64,000 bases of DNA, from IMG/VR virus record IMGVR_UViG_3300005098_000013, positions 14,082 through 78,081 of that record, one strand, 5' to 3'. Position 1 is the first letter of the stretch; the number at the start of each line of letters is the position of its first letter. Both the position numbers and the translations under genes were made by a program. Origin of the DNA: a virus. This document shows positions 1 to 64,000 of this stretch, piece after piece. The notes under the pieces are model-generated. The model was not told the origin of the DNA. It did not search any database and worked only from the letters and a program-made list of their open reading frames with translations.

Positions 1-26
1 CGATAGAGGTTGGTAAAATAAAGGCA

Positions 27-317
27 ATGCCTTATAAGAAGGAAGATAGGAGTAAGAACCAAGCAAAGGTTGTTGCTGTGTTGAAGAAAGATCCACTTCT
101 AGCTTGGACAATAAAGGAACTACAGGAAGAAGCAGGCATAAAATATCCTGCTGCCACATTGGTAGCTGTGAATGCGTTAGAAAAGAAAGGATTAGTGGAA
201 AAGTTTCAGAACGAAGAAGACAAGACAACTTATGTGCATTGGATTGGTGATAGTGATAGTCGAGTGTTAGTGACGTCTACTAAACAATATATAGCAGAAG
301 AAGATGAACTTGAATAG
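27..317 (+). CDS. winged-helix DNA-binding protein
   Basis: AWTIKELQEEAGI...VNALEKKGLVEK wHTH pattern. Confidence 0.6.
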   Translation: MPYKKEDRSKNQAKVVAVLKKDPLLAWTIKELQEEAGIKYPAATLVAVNALEKKGLVEKFQNEEDKTTYVHWIGDSDSRVLVTSTKQYIAEEDELE

Positions 318-738
318 CAAAGACACACAATGGAAAGGTACGCCTACAGAATGGCTCGAAAAGTGGGTTAGAGAGCGTGAAGAAGCTCGAACATCGCGGG
401 CCACAGTGAAGTTTGTAACAAAGCTTGAAAAGACCTACGTATATCTTGCCACTCACAAGAACTGGGCATATTCAGTAGATGAGTTGAGCGACATAATGGA
501 GATGGATAGGAAAACTGTGAAGCACGTGCTTAAGCTATTGGAGAAGATAGATGCTGCTGAAATGAAGATGGCAGTTGGCGAAAAGTATTACATATTCAAG
601 CAAGAGATGGACGTGCTTGAGGCCTACAAGAAGTTTCTAGTGAAGAAATACAGAAGCTGGAGAATGAGTTCAGAGGAGATTGCTGAAGACATAGTAAGAA
701 AAGGACTGGAAAATGTTGGTGAAAATAGTGCTTCTTGA
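304..738 (+). CDS. winged-helix DNA-binding protein
   Basis: AYSVDELSDIMEMDRKTVKHVLKLLEK HTH pattern. Confidence 0.6.
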   Translation: MNLNSKDTQWKGTPTEWLEKWVREREEARTSRATVKFVTKLEKTYVYLATHKNWAYSVDELSDIMEMDRKTVKHVLKLLEKIDAAEMKMAVGEKYYIFKQEMDVLEAYKKFLVKKYRSWRMSSEEIAEDIVRKGLENVGENSAS

Positions 739-875
739 TGAAAAAGGGAAGGTGGCTAAGATGGAGAGCAGCAAGCCAAGAGAAGAGTTTGAGGCAATAA
801 TGCTATTCGAAGATTTGCAACACAAGATGTATGCTTCAGAGGTAGGAATGGATAAGAACGCAATGTGCAATCCCA

Positions 876-1172
876 ATGCCTAAGCCCAAGCAAATCAGGG
901 AGATGGAGAAGATGCCATTGAAACTGGTTAGAGTGGGCGATGCTATTGCAAGGATTGATGCGAATAAAAAGTTGAAAGAAACGAAGGATGTTCGGAAAGT
1001 ATTCGTTTGGGGCGGCTGTCCTTATCTAAAGGATACTGGAAAGGAGTCAAGAAGCGGAAAGATCTGGTATTGTAGTTTTGAGGACAAGTTCTCAAACGAT
1101 GCAGTGCCGTTTGTTTGTCAAACTTGTGACAAGTATAAGTTGCATAAAAGTTTGACAACACCACAATGGTAA
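876..1172 (+). CDS. hypothetical protein, putative Zn-binding
   Basis: CPY...WYC...CQTC cysteines. Confidence 0.45.
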   Translation: MPKPKQIREMEKMPLKLVRVGDAIARIDANKKLKETKDVRKVFVWGGCPYLKDTGKESRSGKIWYCSFEDKFSNDAVPFVCQTCDKYKLHKSLTTPQW

Positions 1173-1495
1173 GTTTAGGAGAAGATGTAAAATGGCAAAG
1201 GTGACAATGGAAGATGTGAAGGAAGTTCTTATTGCAGACCTTGAAAGAATAAGAGAAGAAGATATAGAAGTAACAGACGCTAATATAGATGAGGCACAAA
1301 AAAATGATAAAGGAAGCAACAACGATTTATGATGTGGAACGCGCATGCATGTTGCATCGATTTGCTGAAAACGAAGAAGAAGTTGGTTCGTGGATACTCA
1401 GTTTATTGATGCAAGGAGGAGAACACAAAGCAATGGAATGATGCTCACCACAATTAATCATGAGGTGAGAAGGTATGTGTTAAAAGAAATAGGAG

Positions 1496-1774
1496 GTGAA
1501 AAAAAGAATGCCAATAGAAAGAGATGTGCTAGAAGGTTTGCCTGCTCCTAGTGGAAGAGGGCCAAGTGTATCGAACACAATACTCGAGTTCTTGGAAAGA
1601 AGCCCGGATCAAGGCTTCTCTTACAAAGAGCTGAGGGAAGCTCTGAAACTGAACTCGCAGAGTGTAAGTTCGGCTTGCAAAAGGCTTGCTGAAGCAGAGC
1701 CTCCAAAAATTATACGCGGGCAAGATGCAACTGGCACAGTCTACGTTGCAGTAGCAACTGCGGAAGAGGACTAG
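1496..1774 (+). CDS. winged-helix DNA-binding protein
   Basis: FSYKELREALKLNSQSVSSACKRL; AGGAG SD before GTG start. Confidence 0.65.
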   Translation: MKKRMPIERDVLEGLPAPSGRGPSVSNTILEFLERSPDQGFSYKELREALKLNSQSVSSACKRLAEAEPPKIIRGQDATGTVYVAVATAEED

Positions 1775-1795
1775 ATTAGATTTGAAAGCAGAATG

Positions 1796-1834
1796 TGGGC
1801 TTGCGTTTTTAAGCAAGCCCAATGTTTTTTTTTT
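1796..1834 (+). terminator. hairpin plus T-tract terminator
   Basis: TGGGCTTGC-loop-GCAAGCCCA followed by T10. Confidence 0.65.
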
Positions 1835-1851
1835 GGAAGGAGGTGTTTAAG

Positions 1852-2373
1852 GTGAAAAGGTTAGTTTTAAAGAAAAAAGAAGCGGAGAAGGTTGAGATTG
1901 AAGAGATACCAGAAGAGAGGCTAGTAAATGTTAGTGGATATTCAGCATTTGTAACTGGGGATGCTGGCAACAGTGTTGTCGTACGAACATTTGGTAGTTT
2001 CGAATACAGAGCGTTTAGTCTTGATGATGCATTTGACTGGGAAATCGGAATAGATGAGCATGGTGACAAGATTTTAGTGCCGCTAAAGAAGAGACAAGGT
2101 AGAATGGAATTAAAGAAATTAGTCATAAAGAAAAAAGAAGAAGGAGAAGTTGAAGAGATACCGGAAGATAGGCTGTGCTGGGTTAAGCTGAAAGATCATT
2201 ATAGAGTTCTTGAAATAAACAATGAGGGAGTATATATGGCTGAAAGGGCGGACGGTGACTTCAAAGACAGGGCAATATATCTTCACTATAACTATGATTG
2301 GGTACTAGGAAAAGATAATATGGGAAATATATGTTTAGTACCATTGAAGAAAGGAGAAGAAGGAGATGTATGA
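1852..2373 (+). CDS. hypothetical protein with tandemly duplicated domain
   Basis: Two copies of KKLVxKKKE..EEIPE(E/D)RL...DWxxGxD..G..LVPLKK; GTG start after GGAGGTG SD (ORF track starts at 1822). Confidence 0.7.
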   Translation: MKRLVLKKKEAEKVEIEEIPEERLVNVSGYSAFVTGDAGNSVVVRTFGSFEYRAFSLDDAFDWEIGIDEHGDKILVPLKKRQGRMELKKLVIKKKEEGEVEEIPEDRLCWVKLKDHYRVLEINNEGVYMAERADGDFKDRAIYLHYNYDWVLGKDNMGNICLVPLKKGEEGDV

Positions 2374-2511
2374 AGTATTTGCAACGTTGGCCTTTTGGAT
2401 TTGCATACTGCTAACTGTGCTAGCGATTATAATTTCAGGCATATACATTGCAGCATGGTTAGTTGACAAGATATGCATTTCGATTGACAAAATGCTTAGC
2501 GAGGAGAAGAA

Positions 2512-2814
2512 GTGAATGATGTGCTGCTGCTTTGCATAGGTATCTTTGGTTGCGGAGCCTTCCTTATAACTATAGGGCCTTGGCTAGTCTACACAATCTT
2601 AACTGCAATAGAGGCTCTGATTGCTACGGAAGGCGATTTTAAAGTTAGTGAGCCTACGGATAATGTAGATGGGTTGGAAGAGGTTCTGGTTGGCTCAGGT
2701 GACAAGGAAGCAATGAGGCCTACTAGGAGAGCAATTAGGAGAGGCATTGTGAGTGGAGGTGAAAAGATGAGACCAATGAAGCGTGTAACAAATGTAAAAG
2801 AGAAGAGGAAGTAA
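2512..2814 (+). CDS. hypothetical membrane protein
   Basis: N-terminal hydrophobic segment. Confidence 0.45.
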   Translation: MNDVLLLCIGIFGCGAFLITIGPWLVYTILTAIEALIATEGDFKVSEPTDNVDGLEEVLVGSGDKEAMRPTRRAIRRGIVSGGEKMRPMKRVTNVKEKRK

Positions 2815-3012
2815 ATGAAAAAAAGAGAGTATGATGTTGTAGCAAAGGCAGTAGAGCCGCCGATTAGAGTGTATTGGAGAGCTAAAGAAGGAGATGAGCT
2901 TTCTTATGACGACGCTTATACTATGGAAGATGCAGAACGTATGAGAGATGAGCTTATTGGAGCAGACTTCATAGATGTAGAAATTGTTGTCAAAGGAAAA
3001 GATAAGGTGTAG
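2815..3012 (+). CDS. hypothetical protein
   Basis: ORF abutting the upstream gene, purine-rich coding strand. Confidence 0.5.
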   Translation: MKKREYDVVAKAVEPPIRVYWRAKEGDELSYDDAYTMEDAERMRDELIGADFIDVEIVVKGKDKV

Positions 3013-3059
3013 GTGTTGTAAAAGTTGGCAAGCTTGTAATTAGCTTGCCAATTTAATTT

Positions 3060-3126
3060 GAGGCAATATGGTAACAAAATAGTAGCCTGTGCTGCTTGAG
3101 TGGGAGTTCGACTCTTCCTTGCCTCA
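3060..3126 (+). ncRNA. tRNA-like element (acceptor stem plus T-arm, aberrant D/anticodon arms)
   Basis: GAGGCAA/TTGCCTC-A acceptor stem; GGGAG-TTCGACT-CTTCC T-arm. Confidence 0.5.
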
Positions 3127-3236
3127 ATGAGGTGAGAAAAAGAAATGGATGAAGAAGACGAAATAGCAAAGATAGAAGAGGTACACGAGAGAGCTACATG
3201 GAGGCAACAACTCTATGACCTGGAAGGTGAGGAGAG

Positions 3237-3497
3237 ATGTTGAAGGAAATACACATAGTGGTAAGGACAGATAATGTGAAGGAAATCAAGTATGTGTTTC
3301 AGAAAGTCGACGAGGCTGCTGAGCTTGTTGGAGTAGACAAGATGCAACTATCGATGGTAGACAAAGAAAAGAAGTTGTGGTGGAAAGGAGGTGTGAAAGA
3401 AATGAGCGAGAGAACAAGGAACTGGGTTGGCATAGCAATTGTTGCAAGCATTACGTTTGCAATTAGTTGCACCATAACGGTTCTGTCATTAACCTGA
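3237..3497 (+). CDS. hypothetical protein with C-terminal TM helix
   Basis: SD upstream; hydrophobic C-terminus. Confidence 0.45.
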   Translation: MLKEIHIVVRTDNVKEIKYVFQKVDEAAELVGVDKMQLSMVDKEKKLWWKGGVKEMSERTRNWVGIAIVASITFAISCTITVLSLT

Positions 3498-3685
3498 GAA
3501 AAGGTTAGGGTCTGCTTCAGGAGAAGAGAGTGTTAGGAGGTAAAGAAAAGAATGAAAGCAAAGTATGTGAAAGTCTTGAAAGAAGAGTTAGAGGAGCATA
3601 TAGAGGAGGCAAGTAGGCGAATAGAGTATTGGAAAGGTAGGAAGGCAGCATTCGAGCAGCTTTTGAAACAAAAGGAGGGAGAGAT

Positions 3686-3955
3686 GTGACGTATGAGTAT
3701 GAGATCCTAGCTTGCGTAGTGCCAAATTATTTGGCGTCACTTAGCGCGGAGCTGAGTAAGATAGAAGTGGTGAAAGCGAATCCGCTAGGAACGTGGGTAA
3801 GGATTGGTTATGTTAGAACCAGCAGAAAGTTGGACGATGAAAACATGGAGAAGATTAGGAAAACGTTTAGAGGAAAGTTGAAACATTTGCAACAGTGGGC
3901 ACATGGATCGATTAGAAAGTTTGAAATAAGACAATTGGTACCTAAGGAAGGTTAG
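3686..3955 (+). CDS. hypothetical protein
   Basis: ORF with GGAGG SD. Confidence 0.5.
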   Translation: MTYEYEILACVVPNYLASLSAELSKIEVVKANPLGTWVRIGYVRTSRKLDDENMEKIRKTFRGKLKHLQQWAHGSIRKFEIRQLVPKEG

Positions 3956-4007
3956 GCGAGGAAGATGAGTGAAGAGGGCTATAATAAGTTAGTAGACAAT
4001 AGAGGAG

Positions 4008-4244
4008 GTGAAGAAGATGAATGGAAATAGTGGCCTTAGGAGATTTCAATTAAACCCAACAGGTGTACAAGCAACTGAGGTAGTGAAGAGAAAGAAGCCA
4101 GAGATGCAGAAAGTGAAGATAAAGATTGTTGTGGAAAGTGAAAAAGAAATTAGAGATGGCGTAATAGAAGAAGAATGGTTAGCAAACATGACAATGACTG
4201 AAGTAATGGAACAGATTATAGAGGCAATAAAGGAGATAGAATAA
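4008..4244 (+). CDS. hypothetical protein
   Basis: ORF with GGAGG SD. Confidence 0.5.
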   Translation: MKKMNGNSGLRRFQLNPTGVQATEVVKRKKPEMQKVKIKIVVESEKEIRDGVIEEEWLANMTMTEVMEQIIEAIKEIE

Positions 4245-4294
4245 GAAGAGGAGGCTGCCATGAAGGAACTGCATCGCTAAGCCCAGCACTGGGC

Positions 4295-4696
4295 ATGGGA
4301 GAGAAGATGAAGGAAATAAAACGCATCTTGAGTGTAGAGGAGGCAGAAGAGTTAAGGCAATGTTTACGAAAGAAGAAGTTCGCATTTCGCAACCGTTTCA
4401 GTGGCTACGAGGAGGTAATTCATTACACTACAAGTACACGGCTAAAGGTCCACTTTATCTTTTCTCCGTGTCTTGGTTCAGATGGTGAAGATATGATAAA
4501 GGTGAAGTTTCATATTGATAATGTGTACGAGAAACATCACAGACTATCAACTAAGCTAAAGGATTATGAACGTATTCTTAAATGGTTGGCTTTGCCATCT
4601 GAATTAGCATTTGGTTTGACAGGTGCATTTACAAAAAAGAAGTGGGTTGCAAAGAGGTTCAGGAGAAGAGCATTAGGGTCAAAAAACAAAAAATGA
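4295..4696 (+). CDS. hypothetical protein
   Basis: ORF in early gene run. Confidence 0.5.
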   Translation: MGEKMKEIKRILSVEEAEELRQCLRKKKFAFRNRFSGYEEVIHYTTSTRLKVHFIFSPCLGSDGEDMIKVKFHIDNVYEKHHRLSTKLKDYERILKWLALPSELAFGLTGAFTKKKWVAKRFRRRALGSKNKK

Positions 4697-4705
4697 ATAA
4701 AAGCT

Positions 4706-5185
4706 ATGCTGGTAATTGGAGACCGCACTGTTCAAAGTGTGGTAGGTTCGTGGGCAAAGATGGACTCTTTGATGTATCCTATGATGATTACACGGGAGGT
4801 TATGAGTATGAAAGGTAAAGAAGAAGGAATGGCCAAAAATAAGAAAAGCAAAGTGGAAGAAAAGAATATAGAATTAATTAAGGAATGCATTTTTGATTGC
4901 ATTCAAAAGTGGTTAGCAGACAAGAGACGAGGCCCATTTTCATGGGTAGATGATGGGCTAGCATCCTATGATGGAATAGGACGAGATGCTGCATATAAGT
5001 TGCATTGGGGATGGGTTGGTGCATGGAATGAAAGTGGCAGAGAGAAAACAATGCATGTATTTTTGCGCGAATGGGCAACAGATAGCAATATACGTGCTGC
5101 TATAGAAAGGGAGGATTTTTCGTTGATGCCTGGCACTTATGTTCCAGATAAAGTTGGTACATTCAAAAGGTTAGAGGGTGAATAG
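4706..5185 (+). CDS. hypothetical protein
   Basis: ORF; true start probably downstream (about 4802-4829). Confidence 0.5.
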   Translation: MLVIGDRTVQSVVGSWAKMDSLMYPMMITREVMSMKGKEEGMAKNKKSKVEEKNIELIKECIFDCIQKWLADKRRGPFSWVDDGLASYDGIGRDAAYKLHWGWVGAWNESGREKTMHVFLREWATDSNIRAAIEREDFSLMPGTYVPDKVGTFKRLEGE

Positions 5186-5186
5186 T

Positions 5187-5348
5187 ATGATGAAAGAGCC
5201 AATGGTTCAAATAGCTTGCTTGATGGATGTTGATTTGGTCGCAAAACTAGAGGTAGTTAAGAAGGAGAAAGGGAAGAGAACAGGGTGGATAGTTAGGGAA
5301 GCTGTTAAGAGATATTTGGATGATGAAATCAAAAGGACAGGGGGGTGA
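5187..5348 (+). CDS. ribbon-helix-helix (CopG-like) protein, 53 aa, not in ORF track
   Basis: Hand translation MMKEPMVQIACLMDVDLVAKLEVVKKEKGKRTGWIVREAVKRYLDDEIKRTGG. Confidence 0.6.
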   Translation: MMKEPMVQIACLMDVDLVAKLEVVKKEKGKRTGWIVREAVKRYLDDEIKRTGG

Positions 5349-5358
5349 ATAAGAAAAG

Positions 5359-5607
5359 ATGGAAGAAGGAGAAGAAGGTGGTTTGATGGGGTGGTACAAT
5401 GATGAGGATGTAAAGCCAATAGTTGAAGTAGAGTTGGCAGGACCAAGCGGAAATGTGTTTGCAATAATGGGAAACGCAAGTGCTAAGTTAAGGAGAGCAA
5501 ACCGCAGTGAAGAGGCAAAAGAAATGGTTAGCAGAGTAGTAAAGGCAAAGAGTTATGAAGAGGCACTGGAAATTATTGAAGAGTATGTAAGACTCATAAA
5601 GTGGTGA
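5359..5607 (+). CDS. conserved viral hypothetical protein
   Basis: LxGPxGNVFAIMG...SYEEAL motif familiar from small phage proteins. Confidence 0.55.
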   Translation: MEEGEEGGLMGWYNDEDVKPIVEVELAGPSGNVFAIMGNASAKLRRANRSEEAKEMVSRVVKAKSYEEALEIIEEYVRLIKW

Positions 5608-6227
5608 AGATGGAAAAGATAGAACAAATCTTTAGGCATTCTGCCCATCTCAAAATACTGCTTCTGTACCATAAGAATAATGAACTTATAACAACAATTG
5701 GCAAACTCGCAGAAAAAATTGGAATGAGTCAAGTGTCTGTAAGGAATGCAGTCAACGATCTTGCGGAGGCAAGAGTGCTAGATGCGTTATATACAGGAAG
5801 AAGGCGTGTTATAAGAATTGCCAATACAACGCAAGCACAGTTAGTTTTTAGTTTTATCGAGGAAATAAATAATGCCGAAGAAAAGCAGCGTTTTGTTTTG
5901 AGCTCGGACTGGTTGAACGAAGCTATAGGTAGGCCAAAGCCAAGAAAATTAAAAGATGTGCTTTCTTTGTGTCACAAGACGCCACACTATAAGTATATTT
6001 GCGATGCACTGCAAACTAGCAATGGTGAGGTAGAAGAGTTGTACCAGGAATATTGTGCGTTATGCAAGTCGAAAAATGTTAAGCCCCTAAAAGAGGTTAC
6101 AATATCAGGGTATTTAAGGGGGCTTGTTAGAGAAGGCAAGGTAATACAAGATAAAAGAAAGCATGTAGATAAAGGAAGGTATAGAGTCAAAGAGAAGGTA
6201 GGAGTTGAAGATAGAAGCAGAAGGTGA
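5601..6227 (+). CDS. double winged-helix transcription regulator
   Basis: TIGKLAEKIGMSQVSVRNAVNDL; C-terminal TISGYLRGLVREGKV resembles a Cdc6-type wH. Confidence 0.6.
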   Translation: MVKMEKIEQIFRHSAHLKILLLYHKNNELITTIGKLAEKIGMSQVSVRNAVNDLAEARVLDALYTGRRRVIRIANTTQAQLVFSFIEEINNAEEKQRFVLSSDWLNEAIGRPKPRKLKDVLSLCHKTPHYKYICDALQTSNGEVEELYQEYCALCKSKNVKPLKEVTISGYLRGLVREGKVIQDKRKHVDKGRYRVKEKVGVEDRSRR

Positions 6228-6389
6228 TGAGGTTTTACGAGAAACGGCAAATCAACGATTTAAATGAATAATAATAAGTCTTTATTATTATCGAGAAATG
6301 AAGTATTAAAAAATTGAAGGCTTAAAAAGAAATAATAATATTGAATTATTATTACTACTAATGAATCAAAAAAAAAGGAACGAGGCTTC

Positions 6390-7133
6390 TCATTCCTGTT
6401 TCTTATTAGCCTCGTACCATTCTTTTGCTCTTTTCCATTCCTCTGCAGTCAAGGCTGGATCCGGGAAACCTGTTTCGCAGAAGCCTTTCACTCGATTCCA
6501 ACAGCTATCGCACCTTAGACATGGCCGTTCAGCACCCTCGTAGCAACTCCAGCTCAGCTCAAAAGGTGCATTGGCTTTCCAACCTAACAATATTATATCT
6601 GCCTTGCTTAAGTTTCCCAGATGATGTATTCTTAGGTCATGTTTGCCTCTTGCCCATCTTTCACCGCCCATTGTTATAGCTTGTTGCATCTTCACTAAAT
6701 ATTCCGGTCTGCAATCGCAATAATTTGAGTAGTCCACCACGTTGGTCGCGATGAAGACGTTATCGGCTCCAATCGACTCGGCTAAGCCTGCAGCTATACT
6801 CAAGAACATAGTATTCCTCAGTGGCACATATGTAACTGCTGCTTCATCGTCTCCTAACTCCTTATGTTCCGGAATCTCATCGGTTAAGAGAGCACTCTTA
6901 AAGAGTTGCTTCACGAACTTTAGCTCTGCAAATCTCCACTTGATTCCTAACTTGAATGCTATCTTCCTTGCTGCCTCTACTTCCTTCACATGCTTTTGTC
7001 CGTACCCAAATGTCAAAGCTGTTACCTCATATCCTTTCTTTACTGCAGTTGCTGTAAGTGCACAAGAATCCAAGCCACCGCTTAACAAGCACACAGCTTT
7101 CTTATTTGGCATATGTCTTACATTCTTTTTCAT
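6390..7133 (-). CDS. queC: 7-cyano-7-deazaguanine synthase
   Basis: SGGLDS PP-loop, YGQKH, TYVPLRN, YxDCRPE, SCY..C..CDSC Zn site. Confidence 0.95.
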   Translation of the reverse strand: MKKNVRHMPNKKAVCLLSGGLDSCALTATAVKKGYEVTALTFGYGQKHVKEVEAARKIAFKLGIKWRFAELKFVKQLFKSALLTDEIPEHKELGDDEAAVTYVPLRNTMFLSIAAGLAESIGADNVFIATNVVDYSNYCDCRPEYLVKMQQAITMGGERWARGKHDLRIHHLGNLSKADIILLGWKANAPFELSWSCYEGAERPCLRCDSCWNRVKGFCETGFPDPALTAEEWKRAKEWYEANKKQE

Positions 7134-7153
7134 TCTTTTCTCACCTCCTAAAC

Positions 7154-7981
7154 TTATAGTTTTCCTTCGAACATACTATAAGCATCAAATGGGTGTATGC
7201 TTTCTTGCGAATCACATTCCACCTTGCACCAATGAACGTCTAACTCCTTTAATTGTTCAACAGCATCTCTCACTACATCTTCTACAAACTTGGTGTTTTC
7301 ATGCATATACTCCACCGCCCTCTTTTCGTCTGGCCTTTTCAATATGTTATAGACAGGCGAAGAGAATGACTTATGCGCAATTTCCACCAACTCTTCTGCG
7401 CTAACTTCTACCAACTCAGTTAGAACCTCTACTTCAATCCTTAATGTGCAGCGTTGATTATGAGCAACTCCATTTTTGCACATTTCCCTGGCACAAGGGC
7501 AGCAGGTTGCTCCAATCACTTCTACACCTAAAGTTGGCTTCTCTCCTGACTTTGCATAACCTAGAAGCTTGTATACCTCACCTTTTGCCTCTCTTTCTGC
7601 CCACAATTCCACTTCAGCAAACTCACAATACTCACTTCTTCTCTTAATATCATCAGCAATGCTCCTTGCTAACCATTCAATGCCTCTCGTTTCCTTTGGA
7701 AACACCAAATTCTCTTCCATTGCCTGTACCAAACGAGATAAGTGAGCGCCTCTTTGATCTTTCGGCAAACTCAGATACAAATTTGCATTGATTATCACTT
7801 CCCTGTCTGATTCTGGCCGATGTATGATTATCGGCATCCTTACCCCTTTCAAACCCACTCTATTCAATGCTACACTCTCTACTACTTCATTCTGGACATC
7901 TCGTTTTCCTACCATACTGCTTTGGTCTTCACCTCTCTTATACATTCTTATTTCTCCTCCTTCCATCTGCTTCTTTTTCAT
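7154..7981 (-). CDS. folE2: GTP cyclohydrolase IB (FolE2/MptA family)
   Basis: RGAHLSR, TCCPCA, AHNQR, LKRPDEK, FVEDVVR, ESIH motifs. Confidence 0.92.
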   Translation of the reverse strand: MKKKQMEGGEIRMYKRGEDQSSMVGKRDVQNEVVESVALNRVGLKGVRMPIIIHRPESDREVIINANLYLSLPKDQRGAHLSRLVQAMEENLVFPKETRGIEWLARSIADDIKRRSEYCEFAEVELWAEREAKGEVYKLLGYAKSGEKPTLGVEVIGATCCPCAREMCKNGVAHNQRCTLRIEVEVLTELVEVSAEELVEIAHKSFSSPVYNILKRPDEKRAVEYMHENTKFVEDVVRDAVEQLKELDVHWCKVECDSQESIHPFDAYSMFEGKL

Positions 7982-7994
7982 GCCAAACTTTTCC

Positions 7995-9542
7995 TTATCC
8001 TATTAAACAAACCTTACCTTCTTCCCTCTTGATTCTCTTCTGCTTCACTAGCCTCCCTATAAGCTCCTCAGACTTTCCATATTGCAAACCAAAGTCAAGC
8101 AGCTCATCTTTCAATTCAATCTCTCCCATTTCACCTGCTTCCAAAATTCTGACCACCTGCTGCTCTTCTGCACCTCTCGAAATCTGAGTTCTCCATTCCT
8201 TTGCAACATTCATAAGCTTCTGGAGTTCAGGTGTAATGTCTACCTTCAAAACCGAACCAAAATTAGTTGTTGCAATGGTATAGCCAATCCCAAGCCTCTC
8301 AAACAACGGCTCAATATAATGCGGCACTTTCAGCGTATCAATGCTTTTCATAAACTCATCAGTAAACTTTACACTTCTTAGTTCATCGATTCTTTTCATG
8401 ACATCTGTTACATCCCAGCCTATCTTCTTTAGCATTCCTATATCCCCTCTTACTCCTTTGCTGTTCCTCCTACACCACTTTAACTTTTCCTTTTCTGCAA
8501 CTGACGGAATAAAGTTCACAAAGAAAAACCTACGTCCTAATCCAGAGGACAAGTCAAACCTTGTTGGTTGGCTTGCTGCAAACAATGTGATATCAGTGTC
8601 GTAGCGTATCTCTCCCGCAGCTAGCCTCTTTACCAAATGCCCCGAATCCAAAGCTGTAAGCAATGCATTGTCCAGATTGGAGGAATGTTCTTGCTTCATT
8701 GCCGTTGTCAACGCCGAAAACTCCTCTATCCCCACGATGTAATCTGCATAATCATGCGCGGCTCCGTACGTAATTATTGGCTCGCCGCTATCATCTGTAG
8801 CCCTAATTGTCCCGGTAAAGCCTGCCTCAGTTAAGTTGCCGCTATAGGTTGTCTTTAACTCCGTGCCTCCTAGCGCGCTTGTTGGCCCACTTAGCAACAC
8901 TTTCAAGATGAATGATTTGGAATTATGCACTACCAGATTGTTTGCAATGTAGTGTTCCTGAGAAGTTGTGAAGTCAACAGCAGGTCCTTGGCGATACATC
9001 TTTGTTCTTTTCGTAACATGTGCTGTTGTATAGCCGAGATACATTGGTTTTTTCTTCCATGTCTGAGATTCATGAACCTTCAGTTCATTAGGTGTAAAGG
9101 CAGTCACTATCTGGTCCTTTAGCGTAAGATCTTTAGCATGTTTCCATCCATTTTTGGTTAAAACCCGATGTTGTCCCGAACATTTTAGGCCATGCGGCAG
9201 TTCATAATAGTCTACATTACTGCGCGTCTTATTCAGAACTATATTTGGCTTGCCATTGATTGATGCTAACCTGTCTCCTACTCGAACGTCTACTGCAGCT
9301 TTGTGAATTCCACTTTCCATAAGAACAGTTGTAGTTGGAGCAACGCAAAAACCTGGTGGCGCAATGAAGAACATATGTATTCTTAAGTCTGGCACAGCTC
9401 CTGCTTCCATGTAAAACTGATTCTTCTTGTTTGCCAAATTTGCCAAGTGACAACACACAGCAGTAACATAGTACGGAACGAACGTTTTGACAAAACAAAT
9501 TTTCCGTGACTCGAGAAACTCAAGTACGCTCTGCATTAACAT
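7995..9542 (-). CDS. MCM-like AAA+ helicase (no N-terminal domain) with intein
   Basis: Spliced Walker A APPGF/SKS, TEAGFTG, Walker B GIEEF, LFAASQP, Arg finger GRRF. Confidence 0.75.
   Translation of the reverse strand: MLMQSVLEFLESRKICFVKTFVPYYVTAVCCHLANLANKKNQFYMEAGAVPDLRIHMFFIAPPGFCVAPTTTVLMESGIHKAAVDVRVGDRLASINGKPNIVLNKTRSNVDYYELPHGLKCSGQHRVLTKNGWKHAKDLTLKDQIVTAFTPNELKVHESQTWKKKPMYLGYTTAHVTKRTKMYRQGPAVDFTTSQEHYIANNLVVHNSKSFILKVLLSGPTSALGGTELKTTYSGNLTEAGFTGTIRATDDSGEPIITYGAAHDYADYIVGIEEFSALTTAMKQEHSSNLDNALLTALDSGHLVKRLAAGEIRYDTDITLFAASQPTRFDLSSGLGRRFFFVNFIPSVAEKEKLKWCRRNSKGVRGDIGMLKKIGWDVTDVMKRIDELRSVKFTDEFMKSIDTLKVPHYIEPLFERLGIGYTIATTNFGSVLKVDITPELQKLMNVAKEWRTQISRGAEEQQVVRILEAGEMGEIELKDELLDFGLQYGKSEELIGRLVKQKRIKREEGKVCLIG
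8922..9347 (-). mobile_element. mini-intein (142 aa) in Walker A of MCM-like helicase
   Basis: Starts CVAPTT, ends IANNLVVHN followed by Ser; no LAGLIDADG motifs. Confidence 0.9.
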
Positions 9543-9569
9543 ATTCCACCTTCTTGTTTACATAGGTGT

Positions 9570-10211
9570 CTAAGCTCTTCTAAAAAACTCATATACCTTC
9601 TTTGCAGCTTGCCTTGTTGCAACCTTCTTCAGATCTGTCTCATTGAGATTCGCTATGGTCAAAAGTGTCTCATACTTGCCCACTATTCTTGAGGCATTCT
9701 TCTCGCCTACTCCAATATCCATAAGCACTCGCATTGCATCGTAACCTTCTCGTTTCTTGCGCATCGGCAATCTCCATTTACCTTCATCCACTTTTCTAAG
9801 GAAGGTATATGCGAACTTGAGAAACCTTTCGTTTGTTGAAACCCAAAACATAAAGTCAAGTGTCCTGACACATTCGGAAGCTAAACTTCCATAGAAAAGA
9901 TTCTCGTCCTCTTTCTTCACAATGCCTACAATCCCCATAGCCTTTACCTTACACGGGAAAGCATGCATTGCGTTTAACTGCGAAGTAAACCTATGATAAT
10001 CATCTTTAGTTTTTCGCTTTTGTTTCGATAATACTGCATTCAATAAATCTGCTACTGTCTTCCTTTCAATTACACATATCCATTCTGCACCGTTGCGGAG
10101 GCCATAGTCGCCTACTTTCATTGCTTCTACAGTATGCGGAATTTTGAATTTCTTAGCTAAAGTCAACATTCCTTGTTCCCTGGAATCTATAATAATTGTG
10201 GTTTTGGACAT
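9570..10211 (-). CDS. ERCC4/XPF-family structure-specific endonuclease
   Basis: IDSRE, GDY, IERKT motifs; C-terminal HhH (IGVGEKNA). Confidence 0.9.
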   Translation of the reverse strand: MSKTTIIIDSREQGMLTLAKKFKIPHTVEAMKVGDYGLRNGAEWICVIERKTVADLLNAVLSKQKRKTKDDYHRFTSQLNAMHAFPCKVKAMGIVGIVKKEDENLFYGSLASECVRTLDFMFWVSTNERFLKFAYTFLRKVDEGKWRLPMRKKREGYDAMRVLMDIGVGEKNASRIVGKYETLLTIANLNETDLKKVATRQAAKKVYEFFRRA

Positions 10212-10285
10212 AATGGTCTCATGCTTTGGTTACCGTATGAAAGCATTTTATAAAGTATAGATTTTATAGATAATATAGAACGAAG

Positions 10286-10597
10286 ATGAAAGACAATAAC
10301 AAATTCACAGGCATTTCATGCAAACCTGAGACAAAGGAAAGGCTTGCATCTCTTAGATTAGGCATGGAAACCTGGGATGAATTGCTTGAATTTCTATATT
10401 TAAAAGCAACAAGCAATGTTCGAATAATAAGCGTAGAATTATACGATGATCAGATAGAATGGATAAGGAAGCATAATGTGAACTTATCGAAGTTTGTCCA
10501 GGATTCTTTAGATGACTGGATGTATAAAGATGAAGAGGCAAGAACAAAGATAGATGAGAGAAGGTTACAAAGTATGAAAGCATTTAGTGAAGAGTGA
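10286..10597 (+). CDS. double ribbon-helix-helix regulator
   Basis: ETKERL..ETWDELL and NVNLSKFVQDSL; divergent from the ERCC4 operon. Confidence 0.55.
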   Translation: MKDNNKFTGISCKPETKERLASLRLGMETWDELLEFLYLKATSNVRIISVELYDDQIEWIRKHNVNLSKFVQDSLDDWMYKDEEARTKIDERRLQSMKAFSEE

Positions 10598-10718
10598 ATT
10601 TAAAATGGAAAGAGATGAGGCAGATCAGCAATCGGCTGAGAGGGTCAAACCTAATCTGCCAGTCAGGAAAAATGAAGCAAAAATACCTGAATAAAAAAAT
10701 AGGAGGTATGGTAGAAAG

Positions 10719-11744
10719 ATGGCAGAGCAAAGTAAAATGAAAATAGAATCGCTAAGGCGTAGTGTAGAGAAGAAGTTAGGCGTTACAAGAGAAGCGTTCG
10801 ATAAGGTAGTAGAGGCAAAGAGGGGTCTAGTGAAGAAAAACAGCCCAGATCTGTCTGAGGCTGATGTAGAGAAGAGAGTGTTCTTGCTAGTAAAAAGCGA
10901 GTACAAGAAGCAACTGATGTCGCCAGCAATAAATTTTGAAGGTGTAGTGTTGAGCTGGGGAAGAACATTTGATTCAGTAGCACAGATGAGAGCAGATGCG
11001 ATGGAAGCAATGAAAAGAGATGAGGAGCAGGCAATAGCAGAAGGGTATGTAGATGTAGATGGATACCCGTTGGATACAAGAGAAGTGTACAAGTCAGGAC
11101 AACCAAACAGGCAATATGGAAAGAGATTGCCAAAGCACAACTACATACGCAACCTGATAGGTGTGTGCATATATGAAGAGGTACCAAGGCTGTTCAGACT
11201 TGTGTTGAGCGATGTAGTGCCTGTAGACAAGCCAGTTGATCCGGCTACATTGAAAACAAACTTAGAGGTGCCAATGTTTGTGCCTGTAGAGTTCAGGGCT
11301 AACGTGGCAAAAACGCAAAGAGACGATAGGTTTTTGCAGCTGAATCAATCGAAAAGTACTGACTTCAGGTTAAGTGATGCAGAAATAGACATTGCAAACG
11401 TAATGAACTCGGAATTGCTGGATCCCTTCAGAGTAACGCCAGAAGAAGTTGGCGACTACTACGATGCACATGCAACACAACCTGAAAGACTAGTGATAAT
11501 GGAAGGATCTGTGATGATGATAGGTGAAGAGGGCAGCGCTTCAGGTGATGTGTTAGTGATGGTCGATAGTGAAGAGAGCGGCTTTGATTTCATGGGAGTC
11601 AGGTGTTGGGTGCCAAGCAATCTGTTGGAGAAGGCTGATATAGAAGAAGGAGATGTGGTAACTATAATTGGGCAGGCAAACCGTGGAACCTTTGGAGATG
11701 AATCCGTGGATATGGTCAATGTGACCGGTATCTATACGAAATGA
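10719..11744 (+). CDS. putative OB-fold ssDNA-binding (RPA-like) protein
   Basis: C-terminal OB-like strands (EGDVVTIIGQ, VNVTGIY); replication context. Confidence 0.5.
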   Translation: MAEQSKMKIESLRRSVEKKLGVTREAFDKVVEAKRGLVKKNSPDLSEADVEKRVFLLVKSEYKKQLMSPAINFEGVVLSWGRTFDSVAQMRADAMEAMKRDEEQAIAEGYVDVDGYPLDTREVYKSGQPNRQYGKRLPKHNYIRNLIGVCIYEEVPRLFRLVLSDVVPVDKPVDPATLKTNLEVPMFVPVEFRANVAKTQRDDRFLQLNQSKSTDFRLSDAEIDIANVMNSELLDPFRVTPEEVGDYYDAHATQPERLVIMEGSVMMIGEEGSASGDVLVMVDSEESGFDFMGVRCWVPSNLLEKADIEEGDVVTIIGQANRGTFGDESVDMVNVTGIYTK

Positions 11745-12031
11745 GAGCTTATGACGAGTCTGATGTGAAGCTAGGACGACAAGCAGCAGACATTTTGGAG
11801 CAACTTGAGAAGCTTGAACCGTTTAGTGAAGAAGTAAAAGCAAAATTGAACCGTTTTAGTGAAGAGCTGTTCGGCTTCATTCATGGTAAGAAGGAAGCAG
11901 ATCAAATGGCTGAAAGAAGCATTTGCGAAAAGATCTTATGCCGAATATCGAGCGTTAGCACTGCATTGGAAGATATGTCTGTCGAACTGGATTCGATGCT
12001 GAACGAGTTGCCACAGAAAATGAAGCAGTAA
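11741..12031 (+). CDS. hypothetical helical protein
   Basis: ATGA overlap with upstream gene. Confidence 0.55.
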   Translation: MRAYDESDVKLGRQAADILEQLEKLEPFSEEVKAKLNRFSEELFGFIHGKKEADQMAERSICEKILCRISSVSTALEDMSVELDSMLNELPQKMKQ

Positions 12032-12180
12032 GACAAAAGTGTTGGGGTGTGTTGGATGCATAAACCTAGGCAGATTGCCGCAATAGCAAGTAGGTGCATG
12101 AAAGCTTTTGGGCAAAAAGCTGTGATTAAGACTGCAGTGGTGCTGCCAGGATGCACAACCCAACACGTCTCATTTTTTTT
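12031..12180 (+). ncRNA. putative structured RNA of about 140 nt ending in T8
   Basis: Closing stem GTGTTGGG.TGTG / CACA.CCCAACAC; internal ACCTA/TAGGT and GCTTTT/AAAAGC stems. Confidence 0.4.
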
Positions 12181-12181
12181 T

Positions 12182-12264
12182 GGCGCGGTGGTTCATAGAG
12201 GAAGTAACAGCCGCCTAGTTCGATACTAGGATGGAAAAATTAGGTTCGAATCCTAACTGCGCCG
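12182..12264 (+). tRNA. tRNA-like gene, atypical (loop reads CGA)
   Basis: Acceptor GGCGCGG/CTGCGCC; T-arm TTAGG-TTCGAAT-CCTAA; CCTAG-TTCGATA-CTAGG arm. Confidence 0.55.
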
Positions 12265-12295
12265 TTCTATGGATAAAGGTTGGAATAACAAAGGA

Positions 12296-12366
12296 GGGCG
12301 AAAAGCATACGGAGTTGCCTAGTTCCAACGTACGTGGAAATGCCGGTTCGACTCCGGCTTCGCCCA
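12296..12366 (+). tRNA. tRNA-like gene, atypical (loop reads GTA, lacks U33)
   Basis: Acceptor GGGCGAA/TTCGCCC-A; T-arm GCCGG-TTCGACT-CCGGC; TTCCA-ACGTACG-TGGAA arm. Confidence 0.6.
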
Positions 12367-12396
12367 GTTAAGGCAAGTTTAGGTAAGGTAAAGAGA

Positions 12397-12543
12397 ATGA
12401 AATCAATTAGATGCATGTTAGGATTGCATAAGTGGTATTTTCCTATAATAGATGACCGAAGAGTAAGAAGGTGCAGAAGATGTGGGTTGAAACAGCGTGT
12501 ATCTTATAGTGGATCATATAATGATATTTGGAGAAATGAATGA
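12397..12543 (+). CDS. small Zn-finger protein (DUF1660-like)
   Basis: CMLGLHKW...CRRCG. Confidence 0.5.
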   Translation: MKSIRCMLGLHKWYFPIIDDRRVRRCRRCGLKQRVSYSGSYNDIWRNE

Positions 12544-12559
12544 AAGGAGTTGAAATACT

Positions 12560-14446
12560 ATGGGTTGGGATAAGATAAGCGGAAAAAAGGACCAGAAGAG
12601 CCCAGAAGAGAAGGATAAGGAAATAGGAAGTTGGATTACTGCACAACAGAAGATTGAGGTGTCGCCGATTAACTTGGTGGTGTACGGTTTAGATGGTACT
12701 TGTAAGAGCAGCGCTTGTATAGATATCAGAGAAGCCAACGAGATGGATAAGAAGGTGTTTGTAATTGACATAGACGGATCTGCAGCTCCTATTAAGGAAG
12801 CATATTGGAATAATGATGGGAATATAATGATAGTGGATCCAGTGGAGATAACGGTAGAAGGTGACATTGATTGGATTGCTTCATATAATAGAATTTTAGA
12901 TACTTGCAAGTGGCTACGCAAGCATGAGGTTGAGTTGAATCTAAAAGGTGTGGTATTAGATGGCCTAGACACTCTGCTTAAAATATGTGTGGCAGGAGAC
13001 ACTACTATTTATCCGATGGGTTTGCCGCCAATGAAAATTTCGGAATATGTTGAAACTGGAATGACTGTTCCAATTATGACAAGAAGCGGATATGAAACAC
13101 CTTTGCGAACTTTTAAGTTGAAATCCCAATTAATAAAAATAGGCTATGCTTCAGGAGATGAGATTTGTGTAACACCGGACCATCCGTTGCTTGGTACTAG
13201 GGAATATTGGAGCAAACTTGAATTTATACCAGCTTCTGAATTGCAAATCGGTATGAGGTTAGCGGAAATCATGTATGGCCCACAATTTCCATGCTATGGT
13301 TATTCTGCAGCAAAGGCAAAATTTATAGGTATGATGGTTGCGGAAGGGTCAATGACACGCCACTATTCGCCCAAAATTTCAAATAATAAAATTGAACCTG
13401 TAGAATTAGCGCTTAAAGAAGCTTTCCCAGAATGTTATCTTAAACGAGATAGCAAAAATCAATATTCAATTAACTATAGAAAAAACAAAGATGACAAACA
13501 TAGAAAAAACCCGATGAGAACAGAATTGGAACAATTGAAACTTTGGAATTCATATAGCCATACTAAATTTATCCCTGATGTTATAAAATACGGTCCAATT
13601 GAGACAATATCTGCTTTTTTTGACGGATATATTTTTGGTGACGGGTGGCAAACCAAAACAAAAACCGGAAAAAGAATAGGTATGTATACAGTTTCAAAGC
13701 AGCTTGCAGAAGACTTAAGGTTTATTTTATGGAGGCTTGGCAAAAGAACAACTTTATATGTAAACAGATATCACAATGAAGTGGGAAGCAATAAGATGTT
13801 TAGCGATTATCAAGCGAGAATTGGATACGGTATTAGTGTTGATGAACCGGAAATTGCAAATGTCAAAGGTGACGTACGTCTTAAACCCATAAAAACAATT
13901 GAAAGGCTGTCTGGTCTACATGATGTATATGACCTTCAAATGCCATCTGGTAATTTCATAGCAAACAGAATTGTAAATCACAATTGCGAGTACAAAATGA
14001 AGGTAGAAGATCTCAAGGTTAACCCTGCAGCAAGAGTGACCGATTTGTGGTCGTGGCAATTTCGCAACTCTGCTTTCCTTTTGGTAGTGAAGCTCATTAA
14101 AGGTCTTAAGTGTGATAGGCTTTATACGACGCACTTAAAGGAATTGAAAGGATGGGTACAAGAGTCAAAAGGCAAAACTCTAGCCACTACTGGATATGTG
14201 CCAGAATATGAAAAATCAACGCCAAACTTAATGTTCCAAAAATTAAGTGCAACAAGAAATGATAAGGGAAAAGTTGTGGAGTGGAAGGTAAAGGTTGAAA
14301 AGAGCAAGACTAACAGTGCGCTTGAAGGCAAAGAGTATGAAGTGCTTAGGGTGGATCATGCTAAGGATGAGGTTAGTTGGCATGGCATTAAGGAATTTTT
14401 GAGGGAATGCAGACATAAAGAGGCAGGAAGAAATGAGAGGGTGTAA
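12560..14446 (+). CDS. P-loop ATPase (AAA_24/Sak4-like) with LAGLIDADG intein
   Basis: Walker A variant GLDGTCKS, VIDID, Walker B VVLDGLD. Confidence 0.75.
   Translation: MGWDKISGKKDQKSPEEKDKEIGSWITAQQKIEVSPINLVVYGLDGTCKSSACIDIREANEMDKKVFVIDIDGSAAPIKEAYWNNDGNIMIVDPVEITVEGDIDWIASYNRILDTCKWLRKHEVELNLKGVVLDGLDTLLKICVAGDTTIYPMGLPPMKISEYVETGMTVPIMTRSGYETPLRTFKLKSQLIKIGYASGDEICVTPDHPLLGTREYWSKLEFIPASELQIGMRLAEIMYGPQFPCYGYSAAKAKFIGMMVAEGSMTRHYSPKISNNKIEPVELALKEAFPECYLKRDSKNQYSINYRKNKDDKHRKNPMRTELEQLKLWNSYSHTKFIPDVIKYGPIETISAFFDGYIFGDGWQTKTKTGKRIGMYTVSKQLAEDLRFILWRLGKRTTLYVNRYHNEVGSNKMFSDYQARIGYGISVDEPEIANVKGDVRLKPIKTIERLSGLHDVYDLQMPSGNFIANRIVNHNCEYKMKVEDLKVNPAARVTDLWSWQFRNSAFLLVVKLIKGLKCDRLYTTHLKELKGWVQESKGKTLATTGYVPEYEKSTPNLMFQKLSATRNDKGKVVEWKVKVEKSKTNSALEGKEYEVLRVDHAKDEVSWHGIKEFLRECRHKEAGRNERV
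12986..13984 (+). mobile_element. intein (333 aa) with LAGLIDADG homing endonuclease
   Basis: Starts CVAGDT, block B VTPDHP, FIGMMVAEG and FFDGYIFGDG, ends VYDL..NFIANRIVNHN followed by Cys. Confidence 0.93.
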
Positions 14447-14649
14447 GAGTGATAGAATAGAATTGAAGCTGTGTGCTGATTGCAAGTACAAATACAATTC
14501 GGAGGAATGTAAAAGGTCAAGAAAGATTTTGGGTTTGAAGGTTGTGAATGGTGTAGCAAATGAGAAGCAGGAAGATTAAGAAATGGAAAAAGAAAGAGTG
14601 TGCAGGGTTCAAGATAAACATATGAAAGTGTAAAGGGGGAGCAGAGTAG

Positions 14650-15141
14650 ATGGAGATAAAGTCTAGAATGTGGGATATTTTAAAGAAAGAGATGAGATAT
14701 GAGCCTTTTTTGAAGACAGGAGATGCAAGTGGCGATTGGGTAGTCTTTTTGAATGATCAAGTTCAAACGGAAAGGCATGAAGATTGTCTAGTTTTCAAAG
14801 CGCCTTATCCAAGAGAAAGGTTTATTGAAACGAGATATACAAACATAAGAGATAAGAGTGGCAAAGAAGTGTATGAGGGAGACATAATGAAAATCAAACT
14901 TCCACAGATATATTCAATACCTGGAGATCTTGAATTGGTGGGAAGACATGTGCTTAAACCGAAAACGGTTATTGGTGATGTTAGAATTAGACCAGTTAGC
15001 GGCACAGGAATTATAGTTAGAAAGATAGAAGGCAGTGATGACGGTATCAAAGTTGGTAAATTTTTGAAACTCAGACGTGGCAAAGATGAAGTTATCGGCA
15101 ATGTCTTTGAAAATTTTGAAATCATTAGGAAGGTGAAGTAA
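14650..15141 (+). CDS. YopX family protein
   Basis: YTNIRDKSGKEVYEGDI ... EVIGNVFEN. Confidence 0.85.
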   Translation: MEIKSRMWDILKKEMRYEPFLKTGDASGDWVVFLNDQVQTERHEDCLVFKAPYPRERFIETRYTNIRDKSGKEVYEGDIMKIKLPQIYSIPGDLELVGRHVLKPKTVIGDVRIRPVSGTGIIVRKIEGSDDGIKVGKFLKLRRGKDEVIGNVFENFEIIRKVK

Positions 15142-15142
15142 G

Positions 15143-15856
15143 ATGGAGCTTGCAGCAATAGTGCCATTGAGTTGCTTAGATATGGTGAAGGGGTTCAAGT
15201 ACCATCTTGTAGAAGCGTATTGGTTACAAGAATATCCGAAGTACTATGAATTCTTCGAGGAGATGAGCAAGATAGGTGATAAATACCTGATGCTGGACAA
15301 TTCAGAAGGCATCAAACATAGAGTTAGCGATGAAGTGCTTCTGGAATATGCAGATAAGTTAGCAGTGCAGGAAGTGATAATTCCAGATGTGAGTCCGATT
15401 AAGAGTAGAGACAGGAACGGTGCAGCAAAGACACTCGAATTAGCAAGATCTTTCAAAGAGAAGGCGAAAGGAAGTAAGTTTAAACTTATGGGGGTTGCGC
15501 ACGGCTGCAACATAGAAGAGGTGGCTAGGTTGTTGAAGTTTTTTAAGGACGATACAGTGGGCTTTCCGAATAAGGCAGCTATTCCAAGAGAATTTTTGAT
15601 GCGATACTGTAGTATACCAAAAGAGAGAAGGCATATGTTAGGTGCAAGTTCATATATGGAGATAGTAAGATGTAAGGAATTGGCAAGAAGCGTTGACACA
15701 AACTTAGCTGTGAGAGCAGCAGCCTCGAGTTCGTTTATCTTTACATTTAATGACAGGCACACAAGAATACCGTTCGATATGAATATGCAAATCGTGCCTA
15801 TAGGTAGGGTAGAAGCGTACATAAGGTATCTTCAAAAGGCAATAGCAGAAGATTAG
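15143..15856 (+). CDS. TGT/DpdA-like TIM-barrel protein
   Basis: MLDNS, IIPD, MGVAHG, HMLG, SVDT motif order typical of transglycosylase-like barrels. Confidence 0.55.
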   Translation: MELAAIVPLSCLDMVKGFKYHLVEAYWLQEYPKYYEFFEEMSKIGDKYLMLDNSEGIKHRVSDEVLLEYADKLAVQEVIIPDVSPIKSRDRNGAAKTLELARSFKEKAKGSKFKLMGVAHGCNIEEVARLLKFFKDDTVGFPNKAAIPREFLMRYCSIPKERRHMLGASSYMEIVRCKELARSVDTNLAVRAAASSSFIFTFNDRHTRIPFDMNMQIVPIGRVEAYIRYLQKAIAED

Positions 15857-15867
15857 AAGGCTGTAAA

Positions 15868-16194
15868 ATGGAAAAACTAAAAGACGTAACAGTTGCGTAT
15901 TTAGGTATAAAGAACAGCAATGGTTTTGAACTCCCGGAAGACACTCAAATCCTGAATGCTGGCGAAACAGTTCCGGTTACGATTGGATATACTAAAGATA
16001 AGATTGGAGTAGCAAATAACTTTAGGAAAACAGGCAATAAGATCATTGCAAATGTTGAAGTTGACCACACTGAAAAGGATTCAGTTTTCAGGCCTTGCTT
16101 TGAGTATCATGACGATAAGCCTGAAGAAATCAGAATTCTTACAGTGGGGATGTTGCCTAAATCAAGAGACTCTTGGAAAGATCTTGCAGAATAG
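15868..16194 (+). CDS. hypothetical protein
   Basis: ORF in operon. Confidence 0.5.
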   Translation: MEKLKDVTVAYLGIKNSNGFELPEDTQILNAGETVPVTIGYTKDKIGVANNFRKTGNKIIANVEVDHTEKDSVFRPCFEYHDDKPEEIRILTVGMLPKSRDSWKDLAE

Positions 16195-16325
16195 AGTATT
16201 AAGAGATGAAAAGCAAAGAACTCAAAGATGTGAAAATGGTTGTATTGGCTGTGCAAACGGCTTGACAATGAATTTGGTACTTTCCGTGATTGGGAAGCAT
16301 ATAAGAGGGGAAAAGAGCCAGAAGA

Positions 16326-16526
16326 ATGATGAATGCAATCTATTACTGCCCGAAATGTGGTTCTGAAGATATAGAAGTAGTTTGTTTGAACCCGCCTAAA
16401 CCAGATAGAATTTCAATAGATGATTTAGCAAATGGTTTAACTACTTCAATACCAGCAGTTGCCAAACGTTATGTATATAGAGCAAGGTGTAAAAAATGCG
16501 GATATGAAAGGGAGTTTGTACAATGA
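16326..16526 (+). CDS. Zn-ribbon protein
   Basis: CPKCGS ... CKKCG. Confidence 0.6.
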   Translation: MMNAIYYCPKCGSEDIEVVCLNPPKPDRISIDDLANGLTTSIPAVAKRYVYRARCKKCGYEREFVQ

Positions 16527-18916
16527 GTGAAGTATATAATCTTTTTTCGAGTTACTATTATGTGGCTCATGGAAAGCCAGTTATAGTCTTGAAAGCGAGA
16601 GATAGGTTTGGTAGAAGGAAGGTATTCTACGTTCGTAACTTTGTTCCATATTTTTATGGAGTGACAGCTGATGGTAACTTCCGCATGTTCGATGGGGAAT
16701 CCGCAAAGAAGATCGAGGTTAATTTACCAGGTGACGTGAAGTGGCAAAGAGGGTTGTTTGCAAAAACTGGCGAAGCAGATGTGCCATTTTCGCAACGTTA
16801 CCTTATAGATGCTGGGATAACGTGTGGCTTTAAGCAGGAAGGCGATAGATTTGTGCCTGCCGAAGAATTAGATGTTAAACCCAGGACTCTGTTTATTGAT
16901 ATAGAAGTGGAAGCGTTCGAAGGTGTACCGGATTCCAAGATTGCAGCAGAACCTGTGTATACAATAGGCTGCTGGGATTCTTATAAGGAAGATTTTGTCC
17001 AGTTTGTGGCAAAAGGTCTTGACGAAGCATCTCAAAGAGAGTTACTATTAGAATTTTTTGATTATTTTAAAGAAAGAGATTTCGACTTAATAAGTGGTTG
17101 GAACGTTTTCTTTGATGTAGATTATCTCATATCGAAGGCAGAGGCTGTACATGCAAGGTATGATAATAAACTTGGGAGAGTTAATAGAGGCGAAAGGTGG
17201 ATTGATATAGCAGGTTGTGAAGTTTTCGACTTGCTACCTGCTTACAAAAAGTTTTTCCAGCAAACAAAATTCGATTCATATGCATTAGATTTCATCTATC
17301 ATAAGGATTTCGATAAGGAACTACTAAAATATGATTACAGCACAACTGGCTTCGATCAAATAGATTGGATCTGTGAATGCAACAAAACTCACGTAATGGC
17401 ATGTGCAGAATTAGACAAGCGTTGGAACTTGATAGGTTTGTTCGACCAGATAAGGAGGTTGAATGGCTGCACATATAGGCAATCTCTCACAGCATCTTCT
17501 TATGTAGATGTATCGCTGCTCCGAAGAGCCCATGAAAAGGGTTTTGTGTTGCCAACTAATGTAGGCAGAGACGAAAAGAAACCTGATTTTGGCGGGGGCT
17601 TTGTATTAGAACCACCCAAAGGTGTACACAAGAACGTAGTGGTTTTAGATTTCAAGAAGATGTATCCTTCTATTATAATTGGACATAATATGAGCTGCGA
17701 AACTATCAGTAAGGTTCCGATAGAGGATGCGTATGAGGTTGACGGCGTCTGGTTTAAGAAAGAACCGGTTGGTATAATGCCTGAGATGATGGTTGAATTC
17801 ATTGAAAGAAGGAATGCCGTAAAGAAAGAAATGAAGAAGTATGAACACGGAACGCCGGAATTTGAGAGGCTTCACGCAGTTCAGTACGCTTTGAAGCAAA
17901 ACGTCGATAGCGTCTTCGGGATTAATGCTTTGCCTGCTTTTAGAATGTATGAACCTCTTATATCAAAGTCTACAACGTTTGTAGGCAGAAAGTTCATTAA
18001 GAAGGCAATAGAAACTGTTGAAAGGAACGGATACCAAGCCATTTACACAGACACCGACAGTGTAATGTTCTCTGTAGGAAACACAGACAGTGACAAGGAA
18101 GCGAGGAAGCTGTTGATGAAAGTCGGAACGGAGATGGAAGGGGTTGTGAATAAAGGGCTTGAAGAAATGAGAGTAGAGCTCGGACTAGCATATCCGATTG
18201 AAGTAGATTTCGAGATGGGCTATGGTACAATTTTGTTTAAGCAAGCTTCAAGTAGCTTTAAGCAATCAAAAAAGTTTAGAACTGGCAGGAAGAAAAAGGA
18301 GAAGGTGGCTAAGAAGCGGTATGCTGGGAGAGTGTTAATAGAAGATAAAAAAGAGGTTGACTTTATTAAGATCAGAGGCATGGAGACTAGGAGGAGTGAT
18401 TCGTCAATTGTGACGAGAGAGATACAGAAGGAGTTGTTCAGGCTTATTTTGTATGGGGCTAGTAGAGGTGAGATAAAGGAGTTTCTGAGGGGCCAGGCTA
18501 AGAGGTTCAAGGAGTTGCCTTTGGAAGAGTTTGGTATACCTAGAAGGCTGGGTATGCCTATTGAAGCGTATAGTAATCCTGCAACTGTAAGAAGCGTTAC
18601 ATATGCTAATAAGTATCTGGGAGAAGATATAAAAGAAGGCCAACGTTGTTATGATGTACTCGTAAAGCGAATTACTAAACCAGAGTGGCCACAAAAAATA
18701 GAGATTAGAACTAAGAGTAGTAAGATGAAGATGTATCCTGTAGATCGGGTTTCACTAACCAAAGCAGTGCCGGAAGGAATTGTGATAGATTGGGATAAGC
18801 AAATTAGGAAAATTTTCAGAGACAAAATGGAGCCTATACTCGATAGTGCAGGAATTAGTTGGACAGAAGTCTTTGAATATCACAAAGCAACAACATTAAA
18901 GGAATGGGGCGCCTAA
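16523..18916 (+). CDS. polB: family B DNA polymerase
   Basis: Exo I DIE, SGWN..FD; pol motifs DFKKMYPS, KQNVDSVFG, YTDTDS, KKRY. Confidence 0.96.
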   Translation: MSEVYNLFSSYYYVAHGKPVIVLKARDRFGRRKVFYVRNFVPYFYGVTADGNFRMFDGESAKKIEVNLPGDVKWQRGLFAKTGEADVPFSQRYLIDAGITCGFKQEGDRFVPAEELDVKPRTLFIDIEVEAFEGVPDSKIAAEPVYTIGCWDSYKEDFVQFVAKGLDEASQRELLLEFFDYFKERDFDLISGWNVFFDVDYLISKAEAVHARYDNKLGRVNRGERWIDIAGCEVFDLLPAYKKFFQQTKFDSYALDFIYHKDFDKELLKYDYSTTGFDQIDWICECNKTHVMACAELDKRWNLIGLFDQIRRLNGCTYRQSLTASSYVDVSLLRRAHEKGFVLPTNVGRDEKKPDFGGGFVLEPPKGVHKNVVVLDFKKMYPSIIIGHNMSCETISKVPIEDAYEVDGVWFKKEPVGIMPEMMVEFIERRNAVKKEMKKYEHGTPEFERLHAVQYALKQNVDSVFGINALPAFRMYEPLISKSTTFVGRKFIKKAIETVERNGYQAIYTDTDSVMFSVGNTDSDKEARKLLMKVGTEMEGVVNKGLEEMRVELGLAYPIEVDFEMGYGTILFKQASSSFKQSKKFRTGRKKKEKVAKKRYAGRVLIEDKKEVDFIKIRGMETRRSDSSIVTREIQKELFRLILYGASRGEIKEFLRGQAKRFKELPLEEFGIPRRLGMPIEAYSNPATVRSVTYANKYLGEDIKEGQRCYDVLVKRITKPEWPQKIEIRTKSSKMKMYPVDRVSLTKAVPEGIVIDWDKQIRKIFRDKMEPILDSAGISWTEVFEYHKATTLKEWGA

Positions 18917-19338
18917 AGATGGATGAGAATGAATATCTAGAACAAGGATTGAACTTTCCTTTACACAGAATAGATAAGTATTCTTATGAGGGAAAGTTGG
19001 TGAAGGGAACACCAGGAGCTGCAGGTTACGACATTGTACTGCAAAAGACACAAAAAGTAGGACCGAAGATGTTCAGTAGGATAGATTTGGGTTTGAGGTT
19101 TGTAAAAGGCTTGCCAGCGCCTGCATTCCTAATATTAAGAAGTGCATATCATTATGCTGGGCTAATTCAAACATCACCTGGTCTTATTGACAAAGATTTC
19201 ACAGGTAAACTTTTCCTAGTAGTGTATTCGGTAAAGCAAACTGACTTAATACTAGAAGCAGGTAATAGGTTAGCACAGCTGGTATTCTTTGATGAGCTGA
19301 AGCCGTACGAGGTTGAGATATTAAGGAGCGAAAGATGA
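18904..19338 (+). CDS. dut: trimeric dUTPase-like protein lacking motif V
   Basis: AAGYD, RS, GLIDKDFTG, GNRLAQLV. Confidence 0.75.
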   Translation: MGRLKMDENEYLEQGLNFPLHRIDKYSYEGKLVKGTPGAAGYDIVLQKTQKVGPKMFSRIDLGLRFVKGLPAPAFLILRSAYHYAGLIQTSPGLIDKDFTGKLFLVVYSVKQTDLILEAGNRLAQLVFFDELKPYEVEILRSER

Positions 19339-19526
19339 CGAAAGACAGATTTTTATTGCTTAATTTTAAACGCCGAACGAGAAGAAGTGTTTGGGAAGTC
19401 GATGAATCAGATTTACCAATGATGGCTAAGTGGTTGATTGAAATAGAAGAAGAGTTAAAGGAGCTGAAAAGAGATGAGAAATTGTCAAAAAAGCATGATG
19501 TTAAGGTATTAAGAGAAGAGAGGTAA
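19335..19526 (+). CDS. hypothetical protein
   Basis: Overlap-coupled ORF. Confidence 0.45.
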   Translation: MTKDRFLLLNFKRRTRRSVWEVDESDLPMMAKWLIEIEEELKELKRDEKLSKKHDVKVLREER

Positions 19527-19528
19527 AG

Positions 19529-20242
19529 ATGGCTAAGAAGATAAGCAAGTCGATGCTGATGGCATATGATGAGCAAAGCCGCTTTGGTTGTGGATACAAA
19601 TATTACCTAACTTATGTAAAAGGTATCAGGACGAAGCCATCTGGAGTAATGTATGACGGCATAAGGTTTCACAATGCGGCGGCTAAGTTCTATGATAAGC
19701 TAGACTTAAGTAAAATAGGAGAAGCAAGCTTCTGGAACGTTTACGAGTATTTCAGAACTCTTTATCCAAGAGGCAGACAGTATGATTATCTCGCAGAATT
19801 TGAAGCAGATAGGTATCTTATATCAGCAGAACATTTCATACCAGTGCTGATAGAAGAAACGATCGAGGACGATGAGAGGAAGGGAATTGTAGACAGAGTA
19901 GAGGAACTAAGCGAAGGCGAGTTAATGGTTACGGAGTTGAAGCTTTCGTTTAAGAAAAAAGAAAGTTTAGATGATGTAAGGTTTGAGTTAGTATTCTATG
20001 CAGATCTTTTAAGAAAGCACGGTTACAACGTAGCCTATACAAGTGTCTTCTTCGGAAGAGATGGGATGTACGAAATGTGGAAACTGAGAGATTATGATTT
20101 CGAACTAATGGAGGAAAGGGTAGAGAGAATTCTGGGGGGTATTGAAAGAGGAGAGTTTGAGAAGGTGCTCGATGAGCGATGCTTGAATTGTCCATTCCAG
20201 GCACATTGTCTTGAGGGGAAAAGGTTAGAGGAGGTTAGGTAG
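19529..20242 (+). CDS. Cas4-like PD-(D/E)XK exonuclease
   Basis: N-terminal Cys, GIVDR, ELK, C-terminal CLNCPFQAHC Fe-S ligands. Confidence 0.85.
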   Translation: MAKKISKSMLMAYDEQSRFGCGYKYYLTYVKGIRTKPSGVMYDGIRFHNAAAKFYDKLDLSKIGEASFWNVYEYFRTLYPRGRQYDYLAEFEADRYLISAEHFIPVLIEETIEDDERKGIVDRVEELSEGELMVTELKLSFKKKESLDDVRFELVFYADLLRKHGYNVAYTSVFFGRDGMYEMWKLRDYDFELMEERVERILGGIERGEFEKVLDERCLNCPFQAHCLEGKRLEEVR

Positions 20243-20243
20243 A

Positions 20244-20624
20244 ATGGGAAAGGATAGGTTTTCTATAAGAAGGGAATTAGGGATTGCAATAGCACACAAA
20301 TTACCTTGGCACTCAGGTAGATGTTCGAATATGCACGGTCACGGTCTAAAAATTGCAGTAACACTAAGCAGAAAAGATGGTGGCTTAGATGAGAATGATA
20401 TTGTATATGATCTAGGCTATCTAAAGGAAGCGTTAGATGAAATTGACGAAAGGTTAGATCACACATATCTGAACGATACTTTAGAGAATCCGACATCGGA
20501 GAATGTAGCAAAATATGTTAGAGATAAGGTAATGCAATATCTTGAAAAGAGAAAAGCCGGTGTAAAGGTGACAAAAGTAGAAGTGGAAGAGAGTCCAGGT
20601 TCAGGAGTGATACTAGAATGCTAA
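20244..20624 (+). CDS. queD: 6-carboxy-5,6,7,8-tetrahydropterin synthase
   Basis: AHKL..CSNMHGH, LDHTYLN, NPTSEN. Confidence 0.93.
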   Translation: MGKDRFSIRRELGIAIAHKLPWHSGRCSNMHGHGLKIAVTLSRKDGGLDENDIVYDLGYLKEALDEIDERLDHTYLNDTLENPTSENVAKYVRDKVMQYLEKRKAGVKVTKVEVEESPGSGVILEC

Positions 20625-20805
20625 GCAAAGAAGAATTAGATAAAATACAGAAAGTTATGGAAGAAGTTGAAAGCGATCCAGAAGTGGCAAGAAAAGCAGA
20701 AGAAGACCAAAGGAGATATGGTACATTATCTGCGGAAGATTTAATGATAGTTTTAGCGTATAGATAAAATTAATGATAAAGCTTTAGTGTGGGTAGGTAA
20801 ACAAA

Positions 20806-21444
20806 ATGTTGGAAATTAATGAAATCTTCGAATCGATACAAGGAGAAGGTCTTTTAACAGGAAAGCCATTTACGTTTATAAGATTGCAAGGTTGCAACCT
20901 GAGATGTAGTCACTGTGATACGAAGAAGGCATGGAAGAAAGGAGAAGGTGTAATGATGAGTGAAGAAGAGATAGCGGCAAAAGTAGAGGAGTTTGGACAT
21001 CAGTGGGTTGAAATTACTGGAGGCAATCCATTGCTGCAAAACTTACAACCATTACTAGTGAAGCTTCGCTATACTAAAGAAGGCAAATTGAACAACCGAA
21101 GAATAGAATTACAAGCAGACTGTAGCCTGAATCCTATGCAATACGCCCTAATTTCAAGAGTTTCGCTGAGCCCTAAGTTAAGTTCAAGCGGCATGACTAA
21201 ATACATGCACTATGAGTACATGTACTGGTTGAATCCTGGTGATGAGGTTAAGTTTGTCGTAAGCAATGCGGATGATTTTAACGAAGCAATTAGGTTGCTT
21301 CAGGAATACCCGACCAAGGCACAAGTGGTGATGCAGCCAGTTCATGGCAAAAACGGCAAGTGGATTGTAGAAAAGGTTTTAGATGAACATATAGAAAACG
21401 TTAGAGTATTGCCACAAGTTCATAAGGTGTTCGGACTAAGATGA
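20806..21444 (+). CDS. queE: 7-carboxy-7-deazaguanine synthase (radical SAM)
   Basis: SIQGEG, CNLRCSHCDT, ITGG, SPK, PQVHK. Confidence 0.93.
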   Translation: MLEINEIFESIQGEGLLTGKPFTFIRLQGCNLRCSHCDTKKAWKKGEGVMMSEEEIAAKVEEFGHQWVEITGGNPLLQNLQPLLVKLRYTKEGKLNNRRIELQADCSLNPMQYALISRVSLSPKLSSSGMTKYMHYEYMYWLNPGDEVKFVVSNADDFNEAIRLLQEYPTKAQVVMQPVHGKNGKWIVEKVLDEHIENVRVLPQVHKVFGLR

Positions 21445-21629
21445 TCAGAGACAAAGTGTTCTATGAGGAGTTGAGCCCAGAAGCTTATCAGAAGCTGATA
21501 AGAGTGGAGGGGGAGCTTAGGGAAGAAGGTGTAGAGACGTTTATTGAACAACTGGTAGCAGTGGCAGTAGATATGGTAGAGGAGGAAGAATGGAAAAGGA
21601 AGATAATAGAAGCAGAGAAAGAATTCTAA
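21441..21629 (+). CDS. hypothetical protein
   Basis: Overlap-coupled ORF. Confidence 0.4.
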   Translation: MIRDKVFYEELSPEAYQKLIRVEGELREEGVETFIEQLVAVAVDMVEEEEWKRKIIEAEKEF

Positions 21630-22732
21630 CTTTTAGTGATAGCGTGATGTCGAATACAGGCTTTGGAACTGTGATGAAAGAGCTATTGACAAGGTTAACA
21701 GCAGATTACGAAATCTATAGTGTTGGTATACAGCACTACACTTCGCCGCTTAAATTTAAAGGTGTTATGTGTTTGCCTACTGGAACTAATCCAAACATCG
21801 GCGGTGCAGATATCATACCGGAATATATGAGTTTGCTTAAGCCAAAGTATTTCATTACATGCACAGATCTGCATCAGTTGGGCTTCTTTAATGTTAAGGA
21901 AGGCTGGATTAAGTATATTACAATAGATGCCGCGCCGATTCATAGAAGTTTCCATGAAGTCTTAAGAAGAGGTTATCTAAACATAGTGCCGAATAAGTTT
22001 GCTTATGATGCGTTGAGAAAGTTGGATGTAGCAGTAAAGTATATACCGTTTGGCGTAGATACAGGAGTGTATAGGCCAGGAAAAGAAAAGGAATTTGCAG
22101 GACTGAGAGGTAAGTTTATCTTTGGAGCAGTTGCAAGGAATACGGAACGGAAAAGATGGGATAGGCTACTGAGAGCCTTTTCTTTAATCACAAGGGAATG
22201 CAAAGATGCTGTTTTGGTGTGTATAACTGATCCGAGAGAACAGCTTGACTTTGCATTCGATGCACAAGCATTGGCAAAAGATTTAGGGACCGGTTCGAAG
22301 GTGTTCTTCCCAACACATGCTTCAATGCAAAGAGGTTTGACTAATGAAAACATGGCAGGGATTTATAATGCATTTGATATACATATCAATGTAGCAGACA
22401 GAGAAGCGTTCGGCTTACCAATTTTAGAAAGCATGAGCTGTGGTGTACCAAACATTGTGAATGACTATTCAGCGCCACCAGAAATTGTAAGTGATGCTGG
22501 TATTGTAGTAGAACCAAGTGACTGGACTTATCATAGCCCGTTTAATTACCGCGGTGGCTTAGTTGATATAAAGAAGCTGGCCAAGGCTATGAGGCTGCTT
22601 TATGATGACGGAAAAATGAGGAAAGAGTTAGGGAAAAAGAGCAGAGAAAGGGCTTTGAAGTATGATTGGAACGCAGTAGTGGTGCCACAGTGGCTGAAGT
22701 TGTTAGAAGGAGAGTTTTTGCAAGAATTATGA
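21590..22732 (+). CDS. glycosyltransferase family 4
   Basis: TGFG, RNTERK, EAFGLPILESMSCGVP. Confidence 0.9.
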   Translation: MEKEDNRSRERILTFSDSVMSNTGFGTVMKELLTRLTADYEIYSVGIQHYTSPLKFKGVMCLPTGTNPNIGGADIIPEYMSLLKPKYFITCTDLHQLGFFNVKEGWIKYITIDAAPIHRSFHEVLRRGYLNIVPNKFAYDALRKLDVAVKYIPFGVDTGVYRPGKEKEFAGLRGKFIFGAVARNTERKRWDRLLRAFSLITRECKDAVLVCITDPREQLDFAFDAQALAKDLGTGSKVFFPTHASMQRGLTNENMAGIYNAFDIHINVADREAFGLPILESMSCGVPNIVNDYSAPPEIVSDAGIVVEPSDWTYHSPFNYRGGLVDIKKLAKAMRLLYDDGKMRKELGKKSRERALKYDWNAVVVPQWLKLLEGEFLQEL

Positions 22733-23877
22733 CAGTCAGAAGAGTTGGAAAAATGAAGGTGAATTGGTACAGCCCAATTTCGGACCCAAGCGGCTATAGC
22801 TACGTGGCTCGTTGGCTGTTGCGTGAGTTGTTGAAGGCAAATGTAGAAATTGCATTTAAAGAGATGTATCAGTGGAACCCAGGCTTATCGTCTGAAAAGT
22901 ATGGAACTAATGATATTATAAGAAAGCTAAAGAGGAAGGCATTTGAAAGCGCACCTAAGATTAGTTTAGTGTTACCAGACCAGTTTTCAAGAGAAGAAGG
23001 CATGTATAATATAGGTTACAGCATGTTTGAGACAGACAGAATCTCAGATGTATGGGCTTTTATGTGCAATAGGATGGATGAGTGTTGGGTTCCTACAGTT
23101 TTCAACTATAATACATTCAGAAAGAGCGGAGTAGAGAAGAGTAAGCTGAGGGTAATGCCGTTTGGTGTAGATGTAGACTTGTTTAGTCCAAAAGTAGAGC
23201 CATTGAAGTTGTTGGAAACGGAAGACAGGTTTGTGTTCTTCTCTGACTTCCAGTGGTCAATAAGGAAAGGTTGGGACGTGTTGCTGAAGGCATATTACGA
23301 GGAGTTCAGCAGAGATGAGGATGTATGTCTAGTGTTGAAAGTGTATGAGGCAATACCTGGAGACCCGAGAAGTGAAGCTGTGATACTTAGGGATGTGAAG
23401 AGCATTAAAAGAAGGTTTAATAAAGCATTGCCAAAGGTATTGTGGTTTAGGCATATGCTTAGTGATGCTATGATGCCTAGTTTGTATAAGGCAGCAGATT
23501 GTTTTGTATCGACTACGCGTGGTGAAGGTTGGGGCCTTGGATTAATTCAAGCGATGAGTATGGAATTGCCGAGTATAGTGACAGGCTGGAGTGCACATAC
23601 AGATTATGCAAATGAAAGCAATGCTTATATGATTGACTATGAGATGATTGAGACTCATGCATCAATGCTTTGGCACCCCAGTTACAAAAATGCTTTTTAT
23701 GCTGACCCTTCAATCGAACATACAAGAAGTTTAATGAGGCAAGTATACGAGAATTACGAAGAGGCCAAAGCAAAAGGTATTCAAGCAAGGAAAGATATTA
23801 AGAAAAACTATACCTGGGAAATTGCGGCTGGTAGAATTATCAAAAGGTTGCAGGAAATAGAAGGAGAGGCAGAATGA
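22666..23877 (+). CDS. glycosyltransferase family 4
   Basis: SGY, FETD, RKGWDVLL, RGEGWGLGLIQAM; real start probably 22729 or 22753. Confidence 0.9.
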   Translation: MERSSGATVAEVVRRRVFARIMTVRRVGKMKVNWYSPISDPSGYSYVARWLLRELLKANVEIAFKEMYQWNPGLSSEKYGTNDIIRKLKRKAFESAPKISLVLPDQFSREEGMYNIGYSMFETDRISDVWAFMCNRMDECWVPTVFNYNTFRKSGVEKSKLRVMPFGVDVDLFSPKVEPLKLLETEDRFVFFSDFQWSIRKGWDVLLKAYYEEFSRDEDVCLVLKVYEAIPGDPRSEAVILRDVKSIKRRFNKALPKVLWFRHMLSDAMMPSLYKAADCFVSTTRGEGWGLGLIQAMSMELPSIVTGWSAHTDYANESNAYMIDYEMIETHASMLWHPSYKNAFYADPSIEHTRSLMRQVYENYEEAKAKGIQARKDIKKNYTWEIAAGRIIKRLQEIEGEAE

Positions 23878-24893
23878 AAATAGCTCTGAATACGCCAATG
23901 TATAATAAAGAGATTGAAGAAGCTGCATTAGGAGCGTTGCGGAACGAGAGGTATGTGCTAGGCGAAAGCGTCTGGAAGTTTGAAGAGGCTTTTGCTAAGT
24001 ACATTGGAGTGGACTATGCAATATCTTGTTCTAGTGGAACAATGGCCTTTTGGCTAATACTTAATAGTCTCAAGGCAAAGAAAGTATTAGTGCCAAGCTT
24101 AACGTTTCATACAGTAGCTTCTGTAGTAAAGCTTTTAAGGAGAGAGCTGGTCTTTGGCGATGTAAATTTAGGAGATGCTTGCTTGTATAAAAGCATTCCT
24201 GATGGTTTAAGTGTAGCTACACATCTATATGGCAACTTTTGCAATGTTGCACATTTAAAAGAGGGTGTAGTAGAAGACTGTTCTCAAGCAGCAGGCCTAG
24301 AGTGGAGAGGTAAGAAAGCCGGAAGCTTTGGCAATGCTGGATTCTTCTCGTTGTATACTACGAAGAACTTATCATGTCTCGGAGACGGAGGGGTTATCAC
24401 TACTGATGATGAAAAGCTAGCTAAAGAAGCGAGGATGATAGGTGATTGCGGAAGGAACAGTGAAGGTGAGCATGTTAGAGTGGGCATTACGTCGCGGCTG
24501 AATACGGTAAATGCAGCTATTGCCTTGGTACAGTTGAAGCACTTAGATGAGTGGAACCAGAAAAGGATGGCTTTAAGAGACAGATATATGGAGAAGTTGC
24601 CTCCGGAAGTGAAAGTGTTGTCAAACGGAGTAGTGCATCAAATGGTTGCTAGAGTTAAAGGGAGAGATAAGTTGGCGAAGTATTTGAGACAGAATGGCAT
24701 AGAAACAGGTATACACTATAAGGTGCCATTGCATATGCAGAAGCCGCTTTATAGGAAAGGCTTAACGTTGCCTAACGCTGAAGTGCTTTGTGGTGAAGTG
24801 CTATCGTTGCCTATATCGCCAAGTTTGACGTTTAGAGAAGTAGATTATGTGTGTGAAAAGGTAAATGAATGGTATGGAAGTGAGAGGAGATGA
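23874..24893 (+). CDS. DegT/DnrJ/EryC1/StrS sugar aminotransferase
   Basis: SSGT, EDCSQA, SLYTTKNL..GDGG, GIHY, LSLP. Confidence 0.93.
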   Translation: MKIALNTPMYNKEIEEAALGALRNERYVLGESVWKFEEAFAKYIGVDYAISCSSGTMAFWLILNSLKAKKVLVPSLTFHTVASVVKLLRRELVFGDVNLGDACLYKSIPDGLSVATHLYGNFCNVAHLKEGVVEDCSQAAGLEWRGKKAGSFGNAGFFSLYTTKNLSCLGDGGVITTDDEKLAKEARMIGDCGRNSEGEHVRVGITSRLNTVNAAIALVQLKHLDEWNQKRMALRDRYMEKLPPEVKVLSNGVVHQMVARVKGRDKLAKYLRQNGIETGIHYKVPLHMQKPLYRKGLTLPNAEVLCGEVLSLPISPSLTFREVDYVCEKVNEWYGSERR

Positions 24894-25760
24894 ACAAGAT
24901 AAGCATAGTAATGAGTTGTAAGGAACATTTGCCGTATACACTACTGGCAGTAAAGAGACTGGTGAAATGCACAGTGAATGAGTTCGAATTGATAATCGCA
25001 AATGATTCGAGGGTATCTGTAGAGGAGACAATCAGAAAAGCCGAGCCAGGTTTAGAATTAAAAGTGTTACATGGAGGTGGCAAGAGGAATGGAGTAGCAA
25101 GAGCAAGAAACGATTGCTTCAAACAAGCGAGTTGCAATGTTTGCATTAATGTAGATAATGATGTGATAGTCACCCCAGGCTGGGATGTGCCTTTGGTAAA
25201 AATTATAGAAGAAAATCGAAAAGTTGGCTTGTTGTTGCCAATGACGAATGATATGTATTTTTTTTGAGCAGCCAGAAGTTGGTTTATTGGAACGTTGCAA
25301 TAAGTTTAAAAGGTTAAGAGCCAAGTACAAGGAAGAAGAAGGCCCAGAAAGGCTAATGGAAATAATAAACGAAACATTTGATGGGTCTCTTGATAAGTTT
25401 GCAGAAGCATATGTGAATAAAGTGAAAGGACGAGAGTTGAAGGATTATATGAATACTTGGGTGTCATATGCGGTCAGATTAGATGTGTTCAAGTATGTGG
25501 GAGGATATGATGAGAATTACAAGAAGGCAGGATATGAAGATTGGGATTTGGCAAGAAGGTTGAATATGCTTGGTTTTAGAACTGCAGTAACGTATAGTTC
25601 GTTTGTGTGGCACTGTGTGGGTACGACACGGCCGCATATAGGAGGTGCAGTAGAAGCAGAAACATCAAATGGAATATACTATAGAAAGAAGTTTAGTAGG
25701 CCAAATGTTGAGTTGAGAGGGAGTTGGGGTGGTGTAAATGAAAGAACCAACTATGTTTAA
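24890..25760 (+). pseudogene. glycosyltransferase family 2 split by a frameshift at a T8 tract (ORFs 24890-25267 and 25248-25760)
   Basis: N half has ARARN and DND; C half has GGYDE..GYEDWD..VWH; removing one T at 25258-25265 fuses them. Confidence 0.8.
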
Positions 25761-26220
25761 CGGAAAAGTAGTTGCGGGCGGAATAGAAGAGCCAAAGAGG
25801 AATTTGTTTTATTTATTGAGTATAGTGACGTATGAAATCAGTGACGTACAGAGAGATATTATTTTGGGAAGCAGTAATTTAAAACTGAGTTTGGCAGATG
25901 CTTTTACACAAGTATCGACGTTGCACAAAGAATTAAATATCAAAGAAAAACCAGGAAAGAATTCAAAAGCTAAATCGCCTGCAAACTTATTAGTATTGCT
26001 CGGTAATCTTCATAGAAGCATTGTCTACATGAAGCGCTTTCCGAGCAAAAAGGAATATCGGAAGGGTGTAAAAACACATCTTTCAAATCTTGCTGTAAGA
26101 TTGAAGGAAATATGTAAAGAACAAGGTTTCGATGAAGAAGAGGTAAGAGAATTAGGCTGGGAACATTTGAGAGAAAGGTTTAAGGAATTTGAAGAAGACG
26201 GGTGGGTAGAAATAAAATGA
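25738..26220 (+). CDS. MazG-like all-alpha protein (putative)
   Basis: YEISD...SLADAFTQ helices resemble degenerate NTP pyrophosphatases. Confidence 0.35.
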   Translation: MKEPTMFNGKVVAGGIEEPKRNLFYLLSIVTYEISDVQRDIILGSSNLKLSLADAFTQVSTLHKELNIKEKPGKNSKAKSPANLLVLLGNLHRSIVYMKRFPSKKEYRKGVKTHLSNLAVRLKEICKEQGFDEEEVRELGWEHLRERFKEFEEDGWVEIK

Positions 26221-26939
26221 GCTTATATGTAGATGTTGTGGAAGAAACAGATTTCCATAGGGCTTGGGTTTCTGCTGTGCAGATGGTATTGATGAGCGGT
26301 GCTGATTTAGTGATTGGCGGCGCAGAGGAGAGGAAGCCAATTAAGGATTCGTGTATGTTAATTACACTTGAAGGAAAGGCGATTAAGCAAGTTGAACGAA
26401 GAGAGTTGCACCCCCAATTTCCTACCAAGAAGAAGCATCTCGATAAATATTGTGAAGAGTATACAAGAAATTTTGTAGACGTCTATAGAAAAGATGAGAG
26501 CAAAGAAAAGTTTGCTTATTTATATGGAGATAGGTTGATGTATTATAAGCATCCAGTTTATATCAGTATTGACCAATTAAAGATGATGATGAACGGTTTG
26601 TATAGTCAAATGAGAAGAAACATAACTTCAAATAGGATGCAAGCAATAACGTGGTATGTACATGATGACAATGAAGGATCATCCCCTCCTTGCCTGCAAC
26701 GGATACAGATGCGCTACATTCCAGAAGGAAAAGTGGACGTGCATTTGACGTGGAGAAGCAGAGATTTGTATGCAGCTTGGCAAAGCAATGTTGTTTGCTT
26801 AATAGATATGCTGAATAGGGAAGTGATTAGGCCAAATGAATGCGAGATAATCAGAATAGTAGACTTTAGTGATTCGCTGCACATATACAGGACTGATATT
26901 GTTGAGGCAAAGAAAGTAAGGTTTATGGAGGCGTTGTAA
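26217..26939 (+). CDS. thyA: thymidylate synthase-family protein (dUMP methylase or hydroxymethylase)
   Basis: YGDRL, PPCL, WRSRD...SN, SLHIY. Confidence 0.82.
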   Translation: MSLYVDVVEETDFHRAWVSAVQMVLMSGADLVIGGAEERKPIKDSCMLITLEGKAIKQVERRELHPQFPTKKKHLDKYCEEYTRNFVDVYRKDESKEKFAYLYGDRLMYYKHPVYISIDQLKMMMNGLYSQMRRNITSNRMQAITWYVHDDNEGSSPPCLQRIQMRYIPEGKVDVHLTWRSRDLYAAWQSNVVCLIDMLNREVIRPNECEIIRIVDFSDSLHIYRTDIVEAKKVRFMEAL

Positions 26940-27352
26940 TGACAACAGAAATAGGAGATGTAGATTATCAACTTGAGTTGCTTAGAAGAGACTTAGTGGA
27001 AGAATTTGGAGAGTTTGCAAAAGGAATTGGCATCGAATGGGAAAGAGACCCGACACTTGATGGGTTGGTCATAAATGCAACGTTTACAATTGGTGCAAGA
27101 AGAACGGTATCTAATGTGGTGCTTCATTTAGAACCAACTATTTTAAAACCAATAGTAACGGAATTGGTTCATAATATTGAAAGAGCATTGTATGATATGT
27201 TACCTGTATATGGAACTGAACCACAAGTAGCAGGAGTAAGGATTAGAATTGATAGTCATTTACCAAAAGGGGTCATATGGATGCATCCGGAAGTGTATGC
27301 AAATATAATGCAGAATCCTGAACTAAGAAGGATGCTTGTGTATCAGCCATGA
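26939..27352 (+). CDS. hypothetical protein
   Basis: Overlap-coupled ORF. Confidence 0.5.
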   Translation: MTTEIGDVDYQLELLRRDLVEEFGEFAKGIGIEWERDPTLDGLVINATFTIGARRTVSNVVLHLEPTILKPIVTELVHNIERALYDMLPVYGTEPQVAGVRIRIDSHLPKGVIWMHPEVYANIMQNPELRRMLVYQP

Positions 27353-27355
27353 GAA

Positions 27356-27649
27356 ATGCCACGCAAGATAAAAAGAATAGGAAAGAACCAAACGCTGCTG
27401 TTTGTAGAGGAATCGAGTAAACCGGTGGCTGACGATACAATATTACCAGAAGCTTGGCAAACACCAGTGCCAAAGAAAAAGTATAGAGAAGGTTCGTTGG
27501 CAGATAAGATGAGGAAGGGCCTTTGGTTTGCTTGCCCAAATTGTGGAACGGAAAATATTGAGTTTGTAAGTGATGCAGCGTGGGCTTGGTTATGTAATAA
27601 AAACCAGTTTAAATGCCCGCTTTGTAACAAAATGGTAGGCTTAGAATAA
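27356..27649 (+). CDS. Zn-ribbon protein
   Basis: CPNCG ... CPLC. Confidence 0.55.
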   Translation: MPRKIKRIGKNQTLLFVEESSKPVADDTILPEAWQTPVPKKKYREGSLADKMRKGLWFACPNCGTENIEFVSDAAWAWLCNKNQFKCPLCNKMVGLE

Positions 27650-27650
27650 G

Positions 27651-28583
27651 ATGCCAATTAAAAAGGAAGAATTAGGAAAATTGAATGTAGAGTATGCAGG
27701 CTATGCAGGTTCAGTTGTAGCTCTGATTGTGCCGCTTATAAAGGAAATAGGCGGTAAATTTATTCCGTTTCCGGGAGAAGAGGCAGAAATTTTAAAAAAA
27801 TGGGATTTAGGAAGCGAAGAGTCTGCCAAGGCTAATATAACTATACAATCAGGAATAATACCGCCTGCTCAAACGATTCTGCTGCCGTATCATGGCATTC
27901 AGAAAATCTTTCCTATAGAAAAGTTTAGTTTTGTAGTTAGTCGGTGGAGTAGCTTTCCTGAAGAAGTACCGCACGTTCAAGCAGGTGTGTTAGCTTTGGA
28001 TCGGTTCTTCAATGGGAATGTACCTAGCAAAAAGGAGTTGCTTGAACCTTTGGGGCTAGAGTCTTCTGAGTTTACAATAGTTTACGCACTGGCTTGGAAA
28101 GAACGAAAAGATGCAAGCTCGAGCGCAAGAAAGATGGAATCATGGATAAGCCACCTGCCTCCGGAAGTTAATTTAATCATCATAAACCACCCCCTTTACA
28201 AATATAACCCGGGGTTCAGAGAAGAGCTCATGTCAATTAAGCAAGGAAAAAACATGAGAGTGATATATGATCAAAAAGACACTTTTGAATGGTTAAACAT
28301 TGCAGATTTAATTGTTTGTGATTCAGGTTCAGCCATTGTATTGAACACTCCTTGTTTCAAGGCACCAGTCTTACAGATTAGGTATCCGTATCATTATCAC
28401 CTTGGTTATGACTATTCCTGGGCTGTTGAAGTAGGGCCGGAAGAGATTCCGGATCGCATCTTTACAGATTTTATGGGAAATAGGAAGGTTGCGATTGAAG
28501 AGTATTTGTATAAGTTTGATGGAAAGGCAACTGAAAGGGCTGTAAAAGGGATAAGAGAGTTTTTGGAGGAGTTGGAAAAATGA
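27651..28583 (+). CDS. CDP-glycerol glycerophosphotransferase (TagF)-like GT-B protein
   Basis: HG, IVYALAW, HP, ADLIVCDSGS, DGKATER. Confidence 0.65.
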   Translation: MPIKKEELGKLNVEYAGYAGSVVALIVPLIKEIGGKFIPFPGEEAEILKKWDLGSEESAKANITIQSGIIPPAQTILLPYHGIQKIFPIEKFSFVVSRWSSFPEEVPHVQAGVLALDRFFNGNVPSKKELLEPLGLESSEFTIVYALAWKERKDASSSARKMESWISHLPPEVNLIIINHPLYKYNPGFREELMSIKQGKNMRVIYDQKDTFEWLNIADLIVCDSGSAIVLNTPCFKAPVLQIRYPYHYHLGYDYSWAVEVGPEEIPDRIFTDFMGNRKVAIEEYLYKFDGKATERAVKGIREFLEELEK

Positions 28584-29125
28584 TTTCGTGGTTGTTGTTA
28601 ACTTGGAATTCTGCAAACTCTATAAGGACTGCATTAGAGTCAGCCAAGGATTTAGTAGATGAAATAGTTGTGGTAGATTCAAACTCAACTGACGAAACTT
28701 TAGATATCTTAGACGAGTATGACGCGAAGGTGTATACAAAGGCATTAGAAAAGTCATGGAGCGAACTGAGAAACTTTGGAATTAGCAAAGCCAGTTATGA
28801 GTGGATACTTGTGTTGGATTCAGATGAGTATTTGACGAAGGAGACATTATTGATGATTCCAAAATTAGTGGAAAGCGATGAGGTAGATGCTTTTATATTC
28901 AGGAGGCTAAATTATTTGGACGGTGTGCTTCAAGAAGCAAAAGATTATCATTATAGGCTGTTTAAGAGACACTGTAGATATGCAGGGCGAATACATGAGC
29001 AGTTAGTTGGATTTAAGAAGTCTAAAGTAATAGAAGATGCAATCGTAATGCATAAGAAAACTTGGAAGAAACAGAAGGAGCAGGATGAGAGATATTTGGA
29101 GTTCACAAAAGAGAGAAAGAAATGA
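28580..29125 (+). CDS. glycosyltransferase family 2
   Basis: VVVDSNSTDET, RNFG, WILVLDSDE, GRIHE. Confidence 0.92.
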   Translation: MISWLLLTWNSANSIRTALESAKDLVDEIVVVDSNSTDETLDILDEYDAKVYTKALEKSWSELRNFGISKASYEWILVLDSDEYLTKETLLMIPKLVESDEVDAFIFRRLNYLDGVLQEAKDYHYRLFKRHCRYAGRIHEQLVGFKKSKVIEDAIVMHKKTWKKQKEQDERYLEFTKERKK

Positions 29126-29997
29126 AAATAGGAGTTGTGGGGGCGTTAGGATACCAAGGCAGAAAGCATGCAGTGGAATTGCTTGGCTTAGGTGTAAGAG
29201 TGGAAACGTGTGATGTGCGAGGCAATGTGAGATATAGAGACTATGTGGAGATAGGAAACTTAGATGGTGTAGTAATAGCAGTGCCTAATGGAAAGCACCT
29301 TGAAATCGGAGAATGGTTTATAAGGAAAGGTGTACCAGTGTTAATGGAAAAGCCTTTGACAAAGAGATATGATTCGGCCGAAGCGTTGTTGAACTTAGCT
29401 AAACTGAATAGGTGTGTTCTGGCAACAGGCTCGGTGTTTTCTTTTAATAATAGCGTAAAGGTAGTTGGTGAGATAGTCAAGGGAGGGCTTTTGGGAAGGC
29501 TAGAGTTTGTAAAGTGTAATTGGTGTAGTCAAATGGTGCCTTGGGCAGAAAAGAATATACTTTTGGATCTCGGCCCACACCCTTATGATATTCTTTGTGG
29601 CTGGAATTTGGAACCAGAAGAGTATGATTCTTATGCAATCAACAACAAGCATATGCTGATTTTCACAGGATCTAAAAGCGTGGAGATTGAAATAAAATTG
29701 TCTTGGGTAGAAGGACCTAAGGAGAGAAGTTTAAAGGTTGTTGGGGAGAAGTATGTGCTTGTATTAGATGCATTAAATCAGAATGTGTTTGTATATGAAG
29801 GGAATGAACTAGTTGCACAAAAAACACATGATGAAGGTTTGTATAAGAAAGGTTTCGAAGATTATCTTCAGTTTAACAGGAATAATACGTTGAAGGATGA
29901 GTTGAAAGATTTTCTAAGGCAAATAGAAGAAGGTGCTGACTATAGGTTGGCAGAGCAAGCAGTAAGGTTTTTAAAGTGGAAGGGAAGCGAAAGATGA
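29122..29997 (+). CDS. Gfo/Idh/MocA oxidoreductase
   Basis: GALGYQG Rossmann, MEKP, DLGPH. Confidence 0.88.
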   Translation: MKIGVVGALGYQGRKHAVELLGLGVRVETCDVRGNVRYRDYVEIGNLDGVVIAVPNGKHLEIGEWFIRKGVPVLMEKPLTKRYDSAEALLNLAKLNRCVLATGSVFSFNNSVKVVGEIVKGGLLGRLEFVKCNWCSQMVPWAEKNILLDLGPHPYDILCGWNLEPEEYDSYAINNKHMLIFTGSKSVEIEIKLSWVEGPKERSLKVVGEKYVLVLDALNQNVFVYEGNELVAQKTHDEGLYKKGFEDYLQFNRNNTLKDELKDFLRQIEEGADYRLAEQAVRFLKWKGSER

Positions 29998-30173
29998 AGA
30001 AAAGAAAGATAAGAAGCGTTATTGATGTAGAAAAGGCATTAGAAGAGAAGAGAGCAATGCAAAAGCAATATGTACGAGAGCACGGTTACCGCTCTTATAT
30101 ATTAGATTTGCTGATTGAACATTTCGAAGAGATGCAAAAAAGGAGCAAAGAAAATGAAAATAGAGGAGATTGA
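29976..30173 (+). CDS. hypothetical protein
   Basis: Short ORF in operon. Confidence 0.4.
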   Translation: MEGKRKMKKRKIRSVIDVEKALEEKRAMQKQYVREHGYRSYILDLLIEHFEEMQKRSKENENRGD

Positions 30174-30504
30174 AAAGCAACTTGAGACAAAAGAAAGAAT
30201 AGAGTATAAGGGCAAGTGTCATGAATGTGGCAAAGATGTTACAGTGTGTATTTTCAGGAATGAAGAAACTGGAACGATAACAATAGAAGGTGGAGCGGTG
30301 TATGATCCAATGGTTGGCTCGCCTCCTGAAAAGCAGATATTCCTTAAATGCGACGATTGTTTCGGAGATGATCCGGTGTTACGAAATTATCGGCCCTGCG
30401 AAGTTTATTCGCGTTCTGTTGGCTACCTTAGGCCAGTTCAACAGTGGAACGCAGGGAAGCAAGAAGAATTTAGGCAGCGAAAGGAGTTTGTAGTAAAGGA
30501 GTAG
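30115..30504 (+). CDS. Zn-finger plus NrdD C-terminal glycyl-radical domain (stand-alone)
   Basis: CHEC..CDDC; [28 protein letters not shown]. Confidence 0.75.
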
Positions 30505-30511
30505 AAGAAAA

Positions 30512-31507
30512 ATGGGAAGGAGAAGTTTGATAACTGGCATTTCGGGTCAGGACGGGAGCTACTTAGCAGAGTTTTTGTTGGAAAAAGGATATGAAGTATA
30601 CGGCTTGGTAAGAAGATCGTCAAACAGACCTGCAAACTTGAGTAGAATAGAACATATTCTTGATAAGGTAACATTGCTGGAAGGTGACTTGTCTGATCAA
30701 GCTTCATTAAATGACGCTGTAAAAAAAGCAGAGCCAGATGAAGTGTATAACTTAGGCGCGCAAAGTTTTGTAGCACATTCATGGAAGGCACCTGTGTATA
30801 CAGCAGATGTAACTGGGCTTGGCACAATAAGGATGTTGGAAGCTATACGCAATTGTGATGCCGGATCGATTAAATTCTACCAAGCGTCGAGTAGTGAGAT
30901 GTACGGAAACAACAATGAATTGCCATTAAATGAAGGATCTAGATTCTATCCAAGAAGTCCGTATGCATGTGCAAAGGTGTATGCTCATTATTCTACGATT
31001 AATTATAGAGAGTCATATAACATGTTTGCATGTTGCGGGATTTGTTTTAATCATGAATCGGATCGAAGAGGTGAAGAGTTTGTAACGAGGAAGATAAGTC
31101 AAGGCGTTGCTAGGATAAGTTTAGGATTGGAAAAGTATATTGCGTTAGGGAATTTGAAGGCTAAGCGAGACTGGGGTTTTGCTGGAGATTATGTAGAGGC
31201 AATGTGGCTAATGTTACAACAAAGCAAGCCTGAAGATTTTGTAATAGCGACAGGAAAAGGTTATGGTGTAGAAGATTTTGTAAAGGTTGCATTTAGAACA
31301 ATAGGCATTGAAGATTGGAAAACTTATGTAAGACAGGATCCTAAATTCATGAGGCCAGCTGATGTGCCAAGTTTGATTGGAAATTATAGCAAGGCAAAGA
31401 AGAAGTTAGGGTGGAAGCCAAAAGTAAAATTCGAAGAGTTGGTAAGGATGATGGTAGAAAGTGATGTTGAAAAATTAAGACAAAATGAAGCGCCTGTTTT
31501 AAAATAA
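30512..31507 (+). CDS. gmd: GDP-mannose 4,6-dehydratase
   Basis: [41 protein letters not shown]. Confidence 0.96.
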
Positions 31508-31713
31508 ACGAAGAAAGGACCAGCAAACTTGTCACTGGTCTTTGTTCTCCGTTTTGTCTTCGGGCAAGTAATATAAATGCTTACGACGAAGCCTAAGGCA
31601 GAAGGCAAATGTTTATGACACAGATGCACTGCTGGCCCGAAGACAAAACGGAGAACAAAGAACCAATGACAAATTTACCAGCGCCTTCTTCGTTTATTTA
31701 GAAGAACAGGTGC
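31490..31713. repeat. inverted pair of approximately 76-bp hairpin elements
   Basis: 31490-31565 and 31635-31713 are reverse complements with a perfect 26-bp core. Confidence 0.85.
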
Positions 31714-31725
31714 GAAACCAAGCGT

Positions 31726-32178
31726 ATGGAAGAATATTTCATGAGGTACAGGAAAATAATAGATTGTGAAGTAGGATGGAACACTAAGATAGGTGACTTT
31801 GTAGATCTCTATAGATGCAAAATAGGCAACTACTGCAAAATTCATAGCTTTGTGTTCATAGAAGAAGGCGTCGTAATAGGTGATAGGTGTATAGTGAAGC
31901 CACATGTGTTCATTCCTACTGGCGTTGTCATTGAAGATGATGTGTTTATAGCACCCGGAGTAGTTTTTGTAAATGACAGACATCCGAAAGCGAATAATGA
32001 TAAGTGGAGGCTTGAGAAGACGGTAATAAAGAAAGGCGCTTCTATAGGAGCTAATGCAACGATTATGTGTGGCCTTAGTATCAATGAAGAGGCAATGATA
32101 GGTGCAGGTGCTGTTGTGACTAAGGATGTTGAGGCTAAGGCTGTAGTAGTAGGCAACCCTGCAAAGAAAGTTAGGTAA
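31726..32178 (+). CDS. hexapeptide-repeat sugar N-acetyltransferase (WbpD/WxcM-like)
   Basis: LbH repeats, VFVNDRHP, GASIGANATI, VVGNPAK. Confidence 0.9.
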   Translation: MEEYFMRYRKIIDCEVGWNTKIGDFVDLYRCKIGNYCKIHSFVFIEEGVVIGDRCIVKPHVFIPTGVVIEDDVFIAPGVVFVNDRHPKANNDKWRLEKTVIKKGASIGANATIMCGLSINEEAMIGAGAVVTKDVEAKAVVVGNPAKKVR

Positions 32179-32193
32179 AGGAGAAAAAAGAAA

Positions 32194-32646
32194 ATGGAAG
32201 AAGTTGAAGATTGGCATAAGAACGTGTATGGTAAGAAGGAAACCGCAAAATTTACTTCATTATATTACCGTAATAGAAGCAAAGTTATAAGAAGGGATAA
32301 TCACGAGTGTCAGTCTTGTTTCAAAAAATTAGGGAAGTCAGAGAATAGCGTACACCATATTGAGCCGAGAGAAGATGGAACAGATGAAATGTCAAACTTA
32401 ATACTTTTATGTAAAAAGTGCCATGACGAAATTGAAGGGTTATCAAGGTTGCAAATCATTGGATATTTTTATCAATCAACCGGTAATTATACTAAACCAT
32501 GTTGGCCAGCAGATTGGCATAAGTGGGTTTACGGTGCTGAAGAAAATCCGTACAATGACCCGCTTTTCATAAAGCTTCGAATGAACGGCGAACTGGTTAG
32601 AATAGGAGAGTTGTGGTGGCACAAAAAATTTAAATTTTGCCAATGA
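32194..32646 (+). CDS. HNH endonuclease
   Basis: RDNHECQSC..VHHI..NLILLCKKCH. Confidence 0.88.
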   Translation: MEEVEDWHKNVYGKKETAKFTSLYYRNRSKVIRRDNHECQSCFKKLGKSENSVHHIEPREDGTDEMSNLILLCKKCHDEIEGLSRLQIIGYFYQSTGNYTKPCWPADWHKWVYGAEENPYNDPLFIKLRMNGELVRIGELWWHKKFKFCQ

Positions 32647-32790
32647 AGCGATTAGTCAAAATTAGAGCCTTACCCTTTTGTTCACCCTGAAATGCCATAT
32701 AGATTTTGCATATGAAGCTCTCTGTGCGTTTAATGTGCTTTAAAGAAGCAAGCTTTGCTTTTTATTGACTAAACCAAAGTGAACTGTCAA

Positions 32791-32870
32791 AAGCACCTGA
32801 AGTACCAGAAGCACTCGAAGCACCTAAAATACTTGAAGCACCAAAAGGTATTGAAATACCAAACAGTATT
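32791..32870. repeat. degenerate 9-bp tandem repeat, about 9 units (AAGCACCTG-like)
   Basis: aagcacctg aagtaccag aagcactcg aagcaccta aaatacttg aagcaccaa ... Confidence 0.7.
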
Positions 32871-32880
32871 AAAATTGTTT

Positions 32881-33011
32881 TGATAAAATTATTAAATTTT
32901 TATTATTGATAATAAATCAGTATTATTATTCCTAAAAAGCCTTCACTCTTGATGAAATTATTAAAAATTTATTATTGATAATAAATCAGTATTATTATTC
33001 CTTAAAAAGCC
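32881..33011. repeat. AT-rich direct repeat, two copies of about 61 bp
   Basis: TTTATTATTGATAATAAATCAGTATTATTATTCCT occurs twice. Confidence 0.85.
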
Positions 33012-33099
33012 GGTTTTTGCATTAGTAAAAAGACAGTGTTATTAATAATAACGCTTTATTATCAATAATAAGAAAAGTAATTTTCTTTAGGAAAGACAA

Positions 33100-33678
33100 A
33101 TGACATTAGAAATAGGAAATGTAGGAAAAGAAATAGAGGAAACAGGAATTACAACGATTACCATAAACCGAAAGAAGTTAGAAGCGGCAAGAAGGAGGAT
33201 GGGAGCTACAACGGCTTCAGCAATGGTTAGAAGGTTGGTAGATGTATATCTCGGATCTGAAGGAGAAGAGATAGAAGATGAGAAGCTAAGAGAATTGATG
33301 AAGAAGAAAAGGGAAGCAGAGGAGAAGGTAGCAAAGATAAAGAAGGAGTTAGTAGAAGCAGAAGCAGAAGTGGAGAGGCTCCAATTGGAAATATTCGGGA
33401 AAATACCAAGGCAGACAGAGAAGGTAACAGAGTTGAAAGTAAGTGAAAGGCCAGAGGTACAAGAGAAGTATGTGAAGAAGGTAAATGAATTCCTGAAAAC
33501 GGATCCGGAGTATAAGGACGTATGGGAGTTTCAAGTGTTTGTGCCAGAAGAGATTATGGAGAAGTATGTAGGGTTGCATAAGGAGGAGATAGCAGAGCTT
33601 GGTCTAAAGAACGAGAAGGCTATGGTTAGCTGGCTGATAAAGATAACGGAAGGCAAGCTTGTTGTGAAAACCAAATAA
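33100..33678 (+). CDS. RHH plus coiled-coil protein
   Basis: TTITINRKKL..ASAMVRRLVDVYL followed by heptad region. Confidence 0.55.
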   Translation: MTLEIGNVGKEIEETGITTITINRKKLEAARRRMGATTASAMVRRLVDVYLGSEGEEIEDEKLRELMKKKREAEEKVAKIKKELVEAEAEVERLQLEIFGKIPRQTEKVTELKVSERPEVQEKYVKKVNEFLKTDPEYKDVWEFQVFVPEEIMEKYVGLHKEEIAELGLKNEKAMVSWLIKITEGKLVVKTK

Positions 33679-33723
33679 TCAGCTGCTAGGAAACTAGAAT
33701 GATGGGGAAAAGGTTAGATTAAC

Positions 33724-33791
33724 AATTCCTTCTCCACACCACTTCTTCTACTTCTTCGATTGCTTCTGTCTTCGATGCCACCTTGCCTCTT
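33724..33791 (-). repeat. degenerate copy of the 3' end of fibre gene 37292-38362
   Basis: Aligns to 37302-37385 with 4-bp and 12-bp deletions. Confidence 0.8.
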
Positions 33792-33794
33792 TTT

Positions 33795-34808
33795 TTACAT
33801 GTCGGCAGTATATTCAAAAACGAAGCCAATAAAGTAGACTGTGTCATTGACCGTATCATTTGCATGTCCGCCGTCTCGGTGAAAACGTAAGCCCATCAAT
33901 AAATCAGAGGTACAATCACTAATCGTGAGAGTATTCGGAAGTACAATTTCTTGACCAGCAGTGATTGCACTTTCCCCTAAAGTTGTATCTTGATATGCCC
34001 CGCCAAAATGAACCCCTACTCGATATCGTATATCCCCACCTGCAAGCGATATAACTGCGCCTTTCAATATACCATCGGAAACATAGTCCTTTGGTACCCT
34101 AAAAGTTGAATAGCCATAATTACTACTACCATCTGGTAATGCAGCAGAACCAAAATATCCGTGGTTACCCATTCCACCTGAACCGTAATTAGGTGGGATC
34201 CATACACTTCTTGTTCGATTAGTATGTTTATCGTGGCTATGCGAACTTGGAGGATATGTACTCGGTTTTCCGCTGATACTGTCCCAAGCCCAGGTTCCTG
34301 AAGTACATTGACGTGAAGATGGGTGCGAATAGTTATTATATAACGTATCAAAATACGTCTTCAGAGTAGCTTTTAGATTTGTCCACGTAAGCTTTTTAAG
34401 AGCGTTAGCTGCTGCGCTGTCTATCAATCCCATTTCGTCATCATTAACAGGAGTTGCCTTAGACGCGACGCTATGAATGCTGGAAGCCACGTTTACTGCA
34501 TCGGTTACATCTGCTCCATCTTCAACATTTATTAGCGTTCTCACCTGCGCTGCCGTAAGTCCCGTTATGCTTCCACCTGTAATCCTACCGAGTATTCGCT
34601 GTTCGTTAAGCGTCAAAGCTACAGGTGAATCATCCACATCAGCCTTCAATATAGTATTCGCATCAAAGAGTGCTTTCTTTACTGATAGACTATCTCGAGT
34701 GTCTAAATCATTGAGATCGTCCACTACATCACTAAACTCAGAATTCATTTCACTGGCATAGATATACGTATTTGCCTGAAAGTTTGGTTTAGTTGATTTT
34801 ATTCCCAT
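33795..34808 (-). CDS. tail fibre protein
   Basis: Follows baseplate genes; NVEDGADVTD, WDSISGKPSTYPPSSHSH fibre motifs. Confidence 0.75.
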   Translation of the reverse strand: MGIKSTKPNFQANTYIYASEMNSEFSDVVDDLNDLDTRDSLSVKKALFDANTILKADVDDSPVALTLNEQRILGRITGGSITGLTAAQVRTLINVEDGADVTDAVNVASSIHSVASKATPVNDDEMGLIDSAAANALKKLTWTNLKATLKTYFDTLYNNYSHPSSRQCTSGTWAWDSISGKPSTYPPSSHSHDKHTNRTRSVWIPPNYGSGGMGNHGYFGSAALPDGSSNYGYSTFRVPKDYVSDGILKGAVISLAGGDIRYRVGVHFGGAYQDTTLGESAITAGQEIVLPNTLTISDCTSDLLMGLRFHRDGGHANDTVNDTVYFIGFVFEYTADM

Positions 34809-34837
34809 CTTTCATCATCCTCCTTTCTTCTCGAACC

Positions 34838-35119
34838 TTAGCCCTTTGTCTTTATTCCGTCGTATGCGGCGTGCATCGAAGAGCCCAGCTTATTCCGTAC
34901 CTTCAGATATTGTGCTGGAGTTACATGGAAGAATTGTGCATTCCACCCACCAGCTTCCGTTACATCGTCAAACTCAAAACTCACACTACCATCCGTTCGT
35001 TCTAGTCCTGCCTTGTCACTTACCAAAATATTATGAATTACCCACTCCTCTGTACTCGGCGGCTTTATTTCCAATACTTGCCCTGAGGCAAGCGTTGTTA
35101 AATCAGCTACTACATCCAT
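34838..35119 (-). CDS. virion structural protein (putative)
   Basis: Beta-rich ORF in tail module. Confidence 0.5.
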   Translation of the reverse strand: MDVVADLTTLASGQVLEIKPPSTEEWVIHNILVSDKAGLERTDGSVSFEFDDVTEAGGWNAQFFHVTPAQYLKVRNKLGSSMHAAYDGIKTKG

Positions 35120-35155
35120 TTTCTTTTCCTCCTTTCATTTTTCCTTTACTTAACC

Positions 35156-35827
35156 TTAAACCCACACACATTCATCCCACTTGCCTGTATCCCATTCACC
35201 AGCTTCGCCAAATAAAATTGGCTCAAAAGAAATGCCAGCTGGCTTGTACTTTGAAATTACAGTAGTCAATTCCGGCTTTGCGTTCTCATATTTGCGAGGT
35301 ATTTCAATTATAATCCTGCCTGCTTCCAGAGAACTATCTGTGATTTTGACATTGGCTTCAGGAATGCCAATTGTAAGAGAAAGCGCTTTCTTTAAGTTAG
35401 AAGAAGTGCCACCTCCAATGAGTCCAGTAACTGCTGACTTTATAAACCCCCGAAACTCATCATCGTTCCAGTCGCCTCTTGATAAGTCAAAGATTTTAGC
35501 CAACCTATCCAAACTGATACTCTTTGCCTCATCTATCTGATGTGCCTCCTTTACTTCCGAAATAATATTGTCTATGTTCTTTTCTTCCTGTACCAGAATA
35601 GCTCCTAGTTTGTAGTTGGTATAACCTGTGACAAGCAAATCAACTTCCAAATGCTGACCTCTAGTACTGATTTCAAGATCTGGATAAGTAAAGCAACCGC
35701 TTTCATCTATATTATCATAGAACAAGCGGCCTATTTCGGTGAAGCCTTCTAGATTATAGGTACCTTCCTGCTTATAAAATTCCGGTAACCTACCTAAGAA
35801 CCTTTTCAATACACTTGGTGCTATCAT
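35156..35827 (-). CDS. baseplate wedge protein (gpI-like)
   Basis: SLDRLAKIF..DDEFR, KPAGI; follows baseplate J. Confidence 0.7.
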   Translation of the reverse strand: MIAPSVLKRFLGRLPEFYKQEGTYNLEGFTEIGRLFYDNIDESGCFTYPDLEISTRGQHLEVDLLVTGYTNYKLGAILVQEEKNIDNIISEVKEAHQIDEAKSISLDRLAKIFDLSRGDWNDDEFRGFIKSAVTGLIGGGTSSNLKKALSLTIGIPEANVKITDSSLEAGRIIIEIPRKYENAKPELTTVISKYKPAGISFEPILFGEAGEWDTGKWDECVWV

Positions 35828-35837
35828 CTTTGCGTTC

Positions 35838-36893
35838 CTAAGATATTGTTATATTAGCCGTACTAATAGTTGCAACTTCATTGTCTGCTATGGATATGTT
35901 CACCTTGCCACTTGGAGCTGGTGTTGTACCTATAGTCAGTTCCACATCTATCATACCTTCAAGTGTCATTATGGTAACTAAGAGATCTGCATACTTTACA
36001 TCTTCACCTACACCCAAGTCATTGATGAATGAGGCAATAGTGTTGACAATAGTAACCTCAGCAATGCTTCCGTCTTGTGTCACATCTGCCGTTACATATA
36101 TGTCAATTGAAGCAGGCCTACTCCAAGAGACTGGAATTCCAGCAGGCTTTACTGCTGCTATTGTAGCATCAATATCTGCATCTTTGCCACCATACACTAC
36201 TAACTCAGCAGAATGGGCTGTTAAATCTTCTGAACCAGTTACGCTTTCGACACCGTCTACTTCTTCCACGTTTGCAACTAAAGCTTCAAGAGTAGATACT
36301 GAAGCCCTTGTCAAGCTGCCTTTAATCCTTACCCTAAGAGAAGCATCAGTTTCAAGATCGGCACCACCTACAGTTGCGTTTGGGTTGGTTAAGCTAGTGA
36401 CACCAGCAATTGCTTCTACTAATTCTGTAATGGTGCCAGCTGCAACATTTCCTTCATCACCCGGTTCAGTTGCATAGGCTAAAATAGAAGCAACACTGTC
36501 AGAAATCCAGCCTGCAATGTTCGTTTTGAACCCTATTCCTGCAGCTGTACGTACTTCTGTAAACAATGGAATATAGGTGCCTGAAACACCTGAGAATTCA
36601 ACTAAGCCAGATGCGTATGTCGCAGCATTGCGCGTAACTCCTACTAGCGCCGCTATCTGATCAAGTGAATCACCTGTTGCTGAATCCACAAAGCATGAAT
36701 AGTATGCATCTTCGAGCTTTTCCCAAAGATTGGCCTCTTCTACTGCTACTGCTTCTAAAAATAATTCCAAAGGAGAAGATTCCGTAAGGTCCACATCAGC
36801 GCCGAATACTTCTTGTGCCTTCTCCTGTTTCTCTTTGATTATATCACTGAGAGTTTTTCTTACAAATCCGTCAGAAGTAACTCCAAAACTCAT
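35838..36893 (-). CDS. baseplate J-like protein
   Basis: ATGDSLD, GNVAAGTIT, GGADLETDASLR, KPAGI. Confidence 0.93.
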   Translation of the reverse strand: MSFGVTSDGFVRKTLSDIIKEKQEKAQEVFGADVDLTESSPLELFLEAVAVEEANLWEKLEDAYYSCFVDSATGDSLDQIAALVGVTRNAATYASGLVEFSGVSGTYIPLFTEVRTAAGIGFKTNIAGWISDSVASILAYATEPGDEGNVAAGTITELVEAIAGVTSLTNPNATVGGADLETDASLRVRIKGSLTRASVSTLEALVANVEEVDGVESVTGSEDLTAHSAELVVYGGKDADIDATIAAVKPAGIPVSWSRPASIDIYVTADVTQDGSIAEVTIVNTIASFINDLGVGEDVKYADLLVTIMTLEGMIDVELTIGTTPAPSGKVNISIADNEVATISTANITIS

Positions 36894-36913
36894 TCTGCTT
36901 TACCTCCTAAAGG

Positions 36914-37237
36914 CTAACCTGTCTTCTTCAGCTGTGCTGAGATTGATGCCTCACGACCGTCTCTTGAAACTTCATATGAGAAAGTTTCAAAGCCGAGCTT
37001 GTCCTTTAAAGCCTTGATCTCGGCAACCATCAGTTCATGAGCAAAACCTGATCTCATTATACCCAAGATGTCAATGCCAAATGCTGGGTGATACGCCAAT
37101 TCACCGATCTGTATTTTAAGGAAATGATCTATAGTTTGACCTATACTATCATCTCCTTCTACTGTATCTAGCTTATGTGTGCCTGTGTTGTATACTATAT
37201 CTCCATTTACTAATTTAAAACTCAAACCAAACCTCAT
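36914..37237 (-). CDS. baseplate wedge gp25-like protein
   Basis: GELAYHPAFGID; position before J. Confidence 0.7.
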   Translation of the reverse strand: MRFGLSFKLVNGDIVYNTGTHKLDTVEGDDSIGQTIDHFLKIQIGELAYHPAFGIDILGIMRSGFAHELMVAEIKALKDKLGFETFSYEVSRDGREASISAQLKKTG

Positions 37238-37291
37238 TTCCTTTCTCCTGCTTCTACATTGCTCTTGACTTCTTCAAAAGAAAGCACAGCA

Positions 37292-38362
37292 TCATATCTC
37301 AAATTCCTTCTCCTCATACACCACTTCTTCTATTTCTTCTTCTACTTCTTCGATTGCTTCTACTTTTGATGCCACTTTGCTTCTTATCATTTTCTCTGCT
37401 TGCTTCTTCAGCTTCCAGAATTTCTTGGTTTTTGCATCCAGCTCATATCCTGATTTAATCTTCTTCTTGATAACGGTTTTCTTAGCTGTTTTGTTTCTTG
37501 TTTTTTTCACAATGTCGCCTTTTTCTTCATCCCAAACATAATAGTCCTCTTTGACTACACATTTCCTTTTAATAATTTTAGAAGGCAACTTAGCACATTC
37601 CAAGTGTATGGGAACTGTCATGATACCACCATCTTCTTCATCAAATCGAATTATTTTCAGGATTATGTTGTCACCAAGTTTAAATTTCTTATTACACTTT
37701 GGACATGTTGTTTCTGTGAAACCGAGGTCGCCCCAGTGTGTATTGACTGCATAGATGTCTGACCATCTCTTTGTAGAGACACCGTTTTTAAGTGTGTTAT
37801 CTGCAGAAGGTATGAAGTTTATAACCGTTTCGACTGCACCTGTAGCTATACCAAATTTATAAGATCCACTAGTATAAATTTTTATGAAATCATCATCAGA
37901 AGAACTTATTTTTGAATCTCCATCTGCATCGAGAATAATACTCTTGCCATCCATATCCAAATCACCAGTCATCGCCACTGATCCGTCCTTCTTGAATATC
38001 TCTGACCCTTCTATACCATCTACAGTATCTGCATCTTTGCCTGTCAATGTAGCTGGAATTTGTGCCAAAGGCAAAAGAGCGCTAGCATCTAATACTGGCA
38101 CATTGTTTGCTGAATTAGCAAGAAACTTTCCACTATCCTTTATAAGCTTCCCCGACGTTCCATCAAAAATGGCAACCCTTTCATCTACAGCACTTGCAGG
38201 ACCACTAACATCTCCATTTCCAATATGAATTCCTCCTGCAGTTGAACCATCTCCTATATACAATTCCTTCTCATCTGTTGTCCATAGTGGCTCACCCTCA
38301 TCTGGTGTAACACCACTTCTATTCGCTTCCAACCCTCTCTTTATTCTTATTTTATTTACCAT
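37292..38362 (-). CDS. tail fibre / receptor-binding protein with Mtd-like N-terminus
   Basis: IRIKRG..GEPLWTTDEKELYIGDG; KDADTVDG; MTGDL; KRWSDIY. Confidence 0.75.
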   Translation of the reverse strand: MVNKIRIKRGLEANRSGVTPDEGEPLWTTDEKELYIGDGSTAGGIHIGNGDVSGPASAVDERVAIFDGTSGKLIKDSGKFLANSANNVPVLDASALLPLAQIPATLTGKDADTVDGIEGSEIFKKDGSVAMTGDLDMDGKSIILDADGDSKISSSDDDFIKIYTSGSYKFGIATGAVETVINFIPSADNTLKNGVSTKRWSDIYAVNTHWGDLGFTETTCPKCNKKFKLGDNIILKIIRFDEEDGGIMTVPIHLECAKLPSKIIKRKCVVKEDYYVWDEEKGDIVKKTRNKTAKKTVIKKKIKSGYELDAKTKKFWKLKKQAEKMIRSKVASKVEAIEEVEEEIEEVVYEEKEFEI

Positions 38363-38393
38363 CTTTTCTTTCCTCCTCCTTTATTTACGGTCA

Positions 38394-38810
38394 TCAAAAC
38401 GCGCCACCATCTACTTCTTCTGCTTTATCAACAATGCCATTATCATTTGGATCATAGGTTGCCTTAAACATATCGCCCCCGCCACCAGCAGAAGCCCAAA
38501 TAGGATTAGCCCCGGGACCTTGAGTTTGCAAAAAATGACCGGTTGTTCCTGCTGCAAGCTTAACAATATGCCCGTTTGCATCTACGTAGAATATATCACC
38601 TTGTGCTGCATCATTAATCATAAGATTCCCTGAGCAATCTATTTTAAAGAAAGATTTATCTTTCACACCTATAGTTATGCCATCATCTTCTTTAATCAGC
38701 CAAAACGGTTGGCCGCTATCTATTTCATCATCCTCATTTAAATCTATGAACAACTTTACCCATGATGGATGCGAATCATATACCGATTTTCCTTTGACAT
38801 ATTGTGACAT
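38394..38810 (-). CDS. tail-associated structural protein
   Basis: GDIFY..KLAAGTTG, GGGGDMFKATYDPNDNGIVDKAE. Confidence 0.6.
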   Translation of the reverse strand: MSQYVKGKSVYDSHPSWVKLFIDLNEDDEIDSGQPFWLIKEDDGITIGVKDKSFFKIDCSGNLMINDAAQGDIFYVDANGHIVKLAAGTTGHFLQTQGPGANPIWASAGGGGDMFKATYDPNDNGIVDKAEEVDGGAF

Positions 38811-38811
38811 T

Positions 38812-39411
38812 TCAACCTATTTTTGTTTTCGAGCTTCCAGATACAATAGTGCCTGGAACTGGTATGCCAAGATTTCCAATGCCCAAAATAGCATCACCGT
38901 TTCGTGCAGCCCCTTTTGTGCCTTCTTGAATGTTTACTTCAGTAGCAGATTTTATGCTAATCTTGCCATTTGCCTCAAATTTCACGAAACAACCACTCTT
39001 GTGTTTTACAATACCTTCGCCTTCACCTACTTCAGGTAACTCATCAGAACTTAAGAAGAAGCCAGGTATACATATGCAATCGTTTAAACTAAACTGCCTT
39101 GAATCTTTTGCTAAGAGAACGGTACTTGAATCTAAAAGCCCTTTTGAATTGTATTTTGTGAAGATGAGCAATACCACATCGTTTATTGAGAGTGGCGATA
39201 CTACTGAAAGACTGCTTGTGCGTGGAAAGAGAACTGGCACGTCTCTGATAATAGGAAACGCCTCCTCCTTTCCATCTACAAGTATCTTATTCTTAACTCG
39301 CACATCAACTACTCTAGTGCCTGCTTTGGTTACAACCCCAATAGCTGCTGTCCACAAGCCATTAGTTTGTGCTTCTATAATTTCCTGAATCTTTCTTTTC
39401 AAGTCACGCAT
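38812..39411 (-). CDS. baseplate spike protein (Gp138/gpV-like)
   Basis: DVPVLFP, RQFSLND, AARNGD. Confidence 0.8.
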   Translation of the reverse strand: MRDLKRKIQEIIEAQTNGLWTAAIGVVTKAGTRVVDVRVKNKILVDGKEEAFPIIRDVPVLFPRTSSLSVVSPLSINDVVLLIFTKYNSKGLLDSSTVLLAKDSRQFSLNDCICIPGFFLSSDELPEVGEGEGIVKHKSGCFVKFEANGKISIKSATEVNIQEGTKGAARNGDAILGIGNLGIPVPGTIVSGSSKTKIG

Positions 39412-40264
39412 CCTTAGCCTTCTCCACTACAAACTGTACCTTGTGTGTTTCTTTATTTGAAGTATACTTATACTCCCTCACTACGAACACCCCGTCGACC
39501 TCTCTTGGAAACTTTGCCTCTAAATGTACTTCTAATTCGTTAAAAATGCCTGGAATCAGAAAACATTCTACATTCCAACCACTCAACCCATCTTCTTTAT
39601 GTTCTACCAAATTTAGGAGGCCAGTGGTTGAATTAATATCGATGGCTGCTGTTTGCTTTAGCCCATAGCCTTTCGGTATAAAGTTAAGCATGCCAAACTT
39701 TTTGATATAGTGACATTCTTCATCTGTATCTTTGGTCATCCTTTCGACTTCGTGTATCCAGCTTGCAATTGTCCTGGTCCGATCTATTATGAAATCGTCC
39801 TTAAAAACAAAAGCAGACCTTATCTCTCCTAACGGATAGCCAGTCAAGGCTGAGATGTCGTTAAAGAATTCTTTTACAGGTGTGTTTTGCTTATAAACCT
39901 TAGCCATTGTTGTCTCATTCAAAATTTCATTGATGCTCTTTACCTGAATCACAGTCTTCACATCTCCAGTTTTTTCTAAATGATTTTCTACTTTTTTTAC
40001 TTTGCCCCAGCCAATTTTACCATAATTTGTTTCATATCCGCTTGATACACGTATAAGGTTATCTTCTGCTTCAGATAGCTTTGATCTATTAGCATCGTTT
40101 ATATTATACAATGTGACCTCGTCGTATGATTCATCATCCCTGTTAGAACCTATTTCAAAGTATATGTCTAAATCATTTTGCACACCGTCAAACTTACCGC
40201 TTCTGAAAATACCTATGTCTTCAATCTCTACTTCTGTTTTCCTAATAAAGAAATCCAGTGTCAT
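39404..40264 (-). CDS. baseplate hub protein
   Basis: VTLYNI, SGY, TGLL; position. Confidence 0.7.
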   Translation of the reverse strand: MTLDFFIRKTEVEIEDIGIFRSGKFDGVQNDLDIYFEIGSNRDDESYDEVTLYNINDANRSKLSEAEDNLIRVSSGYETNYGKIGWGKVKKVENHLEKTGDVKTVIQVKSINEILNETTMAKVYKQNTPVKEFFNDISALTGYPLGEIRSAFVFKDDFIIDRTRTIASWIHEVERMTKDTDEECHYIKKFGMLNFIPKGYGLKQTAAIDINSTTGLLNLVEHKEDGLSGWNVECFLIPGIFNELEVHLEAKFPREVDGVFVVREYKYTSNKETHKVQFVVEKAKDA

Positions 40265-40270
40265 TTTTCT

Positions 40271-40585
40271 TTATGCTACTGAACCCCAGTGCATCAGTCT
40301 TAAATCTAACGTATCCACTTCAATGCTAAACGGCAATACTAAGAACTCCGGTATATAAGTGTCTGGATCCTTCCCCATGATAGCCACATCTGTAAGCTTT
40401 TGATTCAAATATACCTTCTCACCAATTGCAACGTTCAGAGTAAAATAGCCTCGGGCATTCCAGCGAAGTGTAAAGTGAAAGCTTTTGCTGTTGAAGGTGG
40501 TATCTAGACTCTGGGAAGCCTTAGTTCCTTTTTCAAATGGCAACTTTGCTATTAGTTCAGTCATAATTATATTATACAGGGACAA
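40271..40585 (-). CDS. baseplate protein
   Basis: FTLRWN motif; position. Confidence 0.6.
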   Translation of the reverse strand: MSLYNIIMTELIAKLPFEKGTKASQSLDTTFNSKSFHFTLRWNARGYFTLNVAIGEKVYLNQKLTDVAIMGKDPDTYIPEFLVLPFSIEVDTLDLRLMHWGSVA

Positions 40586-40599
40586 GCCAAACTTGAAGG

Positions 40600-41301
40600 T
40601 TATACGCCAAACATCCTAAAAGGTAATTCTGCAGTGAAAAATAAAAAGCCATCGACTACAGTGCCCCAATAGCTTTCCTTTTCTTCAGGAACAACTGTTG
40701 ACTTCAATGTAAGCGTAACGCTGCCTAAATTTTTAGTATCATTACCATGCTCTTCACCATCATCAGTATAGGTAGTAATCTGAGGAGAGATGAGCTCAAC
40801 TCTGCGCACTTCTTGAAACGTGATGCTTACGTCAAATGCATTAGCAGAACCTGAATGCATTGCTGGTTTGATATCTGAGATGATGTAATTCTTATACACG
40901 TCCATATCACAAACCAGCGTTAAGAGAGTTTTGCTAGTTCTAAGTTCATTCAGTTTCTTAAGCCTTTCTACACGACCCTCGTAGAGCGTTGCCTCTATTT
41001 CAATTGCATTAAGCTTTGCATAGACATGGTCTAAAAGGAAGCCTTCTTGTGTAGGGTGTTCAAGTACTTCATTTGAAAGGCTTGGTGATACTCTGCTGGT
41101 AAGTTGTGGTTTCAATGGTTTCAAATCAAAGTCAGCTATAGGATGAAATTCCAAATATTTTGCTCTGCCACCTTCGAGTACAGGAGCAAGATCTAAAGTT
41201 CCAGGTATTCGTACAAGAATTCTAGACATGTCTTCCGCATCAAAAAGTGTGAAGAACTGAGATGCTGCATTTGGATCTGGCAACGGTACTTGATAAGTCA
41301 T
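40600..41301 (-). CDS. Dit-like tail/baseplate protein
   Basis: EHPTQEG..DH, ITFQEVR; follows tape measure. Confidence 0.7.
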   Translation of the reverse strand: MTYQVPLPDPNAASQFFTLFDAEDMSRILVRIPGTLDLAPVLEGGRAKYLEFHPIADFDLKPLKPQLTSRVSPSLSNEVLEHPTQEGFLLDHVYAKLNAIEIEATLYEGRVERLKKLNELRTSKTLLTLVCDMDVYKNYIISDIKPAMHSGSANAFDVSITFQEVRRVELISPQITTYTDDGEEHGNDTKNLGSVTLTLKSTVVPEEKESYWGTVVDGFLFFTAELPFRMFGV

Positions 41302-41321
41302 TTTTTTATACCCCCTCTTAC

Positions 41322-44099
41322 TTAAAGCATCCTCTCTAGTTTGTGTAAGGTGGCGTCTACGGCCTCATCAATTATGGATCTGAATCCAGGCAGTGTTTCC
41401 TTGGTAAGACTAATACGCGCACCACTAAACATGCTTACTTGTACACCTCGGCTAACATTGCTTGAAACTTCAGCCATCCCAATTTTCATAGCCTTAAGCT
41501 TGTCTGCAACCGAAACTTCAACGCCTATACTTGGCGCTTCAACCATTAATTTTGGTATCTTTGGAGCTTCTATTCTCGGAACCTCAACTCTTTCTACAGT
41601 CTCTAGCATCACCGAAGGCTTTGCTACTTCTGGGAATTCTGCAATGCCAATAGTCTCAGGTGCTCTAATCTTATTTGCAACCTTTGACCATCGTTCAAAA
41701 TTCTTAACATTCTCACCTGAATACTTCGCGCTTAATTGCAAAGCTTCCCAAAACGCAGGACTATGACGCTTGATGAATACAGCATTGAAAATTTTGCCTA
41801 ACTTCCTCGTTATAGTTTCCCATTTCAAGAAAAGAGCTACTATAATTGTCACTGCTGCTGCGATTCCTAGAAGCACTGCCCAAACTGGAAAGGTAACACC
41901 CATAAATGTAAATGCTGCTGCTGTTAGTACGACATAAGCTTCAGTAGCAGCGAAAAGAGAAGCGACTAGAAGCCACATTGCTGCAGCTTGAAGCTTAGTT
42001 ACAATCGTAGCGCCTATGGTTGCTATCTTATTCCAGACCTGTGCTGCCGTCAATTTTATTGTAGCAGCTGATAGCGCAGAAGCAGAAATTGCAGCCTCTC
42101 CTGTTGTTGATGCCAAAAAAAGGTTTGCTATTGCAACAAGTTTAGAGGCAACATAATTCCACACCATTACTGCTCTATTCTTTACTAATGATACAGTAAG
42201 CTTATCAAACGAAAAAGTAAGGAATTGAATTGCTGGTGTCACTAAAAACATCAGAGTAAGACCGTACTTGTTCATCCATTCGTTTCCTTTCTTTGTGCCT
42301 TCTGAAAGAATAAGCATGGAGAAAAGCATGGGGCCTGCCATGAGCGCCCATTGCCTAGCCATCGCAATTGAATGTTGCCTTGCTCTCAAAGTTGCTAATT
42401 GTATCTCGCCCCCGAGAAACCTGAAACCGTTAGTAACAAGTTGTTGTGTGCCAAAAAGCCTATTATATACGTCTATAACCTCTTCCGTTGTATATTTCAG
42501 TTTTAGTTCATGATTTATTTCCCATTGCAAAGCCAAAACATCTGCTTCGCGTTGCTGAGCTAAAATTACCAAAGCCGCAACAAGCATGAATATACCACCA
42601 ACGGACATTGCAATCACTCCGCCGAAGTGTGCTATTGTGCCGATAACCAACATAAAAATTGAAAAGACTCCAAGCAATGCAGGATGCACTTCAGCTAATG
42701 CATCTACTATTAATTTCAATCCGCTATACCATGCCTTATACAGTCTAGCTGTAGGACCTGCCATCATTACTCTAAGCTTATCTAAAGATGACTCATATTG
42801 AATGATAACACCATGAAGATCTTCAAGACGTTTCTTAGCTAGCGCATGTGCCATGGTAACGTCATTAATTGCTGCCTCCATCCTTTCCATTGTATCAATG
42901 CCCTTTATAGTATCCTTAATCCATTCCTTCTGTGTATATGAAAAATTATCAAAGGTTTTGTCTAACTTTATTATTCCTTTGTTGCTTGCTGCATATTGTT
43001 CCATCAGACTCTTAAGTGCTTTTTTGCCATCTAAATGAGTAGCCTCTTCAATTGCCCATGCTGCTTGTGCTGCATTGAGCGTATCTATAGTTGGTTGAAT
43101 TCCTTCCTCTCTTGCTTTTTTCATGATTTTAGCCCAGGAAGACCAATTTCTTGCACCAAAAAGGGCAGACAGATAAACTGCTCTAATACTAGGATCAAGA
43201 CCACCGTAAGCCTCGTTCAGTATTTTTATCATGTTAGCAAGCCCATTGAACTTACCATTCAGGTCATAAATTCCCTTTTCAGCGTTCTCATTTGCTTTCC
43301 TTAACAGTTCAGAGGCCTCAGTATACTTAACTGTACCTTTGCCAGCAACACCTAATGCCTTTGAAACTCTCGTAATTCCTTCTCTCCAATATCTTCCTGC
43401 CCTTCCACCCCTGATACCTGCATCAGCAGAAATCATCATGTATGCAGTTGTATCTGCTAATGAGATTCCAAACTCTTCTGAAGCAGCTCCTGCATAAGAC
43501 ATACTGGTAGCTAATTCTTGTACCGTTAGGTTTGAATTAGTAATAGCCGTGGCTACAAGATTTACTACACCACCTAACTCATCTTGTGCGATCCCAAATT
43601 GATTAGTAACATCGATTGCGAACCTAGTAGCTTCAGTGTGACTAACCATACCAATAGTTGCCAACTCCAAGGTTGCGCCTACGGCTTTGATCACTTCATT
43701 TTCATCTTCAAACTTTTTCCCTGCTAAGGCAAAGATGCGGCCAACTTCTGCAGCTTGAACAGAGGTCCATTCTGTGGTCTTTCCGAGTTCTAAGAATCCT
43801 TTTCTAAGATCAGCAGTTTGATCCTCGGTTGCCTTCATTATGCTGCTTGTAATGGTAACTTGATGGTCAAACGTTCTGAACGCTTCTATGTTCGCAGTTG
43901 TTACAGAAAGCAGCGCATTGCCAAGGCGAGTGGCCATTGCGCCTGCTGCTAAGAGTCCAAAGCTCAAATACAGATAGGCAGTCCTAAGAGTTTGAGTAGC
44001 TGAAACTAAATCGAGCTGCTTCGCTCTAAGGTCTATTATCTTGTTCCTTAAACGCGTAGCTCCTGTCTCTCCGAAAAACGCGTGTAATTCAAATGGCAT
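41322..44099 (-). CDS. tail tape measure protein
   Basis: TP901-type core (LGKTTEWTSVQAAE, ADAGIRGGRAG, ALFG); Ala-rich hydrophobic region. Confidence 0.92.
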   Translation of the reverse strand: MPFELHAFFGETGATRLRNKIIDLRAKQLDLVSATQTLRTAYLYLSFGLLAAGAMATRLGNALLSVTTANIEAFRTFDHQVTITSSIMKATEDQTADLRKGFLELGKTTEWTSVQAAEVGRIFALAGKKFEDENEVIKAVGATLELATIGMVSHTEATRFAIDVTNQFGIAQDELGGVVNLVATAITNSNLTVQELATSMSYAGAASEEFGISLADTTAYMMISADAGIRGGRAGRYWREGITRVSKALGVAGKGTVKYTEASELLRKANENAEKGIYDLNGKFNGLANMIKILNEAYGGLDPSIRAVYLSALFGARNWSSWAKIMKKAREEGIQPTIDTLNAAQAAWAIEEATHLDGKKALKSLMEQYAASNKGIIKLDKTFDNFSYTQKEWIKDTIKGIDTMERMEAAINDVTMAHALAKKRLEDLHGVIIQYESSLDKLRVMMAGPTARLYKAWYSGLKLIVDALAEVHPALLGVFSIFMLVIGTIAHFGGVIAMSVGGIFMLVAALVILAQQREADVLALQWEINHELKLKYTTEEVIDVYNRLFGTQQLVTNGFRFLGGEIQLATLRARQHSIAMARQWALMAGPMLFSMLILSEGTKKGNEWMNKYGLTLMFLVTPAIQFLTFSFDKLTVSLVKNRAVMVWNYVASKLVAIANLFLASTTGEAAISASALSAATIKLTAAQVWNKIATIGATIVTKLQAAAMWLLVASLFAATEAYVVLTAAAFTFMGVTFPVWAVLLGIAAAVTIIVALFLKWETITRKLGKIFNAVFIKRHSPAFWEALQLSAKYSGENVKNFERWSKVANKIRAPETIGIAEFPEVAKPSVMLETVERVEVPRIEAPKIPKLMVEAPSIGVEVSVADKLKAMKIGMAEVSSNVSRGVQVSMFSGARISLTKETLPGFRSIIDEAVDATLHKLERML

Positions 44100-44117
44100 C
44101 CTTTATTCCTAAAGCAC

Positions 44118-44306
44118 TTACCTAAACTGATACAGATGATCTTTGGACGTGTCTCTTGGCGTCATCAATTCGTAAAACTTACTGAGAAATGTTTTGAATG
44201 TTAAAAGCCTCTCTAGCGACCACTGCCTAATCTCCTCTACACTATATTGCGGAAACTCTTTAGCGATGAGGAAAGCATCGAAATGCTTATCCACATCGCA
44301 TTCTAC
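44118..44306 (-). CDS. frameshift extension of tail assembly chaperone (gpGT-like)
   Basis: -1 frame open for 62 codons after A AAA AAG: VECDVDKHFDAFLIAKEFPQYSVEEIRQWSLERLL...YQFR. Confidence 0.8.
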   Translation of the reverse strand, partial: VECDVDKHFDAFLIAKEFPQYSVEEIRQWSLERLLTFKTFLSKFYELMTPRDTSKDHLYQFR

Positions 44307-44599
44307 TTTTTTATTAAATTGCCTAGTTTCATTGCACCATGCAATTCTTCAAGCTTACCTAGAAGCAGAACTAAAGGCATAGCATCAAGCTTTGCAACAT
44401 CGACTTTGGGTTCAATTACACACTTTTCAATGAGAAGTTTTGCATACTCGGTACGATTGGGCTTGCCTTGCTCATCTGTTGTATCACTTACCACATCTAA
44501 ATACTCTAAACCTGGCAGTATTCTAACTTTGAACTTAACGCCCATCACCTCTATTTCTGCTTCTTCTTTTTTCCTATATAAGCCTTCTACTTCTGCCAT
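44303..44599 (-). CDS. tail assembly chaperone
   Basis: Between tube and tape measure; ends in slippery heptamer. Confidence 0.8.
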   Translation of the reverse strand: MAEVEGLYRKKEEAEIEVMGVKFKVRILPGLEYLDVVSDTTDEQGKPNRTEYAKLLIEKCVIEPKVDVAKLDAMPLVLLLGKLEELHGAMKLGNLIKK

Positions 44600-44609
44600 T
44601 CCTTATCTC

Positions 44610-45032
44610 CTATTCTAACGGATCGATGTCAAAACCATAGCCTGCGATGCTAAAAGTTACATCTGGTGCTTCTTTACCATTGGTCTTCCATTCTGGTGCC
44701 TTTGCAATTATAGCATGCTCCATCTTGACTTCCTTAAAGCCTACTGATGTCTCGCTGCCTTTTATAGCCTTGATGCTAAACTTGAAATCCTCTTTGTTCT
44801 TCCAGAGATCGTACAGGTCTTTAAATGAAGAAGAGATCGACTTTATCGAAATCGATCCTTCTGCCGCTGTGCTCGGGTCTATGTTAAATCCAAGCTCACC
44901 CATCAGCCCTTCTATGTTCGTATGTTCCGCTCCAGGCGTGATTCCAAAACCATCTGGTCCAAAGCCTGTAACTTTTGTGTTGCCAACAAAACATTCCACT
45001 TTGCTTATATCAAACTGCGTCATTTTTCTCAC
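44610..45032 (-). CDS. tail tube protein
   Basis: VTGFGPDG; size and position after sheath. Confidence 0.75.
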   Translation of the reverse strand: MRKMTQFDISKVECFVGNTKVTGFGPDGFGITPGAEHTNIEGLMGELGFNIDPSTAAEGSISIKSISSSFKDLYDLWKNKEDFKFSIKAIKGSETSVGFKEVKMEHAIIAKAPEWKTNGKEAPDVTFSIAGYGFDIDPLE

Positions 45033-45036
45033 CTCC

Positions 45037-46056
45037 TTATATTACCAGATTCAATGAAATGCTAATCGATTGCACATGACCGGCCAAGGTTACTGTTACC
45101 TTCACGTCATTCAAAACTCTGTTTGCCTTGTCTGCAGCTGAAATAGATGAAAGCAACGGCATATCTATTACATAATTTGTAATGCCACCATCCTCCAAGA
45201 GTGAGTTGCAAGCTTCTGCAATCTTCGATTCTATCTGCGATAAACCCGACTCATCAAAAGGCACCTCTGAAGCCATAAGCAACCCTTCTAATCTGTCCTC
45301 GATAAGTTCTTCTAACCAATAACGCGTTCTGGTGATGTCTACATACTTATAGTCTCCGCCTTTTGTCGTAAGCCCATCGCTCACCACATCAGTCCCTCTT
45401 TTGGCAATTACTACATTAATTGGCGGATCTCCTGCCTCTAACGAATCTACATCTGACGGGCTATAGTAGTCCGAAAGTGTAACGCCTGACACTTCCATCC
45501 ACATCATCTTTTCCCACGGTTTCTTCAATGAATATTCAGCTGCTACTGCTGCTGCTATATCATCGTTTGTCTTTGCTGCAACACCTACCACATTCTGCGA
45601 GTCTGTGAGATTACCAAAGTCAGTTTGCATGGTTGCTACAGTTCCCGAAGCACCGATTACATGCAACCAATTGTTGGTGTCACATCTTCCAATGATCGCA
45701 TCAAATTGTGATGTGGTACTTGATTCCAAAAAAACGTTTGCATAGATTAGGAAATCTATGTCCTCGTCCTCCATCTCATCAATTGCCGCTTCCAAATCAA
45801 CATCACTAGTGCTTGCTGCCCTTGTACATCTTATCTGCCTCACTCCTCTTCCAAAAATTATTGCCGCTGCTTCTGCTATGTCCGAACCCGCACCGAAGTA
45901 CGTTTCCACCTCATCTATATCTACACACAATCTGTTAGTTGCATCAGGCTGAGATCCACCACCTCCGGTACCAATAAGTGCTATTTCACCATATGTTGGC
46001 GGCCTGCCTGCTGCACTAACCGTTGTTGTAGTTATGCTTATTGCATCTCTTACCAT
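45037..46056 (-). CDS. tail sheath protein
   Basis: YVDITR..WL, VPFDESG, DKANRVL, LAGHVQSI C-terminal domain. Confidence 0.85.
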   Translation of the reverse strand: MVRDAISITTTTVSAAGRPPTYGEIALIGTGGGGSQPDATNRLCVDIDEVETYFGAGSDIAEAAAIIFGRGVRQIRCTRAASTSDVDLEAAIDEMEDEDIDFLIYANVFLESSTTSQFDAIIGRCDTNNWLHVIGASGTVATMQTDFGNLTDSQNVVGVAAKTNDDIAAAVAAEYSLKKPWEKMMWMEVSGVTLSDYYSPSDVDSLEAGDPPINVVIAKRGTDVVSDGLTTKGGDYKYVDITRTRYWLEELIEDRLEGLLMASEVPFDESGLSQIESKIAEACNSLLEDGGITNYVIDMPLLSSISAADKANRVLNDVKVTVTLAGHVQSISISLNLVI

Positions 46057-46084
46057 TTTCCTTCCTCCTTTTTTTTTTGCCTTC

Positions 46085-46834
46085 TTAAGGCTCTACCAGT
46101 TCTACGTTTGCATGATGAACTGGTGCTATTTCTTCGACGTAAGCCTCTTCATGCCTTAGGCCAACATCGAATTGTCTTCTATATCTGAAATCCGATTCTA
46201 CAAATGCATCAAGATTTCGAATGTCACTTATAACCCAGCTTAGAATTCCGCTAACGCTAAATTGGTAATCGAAGAATTCCTTCAGGCCTTGTGCGATAGC
46301 CTCTGCTATCTTAGCACCCGCAATCTGTGAAGTCCCACTTCTATGATTTTGTGCATATATATTAACTGATAAAATGTCTGAGTAAATGCCCCCGCGTGTC
46401 TTCTTAACCATGCTGTGCTTGAACTCAACTGTGAAATCAGTACCAGAATCTGGTCGCTCCGTAGCATCGAACGTAATAGTTTGAGCATCGTTGCCTATGG
46501 TAATTTTACTAATATCAAAATCAAATGGGCTATCGTCCTTGGTGCCTAAAACCTTAGTCAAAGAAGTGACGTAGCCAACGCTAAGAGAATAAGTCAAACT
46601 TGAAGTTGCAGCTATTGTGTCTGACTTATCTTTGCTTAAAACAGACCAGCCCCGTAGCTGGTTAAATGGCACATCAATTGGCTTAGTCCATAAATAGTTG
46701 AGCACAATAGCTGGAAAAACATCTTCCAGGTACTGATTGCTATAAACCACAGTAGGAGTGAATTCAGTACCTTCTACAGTAAAAGATTTAGGTATACTTT
46801 TGTATACCTCTGCTTTCTGTGCTATGTTCAGCAT
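46085..46834 (-). CDS. tail terminator/completion protein
   Basis: Position before sheath; FPAIVL, RRQFDV. Confidence 0.55.
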   Translation of the reverse strand: MLNIAQKAEVYKSIPKSFTVEGTEFTPTVVYSNQYLEDVFPAIVLNYLWTKPIDVPFNQLRGWSVLSKDKSDTIAATSSLTYSLSVGYVTSLTKVLGTKDDSPFDFDISKITIGNDAQTITFDATERPDSGTDFTVEFKHSMVKKTRGGIYSDILSVNIYAQNHRSGTSQIAGAKIAEAIAQGLKEFFDYQFSVSGILSWVISDIRNLDAFVESDFRYRRQFDVGLRHEEAYVEEIAPVHHANVELVEP

Positions 46835-46880
46835 TGGAGTTCTTCCTTATGCCTAAACGTTTTAAGTTGAGTTCTTCAAC

Positions 46881-47195
46881 TTATACTTCCTTCTTCAGTG
46901 AATAAATATTAATTCCTATTAGATCAACCACCTCTACTTCTTCAGTTACCTTCCATATATCATCCAACACATCATTGACGCTGAGGGTTTCCTTAGTTAT
47001 AAAGATACTGTCTGCTTTACTGAACCATCCTACCTCTGATACATCAAATGCATCTGTGGTATAAGGTGTTATGAAACCTTGAACTGTGCCGCTTGTATAG
47101 ACAGTTTCTATGTAGCCGTCTACTACCGCACCTGACGGTCTTAAGTAAGAATGCACTGACGACCATTTTAGCAACCCCAAGAAATTGATTTTCAT
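46881..47195 (-). CDS. head closure protein (putative)
   Basis: Position and size. Confidence 0.5.
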   Translation of the reverse strand: MKINFLGLLKWSSVHSYLRPSGAVVDGYIETVYTSGTVQGFITPYTTDAFDVSEVGWFSKADSIFITKETLSVNDVLDDIWKVTEEVEVVDLIGINIYSLKKEV

Positions 47196-47209
47196 TTGCT
47201 TTCATCTTA

Positions 47210-47692
47210 CTACAATAACCCTTCGGCCTTCACAAACTGACGATAACGGTATTCTATTAAATCGAACGCTGGCCTAAAAAAAGGACGTTCCGGAACCTTA
47301 ATCATGTTCGTACCTTTTAGCTTCTCTGCACTAAACATGTCCTTTGGGATAATGTAGCCGAAGAGCTTGCGTCTTTGAGCAGGCGTCATTCTCATAATGA
47401 CACCATATTCCATCCATGCTGCTGCCTTGTGTGTAGAGAGAACTTCATACTCACTTGGGCCAATCGGAATCTTTACAAACGAATCCCTAAGGCTACCCGT
47501 ATCGACCAACGGCATGCCTTTTCTTAAGGCTGGCAGAGGCCAAACTTTGCCTGCTGCTTGCCCCGTATCGAAAAAGTTATGGATTGTCTCGATGAAATCG
47601 TCGGCAGCACGTTCTGCAAAGCTTTTAGCCTTATCAAGTTTGTCCAAAATCTCGGGGCTTTTGTCCTTAAAGCTAAAACCGAAAGGCTCCAT
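47210..47692 (-). CDS. neck / virion morphogenesis protein
   Basis: PLVDTGSLRDS, MEYG, VPERPFFRPA. Confidence 0.8.
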   Translation of the reverse strand: MEPFGFSFKDKSPEILDKLDKAKSFAERAADDFIETIHNFFDTGQAAGKVWPLPALRKGMPLVDTGSLRDSFVKIPIGPSEYEVLSTHKAAAWMEYGVIMRMTPAQRRKLFGYIIPKDMFSAEKLKGTNMIKVPERPFFRPAFDLIEYRYRQFVKAEGLL

Positions 47693-47743
47693 TTTCCATC
47701 ATCTCGGCAACGGCGTCAGTTCTCCAATATCTATCTGACATAT

Positions 47744-48124
47744 TTACAACACTGCTTTCGTTGGAATCTCTAAACTTCTGTCTGCAAACATATATCCTAT
47801 TTTCAACTTCATACTAGACGGCGATGCATCCTCTGCCGCTTCTTCAGCTTGCGCCTTGAGCGAACCTGCAATAGCTTGGACGTCTCGTTTTATACTAAGC
47901 GGCCCAAACTTTGCATCTCGAAACACATTAGATACTATAAACGCCTTATATGCCGCTAGATACTTCACTGCAATATCAAAAAGCCCTGTGCTTACCGGAG
48001 ATGTAATCTTTGCAGCCAGTATAACTTCTGCATCTTCTATGGCTTGCTGTATAGTAAGGTCAGCAAGCTCGTCTTTAGTGATATCATTGAGTGCAGTTCG
48101 CACATCAGATATTGTAACGGCCAT
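47744..48124 (-). CDS. head-tail adaptor protein
   Basis: VTISDVR..IQQAIEDA..AVKYLAA; follows capsid gene. Confidence 0.7.
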   Translation of the reverse strand: MAVTISDVRTALNDITKDELADLTIQQAIEDAEVILAAKITSPVSTGLFDIAVKYLAAYKAFIVSNVFRDAKFGPLSIKRDVQAIAGSLKAQAEEAAEDASPSSMKLKIGYMFADRSLEIPTKAVL

Positions 48125-48169
48125 TTTTAAGCTTTATGAGAATAAAAAAAAAGCCAGGGTACATGCAAC

Positions 48170-49006
48170 TTAAGCATGTACACCTGTGATTTCGATTCCT
48201 GCGTCTGCCTGCACTACTTTAGGCTCTGCAAACTTTGCGATTGCGTAGCCAGTGTAGAACGCAGCATTGCCTGAATACTTCTGAACCATGCTTGGACCGT
48301 CTCCGAGAACAAGAGCTGGCGCCTCTGTGGCAAGTACAAAGCAGCTGGTATTTGGTGTAATGGCTACATCCGTAAGCACCTTAAGTCCGCAATAAGTAGG
48401 AACCTCGCCCTTGACCATCATATTGCGTTCCATTTGCTTTCTTACATAGTCGTTACTCACCAAATCTGCCCACACTAATGGATTCATTGCCAGGTAAGTA
48501 GGCTCGTAACCCTTATCCAGGTTGATCATAGTAGCAATCGCTTCCATTACATCGTCTGAAGGGTCGTTATCTCCGCCCCAATCAGAACCTGTTTGGTTTG
48601 CAAAGCCAGTTGGAAGCACACTTGCAATGTCTTCGTTTTCCATCTGCGCGATTGCACCGGCCGCGTCCTTGACGTTCGAGGCTAAGATGTCACCTACGAG
48701 ATTCTTTTTCTTTCCTGCCTCATAGCTGATTGCTATGTGTACAACGTTCTTGCCGTACGCTTCAAGATCGAAATGAACCCATGTATATGCCTCCTTGCTC
48801 AGCTCTGCTTCTTTGAGTGGCGGTACATGCTTGATACCAGCCAATCTAGTCGCAACTGGCATGTCACCTAAAAGGTCTGGCATTTTTATGACTCTGCAAA
48901 GCTCGCGTAGTTTATACTTGTTTCTCGCTAGCCCAAGAACTTCAGACACCACTACTTTGGCCTCTATGTCTTCTATATCCGCTACATCTATAAATCCTGT
49001 TGGCAT
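48170..49006 (-). CDS. major capsid protein (HK97 fold)
   Basis: Position; YEPTYLAMNPLVWADL, TYCGLKVL. Confidence 0.8.
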   Translation of the reverse strand: MPTGFIDVADIEDIEAKVVVSEVLGLARNKYKLRELCRVIKMPDLLGDMPVATRLAGIKHVPPLKEAELSKEAYTWVHFDLEAYGKNVVHIAISYEAGKKKNLVGDILASNVKDAAGAIAQMENEDIASVLPTGFANQTGSDWGGDNDPSDDVMEAIATMINLDKGYEPTYLAMNPLVWADLVSNDYVRKQMERNMMVKGEVPTYCGLKVLTDVAITPNTSCFVLATEAPALVLGDGPSMVQKYSGNAAFYTGYAIAKFAEPKVVQADAGIEITGVHA

Positions 49007-49019
49007 TTCTTTTTTCCTC

Positions 49020-49418
49020 CTACTTTAACAACAGTGGCACAGTTCCACTTGCAACCAATGAAGTTGTGTTCATTGCATAACCCACGACAGATCTTGTTAG
49101 CGCTACTGAATTGATAGTGACTTTCTTGACCTTTCCAGCTGCTGCACAAACTAGTTCGTCCATAAAGTTGACCGGAAAACCTGACTCAACCGTTACTTCA
49201 GCGACTCCTTTGATAAGCCCGCGCATATCCCGATTTGTTGCAGCTGCAGTAACTGTGTCCATTGCAATGGCAAACTTGCCCTCATCAGCATCATCGACTG
49301 GTTCAAAGCCGTTACCTTCTTCCTTTATGACTTGACCTTTAGTCACTAGCGTTGCGATTTTTGCATCTTCGTTCTTTACTAATATATCATATTCCTGATA
49401 CGGATCTCCTACTGCCAT
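49020..49418 (-). CDS. capsid decoration/cement protein
   Basis: Position; DELVCAAAGK, VVGYA. Confidence 0.6.
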   Translation of the reverse strand: MAVGDPYQEYDILVKNEDAKIATLVTKGQVIKEEGNGFEPVDDADEGKFAIAMDTVTAAATNRDMRGLIKGVAEVTVESGFPVNFMDELVCAAAGKVKKVTINSVALTRSVVGYAMNTTSLVASGTVPLLLK

Positions 49419-49420
49419 TT

Positions 49421-49981
49421 TTACTCATCTCCTAGAGGATCTTTATGCCCAAACCACTCTTGCCTCAACTTCTGCTCTTCCGTGAGTTCGCTGCTTCCAG
49501 AAGCTGACAACTTAACCTTTGCTTCTGCTTTCACTTCTGCATCTACTTTCTCGAGACGTTCAGCATCAGAAAGCAAGATCTTCAACTGTGTCTCGTCAAG
49601 TTTCTTAAAGTCTTCGACTGCTATGCTTTTGTCCTTTTCTTCTATGAGACCTTTCTTTGCTCTTAGCTCAACTATCTGTGTTGCTAAGTCCTCTCGTCTG
49701 CTTAACATCATTTGGTTTACTTTTTCCCGCAATGACCGATTCTCAGCAGAAAGCGTTTCCATCTTCTTATTTACATCTTCTTTCGGCTTATCCATATCCT
49801 CCTCCTTCTTTTCGCCCTTGTTTTCGGTGTCGCCCTTGTTTTCAGCACTTGCCGGTGCACCTTCCTTATAACCTTTTGGCGCCAACACAATATACTCAAT
49901 CTCAGAACCATCGATTTTGAGCGGCTTGTCCTTAGCACTTGGCGGCATAGGATAAGATTCTTCTACTTCTGTTTCTGTCAT
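49421..49981 (-). CDS. capsid scaffolding protein
   Basis: Charged coiled coil between protease and capsid genes. Confidence 0.65.
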   Translation of the reverse strand: MTETEVEESYPMPPSAKDKPLKIDGSEIEYIVLAPKGYKEGAPASAENKGDTENKGEKKEEDMDKPKEDVNKKMETLSAENRSLREKVNQMMLSRREDLATQIVELRAKKGLIEEKDKSIAVEDFKKLDETQLKILLSDAERLEKVDAEVKAEAKVKLSASGSSELTEEQKLRQEWFGHKDPLGDE

Positions 49982-50027
49982 TTTGCTTCACTAATTCATA
50001 GGATTTAAGTACTACCCACTTTAAGCT

Positions 50028-50192
50028 TTAATCCGTCTCGAACCCATGATTTTCGTAGAACTCCTCGAGTGCTTGCCTAATTACATTAGACCGAGATTCT
50101 GGTTCATGCCATATTGGGTCGAAATGAGTCTTGCAATATCTTGCTATCTTCTCTACTTCTTCTTCCAACATATAAATGCAACAACGTGCCAC
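50028..50192 (-). CDS. ribbon-helix-helix protein, 54 aa, not in ORF track
   Basis: Hand translation from GTG: MARCCIYMLEEEVEKI...SRSNVIRQALEEFYENHGFETD. Confidence 0.55.
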   Translation of the reverse strand: MARCCIYMLEEEVEKIARYCKTHFDPIWHEPESRSNVIRQALEEFYENHGFETD

Positions 50193-50273
50193 TTCAATCT
50201 TCTCCTACATTATACTAAAATAATACTTTAACCACTCTTCTTCTACATCTTCTGCAATAATCATTTTCCTAAC

Positions 50274-53200
50274 CTAAGCTGCTGGCTTTTCTATTATACA
50301 CTCTGCACATGCTGGTGCTTCCGTTAGGGTAAGCTCCACATACTCTTTAATCTGTTTCACTACCTTCTTGGTTCTGTCTACATTAAGCAGCGCATCTATA
50401 GAGTAACCCTTTGCTTTTTTCTTTGCGAATTCAATGCCTTCAGGATCTGTAATTAGCGAGACCACTTCTATATTATCACCGTTTAAGGTTACTTTAGTCG
50501 GCTTTCCAACTTCCTTTTCGCGTATGTGTTCTATGCAGACTGGAATATCCATGATTCTTTCAGGCCTGTCCCTGACTACTTCAGGCGGAAAGTACCAATT
50601 GTTCCAAACACCGGAGCTAAGAGCAATGCCTGGCACTTCAAGACCTTCTTCGGTTTCTTTGAACGGTGAAGAGAATGGGATAAAAGACATTTGGACAAAT
50701 TCTTCTTCAGATTCTGTAGAAGGCACCTCTTCAGAACGTTCAAAATTCCACACTCCTTGTGGTGTAGAACGCTTCATAATCCACATGCCTTTGAGACCAG
50801 AAGCAAAGTTGAATTTCTTGAAAAGCTTATCATCCTGAAGTATATTTACTTTGCCCTTCACATGTGTGATAAGAAAAGCAGGTGTGTTTGGTTTTTCATT
50901 TTCAGGTGTGCCTGGTTTTAATTCGACCTCTTTCTTGAATTCCTTCCAGAATTGCGGGCGCAACACGTTTGTTTCTTCACGAGCGTTCATAGATGATTCT
51001 TTTAGCGGGTCTTTATCTAGCCTGAATTGCATCTTTCCAATCTTCAAGTCATACTCTTCATAAGTCGGGCCTTCACGAACTATATAAGGGCCTCGATACC
51101 ACCTGTGCTGAATTATGAAATCCTCAGCAGCCTCTTGCACTTCCTTTTGAGTAAGCAAATCTATTTCTCTTTCAGAAAGTTTACTCTTAATTTCATTCCA
51201 AAGCTTTTCGTACGTTTCAGACTTCTCTTCTGATACACTATATACCATCTTGCCTGCTTGGATACGCCTTGCAATTTCCTTGTATATCTTGACTGCAACC
51301 CCTTCAATTTCTTCTTTTGTGTACTTAATACTTTTGTGTGGATCTAAAGCAGTAGCATACCAGCCTACTGAAATTCTTGCATCGTCCATAAGTTGTTGAT
51401 TAGTCATGTGTTCTGGATCATATGTGCTTATATCTTTGATAAGCTCAAGCCTCTTTTCCTTGAAATACTCAATGAGCTCTGCTCTTTTTTCCTGTGCAGC
51501 ATCACCGCTTGATTCCCAGAACCTTAACTCCTGTGGCACCTTATTTTTGATTTTTTTAGGTAAAGCCGAAATTCCGTGAGGTGGTAGCCAACCAGTTCGT
51601 CGAGCTCTTGCAGAAAGAACATAAGGGGTTTGATCTTCAGGCTTTGAGAAGAACCAAATGAATGCTGGACGCTTATTATATGGATTAGGAATGAGAGTTG
51701 CTACAAAACGGCCTTTGTATTTACGACCATGCAAGAAATATTCTGCCATGTGTGATTTCTTAGAGCCGTGCTCAACTCTGCCTTTGTCATCGATTACAAA
51801 CACACCTTCTTTTTCCTTAGTCGCACCGACTTGTCCTTTAGGCACCGTGCCTTCAACTGTTAACCAAGGTTTGGGTTCAGGTGCTTTTTTTATGGCTTGA
51901 ACTTTGAAAAACTCATCATCCGTTTTCCACTTCGACGCGCGAACTACTTTTTTAGCTTCTGACAGGCTGTCGACATCCTCCTTGATCTCACCTTCTATTT
52001 GGTTCAGGAGAGTGAAGCCTTCGAGATGATCGTTTGCTTCCACACGAAAGTCTACATGAACTGACTTGCCTCTGAAGTGGTACTGGACCACGAAGTTATA
52101 AGTCTTCTCTTCAGACGGATACCGAGCCAACATCAGAGGTAACTTTTCACCTTCGGAAAGCTCAATGGAAGACAGGCCCTGTGATTCTTTTATTTCATCT
52201 AAAGTTTCCTGGCGCTGAAATTCCTCTTGGAGATCTTGCATTGATTCAACTTGCTTAAAACTTACATCCTTGAGAGAGTCGAGCATTTCATGAAAGTCTG
52301 TATTTATCAAAAAAGCTCTGCTATAAAGAACTACTTCCTTGATATTGTATTTCTTAGCTGACTCTTCAATAAGCACTTGCCATTCTGCCAAATTCATGTC
52401 GAAGAAATCATAGTTCTCAACTTCTACCCAACTTGGTACCAGTCCGTATTTTCTTGAGAGCACTACATAGGGAATGTTGTGAGCCTCACAAAAACTGATA
52501 AAGTTGTGAATCGGCTTTGAAGGAGACCAAAGTTGTTTTGGTGTGCCGCTACGGATTTCCTTGTTCTTTGGCGCAGCACACATAATAGCTGCAAACTTGC
52601 CTGCGGCCAACTTCTTCTCCTCAAGCAGATCTGACTTCTCTGCAATGTCTAATGCTTCTTTAGTTGTATCTGGGAAACGCTGTTGCGGGCGAAGCTCATA
52701 GAATCTGGGTTCGTAAATCCTAATTCTGTCACCTTTTTCACTATGATACCAAAAAAGAGTGTGGAAGATTACTGTAACAATATCACCCGGATTGCAAAGC
52801 GTTGCAGTATTGAACGTCTTGCCTATGTAGACATAATTGGCATCTTTGACCTTGCAGAGGTCTGCTTCCTGGGGTTGAAAGTCTGAAGTTGCTTTAAGGC
52901 CAACTTCATATACATACACACCCTTTGTTGCCGTTTCGATACGCTTAAGCACTGCAACGTGCAATTCACTTACAACCTTGTACTTGGCCCATTCACTGGT
53001 CATACCCGTGAGTGGATAAGTGGAACTCATTAGTTTGACCATTGAGCCTTCTGACCCTTCAAGCTTAGACACTCTTTCCACTTCTTTCCTGATTTCAGAT
53101 TCAGTTGTGGCAGTGTGTGAGACAAGACGGTTGAAGTGCGAAATGCTAGGTTTCGGTAATTCATCTTTGGCTTGTCCCAAGTCTATTAAATCTAAATATT

Positions 53201-53876
53201 GATGCCTGACGCGAAGTTCTTCGTTATGAAGATCGCCAATCTCGGTGTCTAAGTTATGCTTTTCTAATTTAGGGTCGCTAAAGTAAAGAATATCAAACAC
53301 ATTTGCCACAATATGTGAATCGTTCGGCTTGTCTTTCTTATTGACATAGCCTGAAACCGTTTCGCGGCCTTGATGAATTCCGTTTTCATAGCCTTCTGTT
53401 TCACTGTCTAGCAGGAACGTTTCAACCGGGATTTTTTTGAGCTGATCAACAGCTTTTGGAAACCTACTAGTTCTGTCTTCACCAGATTCTAGGAAGACCT
53501 TTATCTTGTCTTTATGCTTCCACCATAATACTCTAAGGCCATCAGCTTTTCGTTCAACTGAAACTGGACAAATAGTGCCTTTGCATGCATGTTTTATTAT
53601 ATCTAATAGGTCAGGAATGTTGTACGCTTCGTTCTGCCGGTAGCCCTTAACACCTTTAAGAGCTTGGATAGTTTGCAATGGTTTTATAGCTTTAAACGTT
53701 TCGTTCTCTTCCAAAATAAGCTGCTTTATTTCAACCCAGTCTGCTTGCGTTCCAACTGAAGGCTTTTCGATTTGCTCTTCTACAAGCTGAAGTATGTCAT
53801 CTGACTTACTTAACGTACTGGCTACTTCTGGCTTAAACCTAATACCAGCTTCCTTCAACTTGTCTTCCAAAACCAT
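50274..53876 (-). CDS. multidomain protein: ATP-dependent ligase + DUF6884-like + LigD phosphoesterase-like x2 + prohead protease
   Basis: Ligase KADG, LDSE, VFDIL, EGSMVK, WAKYK; LSRKYGLV; FVVQYH..HVDFR; protease IEH, GYSID, ELTLTEAPA. Confidence 0.85.
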   Translation of the reverse strand: MVLEDKLKEAGIRFKPEVASTLSKSDDILQLVEEQIEKPSVGTQADWVEIKQLILEENETFKAIKPLQTIQALKGVKGYRQNEAYNIPDLLDIIKHACKGTICPVSVERKADGLRVLWWKHKDKIKVFLESGEDRTSRFPKAVDQLKKIPVETFLLDSETEGYENGIHQGRETVSGYVNKKDKPNDSHIVANVFDILYFSDPKLEKHNLDTEIGDLHNEELRVRHQYLDLIDLGQAKDELPKPSISHFNRLVSHTATTESEIRKEVERVSKLEGSEGSMVKLMSSTYPLTGMTSEWAKYKVVSELHVAVLKRIETATKGVYVYEVGLKATSDFQPQEADLCKVKDANYVYIGKTFNTATLCNPGDIVTVIFHTLFWYHSEKGDRIRIYEPRFYELRPQQRFPDTTKEALDIAEKSDLLEEKKLAAGKFAAIMCAAPKNKEIRSGTPKQLWSPSKPIHNFISFCEAHNIPYVVLSRKYGLVPSWVEVENYDFFDMNLAEWQVLIEESAKKYNIKEVVLYSRAFLINTDFHEMLDSLKDVSFKQVESMQDLQEEFQRQETLDEIKESQGLSSIELSEGEKLPLMLARYPSEEKTYNFVVQYHFRGKSVHVDFRVEANDHLEGFTLLNQIEGEIKEDVDSLSEAKKVVRASKWKTDDEFFKVQAIKKAPEPKPWLTVEGTVPKGQVGATKEKEGVFVIDDKGRVEHGSKKSHMAEYFLHGRKYKGRFVATLIPNPYNKRPAFIWFFSKPEDQTPYVLSARARRTGWLPPHGISALPKKIKNKVPQELRFWESSGDAAQEKRAELIEYFKEKRLELIKDISTYDPEHMTNQQLMDDARISVGWYATALDPHKSIKYTKEEIEGVAVKIYKEIARRIQAGKMVYSVSEEKSETYEKLWNEIKSKLSEREIDLLTQKEVQEAAEDFIIQHRWYRGPYIVREGPTYEEYDLKIGKMQFRLDKDPLKESSMNAREETNVLRPQFWKEFKKEVELKPGTPENEKPNTPAFLITHVKGKVNILQDDKLFKKFNFASGLKGMWIMKRSTPQGVWNFERSEEVPSTESEEEFVQMSFIPFSSPFKETEEGLEVPGIALSSGVWNNWYFPPEVVRDRPERIMDIPVCIEHIREKEVGKPTKVTLNGDNIEVVSLITDPEGIEFAKKKAKGYSIDALLNVDRTKKVVKQIKEYVELTLTEAPACAECIIEKPAA

Positions 53877-53887
53877 CCTCTTTTCAT

Positions 53888-54178
53888 TTACTCCTGCTGC
53901 TCGTTGGGTTGCTCTTCAGATTGTTTGCCGCTTTTCAGGCCACGTTTTTCCATCTCTGCCTTGACCTTATTATGTATCTCTTCCCACTCTTCCTTGCTAA
54001 ACACCTTTGCTTCGGGCATCTTTAGATACCTAAAACACATCAGGTTTGCAGCCTTGAGCTGATCGTCCTCGAACTTACTAAAGTCCGCATCTTTGAGCTC
54101 TTCTACTTTAAACAGCGCAGCCTCTTCTTCCACTCTACTATACTTAATACCATGCTTTTTCAGTTCCTCTTCTATCAT
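53888..54178 (-). CDS. small helical-module protein
   Basis: FSKEEWEEIHNKVKAEMEKRG resembles segments of both neighbouring proteins. Confidence 0.65.
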   Translation of the reverse strand: MIEEELKKHGIKYSRVEEEAALFKVEELKDADFSKFEDDQLKAANLMCFRYLKMPEAKVFSKEEWEEIHNKVKAEMEKRGLKSGKQSEEQPNEQQE

Positions 54179-54197
54179 TTTACCTCACCTCCTTTTA

Positions 54198-55751
54198 TTA
54201 AATCGCCTCCGATAATTTTTGTAATGTAGGCGAATCATCACGTTGTTCAATACTTAAGCCTTCCGTAATTCTCCTTACATCCTCTTCTGTGGCTGTTTTC
54301 TCGCGAAGAGGTAACCAAATTTCTTTGAGAATAAATGCTTGTTTCTCTTCTAGTGAACTTAGTGATTTGAAGGCGTCGACCAGAGCTTGTTTCTTCTTGA
54401 TGAGTTCTGGCGTATCTGTTTCCTTAGGAATCACTTGTCCTTCTTTAAGTTTTATTGGCTTCTCATCAGGATCTTCTGGTAAGTAGAGCTGGCCGTAGAT
54501 GCTGCTCCAAATATAGCTCATGCTGTCTACTGAATTGAAGCCGTAAAGATTTAGATATTTAAAAACATGAGGGTTTTCGACTCCTAAAGCATGGATTTCG
54601 ATTCCTTGATCTTTTATTTCGTCTAAGATGCCTAATTCTTGAAGCCGCTGCATTGCAAAGACACGTTGCGGTAAACCTCGTGAAGGGTAACCTGCGACTT
54701 GAATACTCTTCCGTCCTATGCCTATAATATCTGGGTTGAGCTTGATAATTTCTCGAATGCAAGCCTCGAACTTGAACGCCGATTGCCCCTGGCCAATCCC
54801 CATAACCTTGCATTCTGGCTTCATATTCAGAAACTCTCTCTGAGCCTTTATCGACTTCTTATCTGAGTCTATATCATACAAGAAATCCGGTGCACATACC
54901 ACATCTGCCTCTACTAGTTTGGAAGCTTCCAGTAGCTGAGATGGCGTTAGCGTTTTGTCGCTGAATGCGCCATTGTCCAGCATTACTCTTATACCAGAAG
55001 CTTTCCAAGCTTTAGCATTTTGAATCTGCTTAGTACTGAGATTGTAAGCGTTGAGCATGACGCCGTCGCAGTAGTCTAAAAGTGGCTCTTGTGCACCTAC
55101 CAGATACAAGTGGAGTTTGTGTGATTGCTCAACTCTTTCTAACGGAAGAATGGGCTGGCATTCCAAAGTTAAAGCAGGCACATGAGAAGTAACTGGACCA
55201 CTTTGAGTAAATTCCGGATTGTCATATAAGAAGTGGATGCGATCCTGAAGCTCTGGAGGAAAGAGTCTGAAAACACGGAAAGCTGTAACCCTGGCGACTG
55301 GATCGTTTTCGCTTGCTTTTATGAGTATGTCTATATCGCCTGTCGTACTGCCATGATTCACTATGCCACCAGTTAGATAGACAAAAGGATGTGCGAGTTT
55401 GACTGGTTTGATATATTGAAGTACATCATCTAAAAAAAGCATTTCCCCGTTCTCATTGTGCTGGGCTGGTTGACCATAGTCTGCACTAAGTTTGGTTGTA
55501 TCTAAGTCATCTATGTTTTGTGGGCGAATGCCTTCTTTTGCCATCGCTTCCAGAAGAAGCTGATAAAGATTCCATATGTCTTCTTTACTCCAAGATTCTC
55601 CATGCTCGATGAAGCTGCCGGTACGCTTTTCAATATGCCATGCTAAATGGAGCCATGCATATACTTCTTGGAGTTCTTCTTTAGAAAGAGAGGAAACGTC
55701 TAAGTCTTTGCTAACTCGAAGTGCCCCTTCCAATGTAAGATCCGAGCTCAT
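54198..55751 (-). CDS. Pol beta-type nucleotidyltransferase fused to TGT/DpdA-like barrel
   Basis: YLTGGIVNHGSTTGDIDIL; VMLDNGAFS, APD, MGIGQG, IHALG, SVDS. Confidence 0.75.
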   Translation of the reverse strand: MSSDLTLEGALRVSKDLDVSSLSKEELQEVYAWLHLAWHIEKRTGSFIEHGESWSKEDIWNLYQLLLEAMAKEGIRPQNIDDLDTTKLSADYGQPAQHNENGEMLFLDDVLQYIKPVKLAHPFVYLTGGIVNHGSTTGDIDILIKASENDPVARVTAFRVFRLFPPELQDRIHFLYDNPEFTQSGPVTSHVPALTLECQPILPLERVEQSHKLHLYLVGAQEPLLDYCDGVMLNAYNLSTKQIQNAKAWKASGIRVMLDNGAFSDKTLTPSQLLEASKLVEADVVCAPDFLYDIDSDKKSIKAQREFLNMKPECKVMGIGQGQSAFKFEACIREIIKLNPDIIGIGRKSIQVAGYPSRGLPQRVFAMQRLQELGILDEIKDQGIEIHALGVENPHVFKYLNLYGFNSVDSMSYIWSSIYGQLYLPEDPDEKPIKLKEGQVIPKETDTPELIKKKQALVDAFKSLSSLEEKQAFILKEIWLPLREKTATEEDVRRITEGLSIEQRDDSPTLQKLSEAI

Positions 55752-57007
55752 TTTAAGCTTACCTCCATCTCATCTCCACCTGTGCTAGAAGCTGGCTTGT
55801 ATTCGTCTAACCTCCGTTGTCTTCTTGGAGACCTGGAAAGTGATGCAGGAGTTTCAGTGCCCATCAGCATTGTATCTAAGTCCAGAAGATCATATGCAAT
55901 ACGTCGGTCTATGATTTTGTTTTTATAGAGCTCATTAATCGGTGCTGCTATGTCTATGAAATCTTGTATGCTTACAGGTTTCCAAGTGTGCTTGATTCTT
56001 ACCCTATCTGATAAGCCCATCTGAGCTACAATAGGTGCGTAGAGCTGGCGTTCAATTTCCCTCTTAAGCGTTCGTTGTATTCGAAGAATTGCACCCTCGC
56101 GTAGAGCCTTCAAAGAGTACTCTAAGGATGCACGGTTCAAGCTCCGTTCTCTTCCCATCAAAGGCTTCGGGATTCCAAAATTCCCAAGTATTTCCTCATC
56201 TACATTCTGCCTTGTTAACATCAAGGATTGCAAATCTGGTGTCATATGCACCACTTGAAACTCTATGCTTTTGTTTGTGACCAAAGACACACCTGGTTCG
56301 ATGGCATCTTTAATCTCATTCAACTTAGCCTCCTCTTCTGCTTCTGTCATCATAGAAGTGTCGACCTGAGCTATGACAAACGGTGCCCACATACGCATTG
56401 CAGCCGCAAGCACGTCTTCGTCCAGTTCCATCTTTTGTTTAATTGCGGATACAATTGGCTGTATCATGGAGAGGCCTCTAGGATCGCCTTCTAACCTGTC
56501 GTTGCCTACAAAGAAGATGTCATCTGGTTTCAGAGGGTTCTCTTCGTCGTTGTTGTAGATGTAAGAGTCTAGATTCCAGTTTTCATCGAGAACTGGTTCG
56601 AGCAATGCCGATTGCAGAGGGTTTAACTTAACTGGTTCCTTCTTGGCCTTGACGATTTCAAAGCCTGCAAAGCCAAAGATTTCACGTTTAATCTCTGCAA
56701 TGTATACGACTTCGTCCAGATTGACTTTGCGATTCACCTCATCTACTTTCTTCTTGACATCCAGAAACTCTTCCGGGTCGCTATCGTCAAGGACTTCCAC
56801 CTCTGTAAAGAAGCCTCTGCTAGTAGCGAACGATGCCCGCAAGTTAACGCATTGTCTAACAAGAGAAATGGTCTTGTAATATTTGAGATAGTCACTTAAA
56901 GTACTTGAAGAATAGAGACTGCCAGTCTCCCATTCACTCCGCTTCACTTTGGGCTTGGCTTTCGAAATCCTATACAACTTCAACCTCAGGTCTTCTAATA
57001 GTGCCAT
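55748..57007 (-). CDS. portal protein
   Basis: IFGFAGFEI, PRGLSMI, FGIPKPLMG; position. Confidence 0.88.
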   Translation of the reverse strand: MALLEDLRLKLYRISKAKPKVKRSEWETGSLYSSSTLSDYLKYYKTISLVRQCVNLRASFATSRGFFTEVEVLDDSDPEEFLDVKKKVDEVNRKVNLDEVVYIAEIKREIFGFAGFEIVKAKKEPVKLNPLQSALLEPVLDENWNLDSYIYNNDEENPLKPDDIFFVGNDRLEGDPRGLSMIQPIVSAIKQKMELDEDVLAAAMRMWAPFVIAQVDTSMMTEAEEEAKLNEIKDAIEPGVSLVTNKSIEFQVVHMTPDLQSLMLTRQNVDEEILGNFGIPKPLMGRERSLNRASLEYSLKALREGAILRIQRTLKREIERQLYAPIVAQMGLSDRVRIKHTWKPVSIQDFIDIAAPINELYKNKIIDRRIAYDLLDLDTMLMGTETPASLSRSPRRQRRLDEYKPASSTGGDEMEVSLK

Positions 57008-57168
57008 CTTTGTTCTGGTTTTAGTTTTTCCAAGCTCTTGTATACTAACGCCTCTTTTTTATTTGTGGATGACGGCATGAGTCTGTGCGGTTACGTCCTC
57101 GTCCACCATTTTTCCAGCCGCGTTGAGACCCATCTTTCTTTCCATATCCACTTCTATTTGTCATTTTC

Positions 57169-57360
57169 TTATGCCTCCTCAAATAAACCTTCTTTCGTTA
57201 ACGCCCGCAATGCTAAATTGATCACTGCTATCGCACTTGCCTGCTCTTCTGGTGCTATTACAAACCCATACTCCAACTGTGCTATCAATGCGATGAGTGC
57301 TATCAAATTCACCCACAACGTTTTGCTTCTTACTACTTTCTGCCATTTTATTCTCTTCAT
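57169..57360 (-). CDS. holin-like membrane protein
   Basis: SKTLWVN..., two short hydrophobic helices, INLALRALT. Confidence 0.6.
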   Translation of the reverse strand: MKRIKWQKVVRSKTLWVNLIALIALIAQLEYGFVIAPEEQASAIAVINLALRALTKEGLFEEA

Positions 57361-57390
57361 TTTCTTTCTTTTCTTCTCCTTTTACTTAAT

Positions 57391-57867
57391 TCACACTTGA
57401 ATGAAGTCAGGCTTATAATCACTTTTATGCCAACCACTTGTGTCATCATTCTGCGGCTCGATTATCTTTATGCTACCATCACAGAAGCTAAGATTGAACG
57501 CGTGGTAACCCATTGGAGTGTAGCCTTCACAATATGCATACATGAAGTTTTTCTTATGGGTTCTATTCAACTTAAGCATGCGACAGCGACTTTCACGTGC
57601 GAATTTATCACAATCCCATATGTCCTTAATGTATCGCATCTTATCAAGTGAATCGGTATTGAGCCATCTCAGCAGTTCACTGTAAGATATAATATCGAAA
57701 GACCCATCTGCAACTCTGATGTGTGCATCTGGATATGCTCCCCTCAGAATAGTTCTCAAGGTGCTGCCTTTTATAGGTGTTATATCACCAGGCAAAAATG
57801 CAAACGGCTTGCCTTCGCATAATTTGTGTAGAAGAGAGCATGCGTATTTCTTTAAATTAAACATCAT
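57391..57867 (-). CDS. papain/transglutaminase-like cysteine peptidase
   Basis: WDCDKFA, HAFN, IIEPQ triad pattern. Confidence 0.7.
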   Translation of the reverse strand: MMFNLKKYACSLLHKLCEGKPFAFLPGDITPIKGSTLRTILRGAYPDAHIRVADGSFDIISYSELLRWLNTDSLDKMRYIKDIWDCDKFARESRCRMLKLNRTHKKNFMYAYCEGYTPMGYHAFNLSFCDGSIKIIEPQNDDTSGWHKSDYKPDFIQV

Positions 57868-57892
57868 TCCCTTTACACTCCTCGTTGCATTC

Positions 57893-58186
57893 CTAGCCTC
57901 TGCTAACTAAATGAACCCAGAGATAGATGATGAAGCCTGAAACGATAGCCGCAATGCTAGTTAATAGTTTTGTAATGACGTTAAGCTTGCCTTTCATTAG
58001 CTGTTGCTTCTTCTCAAGTTCTTGTATCCGCTCGGTATGGTCCTTGAACGTTTCGGCGCCATGATTCAGTGCTTTGAGTATATGCTTTACGTCATTCCTG
58101 GTTTCAATAATTATTTCCAATGTTTTCTTGTCAAGTTCCATTTTAGTTACATGCCTCATAACAATCTGCTGCGTTTTGTGCGGCAC
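57893..58186 (-). CDS. XhlA-like coiled-coil membrane protein
   Basis: ERIQELE coiled coil plus C-terminal TM helix. Confidence 0.55.
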   Translation of the reverse strand: MPHKTQQIVMRHVTKMELDKKTLEIIIETRNDVKHILKALNHGAETFKDHTERIQELEKKQQLMKGKLNVITKLLTSIAAIVSGFIIYLWVHLVSRG

Positions 58187-58817
58187 TCAAAGCCCTGTTG
58201 TAGATGCGGACTTCGTCGATGGTGCCGTTGAATTGATAGTTTGGAACCGAATATTTCCTATTGCCAATTCTTAACACATCATCATTTGCAATAAGTGCGT
58301 AGTTATAATCTTTTTCATCTTCAACCCCATTTTTGTAAAACCTTACTTTGGTTCCAGTATAAACAGCAGCTAAATGTTGCCATTCACCAACAGTTGGAGA
58401 TAAATCACTTTGAAGGTCATGCCAATTAGAACCATCATAGGAGACAAAATTAAGTTTATTATTGGTAAAACCAAAATGATAGTTGGTTGTAAGCACATCT
58501 CTGTCGCCTTTCACTACAATTGCTCTATCGCCACTTATATCGTTCGGTTTCACCCACGCCTCAATCGTAATCTCATCAGTAATATTCAAACTCTCATCAT
58601 TCCCGCAATCACAAAAGGCGGAAGTGCCATTGAACTTGCCAGCGTTGCCATTCTTGCCGATACCCCATTCAACATCTGTGAACGCTGCGTGGTTGTGATG
58701 TCGTGAATAGTCTTTTGCAACGTTGCCTATGCCCTCGGTGAAAGGCACATGAAGCCGCAGACCTGGATCTATGTCAGGTTTCATGTAACCTACAACTTTA
58801 GCCATTGCAGCAATCAT
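58143..58817 (-). CDS. LamG / concanavalin A-like domain protein
   Basis: ITIEAWVKP, WQHLAAVY, FNGTIDEVRIYNRALS. Confidence 0.9.
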   Translation of the reverse strand: MIAAMAKVVGYMKPDIDPGLRLHVPFTEGIGNVAKDYSRHHNHAAFTDVEWGIGKNGNAGKFNGTSAFCDCGNDESLNITDEITIEAWVKPNDISGDRAIVVKGDRDVLTTNYHFGFTNNKLNFVSYDGSNWHDLQSDLSPTVGEWQHLAAVYTGTKVRFYKNGVEDEKDYNYALIANDDVLRIGNRKYSVPNYQFNGTIDEVRIYNRALSAAQNAADCYEACN

Positions 58818-58821
58818 TTTC

Positions 58822-59172
58822 TTATCCTCTTGATAACTTCATCCCTTTCAAAGTTACAGTATAAGTCTCGTCTTCTCCAACATCACCACTTGTTTCTACA
58901 ACTACTTTAGTTGTGCCTTCCAACGTTCGTTGCAAATGGATTGGATGGCTTGTATTATCTGCTACTTCTCCGGTTGCATAGATAATGTGATCATCTTCGT
59001 CCTTCAAGATTAGCTCGTTTGTAAGTGAGCCAATTTCTGGACAGTCAAAATATATATCTGTCAAAACACCGTCGATTACTACTTCTTCAGTCTTCGTCGC
59101 AGTACCGTTAGCTATAGTTATTGTTACAATTCTTTTGAAGTTTGGGTTTGAGACCTCACCTCTTTTCAACAT
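58822..59172 (-). CDS. hypothetical beta-rich protein
   Basis: ORF in operon. Confidence 0.55.
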   Translation of the reverse strand: MLKRGEVSNPNFKRIVTITIANGTATKTEEVVIDGVLTDIYFDCPEIGSLTNELILKDEDDHIIYATGEVADNTSHPIHLQRTLEGTTKVVVETSGDVGEDETYTVTLKGMKLSRG

Positions 59173-59504
59173 TTTTCTTTTTGCTCCGTTTCAGAAAAGC
59201 TTAGGCCATTCAGGTCCTCGTACTTGTTTTGTTCAAGTAGATATTTCTGATAAGCCTCTTTCACCTTTGCCTCTACAAACTTCTTTCTATCTGTTGATGG
59301 CAAATCAGTCACTGGAATTACTATGCTAAAACCAAAACCTTCTACTATCGGTACTGCTTCACGCTGTTCATTGTGCTTGATCCCTATCTGCTTAGTTATA
59401 CTTACTGGCACTTGTATGCTCTTCACTCCCTCTACCTCAACTTCCGCTACCTTTCCTATTCTATATTCTATCATTTCCTTGGCCTCCTGCCCATGCTTTT
59501 TCAA
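59166..59504 (-). CDS. hypothetical protein
   Basis: ORF in operon. Confidence 0.5.
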   Translation of the reverse strand: MKKHGQEAKEMIEYRIGKVAEVEVEGVKSIQVPVSITKQIGIKHNEQREAVPIVEGFGFSIVIPVTDLPSTDRKKFVEAKVKEAYQKYLLEQNKYEDLNGLSFSETEQKEKC

Positions 59505-59546
59505 TTCCTTTCTTATATATTTTCATCTCCTTTTTCTTACCTCCTA

Positions 59547-61028
59547 CTACACTACGACCTTCACTATTCCTCTTGCACCGAAAGATTTGCGAAAAGCCGG
59601 AGAGTGAACGCTGGTAATTCTGGGAATTGGAGAAATACTGAAGGTGCCTGCAGCTGAAACTGCATTGGCTAAGGCATCTGCGACGTCTTTGCTACCTGTC
59701 TTTCTATGATCTACCTTAGTACCGCGAATTAGTTCCAGTTCTTTGAGTTCCTTTACCAAAATGGGGCTTAGATAGAAACTTATCATGTCACTATAGATAA
59801 GTTCCTTAAGCCTGTCGTGTTCCTTCTTCTCCGTATGGTTCTGAACCACTCTAATTCCAGCCTTTTCTATTTTCTGCAAGGTCTCAGGATAATTCCACAC
59901 ATCTGTTGTGAAGCTTACAATCCCTGGAAACCTTTCTGCTATGTCTATAATAAACTGTGCCACTTGGAACGCATCAATTTCGCGTCGCCCTGAAGGCGCA
60001 AAACGATGGACTAGGTCTACTATGCACTTATGATCACTGAAGTGCACAAGAGCCAGGCCAAAGGCATCGTTCTTCACTGCCGGATCACCTGCCAAAAAGT
60101 AGCGTTGTTCAGGAGAAGTTTGCCTGAACCATTCTGCCATGCTTCCATCAGGCAAGATGGGATCTGGCCTGAGAGGATCGATGCATTTATCTATGCTTTG
60201 CGGATCCTTGTAGTAGTTTTCTATGACTAGGCTGGGCTCTGCACCATAGTCTCTTTGAGCCATGTCGGGATTCTTTTGAAACTCAGGTTCGAGAGACTCG
60301 CGCGTGATGTTAGGGTTCACTAACCATGTAGGTAATTGATACCCCAGCATATATTCTGAATGCTTTGACATCTCATAGAGTGTCATGATTACGTCGTCTA
60401 CAGTTACTGGCGATGATATAGATACTATAAGACCTTCATTACCAAAAGTCTTTACTGACCTAGATAATGAATGATAGACATTCCAACCTGAAGCGTTGCC
60501 TTTTGTATCTTTGAACCTTGCCAGCTCATCAAAGAGAACCAGTTTTGCAGTGTGGCCTACTAAGCTTGAAGAGTTAGCGTGCGCACTTCTTATTATAACA
60601 TTGGGATCTGGAAAGATGAGTTCATTGTATCTTTCTTTACATTCACCAGTTTCGATTAGACTTTTGAAATAAGGAGAGTGATGAACCAATTCCTTGTCAG
60701 CCGCAAATACAGTATCGGACGCCTGCTCTTTTGACGTCGCGGTGTTTATGATAAAGATAGCCTGGCCTGGTGCTAAGTTATAGTGTTCAGCAGGGTTGCC
60801 AAGTTGGATTAGTTTGAATGTCTCATACAAACTAATAACTGCAGCCAACCTTGTCTTGCCACTTCTCATTCCACAAATTGCCACAAGCTCATTATAAGGA
60901 CCCTTGTAGAATTCTTCCAAAATTTCTGCTTGCTTAGGGAAAAGCTTGAACTTGAGAATGTAATCTACGAAGTAAAGAGGGTCTAAGGTTGCCTTGAGCT
61001 CCTTCCTGAAATCCGAAGTCAGGCTCAT
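59547..61028 (-). CDS. terL: terminase large subunit
   Basis: Q motif FPKQ, Walker A GMRSGKT, Walker B LVLFDE, ISSP, nuclease GDPA and KDVADA. Confidence 0.93.
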   Translation of the reverse strand: MSLTSDFRKELKATLDPLYFVDYILKFKLFPKQAEILEEFYKGPYNELVAICGMRSGKTRLAAVISLYETFKLIQLGNPAEHYNLAPGQAIFIINTATSKEQASDTVFAADKELVHHSPYFKSLIETGECKERYNELIFPDPNVIIRSAHANSSSLVGHTAKLVLFDELARFKDTKGNASGWNVYHSLSRSVKTFGNEGLIVSISSPVTVDDVIMTLYEMSKHSEYMLGYQLPTWLVNPNITRESLEPEFQKNPDMAQRDYGAEPSLVIENYYKDPQSIDKCIDPLRPDPILPDGSMAEWFRQTSPEQRYFLAGDPAVKNDAFGLALVHFSDHKCIVDLVHRFAPSGRREIDAFQVAQFIIDIAERFPGIVSFTTDVWNYPETLQKIEKAGIRVVQNHTEKKEHDRLKELIYSDMISFYLSPILVKELKELELIRGTKVDHRKTGSKDVADALANAVSAAGTFSISPIPRITSVHSPAFRKSFGARGIVKVVV

Positions 61029-61077
61029 TTTAACCTTCTGTTATAGACTTTGCTGTAAGATAAAATGATTAGTGACC

Positions 61078-61157
61078 CGCCAAAAAAACGAAAAGGAAAT
61101 GGACCAGTAACAGAGACAACTGGTCCCTTTTTCCTTCGTTTATTTAAAAACAGGCGC
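61078..61157 (-). repeat. third copy of the hairpin element at 31490-31713
   Basis: GCGCCTGTTTTTAAATAAACGAAG (23/24 match) followed by GGACCAG/CTGGTCC stem and T tract. Confidence 0.75.
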
Positions 61158-61173
61158 TACTGTGTTTTGAGAC

Positions 61174-61746
61174 TTAAACATTTGCCTCCTCCATTTTTTC
61201 GAGCTTTTCCAAAACCTTTCGCTTACATTCGTCGCAAAGATCCCCTACTACGATCATCTTAAGACTTCTATATTGATTAATGGTAACGTTGCTTTTCTGG
61301 ACCAGCTCGCCTTCAATCTCTGCCAACACTCTTATTTCTTGCCTTAACTCCGCTAAGGCTGAAACTAAAGCCTTGACACCTGAAGCACTGAGATTAGTAG
61401 CGAAGAGGTTGTCTATAAGATCAGAAAGTTGCTGAGCTTTGCCATAAAGCCACTTTGCCTTCTCTTCATGCTCCGGACTCAGAGCCCCAACCTTAGGTAC
61501 TGCCAGGTGCTTGGCCATATGAAGCTTAATTGCCTCAACTGGAATTCCATAGAGCTCTGAGACGTCTTTGTAAAGCGCACTGCCGTCTCTTAGTGAAGCT
61601 TCAATCTCTTTCCGATTAGGCAATGTGCAGAGTTTACAGCTTCCGTCTTGCAGAGGTTTAGTCTGTGGTAGAAGCTTTGTAACATCCAGTGGCATTTGGA
61701 AAAACAAGAGATGTAATACATTTGAGTTTCTTTCAATTAATGCCAA
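61174..61746 (-). CDS. terminase small subunit (putative)
   Basis: Directly upstream of terL; CxxC/HTH/HxxxH and coiled coil. Confidence 0.6.
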   Translation of the reverse strand: MALIERNSNVLHLLFFQMPLDVTKLLPQTKPLQDGSCKLCTLPNRKEIEASLRDGSALYKDVSELYGIPVEAIKLHMAKHLAVPKVGALSPEHEEKAKWLYGKAQQLSDLIDNLFATNLSASGVKALVSALAELRQEIRVLAEIEGELVQKSNVTINQYRSLKMIVVGDLCDECKRKVLEKLEKMEEANV

Positions 61747-62238
61747 ATGCTAACTTTCTCTTATTACCAGCCGCACTTTGCCCCCTCCAGTTTTAGCTTC
61801 GCCTACGATAAGAAATGTGGCAGCCATGCCTCAGTCGCAATAGCCTTGCCTTGGTTGCAACGATCTTAGACGCAATAGACTTTGCCTTAGATAAGCTTGT
61901 CCGAACATATTAACCAACAGTATGCTTGTCTGAAAACACATTGGCCTTAGCCTGCAGCGTGCTTGCTTTAGGTGCAATAAACTGTCTGCCTTCAGGAAAA
62001 TTTGCCTGGGAAATTTGGATGAGCTCGTTACTAGCTAAAATACCACCCCCTCCCCCTTTATTTTATAATACTTCCAACCTCATTCGTATTACTTTTGTGT
62101 TATCAGAACATTTCCTTAATTCGTGTTACTTCGTGTTACTTTATCCTTTTGTCCAGATTTTTATTCCCTTTGTATAATTATCTTATTGTATAAAATATTG
62201 TCTTTTTGTATAATGTGCCGTCCAAAAAAAAAAATATG

Positions 62239-62430
62239 TTATAACAGTGCCATAAACTTGTTGTTTATGTTCTCTATTCTTTCTCTTGTTTCATCACTAA
62301 TATCATATCCCAAGTCCTCTGCCGTCATAATTGCGTATCTCCAGCACATTATAGCATTTAGCAAGTCGTTTATTTCGGTCTCCGTTAGCCTAACTACTGC
62401 TTTATATGGCTCTTTTTCCATTTTTATCAC
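62239..62430 (-). CDS. hypothetical protein
   Basis: GGAGGTGA SD within repeated leader. Confidence 0.55.
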   Translation of the reverse strand: MIKMEKEPYKAVVRLTETEINDLLNAIMCWRYAIMTAEDLGYDISDETRERIENINNKFMALL

Positions 62431-62769
62431 CTCCTAAAGGTTTAAAAAATATGAGGGATAAAGAAATAGTTTACCCCTCCGTAATTTTCCCCCTAAATCA
62501 ATAGTTTTGTTTTTATTATTCCTTCCACGTTTACAAACTGCATTCCTAAAGTCCCATCGTAAAATCTTATAGCATCTCCGTCCTTCCATAATCTCAATGC
62601 TATTCTTAACCATGTTATAGCGGTTTCCCTGTTATCTGTCCCTTCTGGTGCGAAAGAATGTATTAACCTTTCGCTTCTTTTGTCCTGTATTATTATCATA
62701 TATCTTTTCATTTTATCACCTCCTAAAAGTTTAAAAAATATGAGGAGTAAAGAAATAGTTTACCCCTCC
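62421..62769 (-). repeat. two approximately 59-bp intergenic leader repeats (62421-62480, 62711-62769)
   Basis: GGAGGGGTAAACTATTTCTTTA...CTCATATTTTTTAAAC.TTTAGGAGGTGATAAAA. Confidence 0.85.
62493..62711 (-). CDS. hypothetical protein
   Basis: GGAGGTGA SD within repeated leader. Confidence 0.55.
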   Translation of the reverse strand: MKRYMIIIQDKRSERLIHSFAPEGTDNRETAITWLRIALRLWKDGDAIRFYDGTLGMQFVNVEGIIKTKLLI

Positions 62770-62813
62770 ACAGCGTTTTAAGGTTTTAAGGATATAAACA
62801 TATTATATCCTTC

Positions 62814-63143
62814 TTATTCCTTCCACCTGTTCATAATCCGTCTACCTATTGGAAGTTGTCCGTAAGGGTCAGGCACTTGGGGTCTAACCCTCTCTATACT
62901 TCCTTGCCGTTCCAGTTGTCTCATTAATTGATTGATTTGTTGATTTGACACGTGATATTTGTCGCAGAAATACCTGTCTGCGAAAAACATGTCGTTATTT
63001 TCTTGCATCTCCGATACTACTTTTCCCCGTATGCTTATAGCGTCCTTGGCTTTTACTTGGATGGTCTTTATTCCTGTCGCTTTGATTGCCCCTACTTTCT
63101 TTACTTCCGCTTTCTCTTTGTTATCCATTTTTGTTGTTTTCAC
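62814..63143 (-). CDS. winged-helix protein
   Basis: VSNQQINQLMRQLERQGSIER. Confidence 0.55.
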   Translation of the reverse strand: MKTTKMDNKEKAEVKKVGAIKATGIKTIQVKAKDAISIRGKVVSEMQENNDMFFADRYFCDKYHVSNQQINQLMRQLERQGSIERVRPQVPDPYGQLPIGRRIMNRWKE

Positions 63144-63171
63144 CTCCTTATATTATAGTTGTTTAATAGGG

Positions 63172-63189
63172 TATTTAAGACTTTCGGTT
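63172..63189 (-). promoter_or_regulatory. archaeal BRE-TATA promoter
   Basis: Minus strand AACCGAAAGT-CTTAAATA, about 25 nt upstream of the SD/start of 62814-63143. Confidence 0.7.
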
Positions 63190-63240
63190 TTTTAATTTAT
63201 GTTACCTTTATAGATAAGATATATTAGTGCTTTATTGATT

Positions 63241-63452
63241 GCGTCATATCAAAGGCATTATATGACATTCCTAAAGCCAAATACAAAGCCTTATTTGATT
63301 AACGAAGTCTTGAGAAGGTTTTAATTATTGTAGTGTCATATCAAAGGTTTTATATGACACGTTGCCCTCTTCTTAAAATAGGGCGCTGGGTTAATAAAGC
63401 CTTGAGAAGGCTTCAATAAGGTGAGTGTCATAAATAAGGTTTTATATGACAT
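63241..63452. repeat. three 28-bp palindromic sites spaced 92 bp apart
   Basis: GTGTCATAT-N10-ATATGACAC at about 63241, 63333 and 63425. Confidence 0.8.
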
Positions 63453-64000
63453 TCTTTATTACTTCTGTATGTTTTATAGTCTACATTATTGATGTATGCT
63501 TTATTATTTCCACCTTCTTTATAACTTACATTATTGATGTGTTCTTTATTACTTCTTTACCTTATATATGTTTTATAACTAACATAACCTTTATTACTTC
63601 AATACCTATTGTTTATTCCAAGAGATAAGGCTATTTTATTCTGGATTGAAGCTTTATTACTTTAATAGTTATTGTTTAATCCAAGAGATAAGACTGTATG
63701 TGAATGGGCTGGAGTCAAAAATTCCACCTAAAAATGGCCTTTTTCCGCCTAAAAGTCGCCCAAAAAGCCACTCTAGATGCCTAAACTTGCCACTTAAGGT
63801 GCCTTAAACTCATTTTATGCCCCTTTCCTCACCAAAAACTGCAACTTAGGCCGCTCCGGAGCCACTTTCCAGTCGATTTAAGCTTCAAAACGTTTGCCTT
63901 AGGCTACTTTCCAATTACTTCGGCCCCGGAACCTAACTTAGGCACGCTTTCCAACTGCCTTAAGCCTCAAAAGCCCAGGCTGAGGTCCCCCTTCCTCAGC

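Follow-up and report, generated by a model that had tools for sequence, protein, structure and literature searches.

Gene order and domain content of the locus

Within the window, the 64,000 nucleotides analyzed here from a 78-kb, 86%-complete record of an uncultured and probably archaeal tailed virus, three minus-strand genes, P0003, P0002 and P0001 (50274-55751), lie between a portal gene and a scaffold-like gene, in a head module shared with terminase and portal (Table 1). Gene order and the portal's PF04860 match bear out this arrangement, which a first-pass annotation had described, and the domain assignments made there all held in profile searches, AF2 models, Foldseek and VIA-align. The 186-aa protein downstream is a probable scaffold on the basis of its composition; family searches returned no match for it, and an HMM found it conserved between polyprotein and major capsid protein (MCP) in 18 ORFs. 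A 54-aa ORF with a ribbon-helix-helix (RHH)-like pattern, overlooked in the first reading, lies in the 292 nt that separate P0001 from the scaffold gene.

Table 1. Genes and predicted domains of the head-module locus, with positions in the window
Feature	Positions	Strand	Details
TerL	59547-61028	minus	
Portal protein, 419 aa	55748-57007	minus	PF04860, 5.9e-16; phrog_12, 4e-12; upstream boundary of locus
P0003, 517 aa	54198-55751	minus	Helical module, small Pol-beta-type nucleotidyltransferase, TGT/DpdA-fold barrel
P0003 1-92, helical module	55476-55751	minus	Cross-matching HMMs; modeled helices, pLDDT 73-88
P0003 93-208, putative minimal Pol-beta/MNT-type nucleotidyltransferase (NTase)	55128-55475	minus	
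P0003 209-440, predicted TGT/DpdA-fold TIM barrel	54432-55127	minus	Model pLDDT >90
P0003 441-517, helical C-terminal extension of barrel	54201-54431	minus	Helices, pLDDT about 90
P0002, 96 aa	53888-54178	minus	Small helical protein
P0001, 1200 aa	50274-53876	minus	Ligase, DUF6884-like domain, two LigD PE domains, C-terminal capsid protease
P0001 1-100, N-terminal region	53577-53876	minus	Homologous only in closest relatives
P0001 101-425, ATP-dependent ligase	52602-53576	minus	Adenylation domain and C-terminal region
P0001 426-560, DUF6884-like (YaaA-related) domain	52197-52601	minus	
P0001 575-815, LigD-type 3'-phosphoesterase PE1	51432-52154	minus	
P0001 816-915, helical linker module	51132-51431	minus	Homologous to P0003 N terminus
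P0001 916-1055, predicted LigD-type 3'-phosphoesterase PE2	50712-51131	minus	
P0001 1056-1200, predicted capsid maturation (prohead) serine protease	50277-50711	minus	Assemblin/gp21/HK97 fold
RHH-like ORF, 54 aa	50028-50192	minus	From ORF list
Scaffold-like gene, 186 aa	49421-49981	minus	Acidic, coiled-coil-like; downstream boundary of locus
132-aa gene	49020-49418	minus	
MCP, 278 aa	48170-49006	minus	phrog_1650, 1.3e-12; PF25209 (precomputed)
Second, short TGT-like gene	15143-15856		Beside replication genes

Homologs of the helical module that opens P0003 are found as residues 816-915 of P0001 and in 32 of the 40 related loci, and HMMs built from the P0003 N-terminal module and the P0001 link region match the same regions in relatives. 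The P0001 linker is modeled as four helices with no specific fold match. P0002 matched neither any family nor the helical-module HMMs; its resemblance to the module, seen in the WSKED...EM.KRG pattern, is by eye only.

The NTase is the weakest domain call of the locus. Its G...DxD motif is invariant in 27 sequences, its profile finds the NTase 9xbd as best PDB match (0.005), with Pol beta and Pol X at 0.08-0.3, and its ESM Atlas neighbors are NTP_transf_2/Polbeta proteins (TM 0.5-0.6); the AF2 model of P0003 is poor over this region. As an insertion in P0003 it is specific to this virus and absent from the close homologs P0005-P0009, and in most relatives the NTase directly precedes the ligase.

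Assignment of P0003 209-440 as a TGT/DpdA-fold barrel is supported by a confident model and strong fold matches. All 50 Foldseek matches listed are TGT or DpdA (TGT 2pot, 1.6e-9; DpdA 7ui4, 2.2e-9), and VIA-align gives ArcTGT 1iq8 a Z of 18.6 and DpdA 7ui4 18.1, compared with <=15.3 for generic barrels. Although the TIM-barrel fold is that of DpdA and TGT (7ui4, 1iq8, 2pot), sequence similarity to them is nearly undetectable: PF01702 and a PDB sequence-profile search were both negative, phrog_887 alone scores (3.4e-7), and no CxCxxC...H zinc cluster is visible. D259, D289, Q321, G346, R347 and D409 are invariant, and the C-terminal extension is conserved in all barrel homologs.

In P0001, residues 1-100 have no family match. 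The ligase matches PF01068 at 7e-14, above the Pfam gathering score, and NCBIfam ligase models at 7e-12, below cutoff. Invariant among relatives are K110, D112, G113, R115, D157, E159, E161, F194, D195, E276, G277, K281, W296, K298 and K300, and with them motifs I, III, IIIa, IV and V; the C-terminal region may be an OB domain. For the DUF6884-like domain, PF21818 scores 0.03 in P0001 and 1.5e-7 in relatives, C433-x3-K437 and L473-S474-x3-G478 fit the published CxxxK and LSxxxG motifs (PMC11701544), and the C, S and G are invariant in six sequences.

PE1, which carries a large insertion and whose C-terminal extension is highly conserved, matches LigD_N (0.0027) and TIGR02777 (4e-6) below their curated cutoffs; against the PDB, its family profile matches LigD PE chains only (3p43, 3p4h, 3n9b, 2lj6), and H600, H607, D609 and R611 are nearly invariant. 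The identity of PE2 is supported by a confident model (pLDDT 87.5 for PE2 plus protease) and a strong fold match to 3p4h (VIA-align Z 13.2, rmsd 2.2, 110/118 residues; Foldseek 5.8e-4, TM 0.72), with 3n9b at Z 11.4. Its second metal-binding His is Glu in this virus (EEYD, versus EH[YWF]D in 11 of 13 relatives).

An earlier analogy to LigD-type end joining stands in part. The locus shares with bacterial and archaeal LigD of NHEJ end processing (3n9b, 3p4h, 3p43, 5dmp) an ATP-dependent ligase, the 3'-phosphoesterase fold with its His/His/Asp/Arg site and a nucleotidyltransferase in the same protein, but the AEP primase-polymerase is absent, and in its place is a minimal MNT/Pol-beta-type NTase of roughly 110 aa, which need not be a polymerase. 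The locus also differs in its two tandem PE domains, in the insertion and extension of PE1, in scoring far below cutoff with all curated LigD models and in its viral head-module context.

The capsid protease and the polyprotein family

The C terminus of P0001 is supported as a capsid protease by a confident model and strong fold matches, to VZV protease (VIA-align Z 10.8), T4 gp21 (5jbl; Z 10.5, 120 residues aligned; Foldseek TM 0.54) and herpesvirus proteases (Foldseek, about 1e-3). With HK97 gp4, T4 gp21 and assemblin it shares the fold (Z 10.5-10.8), invariant His and Ser residues (H1117 and S1159, together with P-A, in 31 sequences) and a gene placed shortly before those for scaffold and MCP, but it does not match the Pfam S78, S49 or ClpP models. 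These models found nothing elsewhere in the 86%-complete record either, and the protease family HMM, run on all six frames, matched P0001 alone, in keeping with the suggestion that this is the only recognizable prohead protease. A working capsid would therefore need the polyprotein at the assembly site.

The core of NTase, ligase and two PE domains recurs in hundreds of metagenomic proteins, so that the unannotated fusions anticipated in metagenomic viruses do exist, and this core is so far undescribed in the viruses carrying it. In 40 viral loci, the core polyprotein is encoded downstream of the portal gene (20 detected) and upstream of the MCP gene (27 detected), with the protease fused to it in 13 and directly downstream in 13. 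Three loci (L014, L015 and L017) unite helical module, barrel, NTase, ligase, PE1, PE2 and, last, protease in one polypeptide of 1652-1676 aa, which agrees with the proposal that the three genes form one functional unit. Fused proteases make up a single clade (98/93 support) with long internal branches, which marks the fusion as ancient and retained. Proteases of this clade form the C-terminal domain of a 586-1719-aa cargo protein and have lost the scaffold tail, whereas in other relatives, as in herpesviruses, the protease heads a protease-scaffold fusion.

Cargo varies around the fixed core, as had been surmised. A domain search of 34 relatives found D12 methyltransferase (10), Pyr_excise (5), DUF6884 (3) and C5 methyltransferase (1) domains and no MuF domain; the added enzymes are N6-adenine and C5 DNA methyltransferases, pyrimidine-dimer glycosylase and metallo-beta-lactamase domains. 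Such variability, the loss of a metal-binding His from PE2 and the lack of catalytic features in P0002 and the helical modules would fit a mainly structural role, in which enzyme-derived domains serve as bulky proteins of the inner head or core, or extend the scaffold, to fill or organize the capsid interior, and catalysis is dispensable. We consider this highly improbable: although the sequences share only 31-38% identity, ligase motifs I to V and the catalytic residues of PE1 do not vary among them, and the barrel retains three invariant Asp residues, conservation that is unexpected for filler.

Possible packaging and delivery of the enzymes

The explanation that we favor, with confidence evenly balanced, is that P0003, P0002 and P0001 together represent a single head-module polyvalent protein in split form, which is packaged via its protease, cut, delivered and used to mend viral DNA in the host. 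To the conserved core of small NTase, ATP-dependent ligase and two LigD-type 3'-phosphoesterases, lineages add other DNA enzymes, which here are a TGT/DpdA-fold barrel for base exchange and a YaaA-like DUF6884 domain. The protease domain, with cargo fused at its N terminus, would carry that cargo into the procapsid and then cut the polyprotein, and the freed enzymes would remain with the DNA and enter the host alongside the genome. There, with ATP and Mn2+/Mg2+ present, they would remove blocks from 3' ends, seal nicks or connect the genome ends, and perhaps also exchange or repair bases, in time to save the genome from host nucleases or stalled replication. Fusion to the sole capsid-maturation protease of the virus makes it probable that the enzymes travel in the capsid; in every relative studied (HK97 gp4, T4 gp21, assemblin), this domain is known to act within procapsids, and an N-terminal fusion would therefore be dragged inside.

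African swine fever virus packages the base-excision repair enzymes Pol X, ligase and AP endonuclease in its virions. It resembles the locus in combining a minimal Pol-beta-type NTase, an ATP-dependent ligase and 3'-end cleaning for repair of its own genome, and differs in using separate proteins and infecting eukaryotes; the NTase profile matches Pol X at an E of 0.23 only.

We infer packaging, proteolytic release and action in the head or after injection from the protease fusion, the post-portal slot and analogy with two other groups. Polyvalent proteins of phages and conjugative elements, encoded beside head genes, have been predicted to accompany the DNA into the host (Iyer et al. 2017, PMC5512222), and the locus is best classed with such virion-delivered proteins, probably as an archaeal case. 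Both have many enzymatic domains in one polypeptide, a gene adjoining portal and head-morphogenesis genes, a processing peptidase in the same chain and content that varies around shared hubs, but here the peptidase is the capsid-maturation protease itself and MuF was not detected. ATP-dependent DNA ligase, LigD PE and TGT-fold domains are all missing from that survey, which notes a paucity in archaea, with nearly all proteins >1000 aa being bacterial (PMC5512222). In the second group, MuF-like minor capsid proteins, the post-portal gene is likewise fused to the maturation protease, and MuF-toxin fusions are predicted virion components (PMC7302621). The cargo in those bacterial systems is MuF, with or without a VIP2 ADP-ribosyltransferase, whereas in this locus it consists of DNA-end and base enzymes with no detectable MuF.

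Some findings count against delivery in the virion. A 135-kDa cargo per protease copy would fill much of the capsid volume, relatives do not conserve the suggested cleavage motif, L[SA][AE], at their domain borders, and tblastn against 50,697 phage records found ANMV-1 only. Most of the family encode the protease as a separate, unfused gene, so it cannot be a general targeting device and the core does not need the fusion in order to function; those versions would depend on another signal for packaging.

One alternative, which we regard as unlikely, is that the enzymes are expressed late and, unpackaged, work where DNA is packaged: shortly before encapsidation or in the course of it, they would seal nicks in replicated or concatemeric DNA, trim its ends and insert 7-deazaguanine. 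The only purpose of the protease fusion would then be timing, stoichiometry or localization to the assembling head, and the enzymes would stay outside or leave after cleavage. The core lacks a protease fusion in most loci, and a place in the head module ensures that the enzymes are expressed late, together with terminase and portal. Moreover, ligation alone needs ATP, which the cytoplasm contains but a sealed capsid would not be expected to, and base exchange would need a supply of preQ0, which the virus makes late or elsewhere. However, the N-terminal fusion is expected to be pulled into the procapsid with the protease, it is retained across a deep clade, and packaged minor head proteins are what occupies the post-portal slot (PMC7302621, PMC5512222).

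Nucleic acid substrates and base modification

Could the delivered enzymes act on RNA? In an injected RNA-repair or counter-defense effector, the task of the PE domains would be to heal the 2',3'-cyclic or 3'-phosphate ends that host anticodon nucleases or HEPN RNases produce, that of the NTase to restore 3' ends and that of the ligase to rejoin tRNA or mRNA; the TGT-like barrel would act on tRNA, the classical substrate of TGT enzymes. The PE domain of Pseudomonas LigD acts on 3'-ribonucleotide and 3'-phosphate ends, the NTase belongs to the MNT/CCA-adding superfamily, and the RNA_ligase model also scores in two family members. Nevertheless, we judge an RNA substrate distinctly improbable: DNA-ligase models score best for the ligase, the 5'-kinase domain required in T4 Pnkp-type RNA healing-and-sealing is absent, the relatives' D12/C5 methyltransferases and pyrimidine-dimer glycosylase act on DNA, which also speaks for the favored explanation, and DUF6884 has been linked to DNA lesions (PMC11701544).

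Repair of viral DNA by the delivered enzymes is itself made less certain by the missing PE2 metal ligand and by the NTase, since MNT-type enzymes often modify proteins or small molecules and do not extend DNA. The barrel, unlike known DpdA and TGT enzymes, is located in a head polyprotein and has a second, short paralog in the replication region; it is thus not the virus's only candidate DpdA, and the short gene could be the real DNA-modifying enzyme, which counts against the favored explanation, as does the failure of PF01702 and PDB sequence profiles to detect the barrel. In its favor, the barrel co-occurs with a viral preQ0 pathway (FolE2, QueC, QueD and QueE), as in phage 7-deazaguanine DNA modification, and QueC is present in all three barrel-bearing genomes long enough to test.

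A head-gene locus with fused enzymes and a capsid protease

The three genes proposed by the first-pass annotation to lie between the portal and scaffold genes occupy exactly the coordinates assigned to them, and the late genes are on the minus strand throughout the head module listed in the table. P0003 combines a helical module with a nucleotidyltransferase (NTase) and a barrel of the TGT/DpdA fold, P0002 is helical, and P0001 carries a ligase, a DUF6884-like domain, two LigD-type 3′-phosphoesterase domains (PE1 and PE2) joined by a helical link, and a capsid protease. As the three genes are in three different frames, read-through between them was rejected. The window covers bases 14082-78081 of an IMG/VR record of 78,081 bp that is classed as linear and 86% complete.

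Positions in the window of the genes discussed in the text
Feature	Position	Strand	Remark
QueC	6390-7133	-	9.5e-63
FolE2	7154-7981	-	FolE2/MptA-type GTP cyclohydrolase; 4.5e-46
Intein-containing gene	7995-9542
341-aa ORF	10719-11744
Intein-containing gene	12560-14446
Short TGT-like ORF	15143-15856	+	237 aa; directly upstream of PolB
QueD	20244-20624	+
QueE-like gene	20806-21444	+	radical SAM enzyme
Tape measure	41322-44099	-
MCP	48170-49006	-	major capsid protein
132-aa gene	49020-49418	-	between scaffold-like gene and MCP
Scaffold-like gene	49421-49981	-	186 aa
54-aa ORF	50028-50192	-	sequence pattern resembles ribbon-helix-helix regulator
P0001	50274-53876	-	1200 aa
P0002	53888-54178	-	96 aa
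P0003	54198-55751	-	517 aa
Portal	55748-57007	-
224-aa gene	58143-58817	-	between TerL and portal
TerL	59547-61028	-

The proposal that P0001 holds the only recognisable prohead protease of this virus was borne out. When all six frames of the record were searched with a protease family HMM, P0001 was the sole match (6e-37; none else up to E 10), and the Peptidase_S78, S49 and ClpP models matched neither the protease domain, nor ten stand-alone homologues, nor anything in the genome. In a model of P0001 residues 816-1200 folded from a 31-row alignment (mean pLDDT 87.5), residues 1068-1187 adopt an assemblin-type fold (Foldseek probability 1.00) that superimposes on T4 gp21 (5jbl; Z 10.5, rmsd 2.8, 120 residues aligned) and on the VZV protease (1vzv; Z 10.8). 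All 31 sequences compared have H1117 and S1159, which, judging from their position, would be equivalent to the catalytic His/Ser pair. A tblastn search of phage records with the protease domain gave no match. The protease gene lies between the portal and scaffold/MCP genes in the window, and 26 related loci show the same order. Where it is separate, the protease forms the head of a 370-450-aa protein, an arrangement that resembles the protease-scaffold arrangement of herpesviruses; the ten stand-alone homologues matched no protease family in Pfam, and one has a weak Phage_scaffold match in its C-terminal half. A hydrophobic-Ser pattern recurs directly before the protease domain. The motif [KE]L[SA][AE], considered as a cleavage site at domain borders, was discarded as it is not conserved in a 10-sequence alignment.

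Domains of P0001 and P0003

The domain assignments of the first-pass annotation were all borne out, with support that differs in kind: the ligase scored above its Pfam threshold, PE2, the protease and the barrel were recovered as folds, and PE1 and the DUF6884-like domain fell below the HMM cut-offs. Apart from the NTase, we regard the domain identities in both proteins as very likely correct.

The ligase adenylation domain (P0001 residues 104-300) matches PF01068 with 52.4 bits against a gathering threshold of 26.2 (E 7e-14), and 29 of 34 relatives match this model too. The residues of motifs I (KxDG), III, IIIa, IV and V do not vary among P0001 and nine relatives that are 31-62% identical; they are K110, D112 and G113; D157, E159 and E161; F194 and D195; E276, G277 and K281; and W296, K298 and K300. 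Residues 301-425, a candidate OB domain, are conserved together with this block, and a phmmer search of the PDB with the ligase part gave no match at 1e-3. The DUF6884-like domain (residues 426-560) scores 14.8 bits with PF21818 against a curated threshold of 30 (E 0.03), and three of the 34 relatives match this model, the best with an E value of 1.5e-7. The motifs CxxxK and LSAxxG given by Pfam's curators, who relate DUF6884 to YaaA and suggest a role in recognition of DNA lesions (PMC11701544), are present in P0001 as C433-AAP-K437 and L473-S-RKY-G478, with the C, S and G invariant in 6 sequences.

PE1 (residues 575-815) is below threshold with both LigD_N (PF13298; 18.3 bits against a cut-off of 31.1, E 0.0027) and TIGR02777 (26.6 bits against 144, E 4e-6), and PE2 matches neither model. 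Among the 34 relatives, the best match to the LigD phosphoesterase models has an E value of 1.4e-5, and a PE1 profile built from 18 family sequences and run against the whole PDB retrieved solely the four LigD phosphoesterase sequences. The metal-site motif QxH...HxDxR (H600, H607, D609 and R611) is present in at least 90% of 34 sequences. HMMs of PE1 and PE2 match each other's domains, and in the model PE2 (residues 917-1048) is a LigD phosphoesterase beta-barrel that superimposes on the archaeal 3p4h (Z 13.2, rmsd 2.2 Å, 110 of 118 residues) and on the Pseudomonas LigD domain 3n9b (Z 11.4). The second metal-binding His of PE2 is Glu in the window virus and its nearest relative and His in 11 of 13 relatives. 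The preceding segment (residues 816-911) is modeled as a helical module that has no specific fold match.

We also noted that conservation across the family peaks in P0001 residues 746-805 (window 51462-51641, minus strand), which follow PE1 and are outside every recognised catalytic domain. Its pattern is DQTPYVLS...W.PP.G.SALPK.IR.K.P....YW, with P751, S770, P773, P781, W787 and R798 invariant in 34 sequences.

Residues 93-208 of P0003 are an insertion, since they are missing from its close homologues (80% identical, about 400 aa). This segment is probably an NTase of the Pol-beta superfamily (MNT type), the weakest domain call of the set. The motif hG[GS]-x(9-13)-DxD, represented in P0003 by G131 (GG), D143 and D145, is invariant in 27 sequences; the family profile run against the PDB finds a nucleotidyltransferase-domain protein best (9xbd, 0.005), followed by Pol beta and Pol X entries (0.08-0.3, with Pol beta at 0.08) and an MNT antitoxin; and the ESM Atlas neighbours include NTP_transf_2/Polbeta proteins with TM scores of 0.5-0.6. 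The segment has no match in Pfam and is poorly modeled by AF2 (pLDDT 30-60). Its nearest ESM Atlas model (TM 0.68 over 108 residues) belongs to a viral cluster of 288-aa Peptidase_S78 proteins, a hint that other viruses, too, fuse NTase-like domains to their prohead proteases. Another neighbour is a 762-aa bacterial cluster with a ligase domain. In a related locus (L006, 1816-4014) the P0003 homologue carries ~200 aa inserted after its helical module and before its NTase.

The barrel (P0003 residues 209-517) is modeled by AF2 with a pLDDT >90, and each of the 50 matches that Foldseek listed is a TGT or DpdA, the DNA preQ0 insertase (1.6e-9, 2.2e-9). VIA-align gives Z scores of 18.6, 18.1 and 17.8 for ArcTGT, DpdA and TGT, compared with at most 15.3 for generic TIM barrels. 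At the sequence level, phrog_887 alone scores (3.4e-7 over 100 residues); PF01702 has no match in the genome, the barrel included, and the barrel profile retrieved no TGT from the PDB. D259, D289 and D409 are invariant, in the contexts DNG(A/I)F, PD and DSM, which we take to recall D102, D156 and D280 of TGT.

Does the virus make a precursor for an enzyme of the TGT/DpdA type? The record encodes the full preQ0 pathway, split over two operons, and neither FolE (PF01227) nor a canonical TGT (PF01702) was found in it. QueC is present in each of the three barrel-bearing genomes of sufficient length for this comparison (the window record and two others), and 2 of the 11 genomes that lack the barrel have it as well; it is absent from both complete barrel-less genomes. 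The product of the second, short TGT-like ORF matches the stand-alone short barrels of two other QueC-bearing genomes (L057:670-1470 and L058:225-947) at ~1e-12, so that these viruses have a TGT-like gene beside the replication genes as well as the one that belongs to the head polyprotein, and either may be the DNA-modifying enzyme. When profiles are compared directly, the short ORF matches the head-module barrel weakly (hhalign probability 29%). PDB and PHROG searches rejected the 341-aa ORF as a transglycosylase.

A family of variable composition in related viruses

A phmmer search of 1.84 billion cluster representatives with P0001 gave 1550 matches, 429 of them below 1e-30. Among the best 150 of these 1550, 141 contain ligase and PE1 and 107 PE2 as well, 100 have the NTase and 26 the protease, and the median length is 1254 aa (maximum 2241 aa). 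The first-pass annotation had asked whether cargo domains vary between portal and protease, and in 34 members the accessory domains indeed differ around the core: D12 N6-adenine DNA methyltransferase is found in 10, pyrimidine-dimer DNA glycosylase in 5, metallo-beta-lactamase in 3 and C5 DNA methyltransferase in 1, in addition to inteins and LAGLIDADG domains. LAGLIDADG_3 is matched by four of the 34, and intein or Hint models by others; two intein-containing genes are also present in the window (see table).

P0001 as a lone query returned no related loci from IMG/VR. The locus scan used the 10-sequence alignment and returned 50 loci; synteny was counted over the 40 with the polyprotein (the ligase/PE core protein), window included. 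A portal gene was detected within three genes upstream in 20 of these, and an MCP gene among the first four genes downstream in 27. Of the 40 loci, 13 have a fused protease, in keeping with the earlier expectation that similar fusions may exist in metagenomic viruses, and in another 13 the protease gene follows as the first or second gene after the polyprotein. In a protease-domain tree the 13 fused forms group as a single clade with 98/93 support, and its internal branches are long, which argues for a single old fusion that was retained. Architectures range from a minimal PE-PE2-protease protein (L033 and L034) to one ORF of 1652-1676 aa (L014, L015 and L017) that unites helical module, barrel, NTase, ligase, PE1, PE2 and protease, all that the window splits across P0003 and P0001. 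In another locus (L032, 12607-14976) a 789-aa fusion joins the protease directly to the MCP.

Two members are in GenBank, one a hypothetical protein in a Methanophagales (ANME-1) MAG and the other annotated as "ATP-dependent DNA ligase" in the putative ANME-1 virus ANMV-1, where an NTase-ligase-PE1-PE2 protein immediately follows a portal-like gene. These members make an archaeal host likely for the polyprotein family as a whole. Our scan of genome contigs found a single stand-alone ligase, in a bacterial MAG, and linked the family to no provirus or host; the identity of TerL to terminases of bacterial phages is at most 28%, which gave no host pointer, and a search for MCP homologues returned metagenomic proteins only.

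Possible roles and neighboring genes

Very probably P0003, P0002 and P0001 are one functional unit, and we favour the view that the DNA-directed enzymes of the locus form one unit tied to head assembly. The post-portal slot is a site of genes for packaged minor head proteins (PMC7302621; PMC5512222), and MuF-like proteins encoded there are fused to the maturation protease and also to toxins predicted as virion components (PMC7302621). Polyvalent proteins, the multi-enzyme proteins of phages and plasmids, are predicted to be delivered with DNA when encoded beside head genes (PMC5512222). By analogy with these systems, we lean toward the enzymes being packaged via, or with, the protease. That they act on the viral genome at or after delivery has, in our estimate, slightly less than an even chance. 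Toxins, RNA polymerases and anti-restriction factors are among the enzymes that bacteriophages deliver from the virion.

What chemistry would such a set perform? The domains could clean 3′-blocked ends, seal nicks or ends, and repair or exchange bases. Ligase and phosphoesterase domains recall LigD; however, the AEP-type primase-polymerase domain of LigD is missing, as no AEP/primase family is present among the 16 Pfam families of the 34 members or in P0001 and P0003. Taken with the glycosylases and methyltransferases of relatives, this chemistry looks more like strand-break/base-excision repair combined with DNA modification than like classical NHEJ. For the polyprotein, we infer packaging, cleavage sites and substrates.

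The family shares with polyvalent proteins the presence of several unrelated enzymes per chain, variable around hubs, in a virus, together with linkage to head genes (here the post-portal slot) and an in-chain peptidase; however, the peptidase of the surveyed proteins is of the zincin type and here it is the prohead protease. As that survey contains no ligase, LigD phosphoesterase or TGT-fold domain, with few cases in archaea (PMC5512222), and the paper on the ANME-1 virome does not mention the polyprotein, the family appears to be a variant beyond the polyvalent proteins described. Our literature search found no description of this polyprotein family, and no tailed virus reported to package a ligase together with end-healing enzymes.

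A more far-reaching reading, which we consider unlikely as a whole, is that probably archaeal tailed viruses carry in the capsid a near-complete pathway for strand-break and base repair. Lesion recognition or base exchange, 3′-end cleaning, nucleotide addition and ligation would be supplied by one self-processing polyprotein, built on or delivered beside the maturation protease, which would repair damage that the genome suffers inside the capsid, or cuts made on entry, ahead of all viral gene expression. The barrel of the head module would then act as a DNA transglycosylase that is packaged, and would differ in this from the replicative DpdA-like paralogue. Were this the case, the family would be a new class of polyvalent proteins in a domain of life with few reported.

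Packaging in itself would extend polyvalent proteins to archaeal viruses and provide a natural case of cargo loading through a maturation protease; viruses of slow-growing archaea may in this way shield their genomes through long waits, or in hot sediment, between infections. With its constant core and varying accessory domains the family lends itself to direct testing, and it offers biochemists compact, apparently self-contained ligase-phosphoesterases and a very divergent TGT-fold enzyme.

Finally, we note several features of neighboring genes. In ANMV-1 the gene directly upstream of the ligase polyprotein is annotated as "MutT-like phage hydrolase" (L004 1913-3193; KP703175, AJP62005); residues 41-253 of its product match a portal HMM, and it may be the portal rather than a hydrolase. 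In the window, the 54-aa ORF is inside the otherwise empty 292-nt gap from P0001 to the scaffold gene, a position at which relatives have a 127-228-aa ORF instead. The 132-aa protein has a weak scaffold match (phrog_673, 0.005), and the beta-rich look of its sequence suggests a possible role in head decoration instead of scaffolding. The 224-aa protein has matches among the PHROG families for large structural proteins of the virion (phrog_8510, 8e-17).

Follow-up and report, generated by a model that had tools for sequence, protein, structure and literature searches.

The window analysed here is a stretch of 64,000 nt (positions 14,082 to 78,081) of the IMG/VR virus record IMGVR_UViG_3300005098_000013, which is 78 kb long and 86% complete. 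One of its minus-strand ORFs (P0001) runs uninterrupted from ATG to stop over 1200 aa and is located in a head module with the gene order terL, portal, a DpdA-like gene, a 96-aa gene, the 1200-aa ORF, scaffold-like genes and the major capsid protein (Table 1). TerL shares at most 28% identity with that of any cultured phage. The two scaffold-like genes, whose position is kept in the 13 syntenic loci described below, are candidates for scaffold or decoration proteins, and the 132-aa product has a weak match to the scaffold family phrog_673. As a whole, the 1200-aa protein had no match among PHROGs and gave marginal ligase matches only in a phmmer search of the PDB. As a single query against viral contigs it found no relative, and none was found in the genome contigs searched. 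A helical module common to three neighbouring head-region proteins was not supported, the best pair in BLAST being the 1200-aa and the 96-aa proteins (E 0.14). The N-terminal segment is 61% identical (BLAST) between residues 1-54 of P0001 and residues 1-54 of its relative P0021.

Table 1. Features of the 1200-aa ORF and of the adjacent head genes; positions refer to the 64,000-nt window.
Feature	Positions	Strand	Remarks
Whole ORF (P0001)	50274..53876	-	1200 aa; stop codon included in the coordinates
N-terminal segment, aa 1-59	53700..53876	-	Kept in the ligase-less close relatives P0021, P0023 and P0003; no Pfam match
ATP-dependent DNA ligase module, aa 60-420	52617..53699	-	PF01068; nucleotidyltransferase domain aa 104-300
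DUF6884 (PF21818, YaaA-related), aa 428-545	52242..52595	-	CAAPK at 433, LSRKYG at 473
PE1, LigD-type 3'-phosphoesterase, aa 586-800	51477..52121	-	H600, H607, D609, R611; E667, W671
Linker, aa 801-904	51165..51476	-	aa 890-904 helical in the PE2 model
PE2, second PE-fold domain, aa 905-1050	50727..51164	-	Foldseek; E941 at a metal-binding His position
Prohead protease domain, aa 1060-1200	50277..50699	-	T4 gp21/assemblin fold; His1117, Ser1159
Two small genes between protease and capsid genes	49020..49981	-	186 aa (charged, low complexity) and 132 aa
Major capsid protein	48170..49006	-	phrog_1650 major head protein, E 1.3e-12
Portal protein	55748..57007	-	Pfam Phage_portal E 5.9e-16; PHROG portal families

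An earlier note, made from the sequence alone, had read this ORF as a polyprotein of ligase, DUF6884-like unit, two phosphoesterase (PE) units and protease. Its content proved correct, with the residue numbers of some units a few positions off. The ligase was confirmed by the Pfam model DNA_ligase_A_M (PF01068), which covers aa 104-300 (E 7.2e-14; 52.4 bits at a cut-off of 26.2), and all quoted motifs were located (ERKADG from 108, LDSE from 156, VFDIL from 193, EGSMVK from 276 and WAKYK from 296). Motifs I (KxDG), III, IIIa, IV and V are thus all present, with the residues K110/D112/G113, E159, D195, E276/G277/K281 and K298/K300, and K110 within ERKADG is the predicted adenylation lysine. Each of these residues is retained by 24-29 of the 29 relatives compared, K110 and K298 by 27 each, and G113, D195 and K281 by all. 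The part downstream (aa 300-420), which is conserved with the relatives and has no Pfam match, may be OB-like. In the relative P0002 an intein is inserted at ligase motif V, at about aa 297. The ligase in the 1200-aa ORF is the sole ATP-dependent ligase of the 78-kb record; a sole ligase locked into capsids would be awkward if replication needs it, unless delivery at entry is its purpose.

For aa 425-560, DUF6884 was the sole Pfam match, although below the threshold (E 0.027; 15.1 bits at a cut-off of 30). Both motifs defined for this family, CxxxK and LSAxxG (PMC11701544), can be recognized, the second as LSRKYG with Arg replacing Ala. The homologous region of the relative L001 exceeds the 30-bit cut-off with 35.7 bits, and the nearest clusters in the ESM Atlas belong to DUF6884 (score 0.90), in agreement with the proposed DUF6884-like unit.

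Likewise, LigD_N (PF13298) was the sole Pfam match in aa 560-830, again sub-threshold (E 0.0041; 17.7 bits at a cut-off of 31.1) but spanning profile positions 6-104 of 107, and it reached 25.6 bits in the relative P0005. The sequence QYH..HVDFR supplies H600, H607, D609 and R611 of PE1, and this His/His/Asp/Arg set is conserved in 30-33 of 33 relatives. We take it to be equivalent to the metal/phosphate cluster H42, H48, D50 and R52 of Pseudomonas LigD. The alteration downstream that had been suspected at EPKPW (667-671) was also found: in the HMMER alignment to 3p43, E667 lies under the LigD His and W671 under the LigD Tyr. Across the family the former position is occupied by Q, E or H, and the latter by an invariant Trp (33 of 33). 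These positions correspond to His84 and Tyr88 of Pseudomonas LigD, both of which are essential there. PE1 thus differs from the characterised LigD PE at two residues of catalytic importance, and its chemistry may be altered. The replacement of the LigD Tyr by an invariant Trp sets these viral PEs apart as a subfamily, which could heal ends by a distinct chemistry and be of use as a reagent.

The second PE unit had been described as degenerate, and this proved correct. Its fold was supported by structure prediction. The AlphaFold model of aa 890-1062 (pLDDT 86) has six best Foldseek matches which are all LigD PE (3p43, 2lj6, 3p4h, 3n9d and two chains of 3n9b; probability 1.0, target TM-score 0.53-0.74), while the Pfam model LigD_N gave no match to PE2. 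The profiles of PE1 and PE2 find each other. With the motifs IIQHRW at 921 and EEYDLK at 940, the site residues of PE2 are H924, E941, D943 and K945 instead of His-His-Asp plus Arg. One metal-binding His is lost, EEYDL corresponding to EH[YW]DL in relatives, most of which retain the H-x-D of PE2. Linker and PE2 are both missing from P0021, P0003 and P0023. PE2 is the unit most tightly tied to the protease, and the link persists even in the smallest proteins (450-540 aa). Having lost a metal ligand in this protein, PE2 more likely serves here to bind DNA ends or as an adaptor beside the protease.

The C-terminal domain had been proposed to be an HK97/assemblin-type protease, and the lack of a protease fold had been named as an outcome that would speak against the whole reading. 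The fold is present: the model of aa 1040-1200 (pLDDT 80) superposes on T4 gp21 (5jbl_B) with Z 14.0 and an rmsd of 2.4 A over 132 of 164 residues (Foldseek E 5e-5), followed by herpesvirus proteases with Z 6-8.5. Thus, the assemblin-type call was supported, with T4 gp21 as the nearest solved structure. In the 78-kb record neither Peptidase_S78 (HK97-type) nor Peptidase_S78_2 (XkdF) had a match at E <= 0.1, and CLP_protease was likewise unmatched, the gp21 model Peptidase_S77 lying outside these single-model searches, and scans of the 1200-aa protein at E <= 1 and E <= 10 retrieved no Pfam protease family. Membership in S78_2 was also considered and rejected, because hhalign to XkdF domains was weak (E 0.01, probability 4%), even though the alignment pairs the His as well as the motif G-[FY]-S. 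The motifs CIEH (1114), GYSID (1157) and ELTLTEAPAC (1181) were located, the C-terminus carries a conserved P-A-C-x-x-C motif, and all 39 divergent cargo-type relatives share His1117 and Ser1159 without exception (alignment A5). We found 664 related protease clusters, a family for which neither Pfam nor PHROGs gave a match at our thresholds. Many of its members are proteins of 320-480 aa in which the domain is N-terminal and the remainder belongs to no recognised family, a layout as in protease-scaffold fusions. PE2 and the protease had no tblastn match among 50,697 cultured-phage records.

Based on its modelled gp21/assemblin fold, the catalytic His and Ser, its position between portal and capsid genes and the fact that it is the sole detectable such protease in the record, where it occurs in a single copy, the C-terminal domain is predicted to be the head-maturation protease of this virus. 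Synthesis of a free protease from an internal start at Met1063 was considered but not supported: no Shine-Dalgarno motif precedes this codon, whereas the majority of genes in this DNA possess one. No conserved cleavage motif was found in the 1200-aa protein. The sites L-[SA]-[AE] at 423, 573 and 900 lie near three domain borders and are partly conserved, one copy being deleted in P0002; as a possible cleavage motif they can serve as a lead only.

Comparison with relatives revealed a modular family. The order ligase-(DUF6884)-PE1-PE2-protease recurs in more than 25 protein clusters (50% identity) that come from different samples, and P0002 is collinear with P0001 over the full length at 60% identity. 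In 13 independent loci on contigs from IMG/VR and JGI, the gene order is terL, portal, a protein with variable cargo ending in PE2-protease (451 to 1719 aa), small genes and the capsid gene. Thus, the earlier statement that a ligase-protease fusion is unusual holds in comparison with cultured phages, but such fusions are widespread in metagenomes and fit the concept of polyvalent proteins proposed in 2017. Near-identical relatives vary by cassette: some lack the ligase, some lack PE2, and in some the protease stands alone as a protein of 159 aa. These variants mark the domain borders and suggest limits for expression constructs. Since close relatives lack the ligase, neither assembly nor, perhaps, infection appears to require it. 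Further domains found as cargo in relatives are a pyrimidine-dimer glycosylase, radical-SAM, metallo-beta-lactamase, 2H/LigT and a Dam-type methylase; P0007 and P0008 consist of cargo only. In addition, ligase and PE of the same set occur in fusion with another protease family of the same clan, XkdF/S78_2. Judged from these sequences, the theme of the cargo is DNA repair, and the conservation of the catalytic residues of ligase and PE1, together with the intein at motif V, suggests that the cargo is under selection rather than decaying.

How could such a protein act? The protease must sit within the assembling procapsid, and therefore we infer that the approximately 1060 residues of N-terminal cargo are carried inside with it. 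We lean towards the view that the 1200-aa protein is a polyvalent head protein which brings a mending cargo into the procapsid, where it is freed and from where some or all of it is delivered at infection. After assembly of the shell, the protease would cut the scaffold and probably also the linkers between the domains, so that the term polyprotein would apply to the 1200-aa protein in the sense of self-cleavage. The cargo units would then be released in the head, and some or all of them could exit with the DNA at infection. The DUF6884 domain may recognise or bind lesions, by analogy to the related YfjM, which binds abasic and ribonucleotide lesions; PE1 could remove a 3'-phosphate or other 3'-blocking groups via a Mn-type His-His-Asp site; and the ligase, possibly pre-adenylated, could close the remaining nick or link the ends of the genome. 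The benefit would be that the incoming genome is repaired or circularised before viral gene expression.

It is tempting to speculate further that the cargo is a complete capsid-borne kit, in which DUF6884 is the lesion sensor, 3' ends are healed by the PE with the Trp variant and breaks are sealed by a ligase that is already adenylated, all of them being freed by the protease and injected, to mend breaks or blocked ends made in the virion or by host nucleases, or to join the genome ends before transcription. In this full form the proposal is possible but rather doubtful. If true, no earlier case of a DNA repair pathway borne by the capsid would precede it among viruses of prokaryotes.

Alternatively, the protein could be a late cytoplasmic enzyme of DNA maintenance, which in uncleaved or partly cleaved form cleans and seals nicks in the concatemer and so prevents stalling of packaging. 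The fusion to the protease would then only secure late, head-coupled expression, and encapsidated copies would be incidental. Indeed, ligase deficiency in T4 impairs the formation of DNA-filled heads and nicks reduce the packaging of short substrates (PMC10893049), the gene sits in the late head operon, and it encodes the only ligase of the record. However, co-expression needs no covalent link to a domain that is internal to the procapsid; moreover, the cargo is always N-terminal of the protease, varies by cassettes like effector cargo, and occurs on two different protease families. We regard this explanation as unlikely. Still less probable, in our opinion, is an internal structural or DNA-organising protein, in which the PE folds, DUF6884 and the OB and nucleotidyltransferase parts of the ligase mainly bind DNA in the inner core and organise or anchor the packaged ends, catalysis being secondary or lost. 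The loss of the metal-binding His in PE2 and the tight linkage of PE2 to the protease down to the minimal proteins are in line with such a role, but the strong conservation of the catalytic residues of ligase and PE1 in relatives, the H-x-D kept in PE2 by most of them and the use of ligase motif V as an intein target argue against it. Finally, an assembly chimera or frameshift artefact by which a ligase from a replication module was joined to the gene of a head protease, which the earlier note had wished to exclude at the domain junctions, is very unlikely and practically negligible, because the junctions recur in many independent contigs, with the same domain order in the independent clusters and the 13 syntenic loci, conserved synteny in both IMG/VR and JGI contigs, and P0002 collinear throughout.

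Returning to the polyvalent head protein, the best reading of the 1200-aa ORF is a polyvalent protein as described by Iyer, Burroughs, Anand, de Souza and Aravind (2017, PMC5512222), with end-healing and end-sealing cargo on a prohead protease. Such proteins combine several unrelated enzymatic domains in one polypeptide, as here. They are encoded beside portal and terminase genes, are predicted to be packaged and processed, and carry assemblin-like peptidases always at the extreme C-terminus (PMC5512222). Polyvalent proteins have two to fifteen disparate domains and come from phages that possess portal and terminase; our protein has five recognisable domains, and portal and terL are adjacent to its locus. 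The cargo, however, differs. The text of PMC5512222 never names an ATP-dependent DNA ligase, a LigD-type PE, DUF6884 or a pyrimidine-dimer glycosylase as cargo; 'ligase' is used there for RNA ligases only and 'glycosylase' is absent. The themes described are anti-restriction, ADP-ribosyltransferases, RNases and methylases, whereas here the theme is DNA end repair. A literature search for a ligase or PE in fusion with a prohead protease, or as a component of virions, retrieved nothing relevant. Thus, the general design was already predicted in 2017 (PMC5512222), while this particular cargo is absent from the literature searched.

In T4, the internal proteins (IPI-III) and Alt, a non-essential cargo, co-assemble with gp21 in the scaffold core, are trimmed and are then injected with the DNA (PMC9958956). 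The protease described here shares the fold and the conserved His/Ser pair with T4 gp21 (5jbl) at an identity of approximately 10-11%. In T4 the cargo is encoded by separate genes and carries a short N-terminal capsid-targeting sequence, whereas here it is covalently fused upstream of the protease.

The PE fold is shared with LigD and with stand-alone archaeal PE (3n9b, 3p43, 3p4h, 5dmp), and in LigD it is joined to an ATP-dependent ligase as in our protein. PE1 retains the H..H-x-D-x-R metal/phosphate cluster of LigD, and the PE2 model superposes on solved PE structures. Unlike in LigD, there are two PE units in tandem. No polymerase/primase domain was recognised in the 1200-aa protein by the Pfam scan, and no Ku was found in the 78-kb record (86% complete) at E <= 0.1. 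A further parallel is offered by the XkdF-type (Peptidase_S78_2) proteins P0015, P0016, P0018 and P0019, which carry homologous ligase and PE cargo with the protease likewise C-terminal; the S78_2 model does not detect the protease of the 1200-aa ORF. Giant viruses of eukaryotes, for example CroV and ASFV, similarly package enzymes of base-excision repair. If the cargo described here enters the particle and is delivered, this would bear on how viral genomes survive damage by UV, heat and nucleases in the environment and at entry, and tailed viruses would stand beside these giant viruses in having DNA repair enzymes borne by the particle.

The protein P0001 is encoded by a single unbroken ORF of 1200 codons, in which a ligase, a DUF6884 unit, two units of the LigD 3'-phosphoesterase type (PE1 and PE2) and a C-terminal prohead protease follow one another. 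The source IMG/VR record (78,081 bp, linear class) has an estimated completeness of 86%. The listed neighbours of P0001 lie on the same, minus strand, and their order, from terminase and portal to capsid, therefore places P0001 in the usual prohead protease slot of tailed phages.

Features of the window discussed in the text
Feature	Position	Strand	Remark
Large terminase	59547-61028	-	neighbour of P0001
Portal protein	55748-57007	-	Pfam Phage_portal, E 5.9e-16
517-aa protein	54198-55751	-	directly after portal gene; weak queuine/DpdA-type transglycosylase match (phrog_887, E 3.4e-7, aa 368-467)
96-aa protein	53888-54178	-	between 517-aa protein and P0001
P0001	50274-53876	-	between 96-aa and 186-aa proteins
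N-terminus of P0001	53796-53876	-	compared with 96-aa protein
KLAAG	52605-52613	-	L-[SA]-[AE] site, aa 423
ELSEG	52155-52163	-	L-[SA]-[AE] site, aa 573
KLSER	51174-51182	-	L-[SA]-[AE] site, aa 900
186-aa protein		-	after P0001
132-aa protein		-	after 186-aa protein; weak scaffold PHROG match
Major capsid protein	48170-49006	-	phrog_1650, E 1.3e-12
Neck proteins and tail sheath		-	beyond major capsid protein
QueC	6390-7133
FolE2 (GTP cyclohydrolase)	7154-7981
515-aa ORF	7995-9542	-	Intein_splicing sub-threshold only (E 1.2e-4; 22.3 bits, cut-off 35.8)
628-aa ORF	12560-14446	+	Intein_splicing above cut-off (E 7.6e-12); LAGLIDADG_3
Family B DNA polymerase	16523-18916	+	replication module
PD-(D/E)XK nuclease	19529-20242	+	replication module

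The polymerase and nuclease form a replication module in a block of the opposite strand, which contains no ligase. In the plus-strand block at 10-34 kb the GC skew ranges from +0.25 to +0.43 and the AT skew reaches +0.22; the sign flips on minus-strand blocks, the coding strand being strongly purine-rich window-wide. Most genes of the window are preceded by GGAGG-type Shine-Dalgarno motifs. QueC and FolE2, together with the DpdA-type match, suggest 7-deazaguanine DNA modification, its transglycosylase being encoded among the head genes. The N-termini of the 96-aa protein (MIEEELKKHGIKYSRVEE) and of P0001 (MVLEDKLKEAGIRFKPEV) resemble each other, at a BLAST E-value (5.4) that is not significant, and relatives without ligase retain residues 1-54 of P0001. 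They could represent an N-terminal tag common to both proteins.

The assemblin-type protease that the earlier note had read at the C-terminus was recovered at the level of the fold. The model of aa 1040-1200 (pLDDT 80) finds a match in gp21, the capsid assembly protease of T4 (5jbl; Foldseek E 5e-5, TM 0.67), and superposes on it with Z 14.0 and an rmsd of 2.4 A over 132 of 164 residues (VIA-align); herpesvirus assemblins rank next (Z 6-8.5). Judged by this model, the domain belongs to the assemblin/gp21 fold class. His1117 (CIEH), Ser1159 (GYS) and a C-terminal P-A-C-x-x-C motif do not vary among 39 divergent relatives that carry cargo. At the thresholds used, no Pfam or PHROG protease model matched the domain. 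The record contains one copy of it, and the single-model searches of the record, which covered Pfam Peptidase_S78, CLP_protease and Peptidase_S78_2 but not Peptidase_S77, the model for gp21, gave no match. Fold, catalytic pair, head-module position and uniqueness in the record are established.

An exhaustive HMM search with the domain yielded 664 clusters (E <= 1e-3) in two groups. In one it closes long proteins (450-2016 aa); in the other it opens proteins of 320-480 aa whose remainder falls in no recognised family, a layout like that of classical protease-scaffold fusions. Pfam DUF6582 also matches 12 of 52 N-terminal-protease proteins (among relatives P0033-P0120; best E 5.7e-21). Relatives with two protease domains also exist: P0009 has one of this family at each end (aa 42-150 and 1372-1506), and in P0018 an N-terminal Mu-like_Pro and a C-terminal XkdF domain flank a double ligase. 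L-[SA]-[AE] tripeptides lie near three domain borders of P0001; their conservation among relatives is partial, so they are at best candidate cleavage sites. The neighbouring 186-aa and 517-aa proteins contain LSA/LSE-like sites as well.

DNA_ligase_A_M (aa 104-300, E 7.2e-14) is the sole Pfam match across the whole of P0001, and every ligase motif named in the earlier note is there. Among 29 ligase-bearing relatives the catalytic residues are near-invariant (K110 and K298 in 27 each; G113, D195 and K281 in all). In the relative P0002 (60% identical) the ligase is split at about residue 297, inside motif V (WAKYK, 296-300), by a LAGLIDADG intein some 350 residues long; inteins usually sit at functionally constrained positions. 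Two other genes, both in the window, are also read as intein-bearing: the 628-aa ORF, and as a candidate the 515-aa ORF. No other ATP-dependent ligase was detectable in the record.

In aa 428-545, CAAPK and LSRKYG match the motifs CxxxK and LSAxxG given for DUF6884 by the Pfam curators (PMC11701544). DUF6884 is the sole Pfam match there, below threshold (E 0.027); the corresponding region of the relative L001 clears the cut-off, and in the ESM Atlas all the nearest clusters belong to DUF6884 (score 0.90). The family has a YaaA-related fold, and one of its members, YfjM of Bacillus, was recovered on lesions of two types, abasic and ribonucleotide (PMC11701544).

In PE1 (aa 586-800), LigD_N is the sole Pfam match, below threshold (E 0.0041) and spanning nearly the full model. 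Against PDB sequences, a four-member family profile matched only 3p43, an archaeal PE (three collinear pieces, E 0.28), with FVVQYH...HVDFRVE opposite FVVQRH...HYDFRLE. H600, H607, D609 and R611 are retained in 30-33 of 33 relatives. The downstream His and Tyr, reported earlier as replaced, indeed are: E667 and W671 align under those of the 3p43 H-P-L-x-Y segment, whose positions are catalytic in LigD PE. In the 33 relatives the residue at 667 is Gln or Glu, with His as a rare third, and W671 never varies. The replacement is a trait of an entire viral subfamily, not decay confined to P0001. The description of PE2 as a degenerate second PE was also accurate. Its AlphaFold2 model (aa 890-1062, 24 sequences, mean pLDDT 86) has as its top six Foldseek matches in the PDB LigD/archaeal PE structures (3p43, 2lj6, 3p4h, 3n9d and two chains of 3n9b; probability 1.0, target TM-score 0.53-0.74), followed by unrelated folds (probability <=0.3), and the iterated PE1 and PE2 profiles find each other. 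Most relatives have E-H-[YW]-D-L at the metal site, while P0001 and its closest relative P0030 have E-E-[YF]-D; one metal ligand is therefore missing in these two.

We propose, as the most likely course, that the cargo is packaged in the head, cleaved and perhaps delivered with the DNA. The prohead protease acts inside the procapsid, and the N-terminal cargo, because it is covalently tied to it, would be carried in. The protease would then trim the scaffold and probably the inter-domain linkers, and the released enzymes would remain with the DNA and possibly be ejected together with it. A precedent exists in T4, where gp21 co-assembles with IPI-III and Alt in the scaffold core and trims them before they are injected (PMC9958956). 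The chief alternative places the protein in the cytoplasm late in infection, where it would make DNA nick-free for packaging, in line with the dependence of T4 encapsidation efficiency on ligase (PMC10893049). It is also possible that the PE and DUF6884 modules are mainly structural and organise DNA, but the conservation of catalytic residues in the cargo, itself established, weakens this reading.

An assembly chimera is effectively excluded, the architecture being reproduced independently: the order LIG-(DUF6884)-PE1-PE2-protease recurs in >25 clusters of a local domain census (176 proteins), and thirteen viral/metagenomic loci share one synteny of terL, portal, a PE2-protease-ended protein (451-1719 aa), two or three small genes and a capsid gene (~278 aa). 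Whole-cassette differences separate relatives that are ~85% identical in the protease. P0021, P0023 and P0003 retain aa 1-54, DUF6884, PE1 and protease and lack the ligase (~aa 55-415) and the linker with PE2 (~aa 834-1055); P0022 is a lone protease of 159 aa, and P0007 and P0008 stop just short of the protease. Pfam cargo in the 39 cargo-bearing relatives comprises ligase (11), pyrimidine-dimer glycosylase (3), DUF6884 (2), and LigD_N, RNA ligase and D12 methylase (1 each). L001 and L002 have the order glycosylase, radical-SAM, ligase, DUF6884, PE, PE, protease. In further ligase-PE proteins the terminal protease is of the XkdF type, and metallo-beta-lactamase, 2H/LigT or methylase domains are present as well. 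The common theme is the processing of DNA damage and the healing and sealing of ends, on one or another head protease.

The PE2-protease pair is absent from the cultured phages of INPHARED, and the literature searched contained no report of a ligase-protease or PE-protease fusion. For polyvalent proteins, Iyer et al. 2017 predicted the same packaging role and found assemblin-like peptidases always C-terminal (PMC5512222). Since their text mentions only RNA ligases and no glycosylase, DNA-repair cargo extends their concept. P0001 is not a LigD: the record yielded no Ku and the protein no recognisable polymerase domain, and P0001 has two PE units and two changed PE positions. The ligase-PE-protease design is widespread, coherent and experimentally tractable, and P0001 would act as a polyvalent head protein built around a LigD-like LIG-PE core.

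Follow-up and report, generated by a model that had tools for sequence, protein, structure and literature searches.

DpdA is regarded as the hallmark enzyme of DNA modification with 7-deazaguanines; five subfamilies of it are known. The DpdA3 family, which includes proteins of the phages phiST, CP220 and immuto, was described by Cui et al. 2023 (PMC10516641). Because activity in vitro or in E. coli has been demonstrated for no enzyme of either DpdA3 or DpdA4 (PMC10516641), the substrate of the DpdA3 reference family is itself inferred. DpdA4 (DUF6610), exemplified by gp69 of Halovirus HVTV-1, occurs in archaeal viruses. According to Philosof et al. 2017 (PMC5434244), the structural module of magroviruses, whose terminally redundant archaeal tailed virus genomes of ~100 kb include MCM and PolB, 'unexpectedly' contains a distinct family of ATP-dependent ligases and a LAGLIDADG insert. 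Neither TGT/DpdA-like or NTase modules nor queuosine-pathway genes are mentioned in the magrovirus paper (PMC5434244).

The window analysed here is a stretch of 64,000 nucleotides (positions 14,082 to 78,081 of the IMG/VR record IMGVR_UViG_3300005098_000013), whose source is probably an archaeal tailed virus making preQ0. Its head operon encodes a protein of three modules, here called HM (Table 1). HM and DpdA3 have in common the signature DNG-x-F, PD, QG, C, G, R, H-x-LG, DS, the lack of a zinc cluster, and their occurrence in viruses that carry 7-deazaguanine synthesis genes. Unlike DpdA3, the head-module proteins, which are ~20% identical to it and form a separate clade, possess a C-terminal extension of ~100 aa and an N-terminal NH module, sometimes also an NT module, and they can be fused to a ligase polyprotein. 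Moreover, HM is encoded in the head operon instead of beside que genes and coexists with a conventional DpdA3-like copy. DpdA4 resembles HM in being a divergent DpdA branch of archaeal tailed viruses; however, its Pfam model PF20314 matched neither HM nor the rest of the record, and weak DUF6610 matches were obtained for 14 of the 148 aligned relatives. These magrovirus features (structural-module ligase, LAGLIDADG insert, terminally redundant tailed-virus genome, MCM and PolB) are all encountered in the window and its relatives.

Table 1. Features of the window discussed in the text
Feature	Position	Strand	Description
HM, 517-aa three-module protein	54198-55751	-	ORF without internal stop; NH, NT and DpdA-like barrel
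NH module of HM, aa ~10-82	55506-55724	-	helix, beta-hairpin, helix; AF2 pLDDT 80-93
NT module of HM, aa ~95-212	55116-55469	-	putative Pol-beta-superfamily minimal nucleotidyltransferase; G128-G129, D139-x-D141, D177
Barrel of HM, aa ~209-517	54201-55127	-	predicted TGT-superfamily TIM barrel with ~100-aa helical C-terminal extension, DpdA3-like; D259, F263, D289, Q321, L389, D409
Portal protein gene	55748-57007	-	upstream of HM, translationally coupled; Pfam Phage_portal E 5.9e-16; PHROG portal families
96-aa ORF	53888-54178	-	free-standing NH-like module; aligns with NH modules
1200-aa giant	50274-53876	-	ATP DNA ligase, LigD-type 3'-phosphoesterase, C-terminal His/Ser domain
SA, 237-aa stand-alone paralogue	15143-15856	+	DpdA3-like; replication/que module; A2 profile E 2.3e-31, full length
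QueC	6390-7133	-	Pfam QueC E 3.7e-61
FolE2-type GTP cyclohydrolase	7154-7981	-	GCHY-1 E 1.2e-56
QueD	20244-20624	+	Pfam PTPS E 1.6e-27
QueE	20806-21444	+	Radical_SAM and Fer4_12

The HM gene and the family of its barrel

A first-pass annotation of the sequence had placed the barrel gene across the stop codon of the portal gene. This arrangement was indeed seen: the ATG of HM (55751-55749) overlaps the TGA (55750-55748) of the upstream ORF, a Phage_portal protein, in the sequence ATGA. A ribosome-binding site (GGAGGT) is located 9 nt upstream of the HM start codon, and the ORF terminates in a double stop, TAA TAA. The head operon as a whole is tight, with Shine-Dalgarno sites preceding each ORF in addition to the overlap between portal and HM. 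The position of the nucleotidyltransferase had to be corrected: it has the helical N-terminal module on one side and the barrel on the other. The five closest homologues, which are ~80% identical in the flanking parts, lack it. The GC content of the insert equals that of its flanks, which gives no sign of recent foreign origin. With a family profile, 365 relatives of the HM family were found at E<=1e-3 among 1.8 billion proteins; this number and the recurrence of the NT signature in 35 viral loci make the HM signal more than a product of chance.

An AF2 model of HM was built on an alignment of 148 sequences and reached a pLDDT of >90 in the barrel (an earlier model from 7 sequences, with a pLDDT of 49.5, was discarded). 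A Foldseek search against the PDB returned TGT or DpdA in 49/49 rows among the matches listed (E ~1e-10). VIA-align, a search independent of Foldseek in which 48,161 chains were compared, placed four TGT-family chains on top, namely ArcTGT (1iq8, Z 19.5; 265 aa aligned at 3.5 A), DpdA (7ui4, Z 18.6), TGT (3unt, Z 18.1) and QTRT2 (6fv5, Z 16.3), with generic TIM barrels below all of them (Z <= 15.8). Among the viral structures of BFVD, the phiST protein M4SLA5 was matched with an E value of 1.4e-11 and a TM of 0.75 normalised to the target; it comprises 259 aa, the same length as CGPG_00065. Profile searches led to the same families. The family profile matched DpdA 7ui4 (E 7e-7) and ArcTGT (E 7e-5) in the PDB as well as PHROG 887, 'queuine tRNA-ribosyltransferase' (E 1.6e-7), and its relatives of ~260 aa (E down to 7e-14) match phiST CGPG_00065, CP220 gp056 and immuto_2-6A gp206, matches that carry the annotation 'DNA guanine transglycosylase'.

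Curated models and single-sequence searches were less informative. Pfam TGT (PF01702) had no match to HM, nor in the 78-kb record at E<=10, Pfam DpdA (PF23859) had none across the record, and a PADLOC scan of HM found nothing. NCBIfam DpdA (NF041059) stayed below its cut-off of 200 with 10.7 bits for HM (E 0.16). Nothing usable came from whole-protein Pfam, NCBIfam and single-sequence PDB searches, a 7-sequence HM profile found nothing in the PDB, and tblastn of the barrel against cultured phages gave no match. Since no curated model reaches its cut-off, family membership rests on transitive profile links and the predicted structure. The C-terminal ~300 aa, which the first-pass annotation had taken for a TGT/DpdA-type barrel, are borne out as such by the profiles, the AF2 model and the two structure searches. 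The prediction was checked for a non-TGT barrel or a missing catalytic Asp pair; a TGT barrel with an Asp pair was found. Judged from sequence and model, the barrel belongs with ArcTGT, DpdA and TGT, and its nearest known family is DpdA3. In an unrooted FastTree phylogeny the head-module proteins group apart from DpdA3 (support 0.91); the most fitting description of their barrel is probably that of a sister to DpdA3 or an outlier of it.

The first rank of ArcTGT among the structural matches, along with a tRNA-Leu gene in the genome, could be read as pointing to an enzyme that modifies or damages host or viral tRNA in the manner of ArcTGT and TGT. ArcTGT and DpdA are tied as structural matches because their Z values differ by less than 1 unit. 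Salmonella Montevideo DpdA (7UI4), TGT (3UNT) and ArcTGT (1IQ8) have the same TIM barrel as HM (Z 18-19.5), but HM, at 13-15% identity, differs from them in having no zinc-binding Cys/His cluster, PUA or C-domains. Residues 410-517 of HM contain neither Cys nor His for a zinc site, the CxCxxC motif is absent from all 163 family sequences, and no PUA or C-terminal tRNA-binding domain is present in the barrel protein. Furthermore, the closest sequence relatives are phage DpdA3 proteins and not cellular TGTs, and the neighbouring modules are all DNA enzymes. We consider an activity on tRNA very improbable, and nothing points to host tRNA as the target.

Active site, paralogue and preQ0 pathway

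The six motifs that the first-pass annotation had quoted for the barrel (MLDNGAFS, APD, GQG, IGIG, IHALG, SVDS) were all found in HM in this order. Conservation across the 148 aligned relatives is 90% or higher for D259, N260, P288, D289, G344, R363, H387, L389, G390 and D409. According to hhalign and HMM alignments, D289 corresponds to D143 of E. coli TGT and D409 to D264, the equivalent of Z. mobilis D280. D259 was assigned by the D-x-G-x-F motif pattern and the D-to-F spacing, not by residue-level structural alignment. In Salmonella DpdA the corresponding pairs are D95/F99 and L236/D256 (PMC10164549), and the spacings D259-x3-F263 and L389-x19-D409 of HM are identical to these. HM has the same residues as DpdA at positions D259, F263, D289, L389 and D409, with Q321 as in TGT. 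Bacterial DpdA and TGT share with HM the general acid, the nucleophile, the base-recognition Asp, the stacking Phe/Leu, HLLG and S-x-DS. In 15 head-module sequences the active-site residues do not vary, and their conservation in the DpdA3-like set is 89–99%.

A complete preQ0 gene set (FolE2, QueD, QueE and QueC) is present in the window; QueF had no match within the record. The gap of ~33 kb between the barrel gene and queE reported previously was measured as 32.8 kb. HM is not the only DpdA candidate: a second gene, which encodes the DpdA3-like stand-alone protein SA, is located 4.4 kb from queD and makes the distance of HM from the que genes less odd. In hhalign, SA and the HM family match with 99.1% probability at 19% identity, and SA falls within the DpdA3-like radiation of the unrooted FastTree phylogeny. 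A 515-aa ORF beside FolE2 and QueC was also considered as a DpdA candidate and rejected, as it is actually an intein-bearing P-loop, MCM-like protein. All three records with a head-module barrel and enough sequence (G000, G003, G006) contain QueC and the stand-alone paralogue. The barrel is present in none of four complete relatives without QueC, and G023 has QueC and the stand-alone copy without a head-module barrel; these counts are small and phylogenetically non-independent.

The presence of a second and very divergent paralogue, with the low identity to SA and the family-specific C-terminal extension of ~100 aa, would be compatible with a barrel that is not catalytic and binds 7-deazaguanine DNA or the free base as a sensor, a tether or a structural component. 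By contrast, the catalytic aspartates and base-contact positions are invariant in the 15 head-module sequences although these have diverged to 34–44% identity, which is not expected of a dead enzyme. We therefore give this possibility very little credence.

With moderate confidence, we favour the explanation that HM as a whole is an accessory, late-expressed DNA 7-deazaguanine transglycosylase which acquired its NT module by module shuffling. The barrel would flip guanine out of double-stranded viral DNA, D259 would protonate and expel it, and D409 would form a covalent deoxyribosyl-enzyme intermediate that preQ0 or a close derivative then resolves. D289 and Q321 would hold the incoming base, with F263 and L389 stacking on either side of it. 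The preQ0 would be supplied by the viral FolE2, QueD, QueE and QueC proteins. The principal insertase is probably SA, whose gene belongs to the replication module. HM would be made together with the portal protein and the ligase giant, and most likely modifies or tops up the DNA late, around packaging, perhaps in other sequence contexts. The NT module would have no part in the base-exchange chemistry and would belong with the ATP DNA ligase and 3'-phosphoesterase of the neighbouring giant, whose partner on the N-terminal side it usually is. Together these three may constitute a LigD-like end-healing and sealing unit, from which NT may have entered the HM ORF by module shuffling.

N-terminal modules and the ligase-phosphoesterase giant

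NH modules are also present at the start of enzyme units in related loci, in some cases as two copies, and the 96-aa ORF has a weak match (E 0.03) to the A2 profile in its NH part. Neither Pfam nor the PDB gave an identity for NH. T4 endonuclease V was considered on the grounds of sub-threshold Pyr_excise matches of two relatives and rejected, as a 13-sequence NH profile finds none in the PDB; the PPR 'hits' of the NH profile are an artefact of a 13-residue repeat.

The NT module contains two glycines (G128-G129) followed after nine residues by D139-x-D141, and a third acidic residue, D177. Its predicted order in the AF2 model (strand, GG, helix, strand with DxD, helix, strand) fits the Pol-beta core, and across 36 NT modules the motifs GG and DIDIL show a conservation of at least 80%. 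Structure matches in the ESM Atlas are clusters of NTP_transf_2/Polbeta (TM 0.5-0.62). Pfam NTP_transf_2/Polbeta did not match four NT modules at E<=1, an NT profile found nothing significant in the PDB, and a word-index search with NT returned the query itself only. The GG-x9-DxD nucleotidyltransferase proposed by the first-pass annotation is thus, judging from the 36 modules and the Atlas matches, a real conserved Pol-beta-like module. Its fusion to the barrel within one ORF was confirmed, while a specific coupling of the two was not: of the 35 related viral loci of IMG/VR in which NT was found, 31 have it in one ORF with an ATP DNA ligase, a 3'-phosphoesterase or both, and an arrangement with NT ahead of the barrel is limited to three loci and the window. 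On this sequence evidence NT is no specific partner of the barrel.

In the 1200-aa giant encoded downstream of HM, Pfam DNA_ligase_A_M (E 7e-14) and NCBIfam LigD_PE_dom (E 5e-4) were matched, and the ligase motif residues are invariant. An NT query had no match in this protein; its relatives have NT ahead of the ligase. Like LigD of bacterial NHEJ, which combines a polymerase, a 3'-phosphoesterase and a ligase, such giants join a nucleotidyltransferase, an ATP ligase and a phosphoesterase. They differ from LigD in that the nucleotidyltransferase is a minimal one of ~115 aa and Pol-beta type and not an AEP polymerase, and in that the giant is encoded among viral head genes and has a protease-like domain at its C-terminus. 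Giants of this kind occur without a barrel in 27 of the 35 loci, including four complete genomes, which indicates that the NT-ligase-phosphoesterase unit has a function of its own. Some relatives have the barrel within a single 1650-aa polyprotein; in L020, L022 and L023 (also P0009 and P0013), barrel, NT, ligase, phosphoesterase and C-terminal domain form one polypeptide. The N-terminus of the L004 giant ('SPPCSGLS') resembles a C5-methyltransferase motif, but a PDB search with it was empty and this lead was dropped.

Such repeated fusions and the conserved catalytic motifs of NT and the ligase might indicate a single pathway of base replacement or repair made up of the four activities. The barrel would then be a DNA glycosylase, with water resolving the intermediate, or a nucleotide enzyme, and phosphoesterase, NT and ligase would mend the strand by cleaning the 3' end, adding a nucleotide and sealing. 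Some DpdA3 relatives are fused to a deoxynucleoside kinase, and genes for thymidylate kinase or MazG adjoin DpdA3 in CP220, immuto and phiST, so that an action on nucleotides instead of DNA is conceivable. Against such a pathway stand the many giants without a barrel, the retention of every base-exchange residue in the barrel, and the small size of the 115-aa nucleotidyltransferase, which has no template-binding domains. In addition, no AP-lyase was identified, the hint of T4 endonuclease V in NH having failed. We regard this pathway as quite unlikely.

In all related loci the gene block has the portal gene on one side and the major capsid gene on the other. The C-terminal domain of the giants has an invariant histidine (H115) and serine (S157) in 11 sequences and a terminal 'NPA' motif. 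Protease leads for this domain (Atlas S78, 0.85; PHROG protease, E 0.0076; Pfam S78_2, E 0.05) are all below threshold, its profiles gave no protease match in the PDB, and scans of the record with S78 and S78_2 found no significant match. No other prohead protease was detectable in the record, and an Atlas cluster of S78 proteases holds an NT-like domain (TM 0.69). From its sequence, the C-terminus of the giant is a candidate prohead protease, as a lead only.

Taken with the fusion of the barrel to the other enzymes and the C-terminal domain in some relatives, these features allow the tentative suggestion that barrel, NT, ligase and phosphoesterase enter the procapsid via the protease-like domain or NH and are ejected with the genome. 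They might then mend the entering DNA, modify it anew or have nucleic acid of the host as their target, drawing on the preQ0 pool that archaeal hosts keep for archaeosine. This seems rather unlikely to us: the protease assignment lies under every significance threshold with empty PDB profile searches, the barrel of the window is a separate polypeptide that ends in a double stop codon, and genome position by itself is no proof of packaging. Similarly doubtful is the idea that a DNA hypermodification enzyme travels in a capsid-delivered polyprotein, is freed by maturation cleavage and acts at the portal or in the next host. If true, the virion would carry a 'modify and mend' kit, and a physical connection of base exchange with head assembly would be seen for the first time. 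The first-pass annotation had proposed that base exchange is linked to packaging or that the protein is an injected effector; either may be inferred from the late-operon position and from the fusion, in relatives, to a polyprotein with a candidate protease domain. The accessory DNA transglycosylase remains our preferred reading of HM.

Implications for 7-deazaguanine modification in viruses

Our analysis describes a divergent DpdA clade in a head-morphogenesis operon, coupled to the portal gene, and this setting is unprecedented. Also new is the fusion, in relatives, of a DpdA-like barrel to a nucleotidyltransferase-ligase-phosphoesterase polyprotein. The NT-ligase-phosphoesterase giant itself is now defined as a widespread viral protein, with 35 loci in IMG/VR, that is LigD-like with a putative Pol-beta-type nucleotidyltransferase. 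These arrangements suggest that head-module polyproteins recruit DNA-modifying and DNA-mending enzymes. 7-Deazaguanine DNA modification would thereby be extended to an uncultured, probably archaeal, lineage of tailed viruses of ~80-90 kb. The coexistence of HM and SA raises the question of why such a virus should have two insertases, and whether each may have its own sequence context, base, timing or location.

Locus, operon and source

The first-pass annotation of a 517-aa ORF directly behind the portal gene is confirmed. It is a single ORF. Its ATG and the TGA of the portal gene upstream, which encodes 419 aa, overlap as ATGA; GGAGGT lies 9 nt ahead of the start, and TAA TAA forms the end. 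A 96-aa ORF and a 1200-aa ORF (hereafter the giant) follow, and the minus strand carries every gene from terminase to tail.

Coordinates of the features discussed (window positions unless a residue range or another locus is named; NH, N-terminal helical module; NT, nucleotidyltransferase module)
Feature	Position	Strand	Remarks
MCM-like P-loop protein gene	7995-9542	-	mini-intein interrupts after 'APPGF'
628-aa protein	12560-14446	+	intein and LAGLIDADG domain
Stand-alone DpdA3-like barrel, 237 aa	15143-15856	+	DpdA3-like profile, full length, E 2.3e-31
Large glycan-synthesis cluster	21590-31507	+	directly downstream of queE; two GT4 glycosyltransferases, DegT aminotransferase, GDP-mannose 4,6-dehydratase, others
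Major capsid gene	48170-49006	-	
Giant, 1200 aa	50274-53876	-	ATP-dependent DNA ligase and LigD-type 3'-phosphoesterase; own Shine-Dalgarno site
96-aa ORF		-	downstream of 517-aa ORF; own Shine-Dalgarno site
517-aa head-module barrel ORF	54198-55751	-	
NH module of 517-aa protein	aa ~10-82		helix, beta-hairpin, helix
NT module of 517-aa protein	aa 95-212		G128-G129, nine residues, D139-x-D141, then D177
Barrel of 517-aa protein	aa ~209-517		
Terminase gene	59547-61028	-	
N-terminal domain of giant, L004	11921-12676		~250 aa, 'SPPCSGLSKAGAW'
N-terminal domain of giant, L003	9268-10080		~250 aa, 'SPPCSGLSKAGAW'
Half-NH end of barrel ORF, L004	11840-11920		'LSDRELHHLHHLMHVAW'
Half-NH end of barrel ORF, L003	9230-9298		'LSDRELHHLHHLMHVAW'
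Stand-alone DpdA3-like gene, G023	31514-32239		beside QueC; one in-frame TGA

The window comprises bases 14082-78081 of a 78,081-bp IMG/VR virus record with an estimated completeness of 86%. The best full-length matches of its family B polymerase are to haloarchaeal tailed viruses (24-25% identity). Together with the intein-bearing MCM-like protein, a FolE2-type cyclohydrolase and an ERCC4 nuclease, these matches suggest an archaeal tailed virus as the source. The lineage shares traits reported for magroviruses by Philosof et al. Our literature search found no paper linking magroviruses with 7-deazaguanine genes and none describing DpdA in a head module. Inteins or LAGLIDADG inserts are also present in the head-module barrel gene of three relatives (P0011, P0014 and L048).

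Kinship and active site of the barrel

Residues ~93-208 of the 517-aa protein are absent from five homologues that are ~80% identical over the remainder, and the protein was therefore divided into NH, NT and barrel. An AlphaFold model based on a 148-sequence alignment has a mean pLDDT of 85 (barrel >90, NH 80-93, NT 66-83).

No curated model attains its cut-off with the barrel: the Pfam models TGT, DpdA and DUF6610 give no match, and NCBIfam DpdA falls short (E 0.16). The only family-model match is PHROG 887, 'queuine tRNA-ribosyltransferase' (E 1.6e-7). A close-family profile run against 1.8 billion representatives retrieved eight clusters at E values under 1e-30, and some 350 proteins of ~260 aa whose best E value is 7e-14. 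The latter match phiST CGPG_00065, CP220 gp056 and immuto_2-6A gp206, which are annotated 'DNA guanine transglycosylase' and whose phages represent the DpdA3 family of Cui et al. 2023 (PMC10516641). DUF6610 (DpdA4) is touched by 14 of the 148 aligned sequences, Pfam TGT by two and Pfam DpdA by one, and the joint profile finds DpdA 7ui4 (E 7e-7) and ArcTGT 1iq8 (E 7e-5) in the PDB. The structural comparisons likewise support the TGT/DpdA reading made at first pass. All 49 rows listed by a Foldseek PDB search are TGT or DpdA. When 48,161 chains were scanned by a method independent of Foldseek, ArcTGT (Z 19.5), DpdA (Z 18.6), TGT (Z 18.1) and QTRT2 (Z 16.3) ranked above every other TIM barrel (Z <=15.8). 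In a viral structure library, TM 0.75 is reached by M4SLA5 of phiST, which at 259 aa is as long as CGPG_00065.

The residue roles described for Salmonella DpdA are general acid/base (D95), nucleophile (D256), stacking against the base (F99, L236) and recognition of the base (D130, H181) (PMC10164549). The head-module barrel has D259-x3-F263, D289, Q321, L389 and D409. D289 aligns with E. coli TGT D143, and D409 with D264, which corresponds to D280 in Z. mobilis; the spacing of 20 residues from L389 to D409 is the same in DpdA. Q321 is a Gln as in TGT. No Cys or His occurs beyond residue 409, so that a zinc site is lacking. All six positions are invariant among the 15 head-module sequences, and the DpdA3-like set keeps them at 89-99%. 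Neither of the outcomes that the first pass named as refuting its reading, a barrel of non-TGT type or the loss of the Asp pair, was found. Alignments and model make it very probable that the barrel is a catalytically competent, DpdA3-like member of the TGT superfamily.

Module shuffling and the ligase-phosphoesterase giant

The giant belongs to a widespread viral family found in head modules (600-2300 aa; window and 35 loci, L019-L053), with the architecture NT, ATP ligase (LIG), LigD phosphoesterase (PE), a variable part and a C-terminal His/Ser domain (CTERM). This family resembles LigD but has a Pol-beta-type minimal nucleotidyltransferase. Four complete genomes carry such a giant without any que genes.

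Module order was mapped with home-made profiles in the 35 IMG/VR loci containing NT, whose GG and DIDIL motifs are at least 80% conserved. NT is N-terminal to the ligase within one ORF in 24 loci, and is followed by the phosphoesterase in seven; in one locus the ligase occupies the following ORF. NT precedes the barrel in three loci, as in the window. Three relatives (L020, L022, L023) encode NH-BARREL-NT-LIG-PE-CTERM as one protein of 1652-1681 aa. L021 and L024 have NH-NH-BARREL followed by NT-(LIG)-PE-CTERM in the next ORF, and L025, L019, L048 and the window NH-NT-BARREL followed by LIG-PE-CTERM, likewise in the next ORF. NT was not found in the window's own giant. These permuted orders argue that the NT-barrel 'fusion' arose by shuffling of modules within a block that in effect is a single head-module super-gene. 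The two domains share an ORF in the window, as first annotated; the mapping reassigns the nucleotidyltransferase to the ligase-phosphoesterase unit. Pfam and PDB sequence searches with NT gave no match; an Atlas model of the segment matches NTP_transf_2/Polbeta clusters (TM 0.5-0.62) and a viral cluster containing S78 protease (TM 0.69). The catalytic motifs of the ligase are invariant.

The giant ORFs of L004 and L003 begin with a ~250-aa domain in which 'SPPCSGLSKAGAW' resembles motif IV of C5-cytosine methyltransferases. A PDB search with this domain gave no match. The polyprotein may here have taken in a DNA-modifying enzyme of a second kind. In both loci the barrel ORF closes with only the first half of an NH module ('LSDRELHHLHHLMHVAW'), immediately ahead of its stop codon and the following ORF, which overlaps by 31 nt in L003. 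Truncation of the module or a site of recoding could explain this end.

At the C-terminus of the giants is a conserved domain of ~190 aa in which a His and a Ser are invariant and which closes with an NPA motif. Its candidacy as prohead protease draws solely on its position, on the failure to detect another protease in the record and on prohead-protease matches that are all sub-threshold. Packaging of the barrel into the virion is therefore put forward as a hypothesis, a stronger one where relatives unite barrel and protease-like domain in one chain. Rival and less probable accounts of the barrel are delivery in the virion, a glycosylase-plus-repair route, action on tRNA and a dead domain.

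A probably accessory copy beside a stand-alone paralogue

The stand-alone paralogue lies just upstream of the polymerase (PolB) gene, 4.4 kb from queD. By hhalign (99.1%) it is a homologue of the head-module barrel, at only 19% identity. It carries DNS in place of DNG and, in the motif AHG, a His at the position of Gln-321, comparable to H181 of bacterial DpdA. It is probably the main DNA transglycosylase of the virus. In an unrooted FastTree of 163 barrels built without a TGT outgroup, the 15 head-module sequences group in a single clade (support 0.91), and stand-alone copies and named DpdA3 proteins are scattered through the other radiation.

Some DpdA3-like barrels (P0025, P0027; L017, L018) form one protein with a deoxynucleoside kinase domain, and in CP220 and immuto a thymidylate kinase gene lies no more than ~1 kb from DpdA3. 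These arrangements hint at possible action at the nucleotide level by part of the DpdA3 family.

The complete relative G003 (88.9 kb, terminal repeats) and G006 each have the head-module barrel, the stand-alone form and QueC. G023, the record of L039, has QueC and a stand-alone copy and lacks the head-module barrel; two of its four QueC-like matches are fragments. None of four complete relatives without QueC has any barrel. We therefore read the head-module copy as accessory, occurring, in these few and non-independent genomes, only where the 7-deazaguanine pathway is already present. As its most likely function, to which we give about an even chance, this late, accessory DpdA paralogue would exchange guanine in DNA for preQ0.
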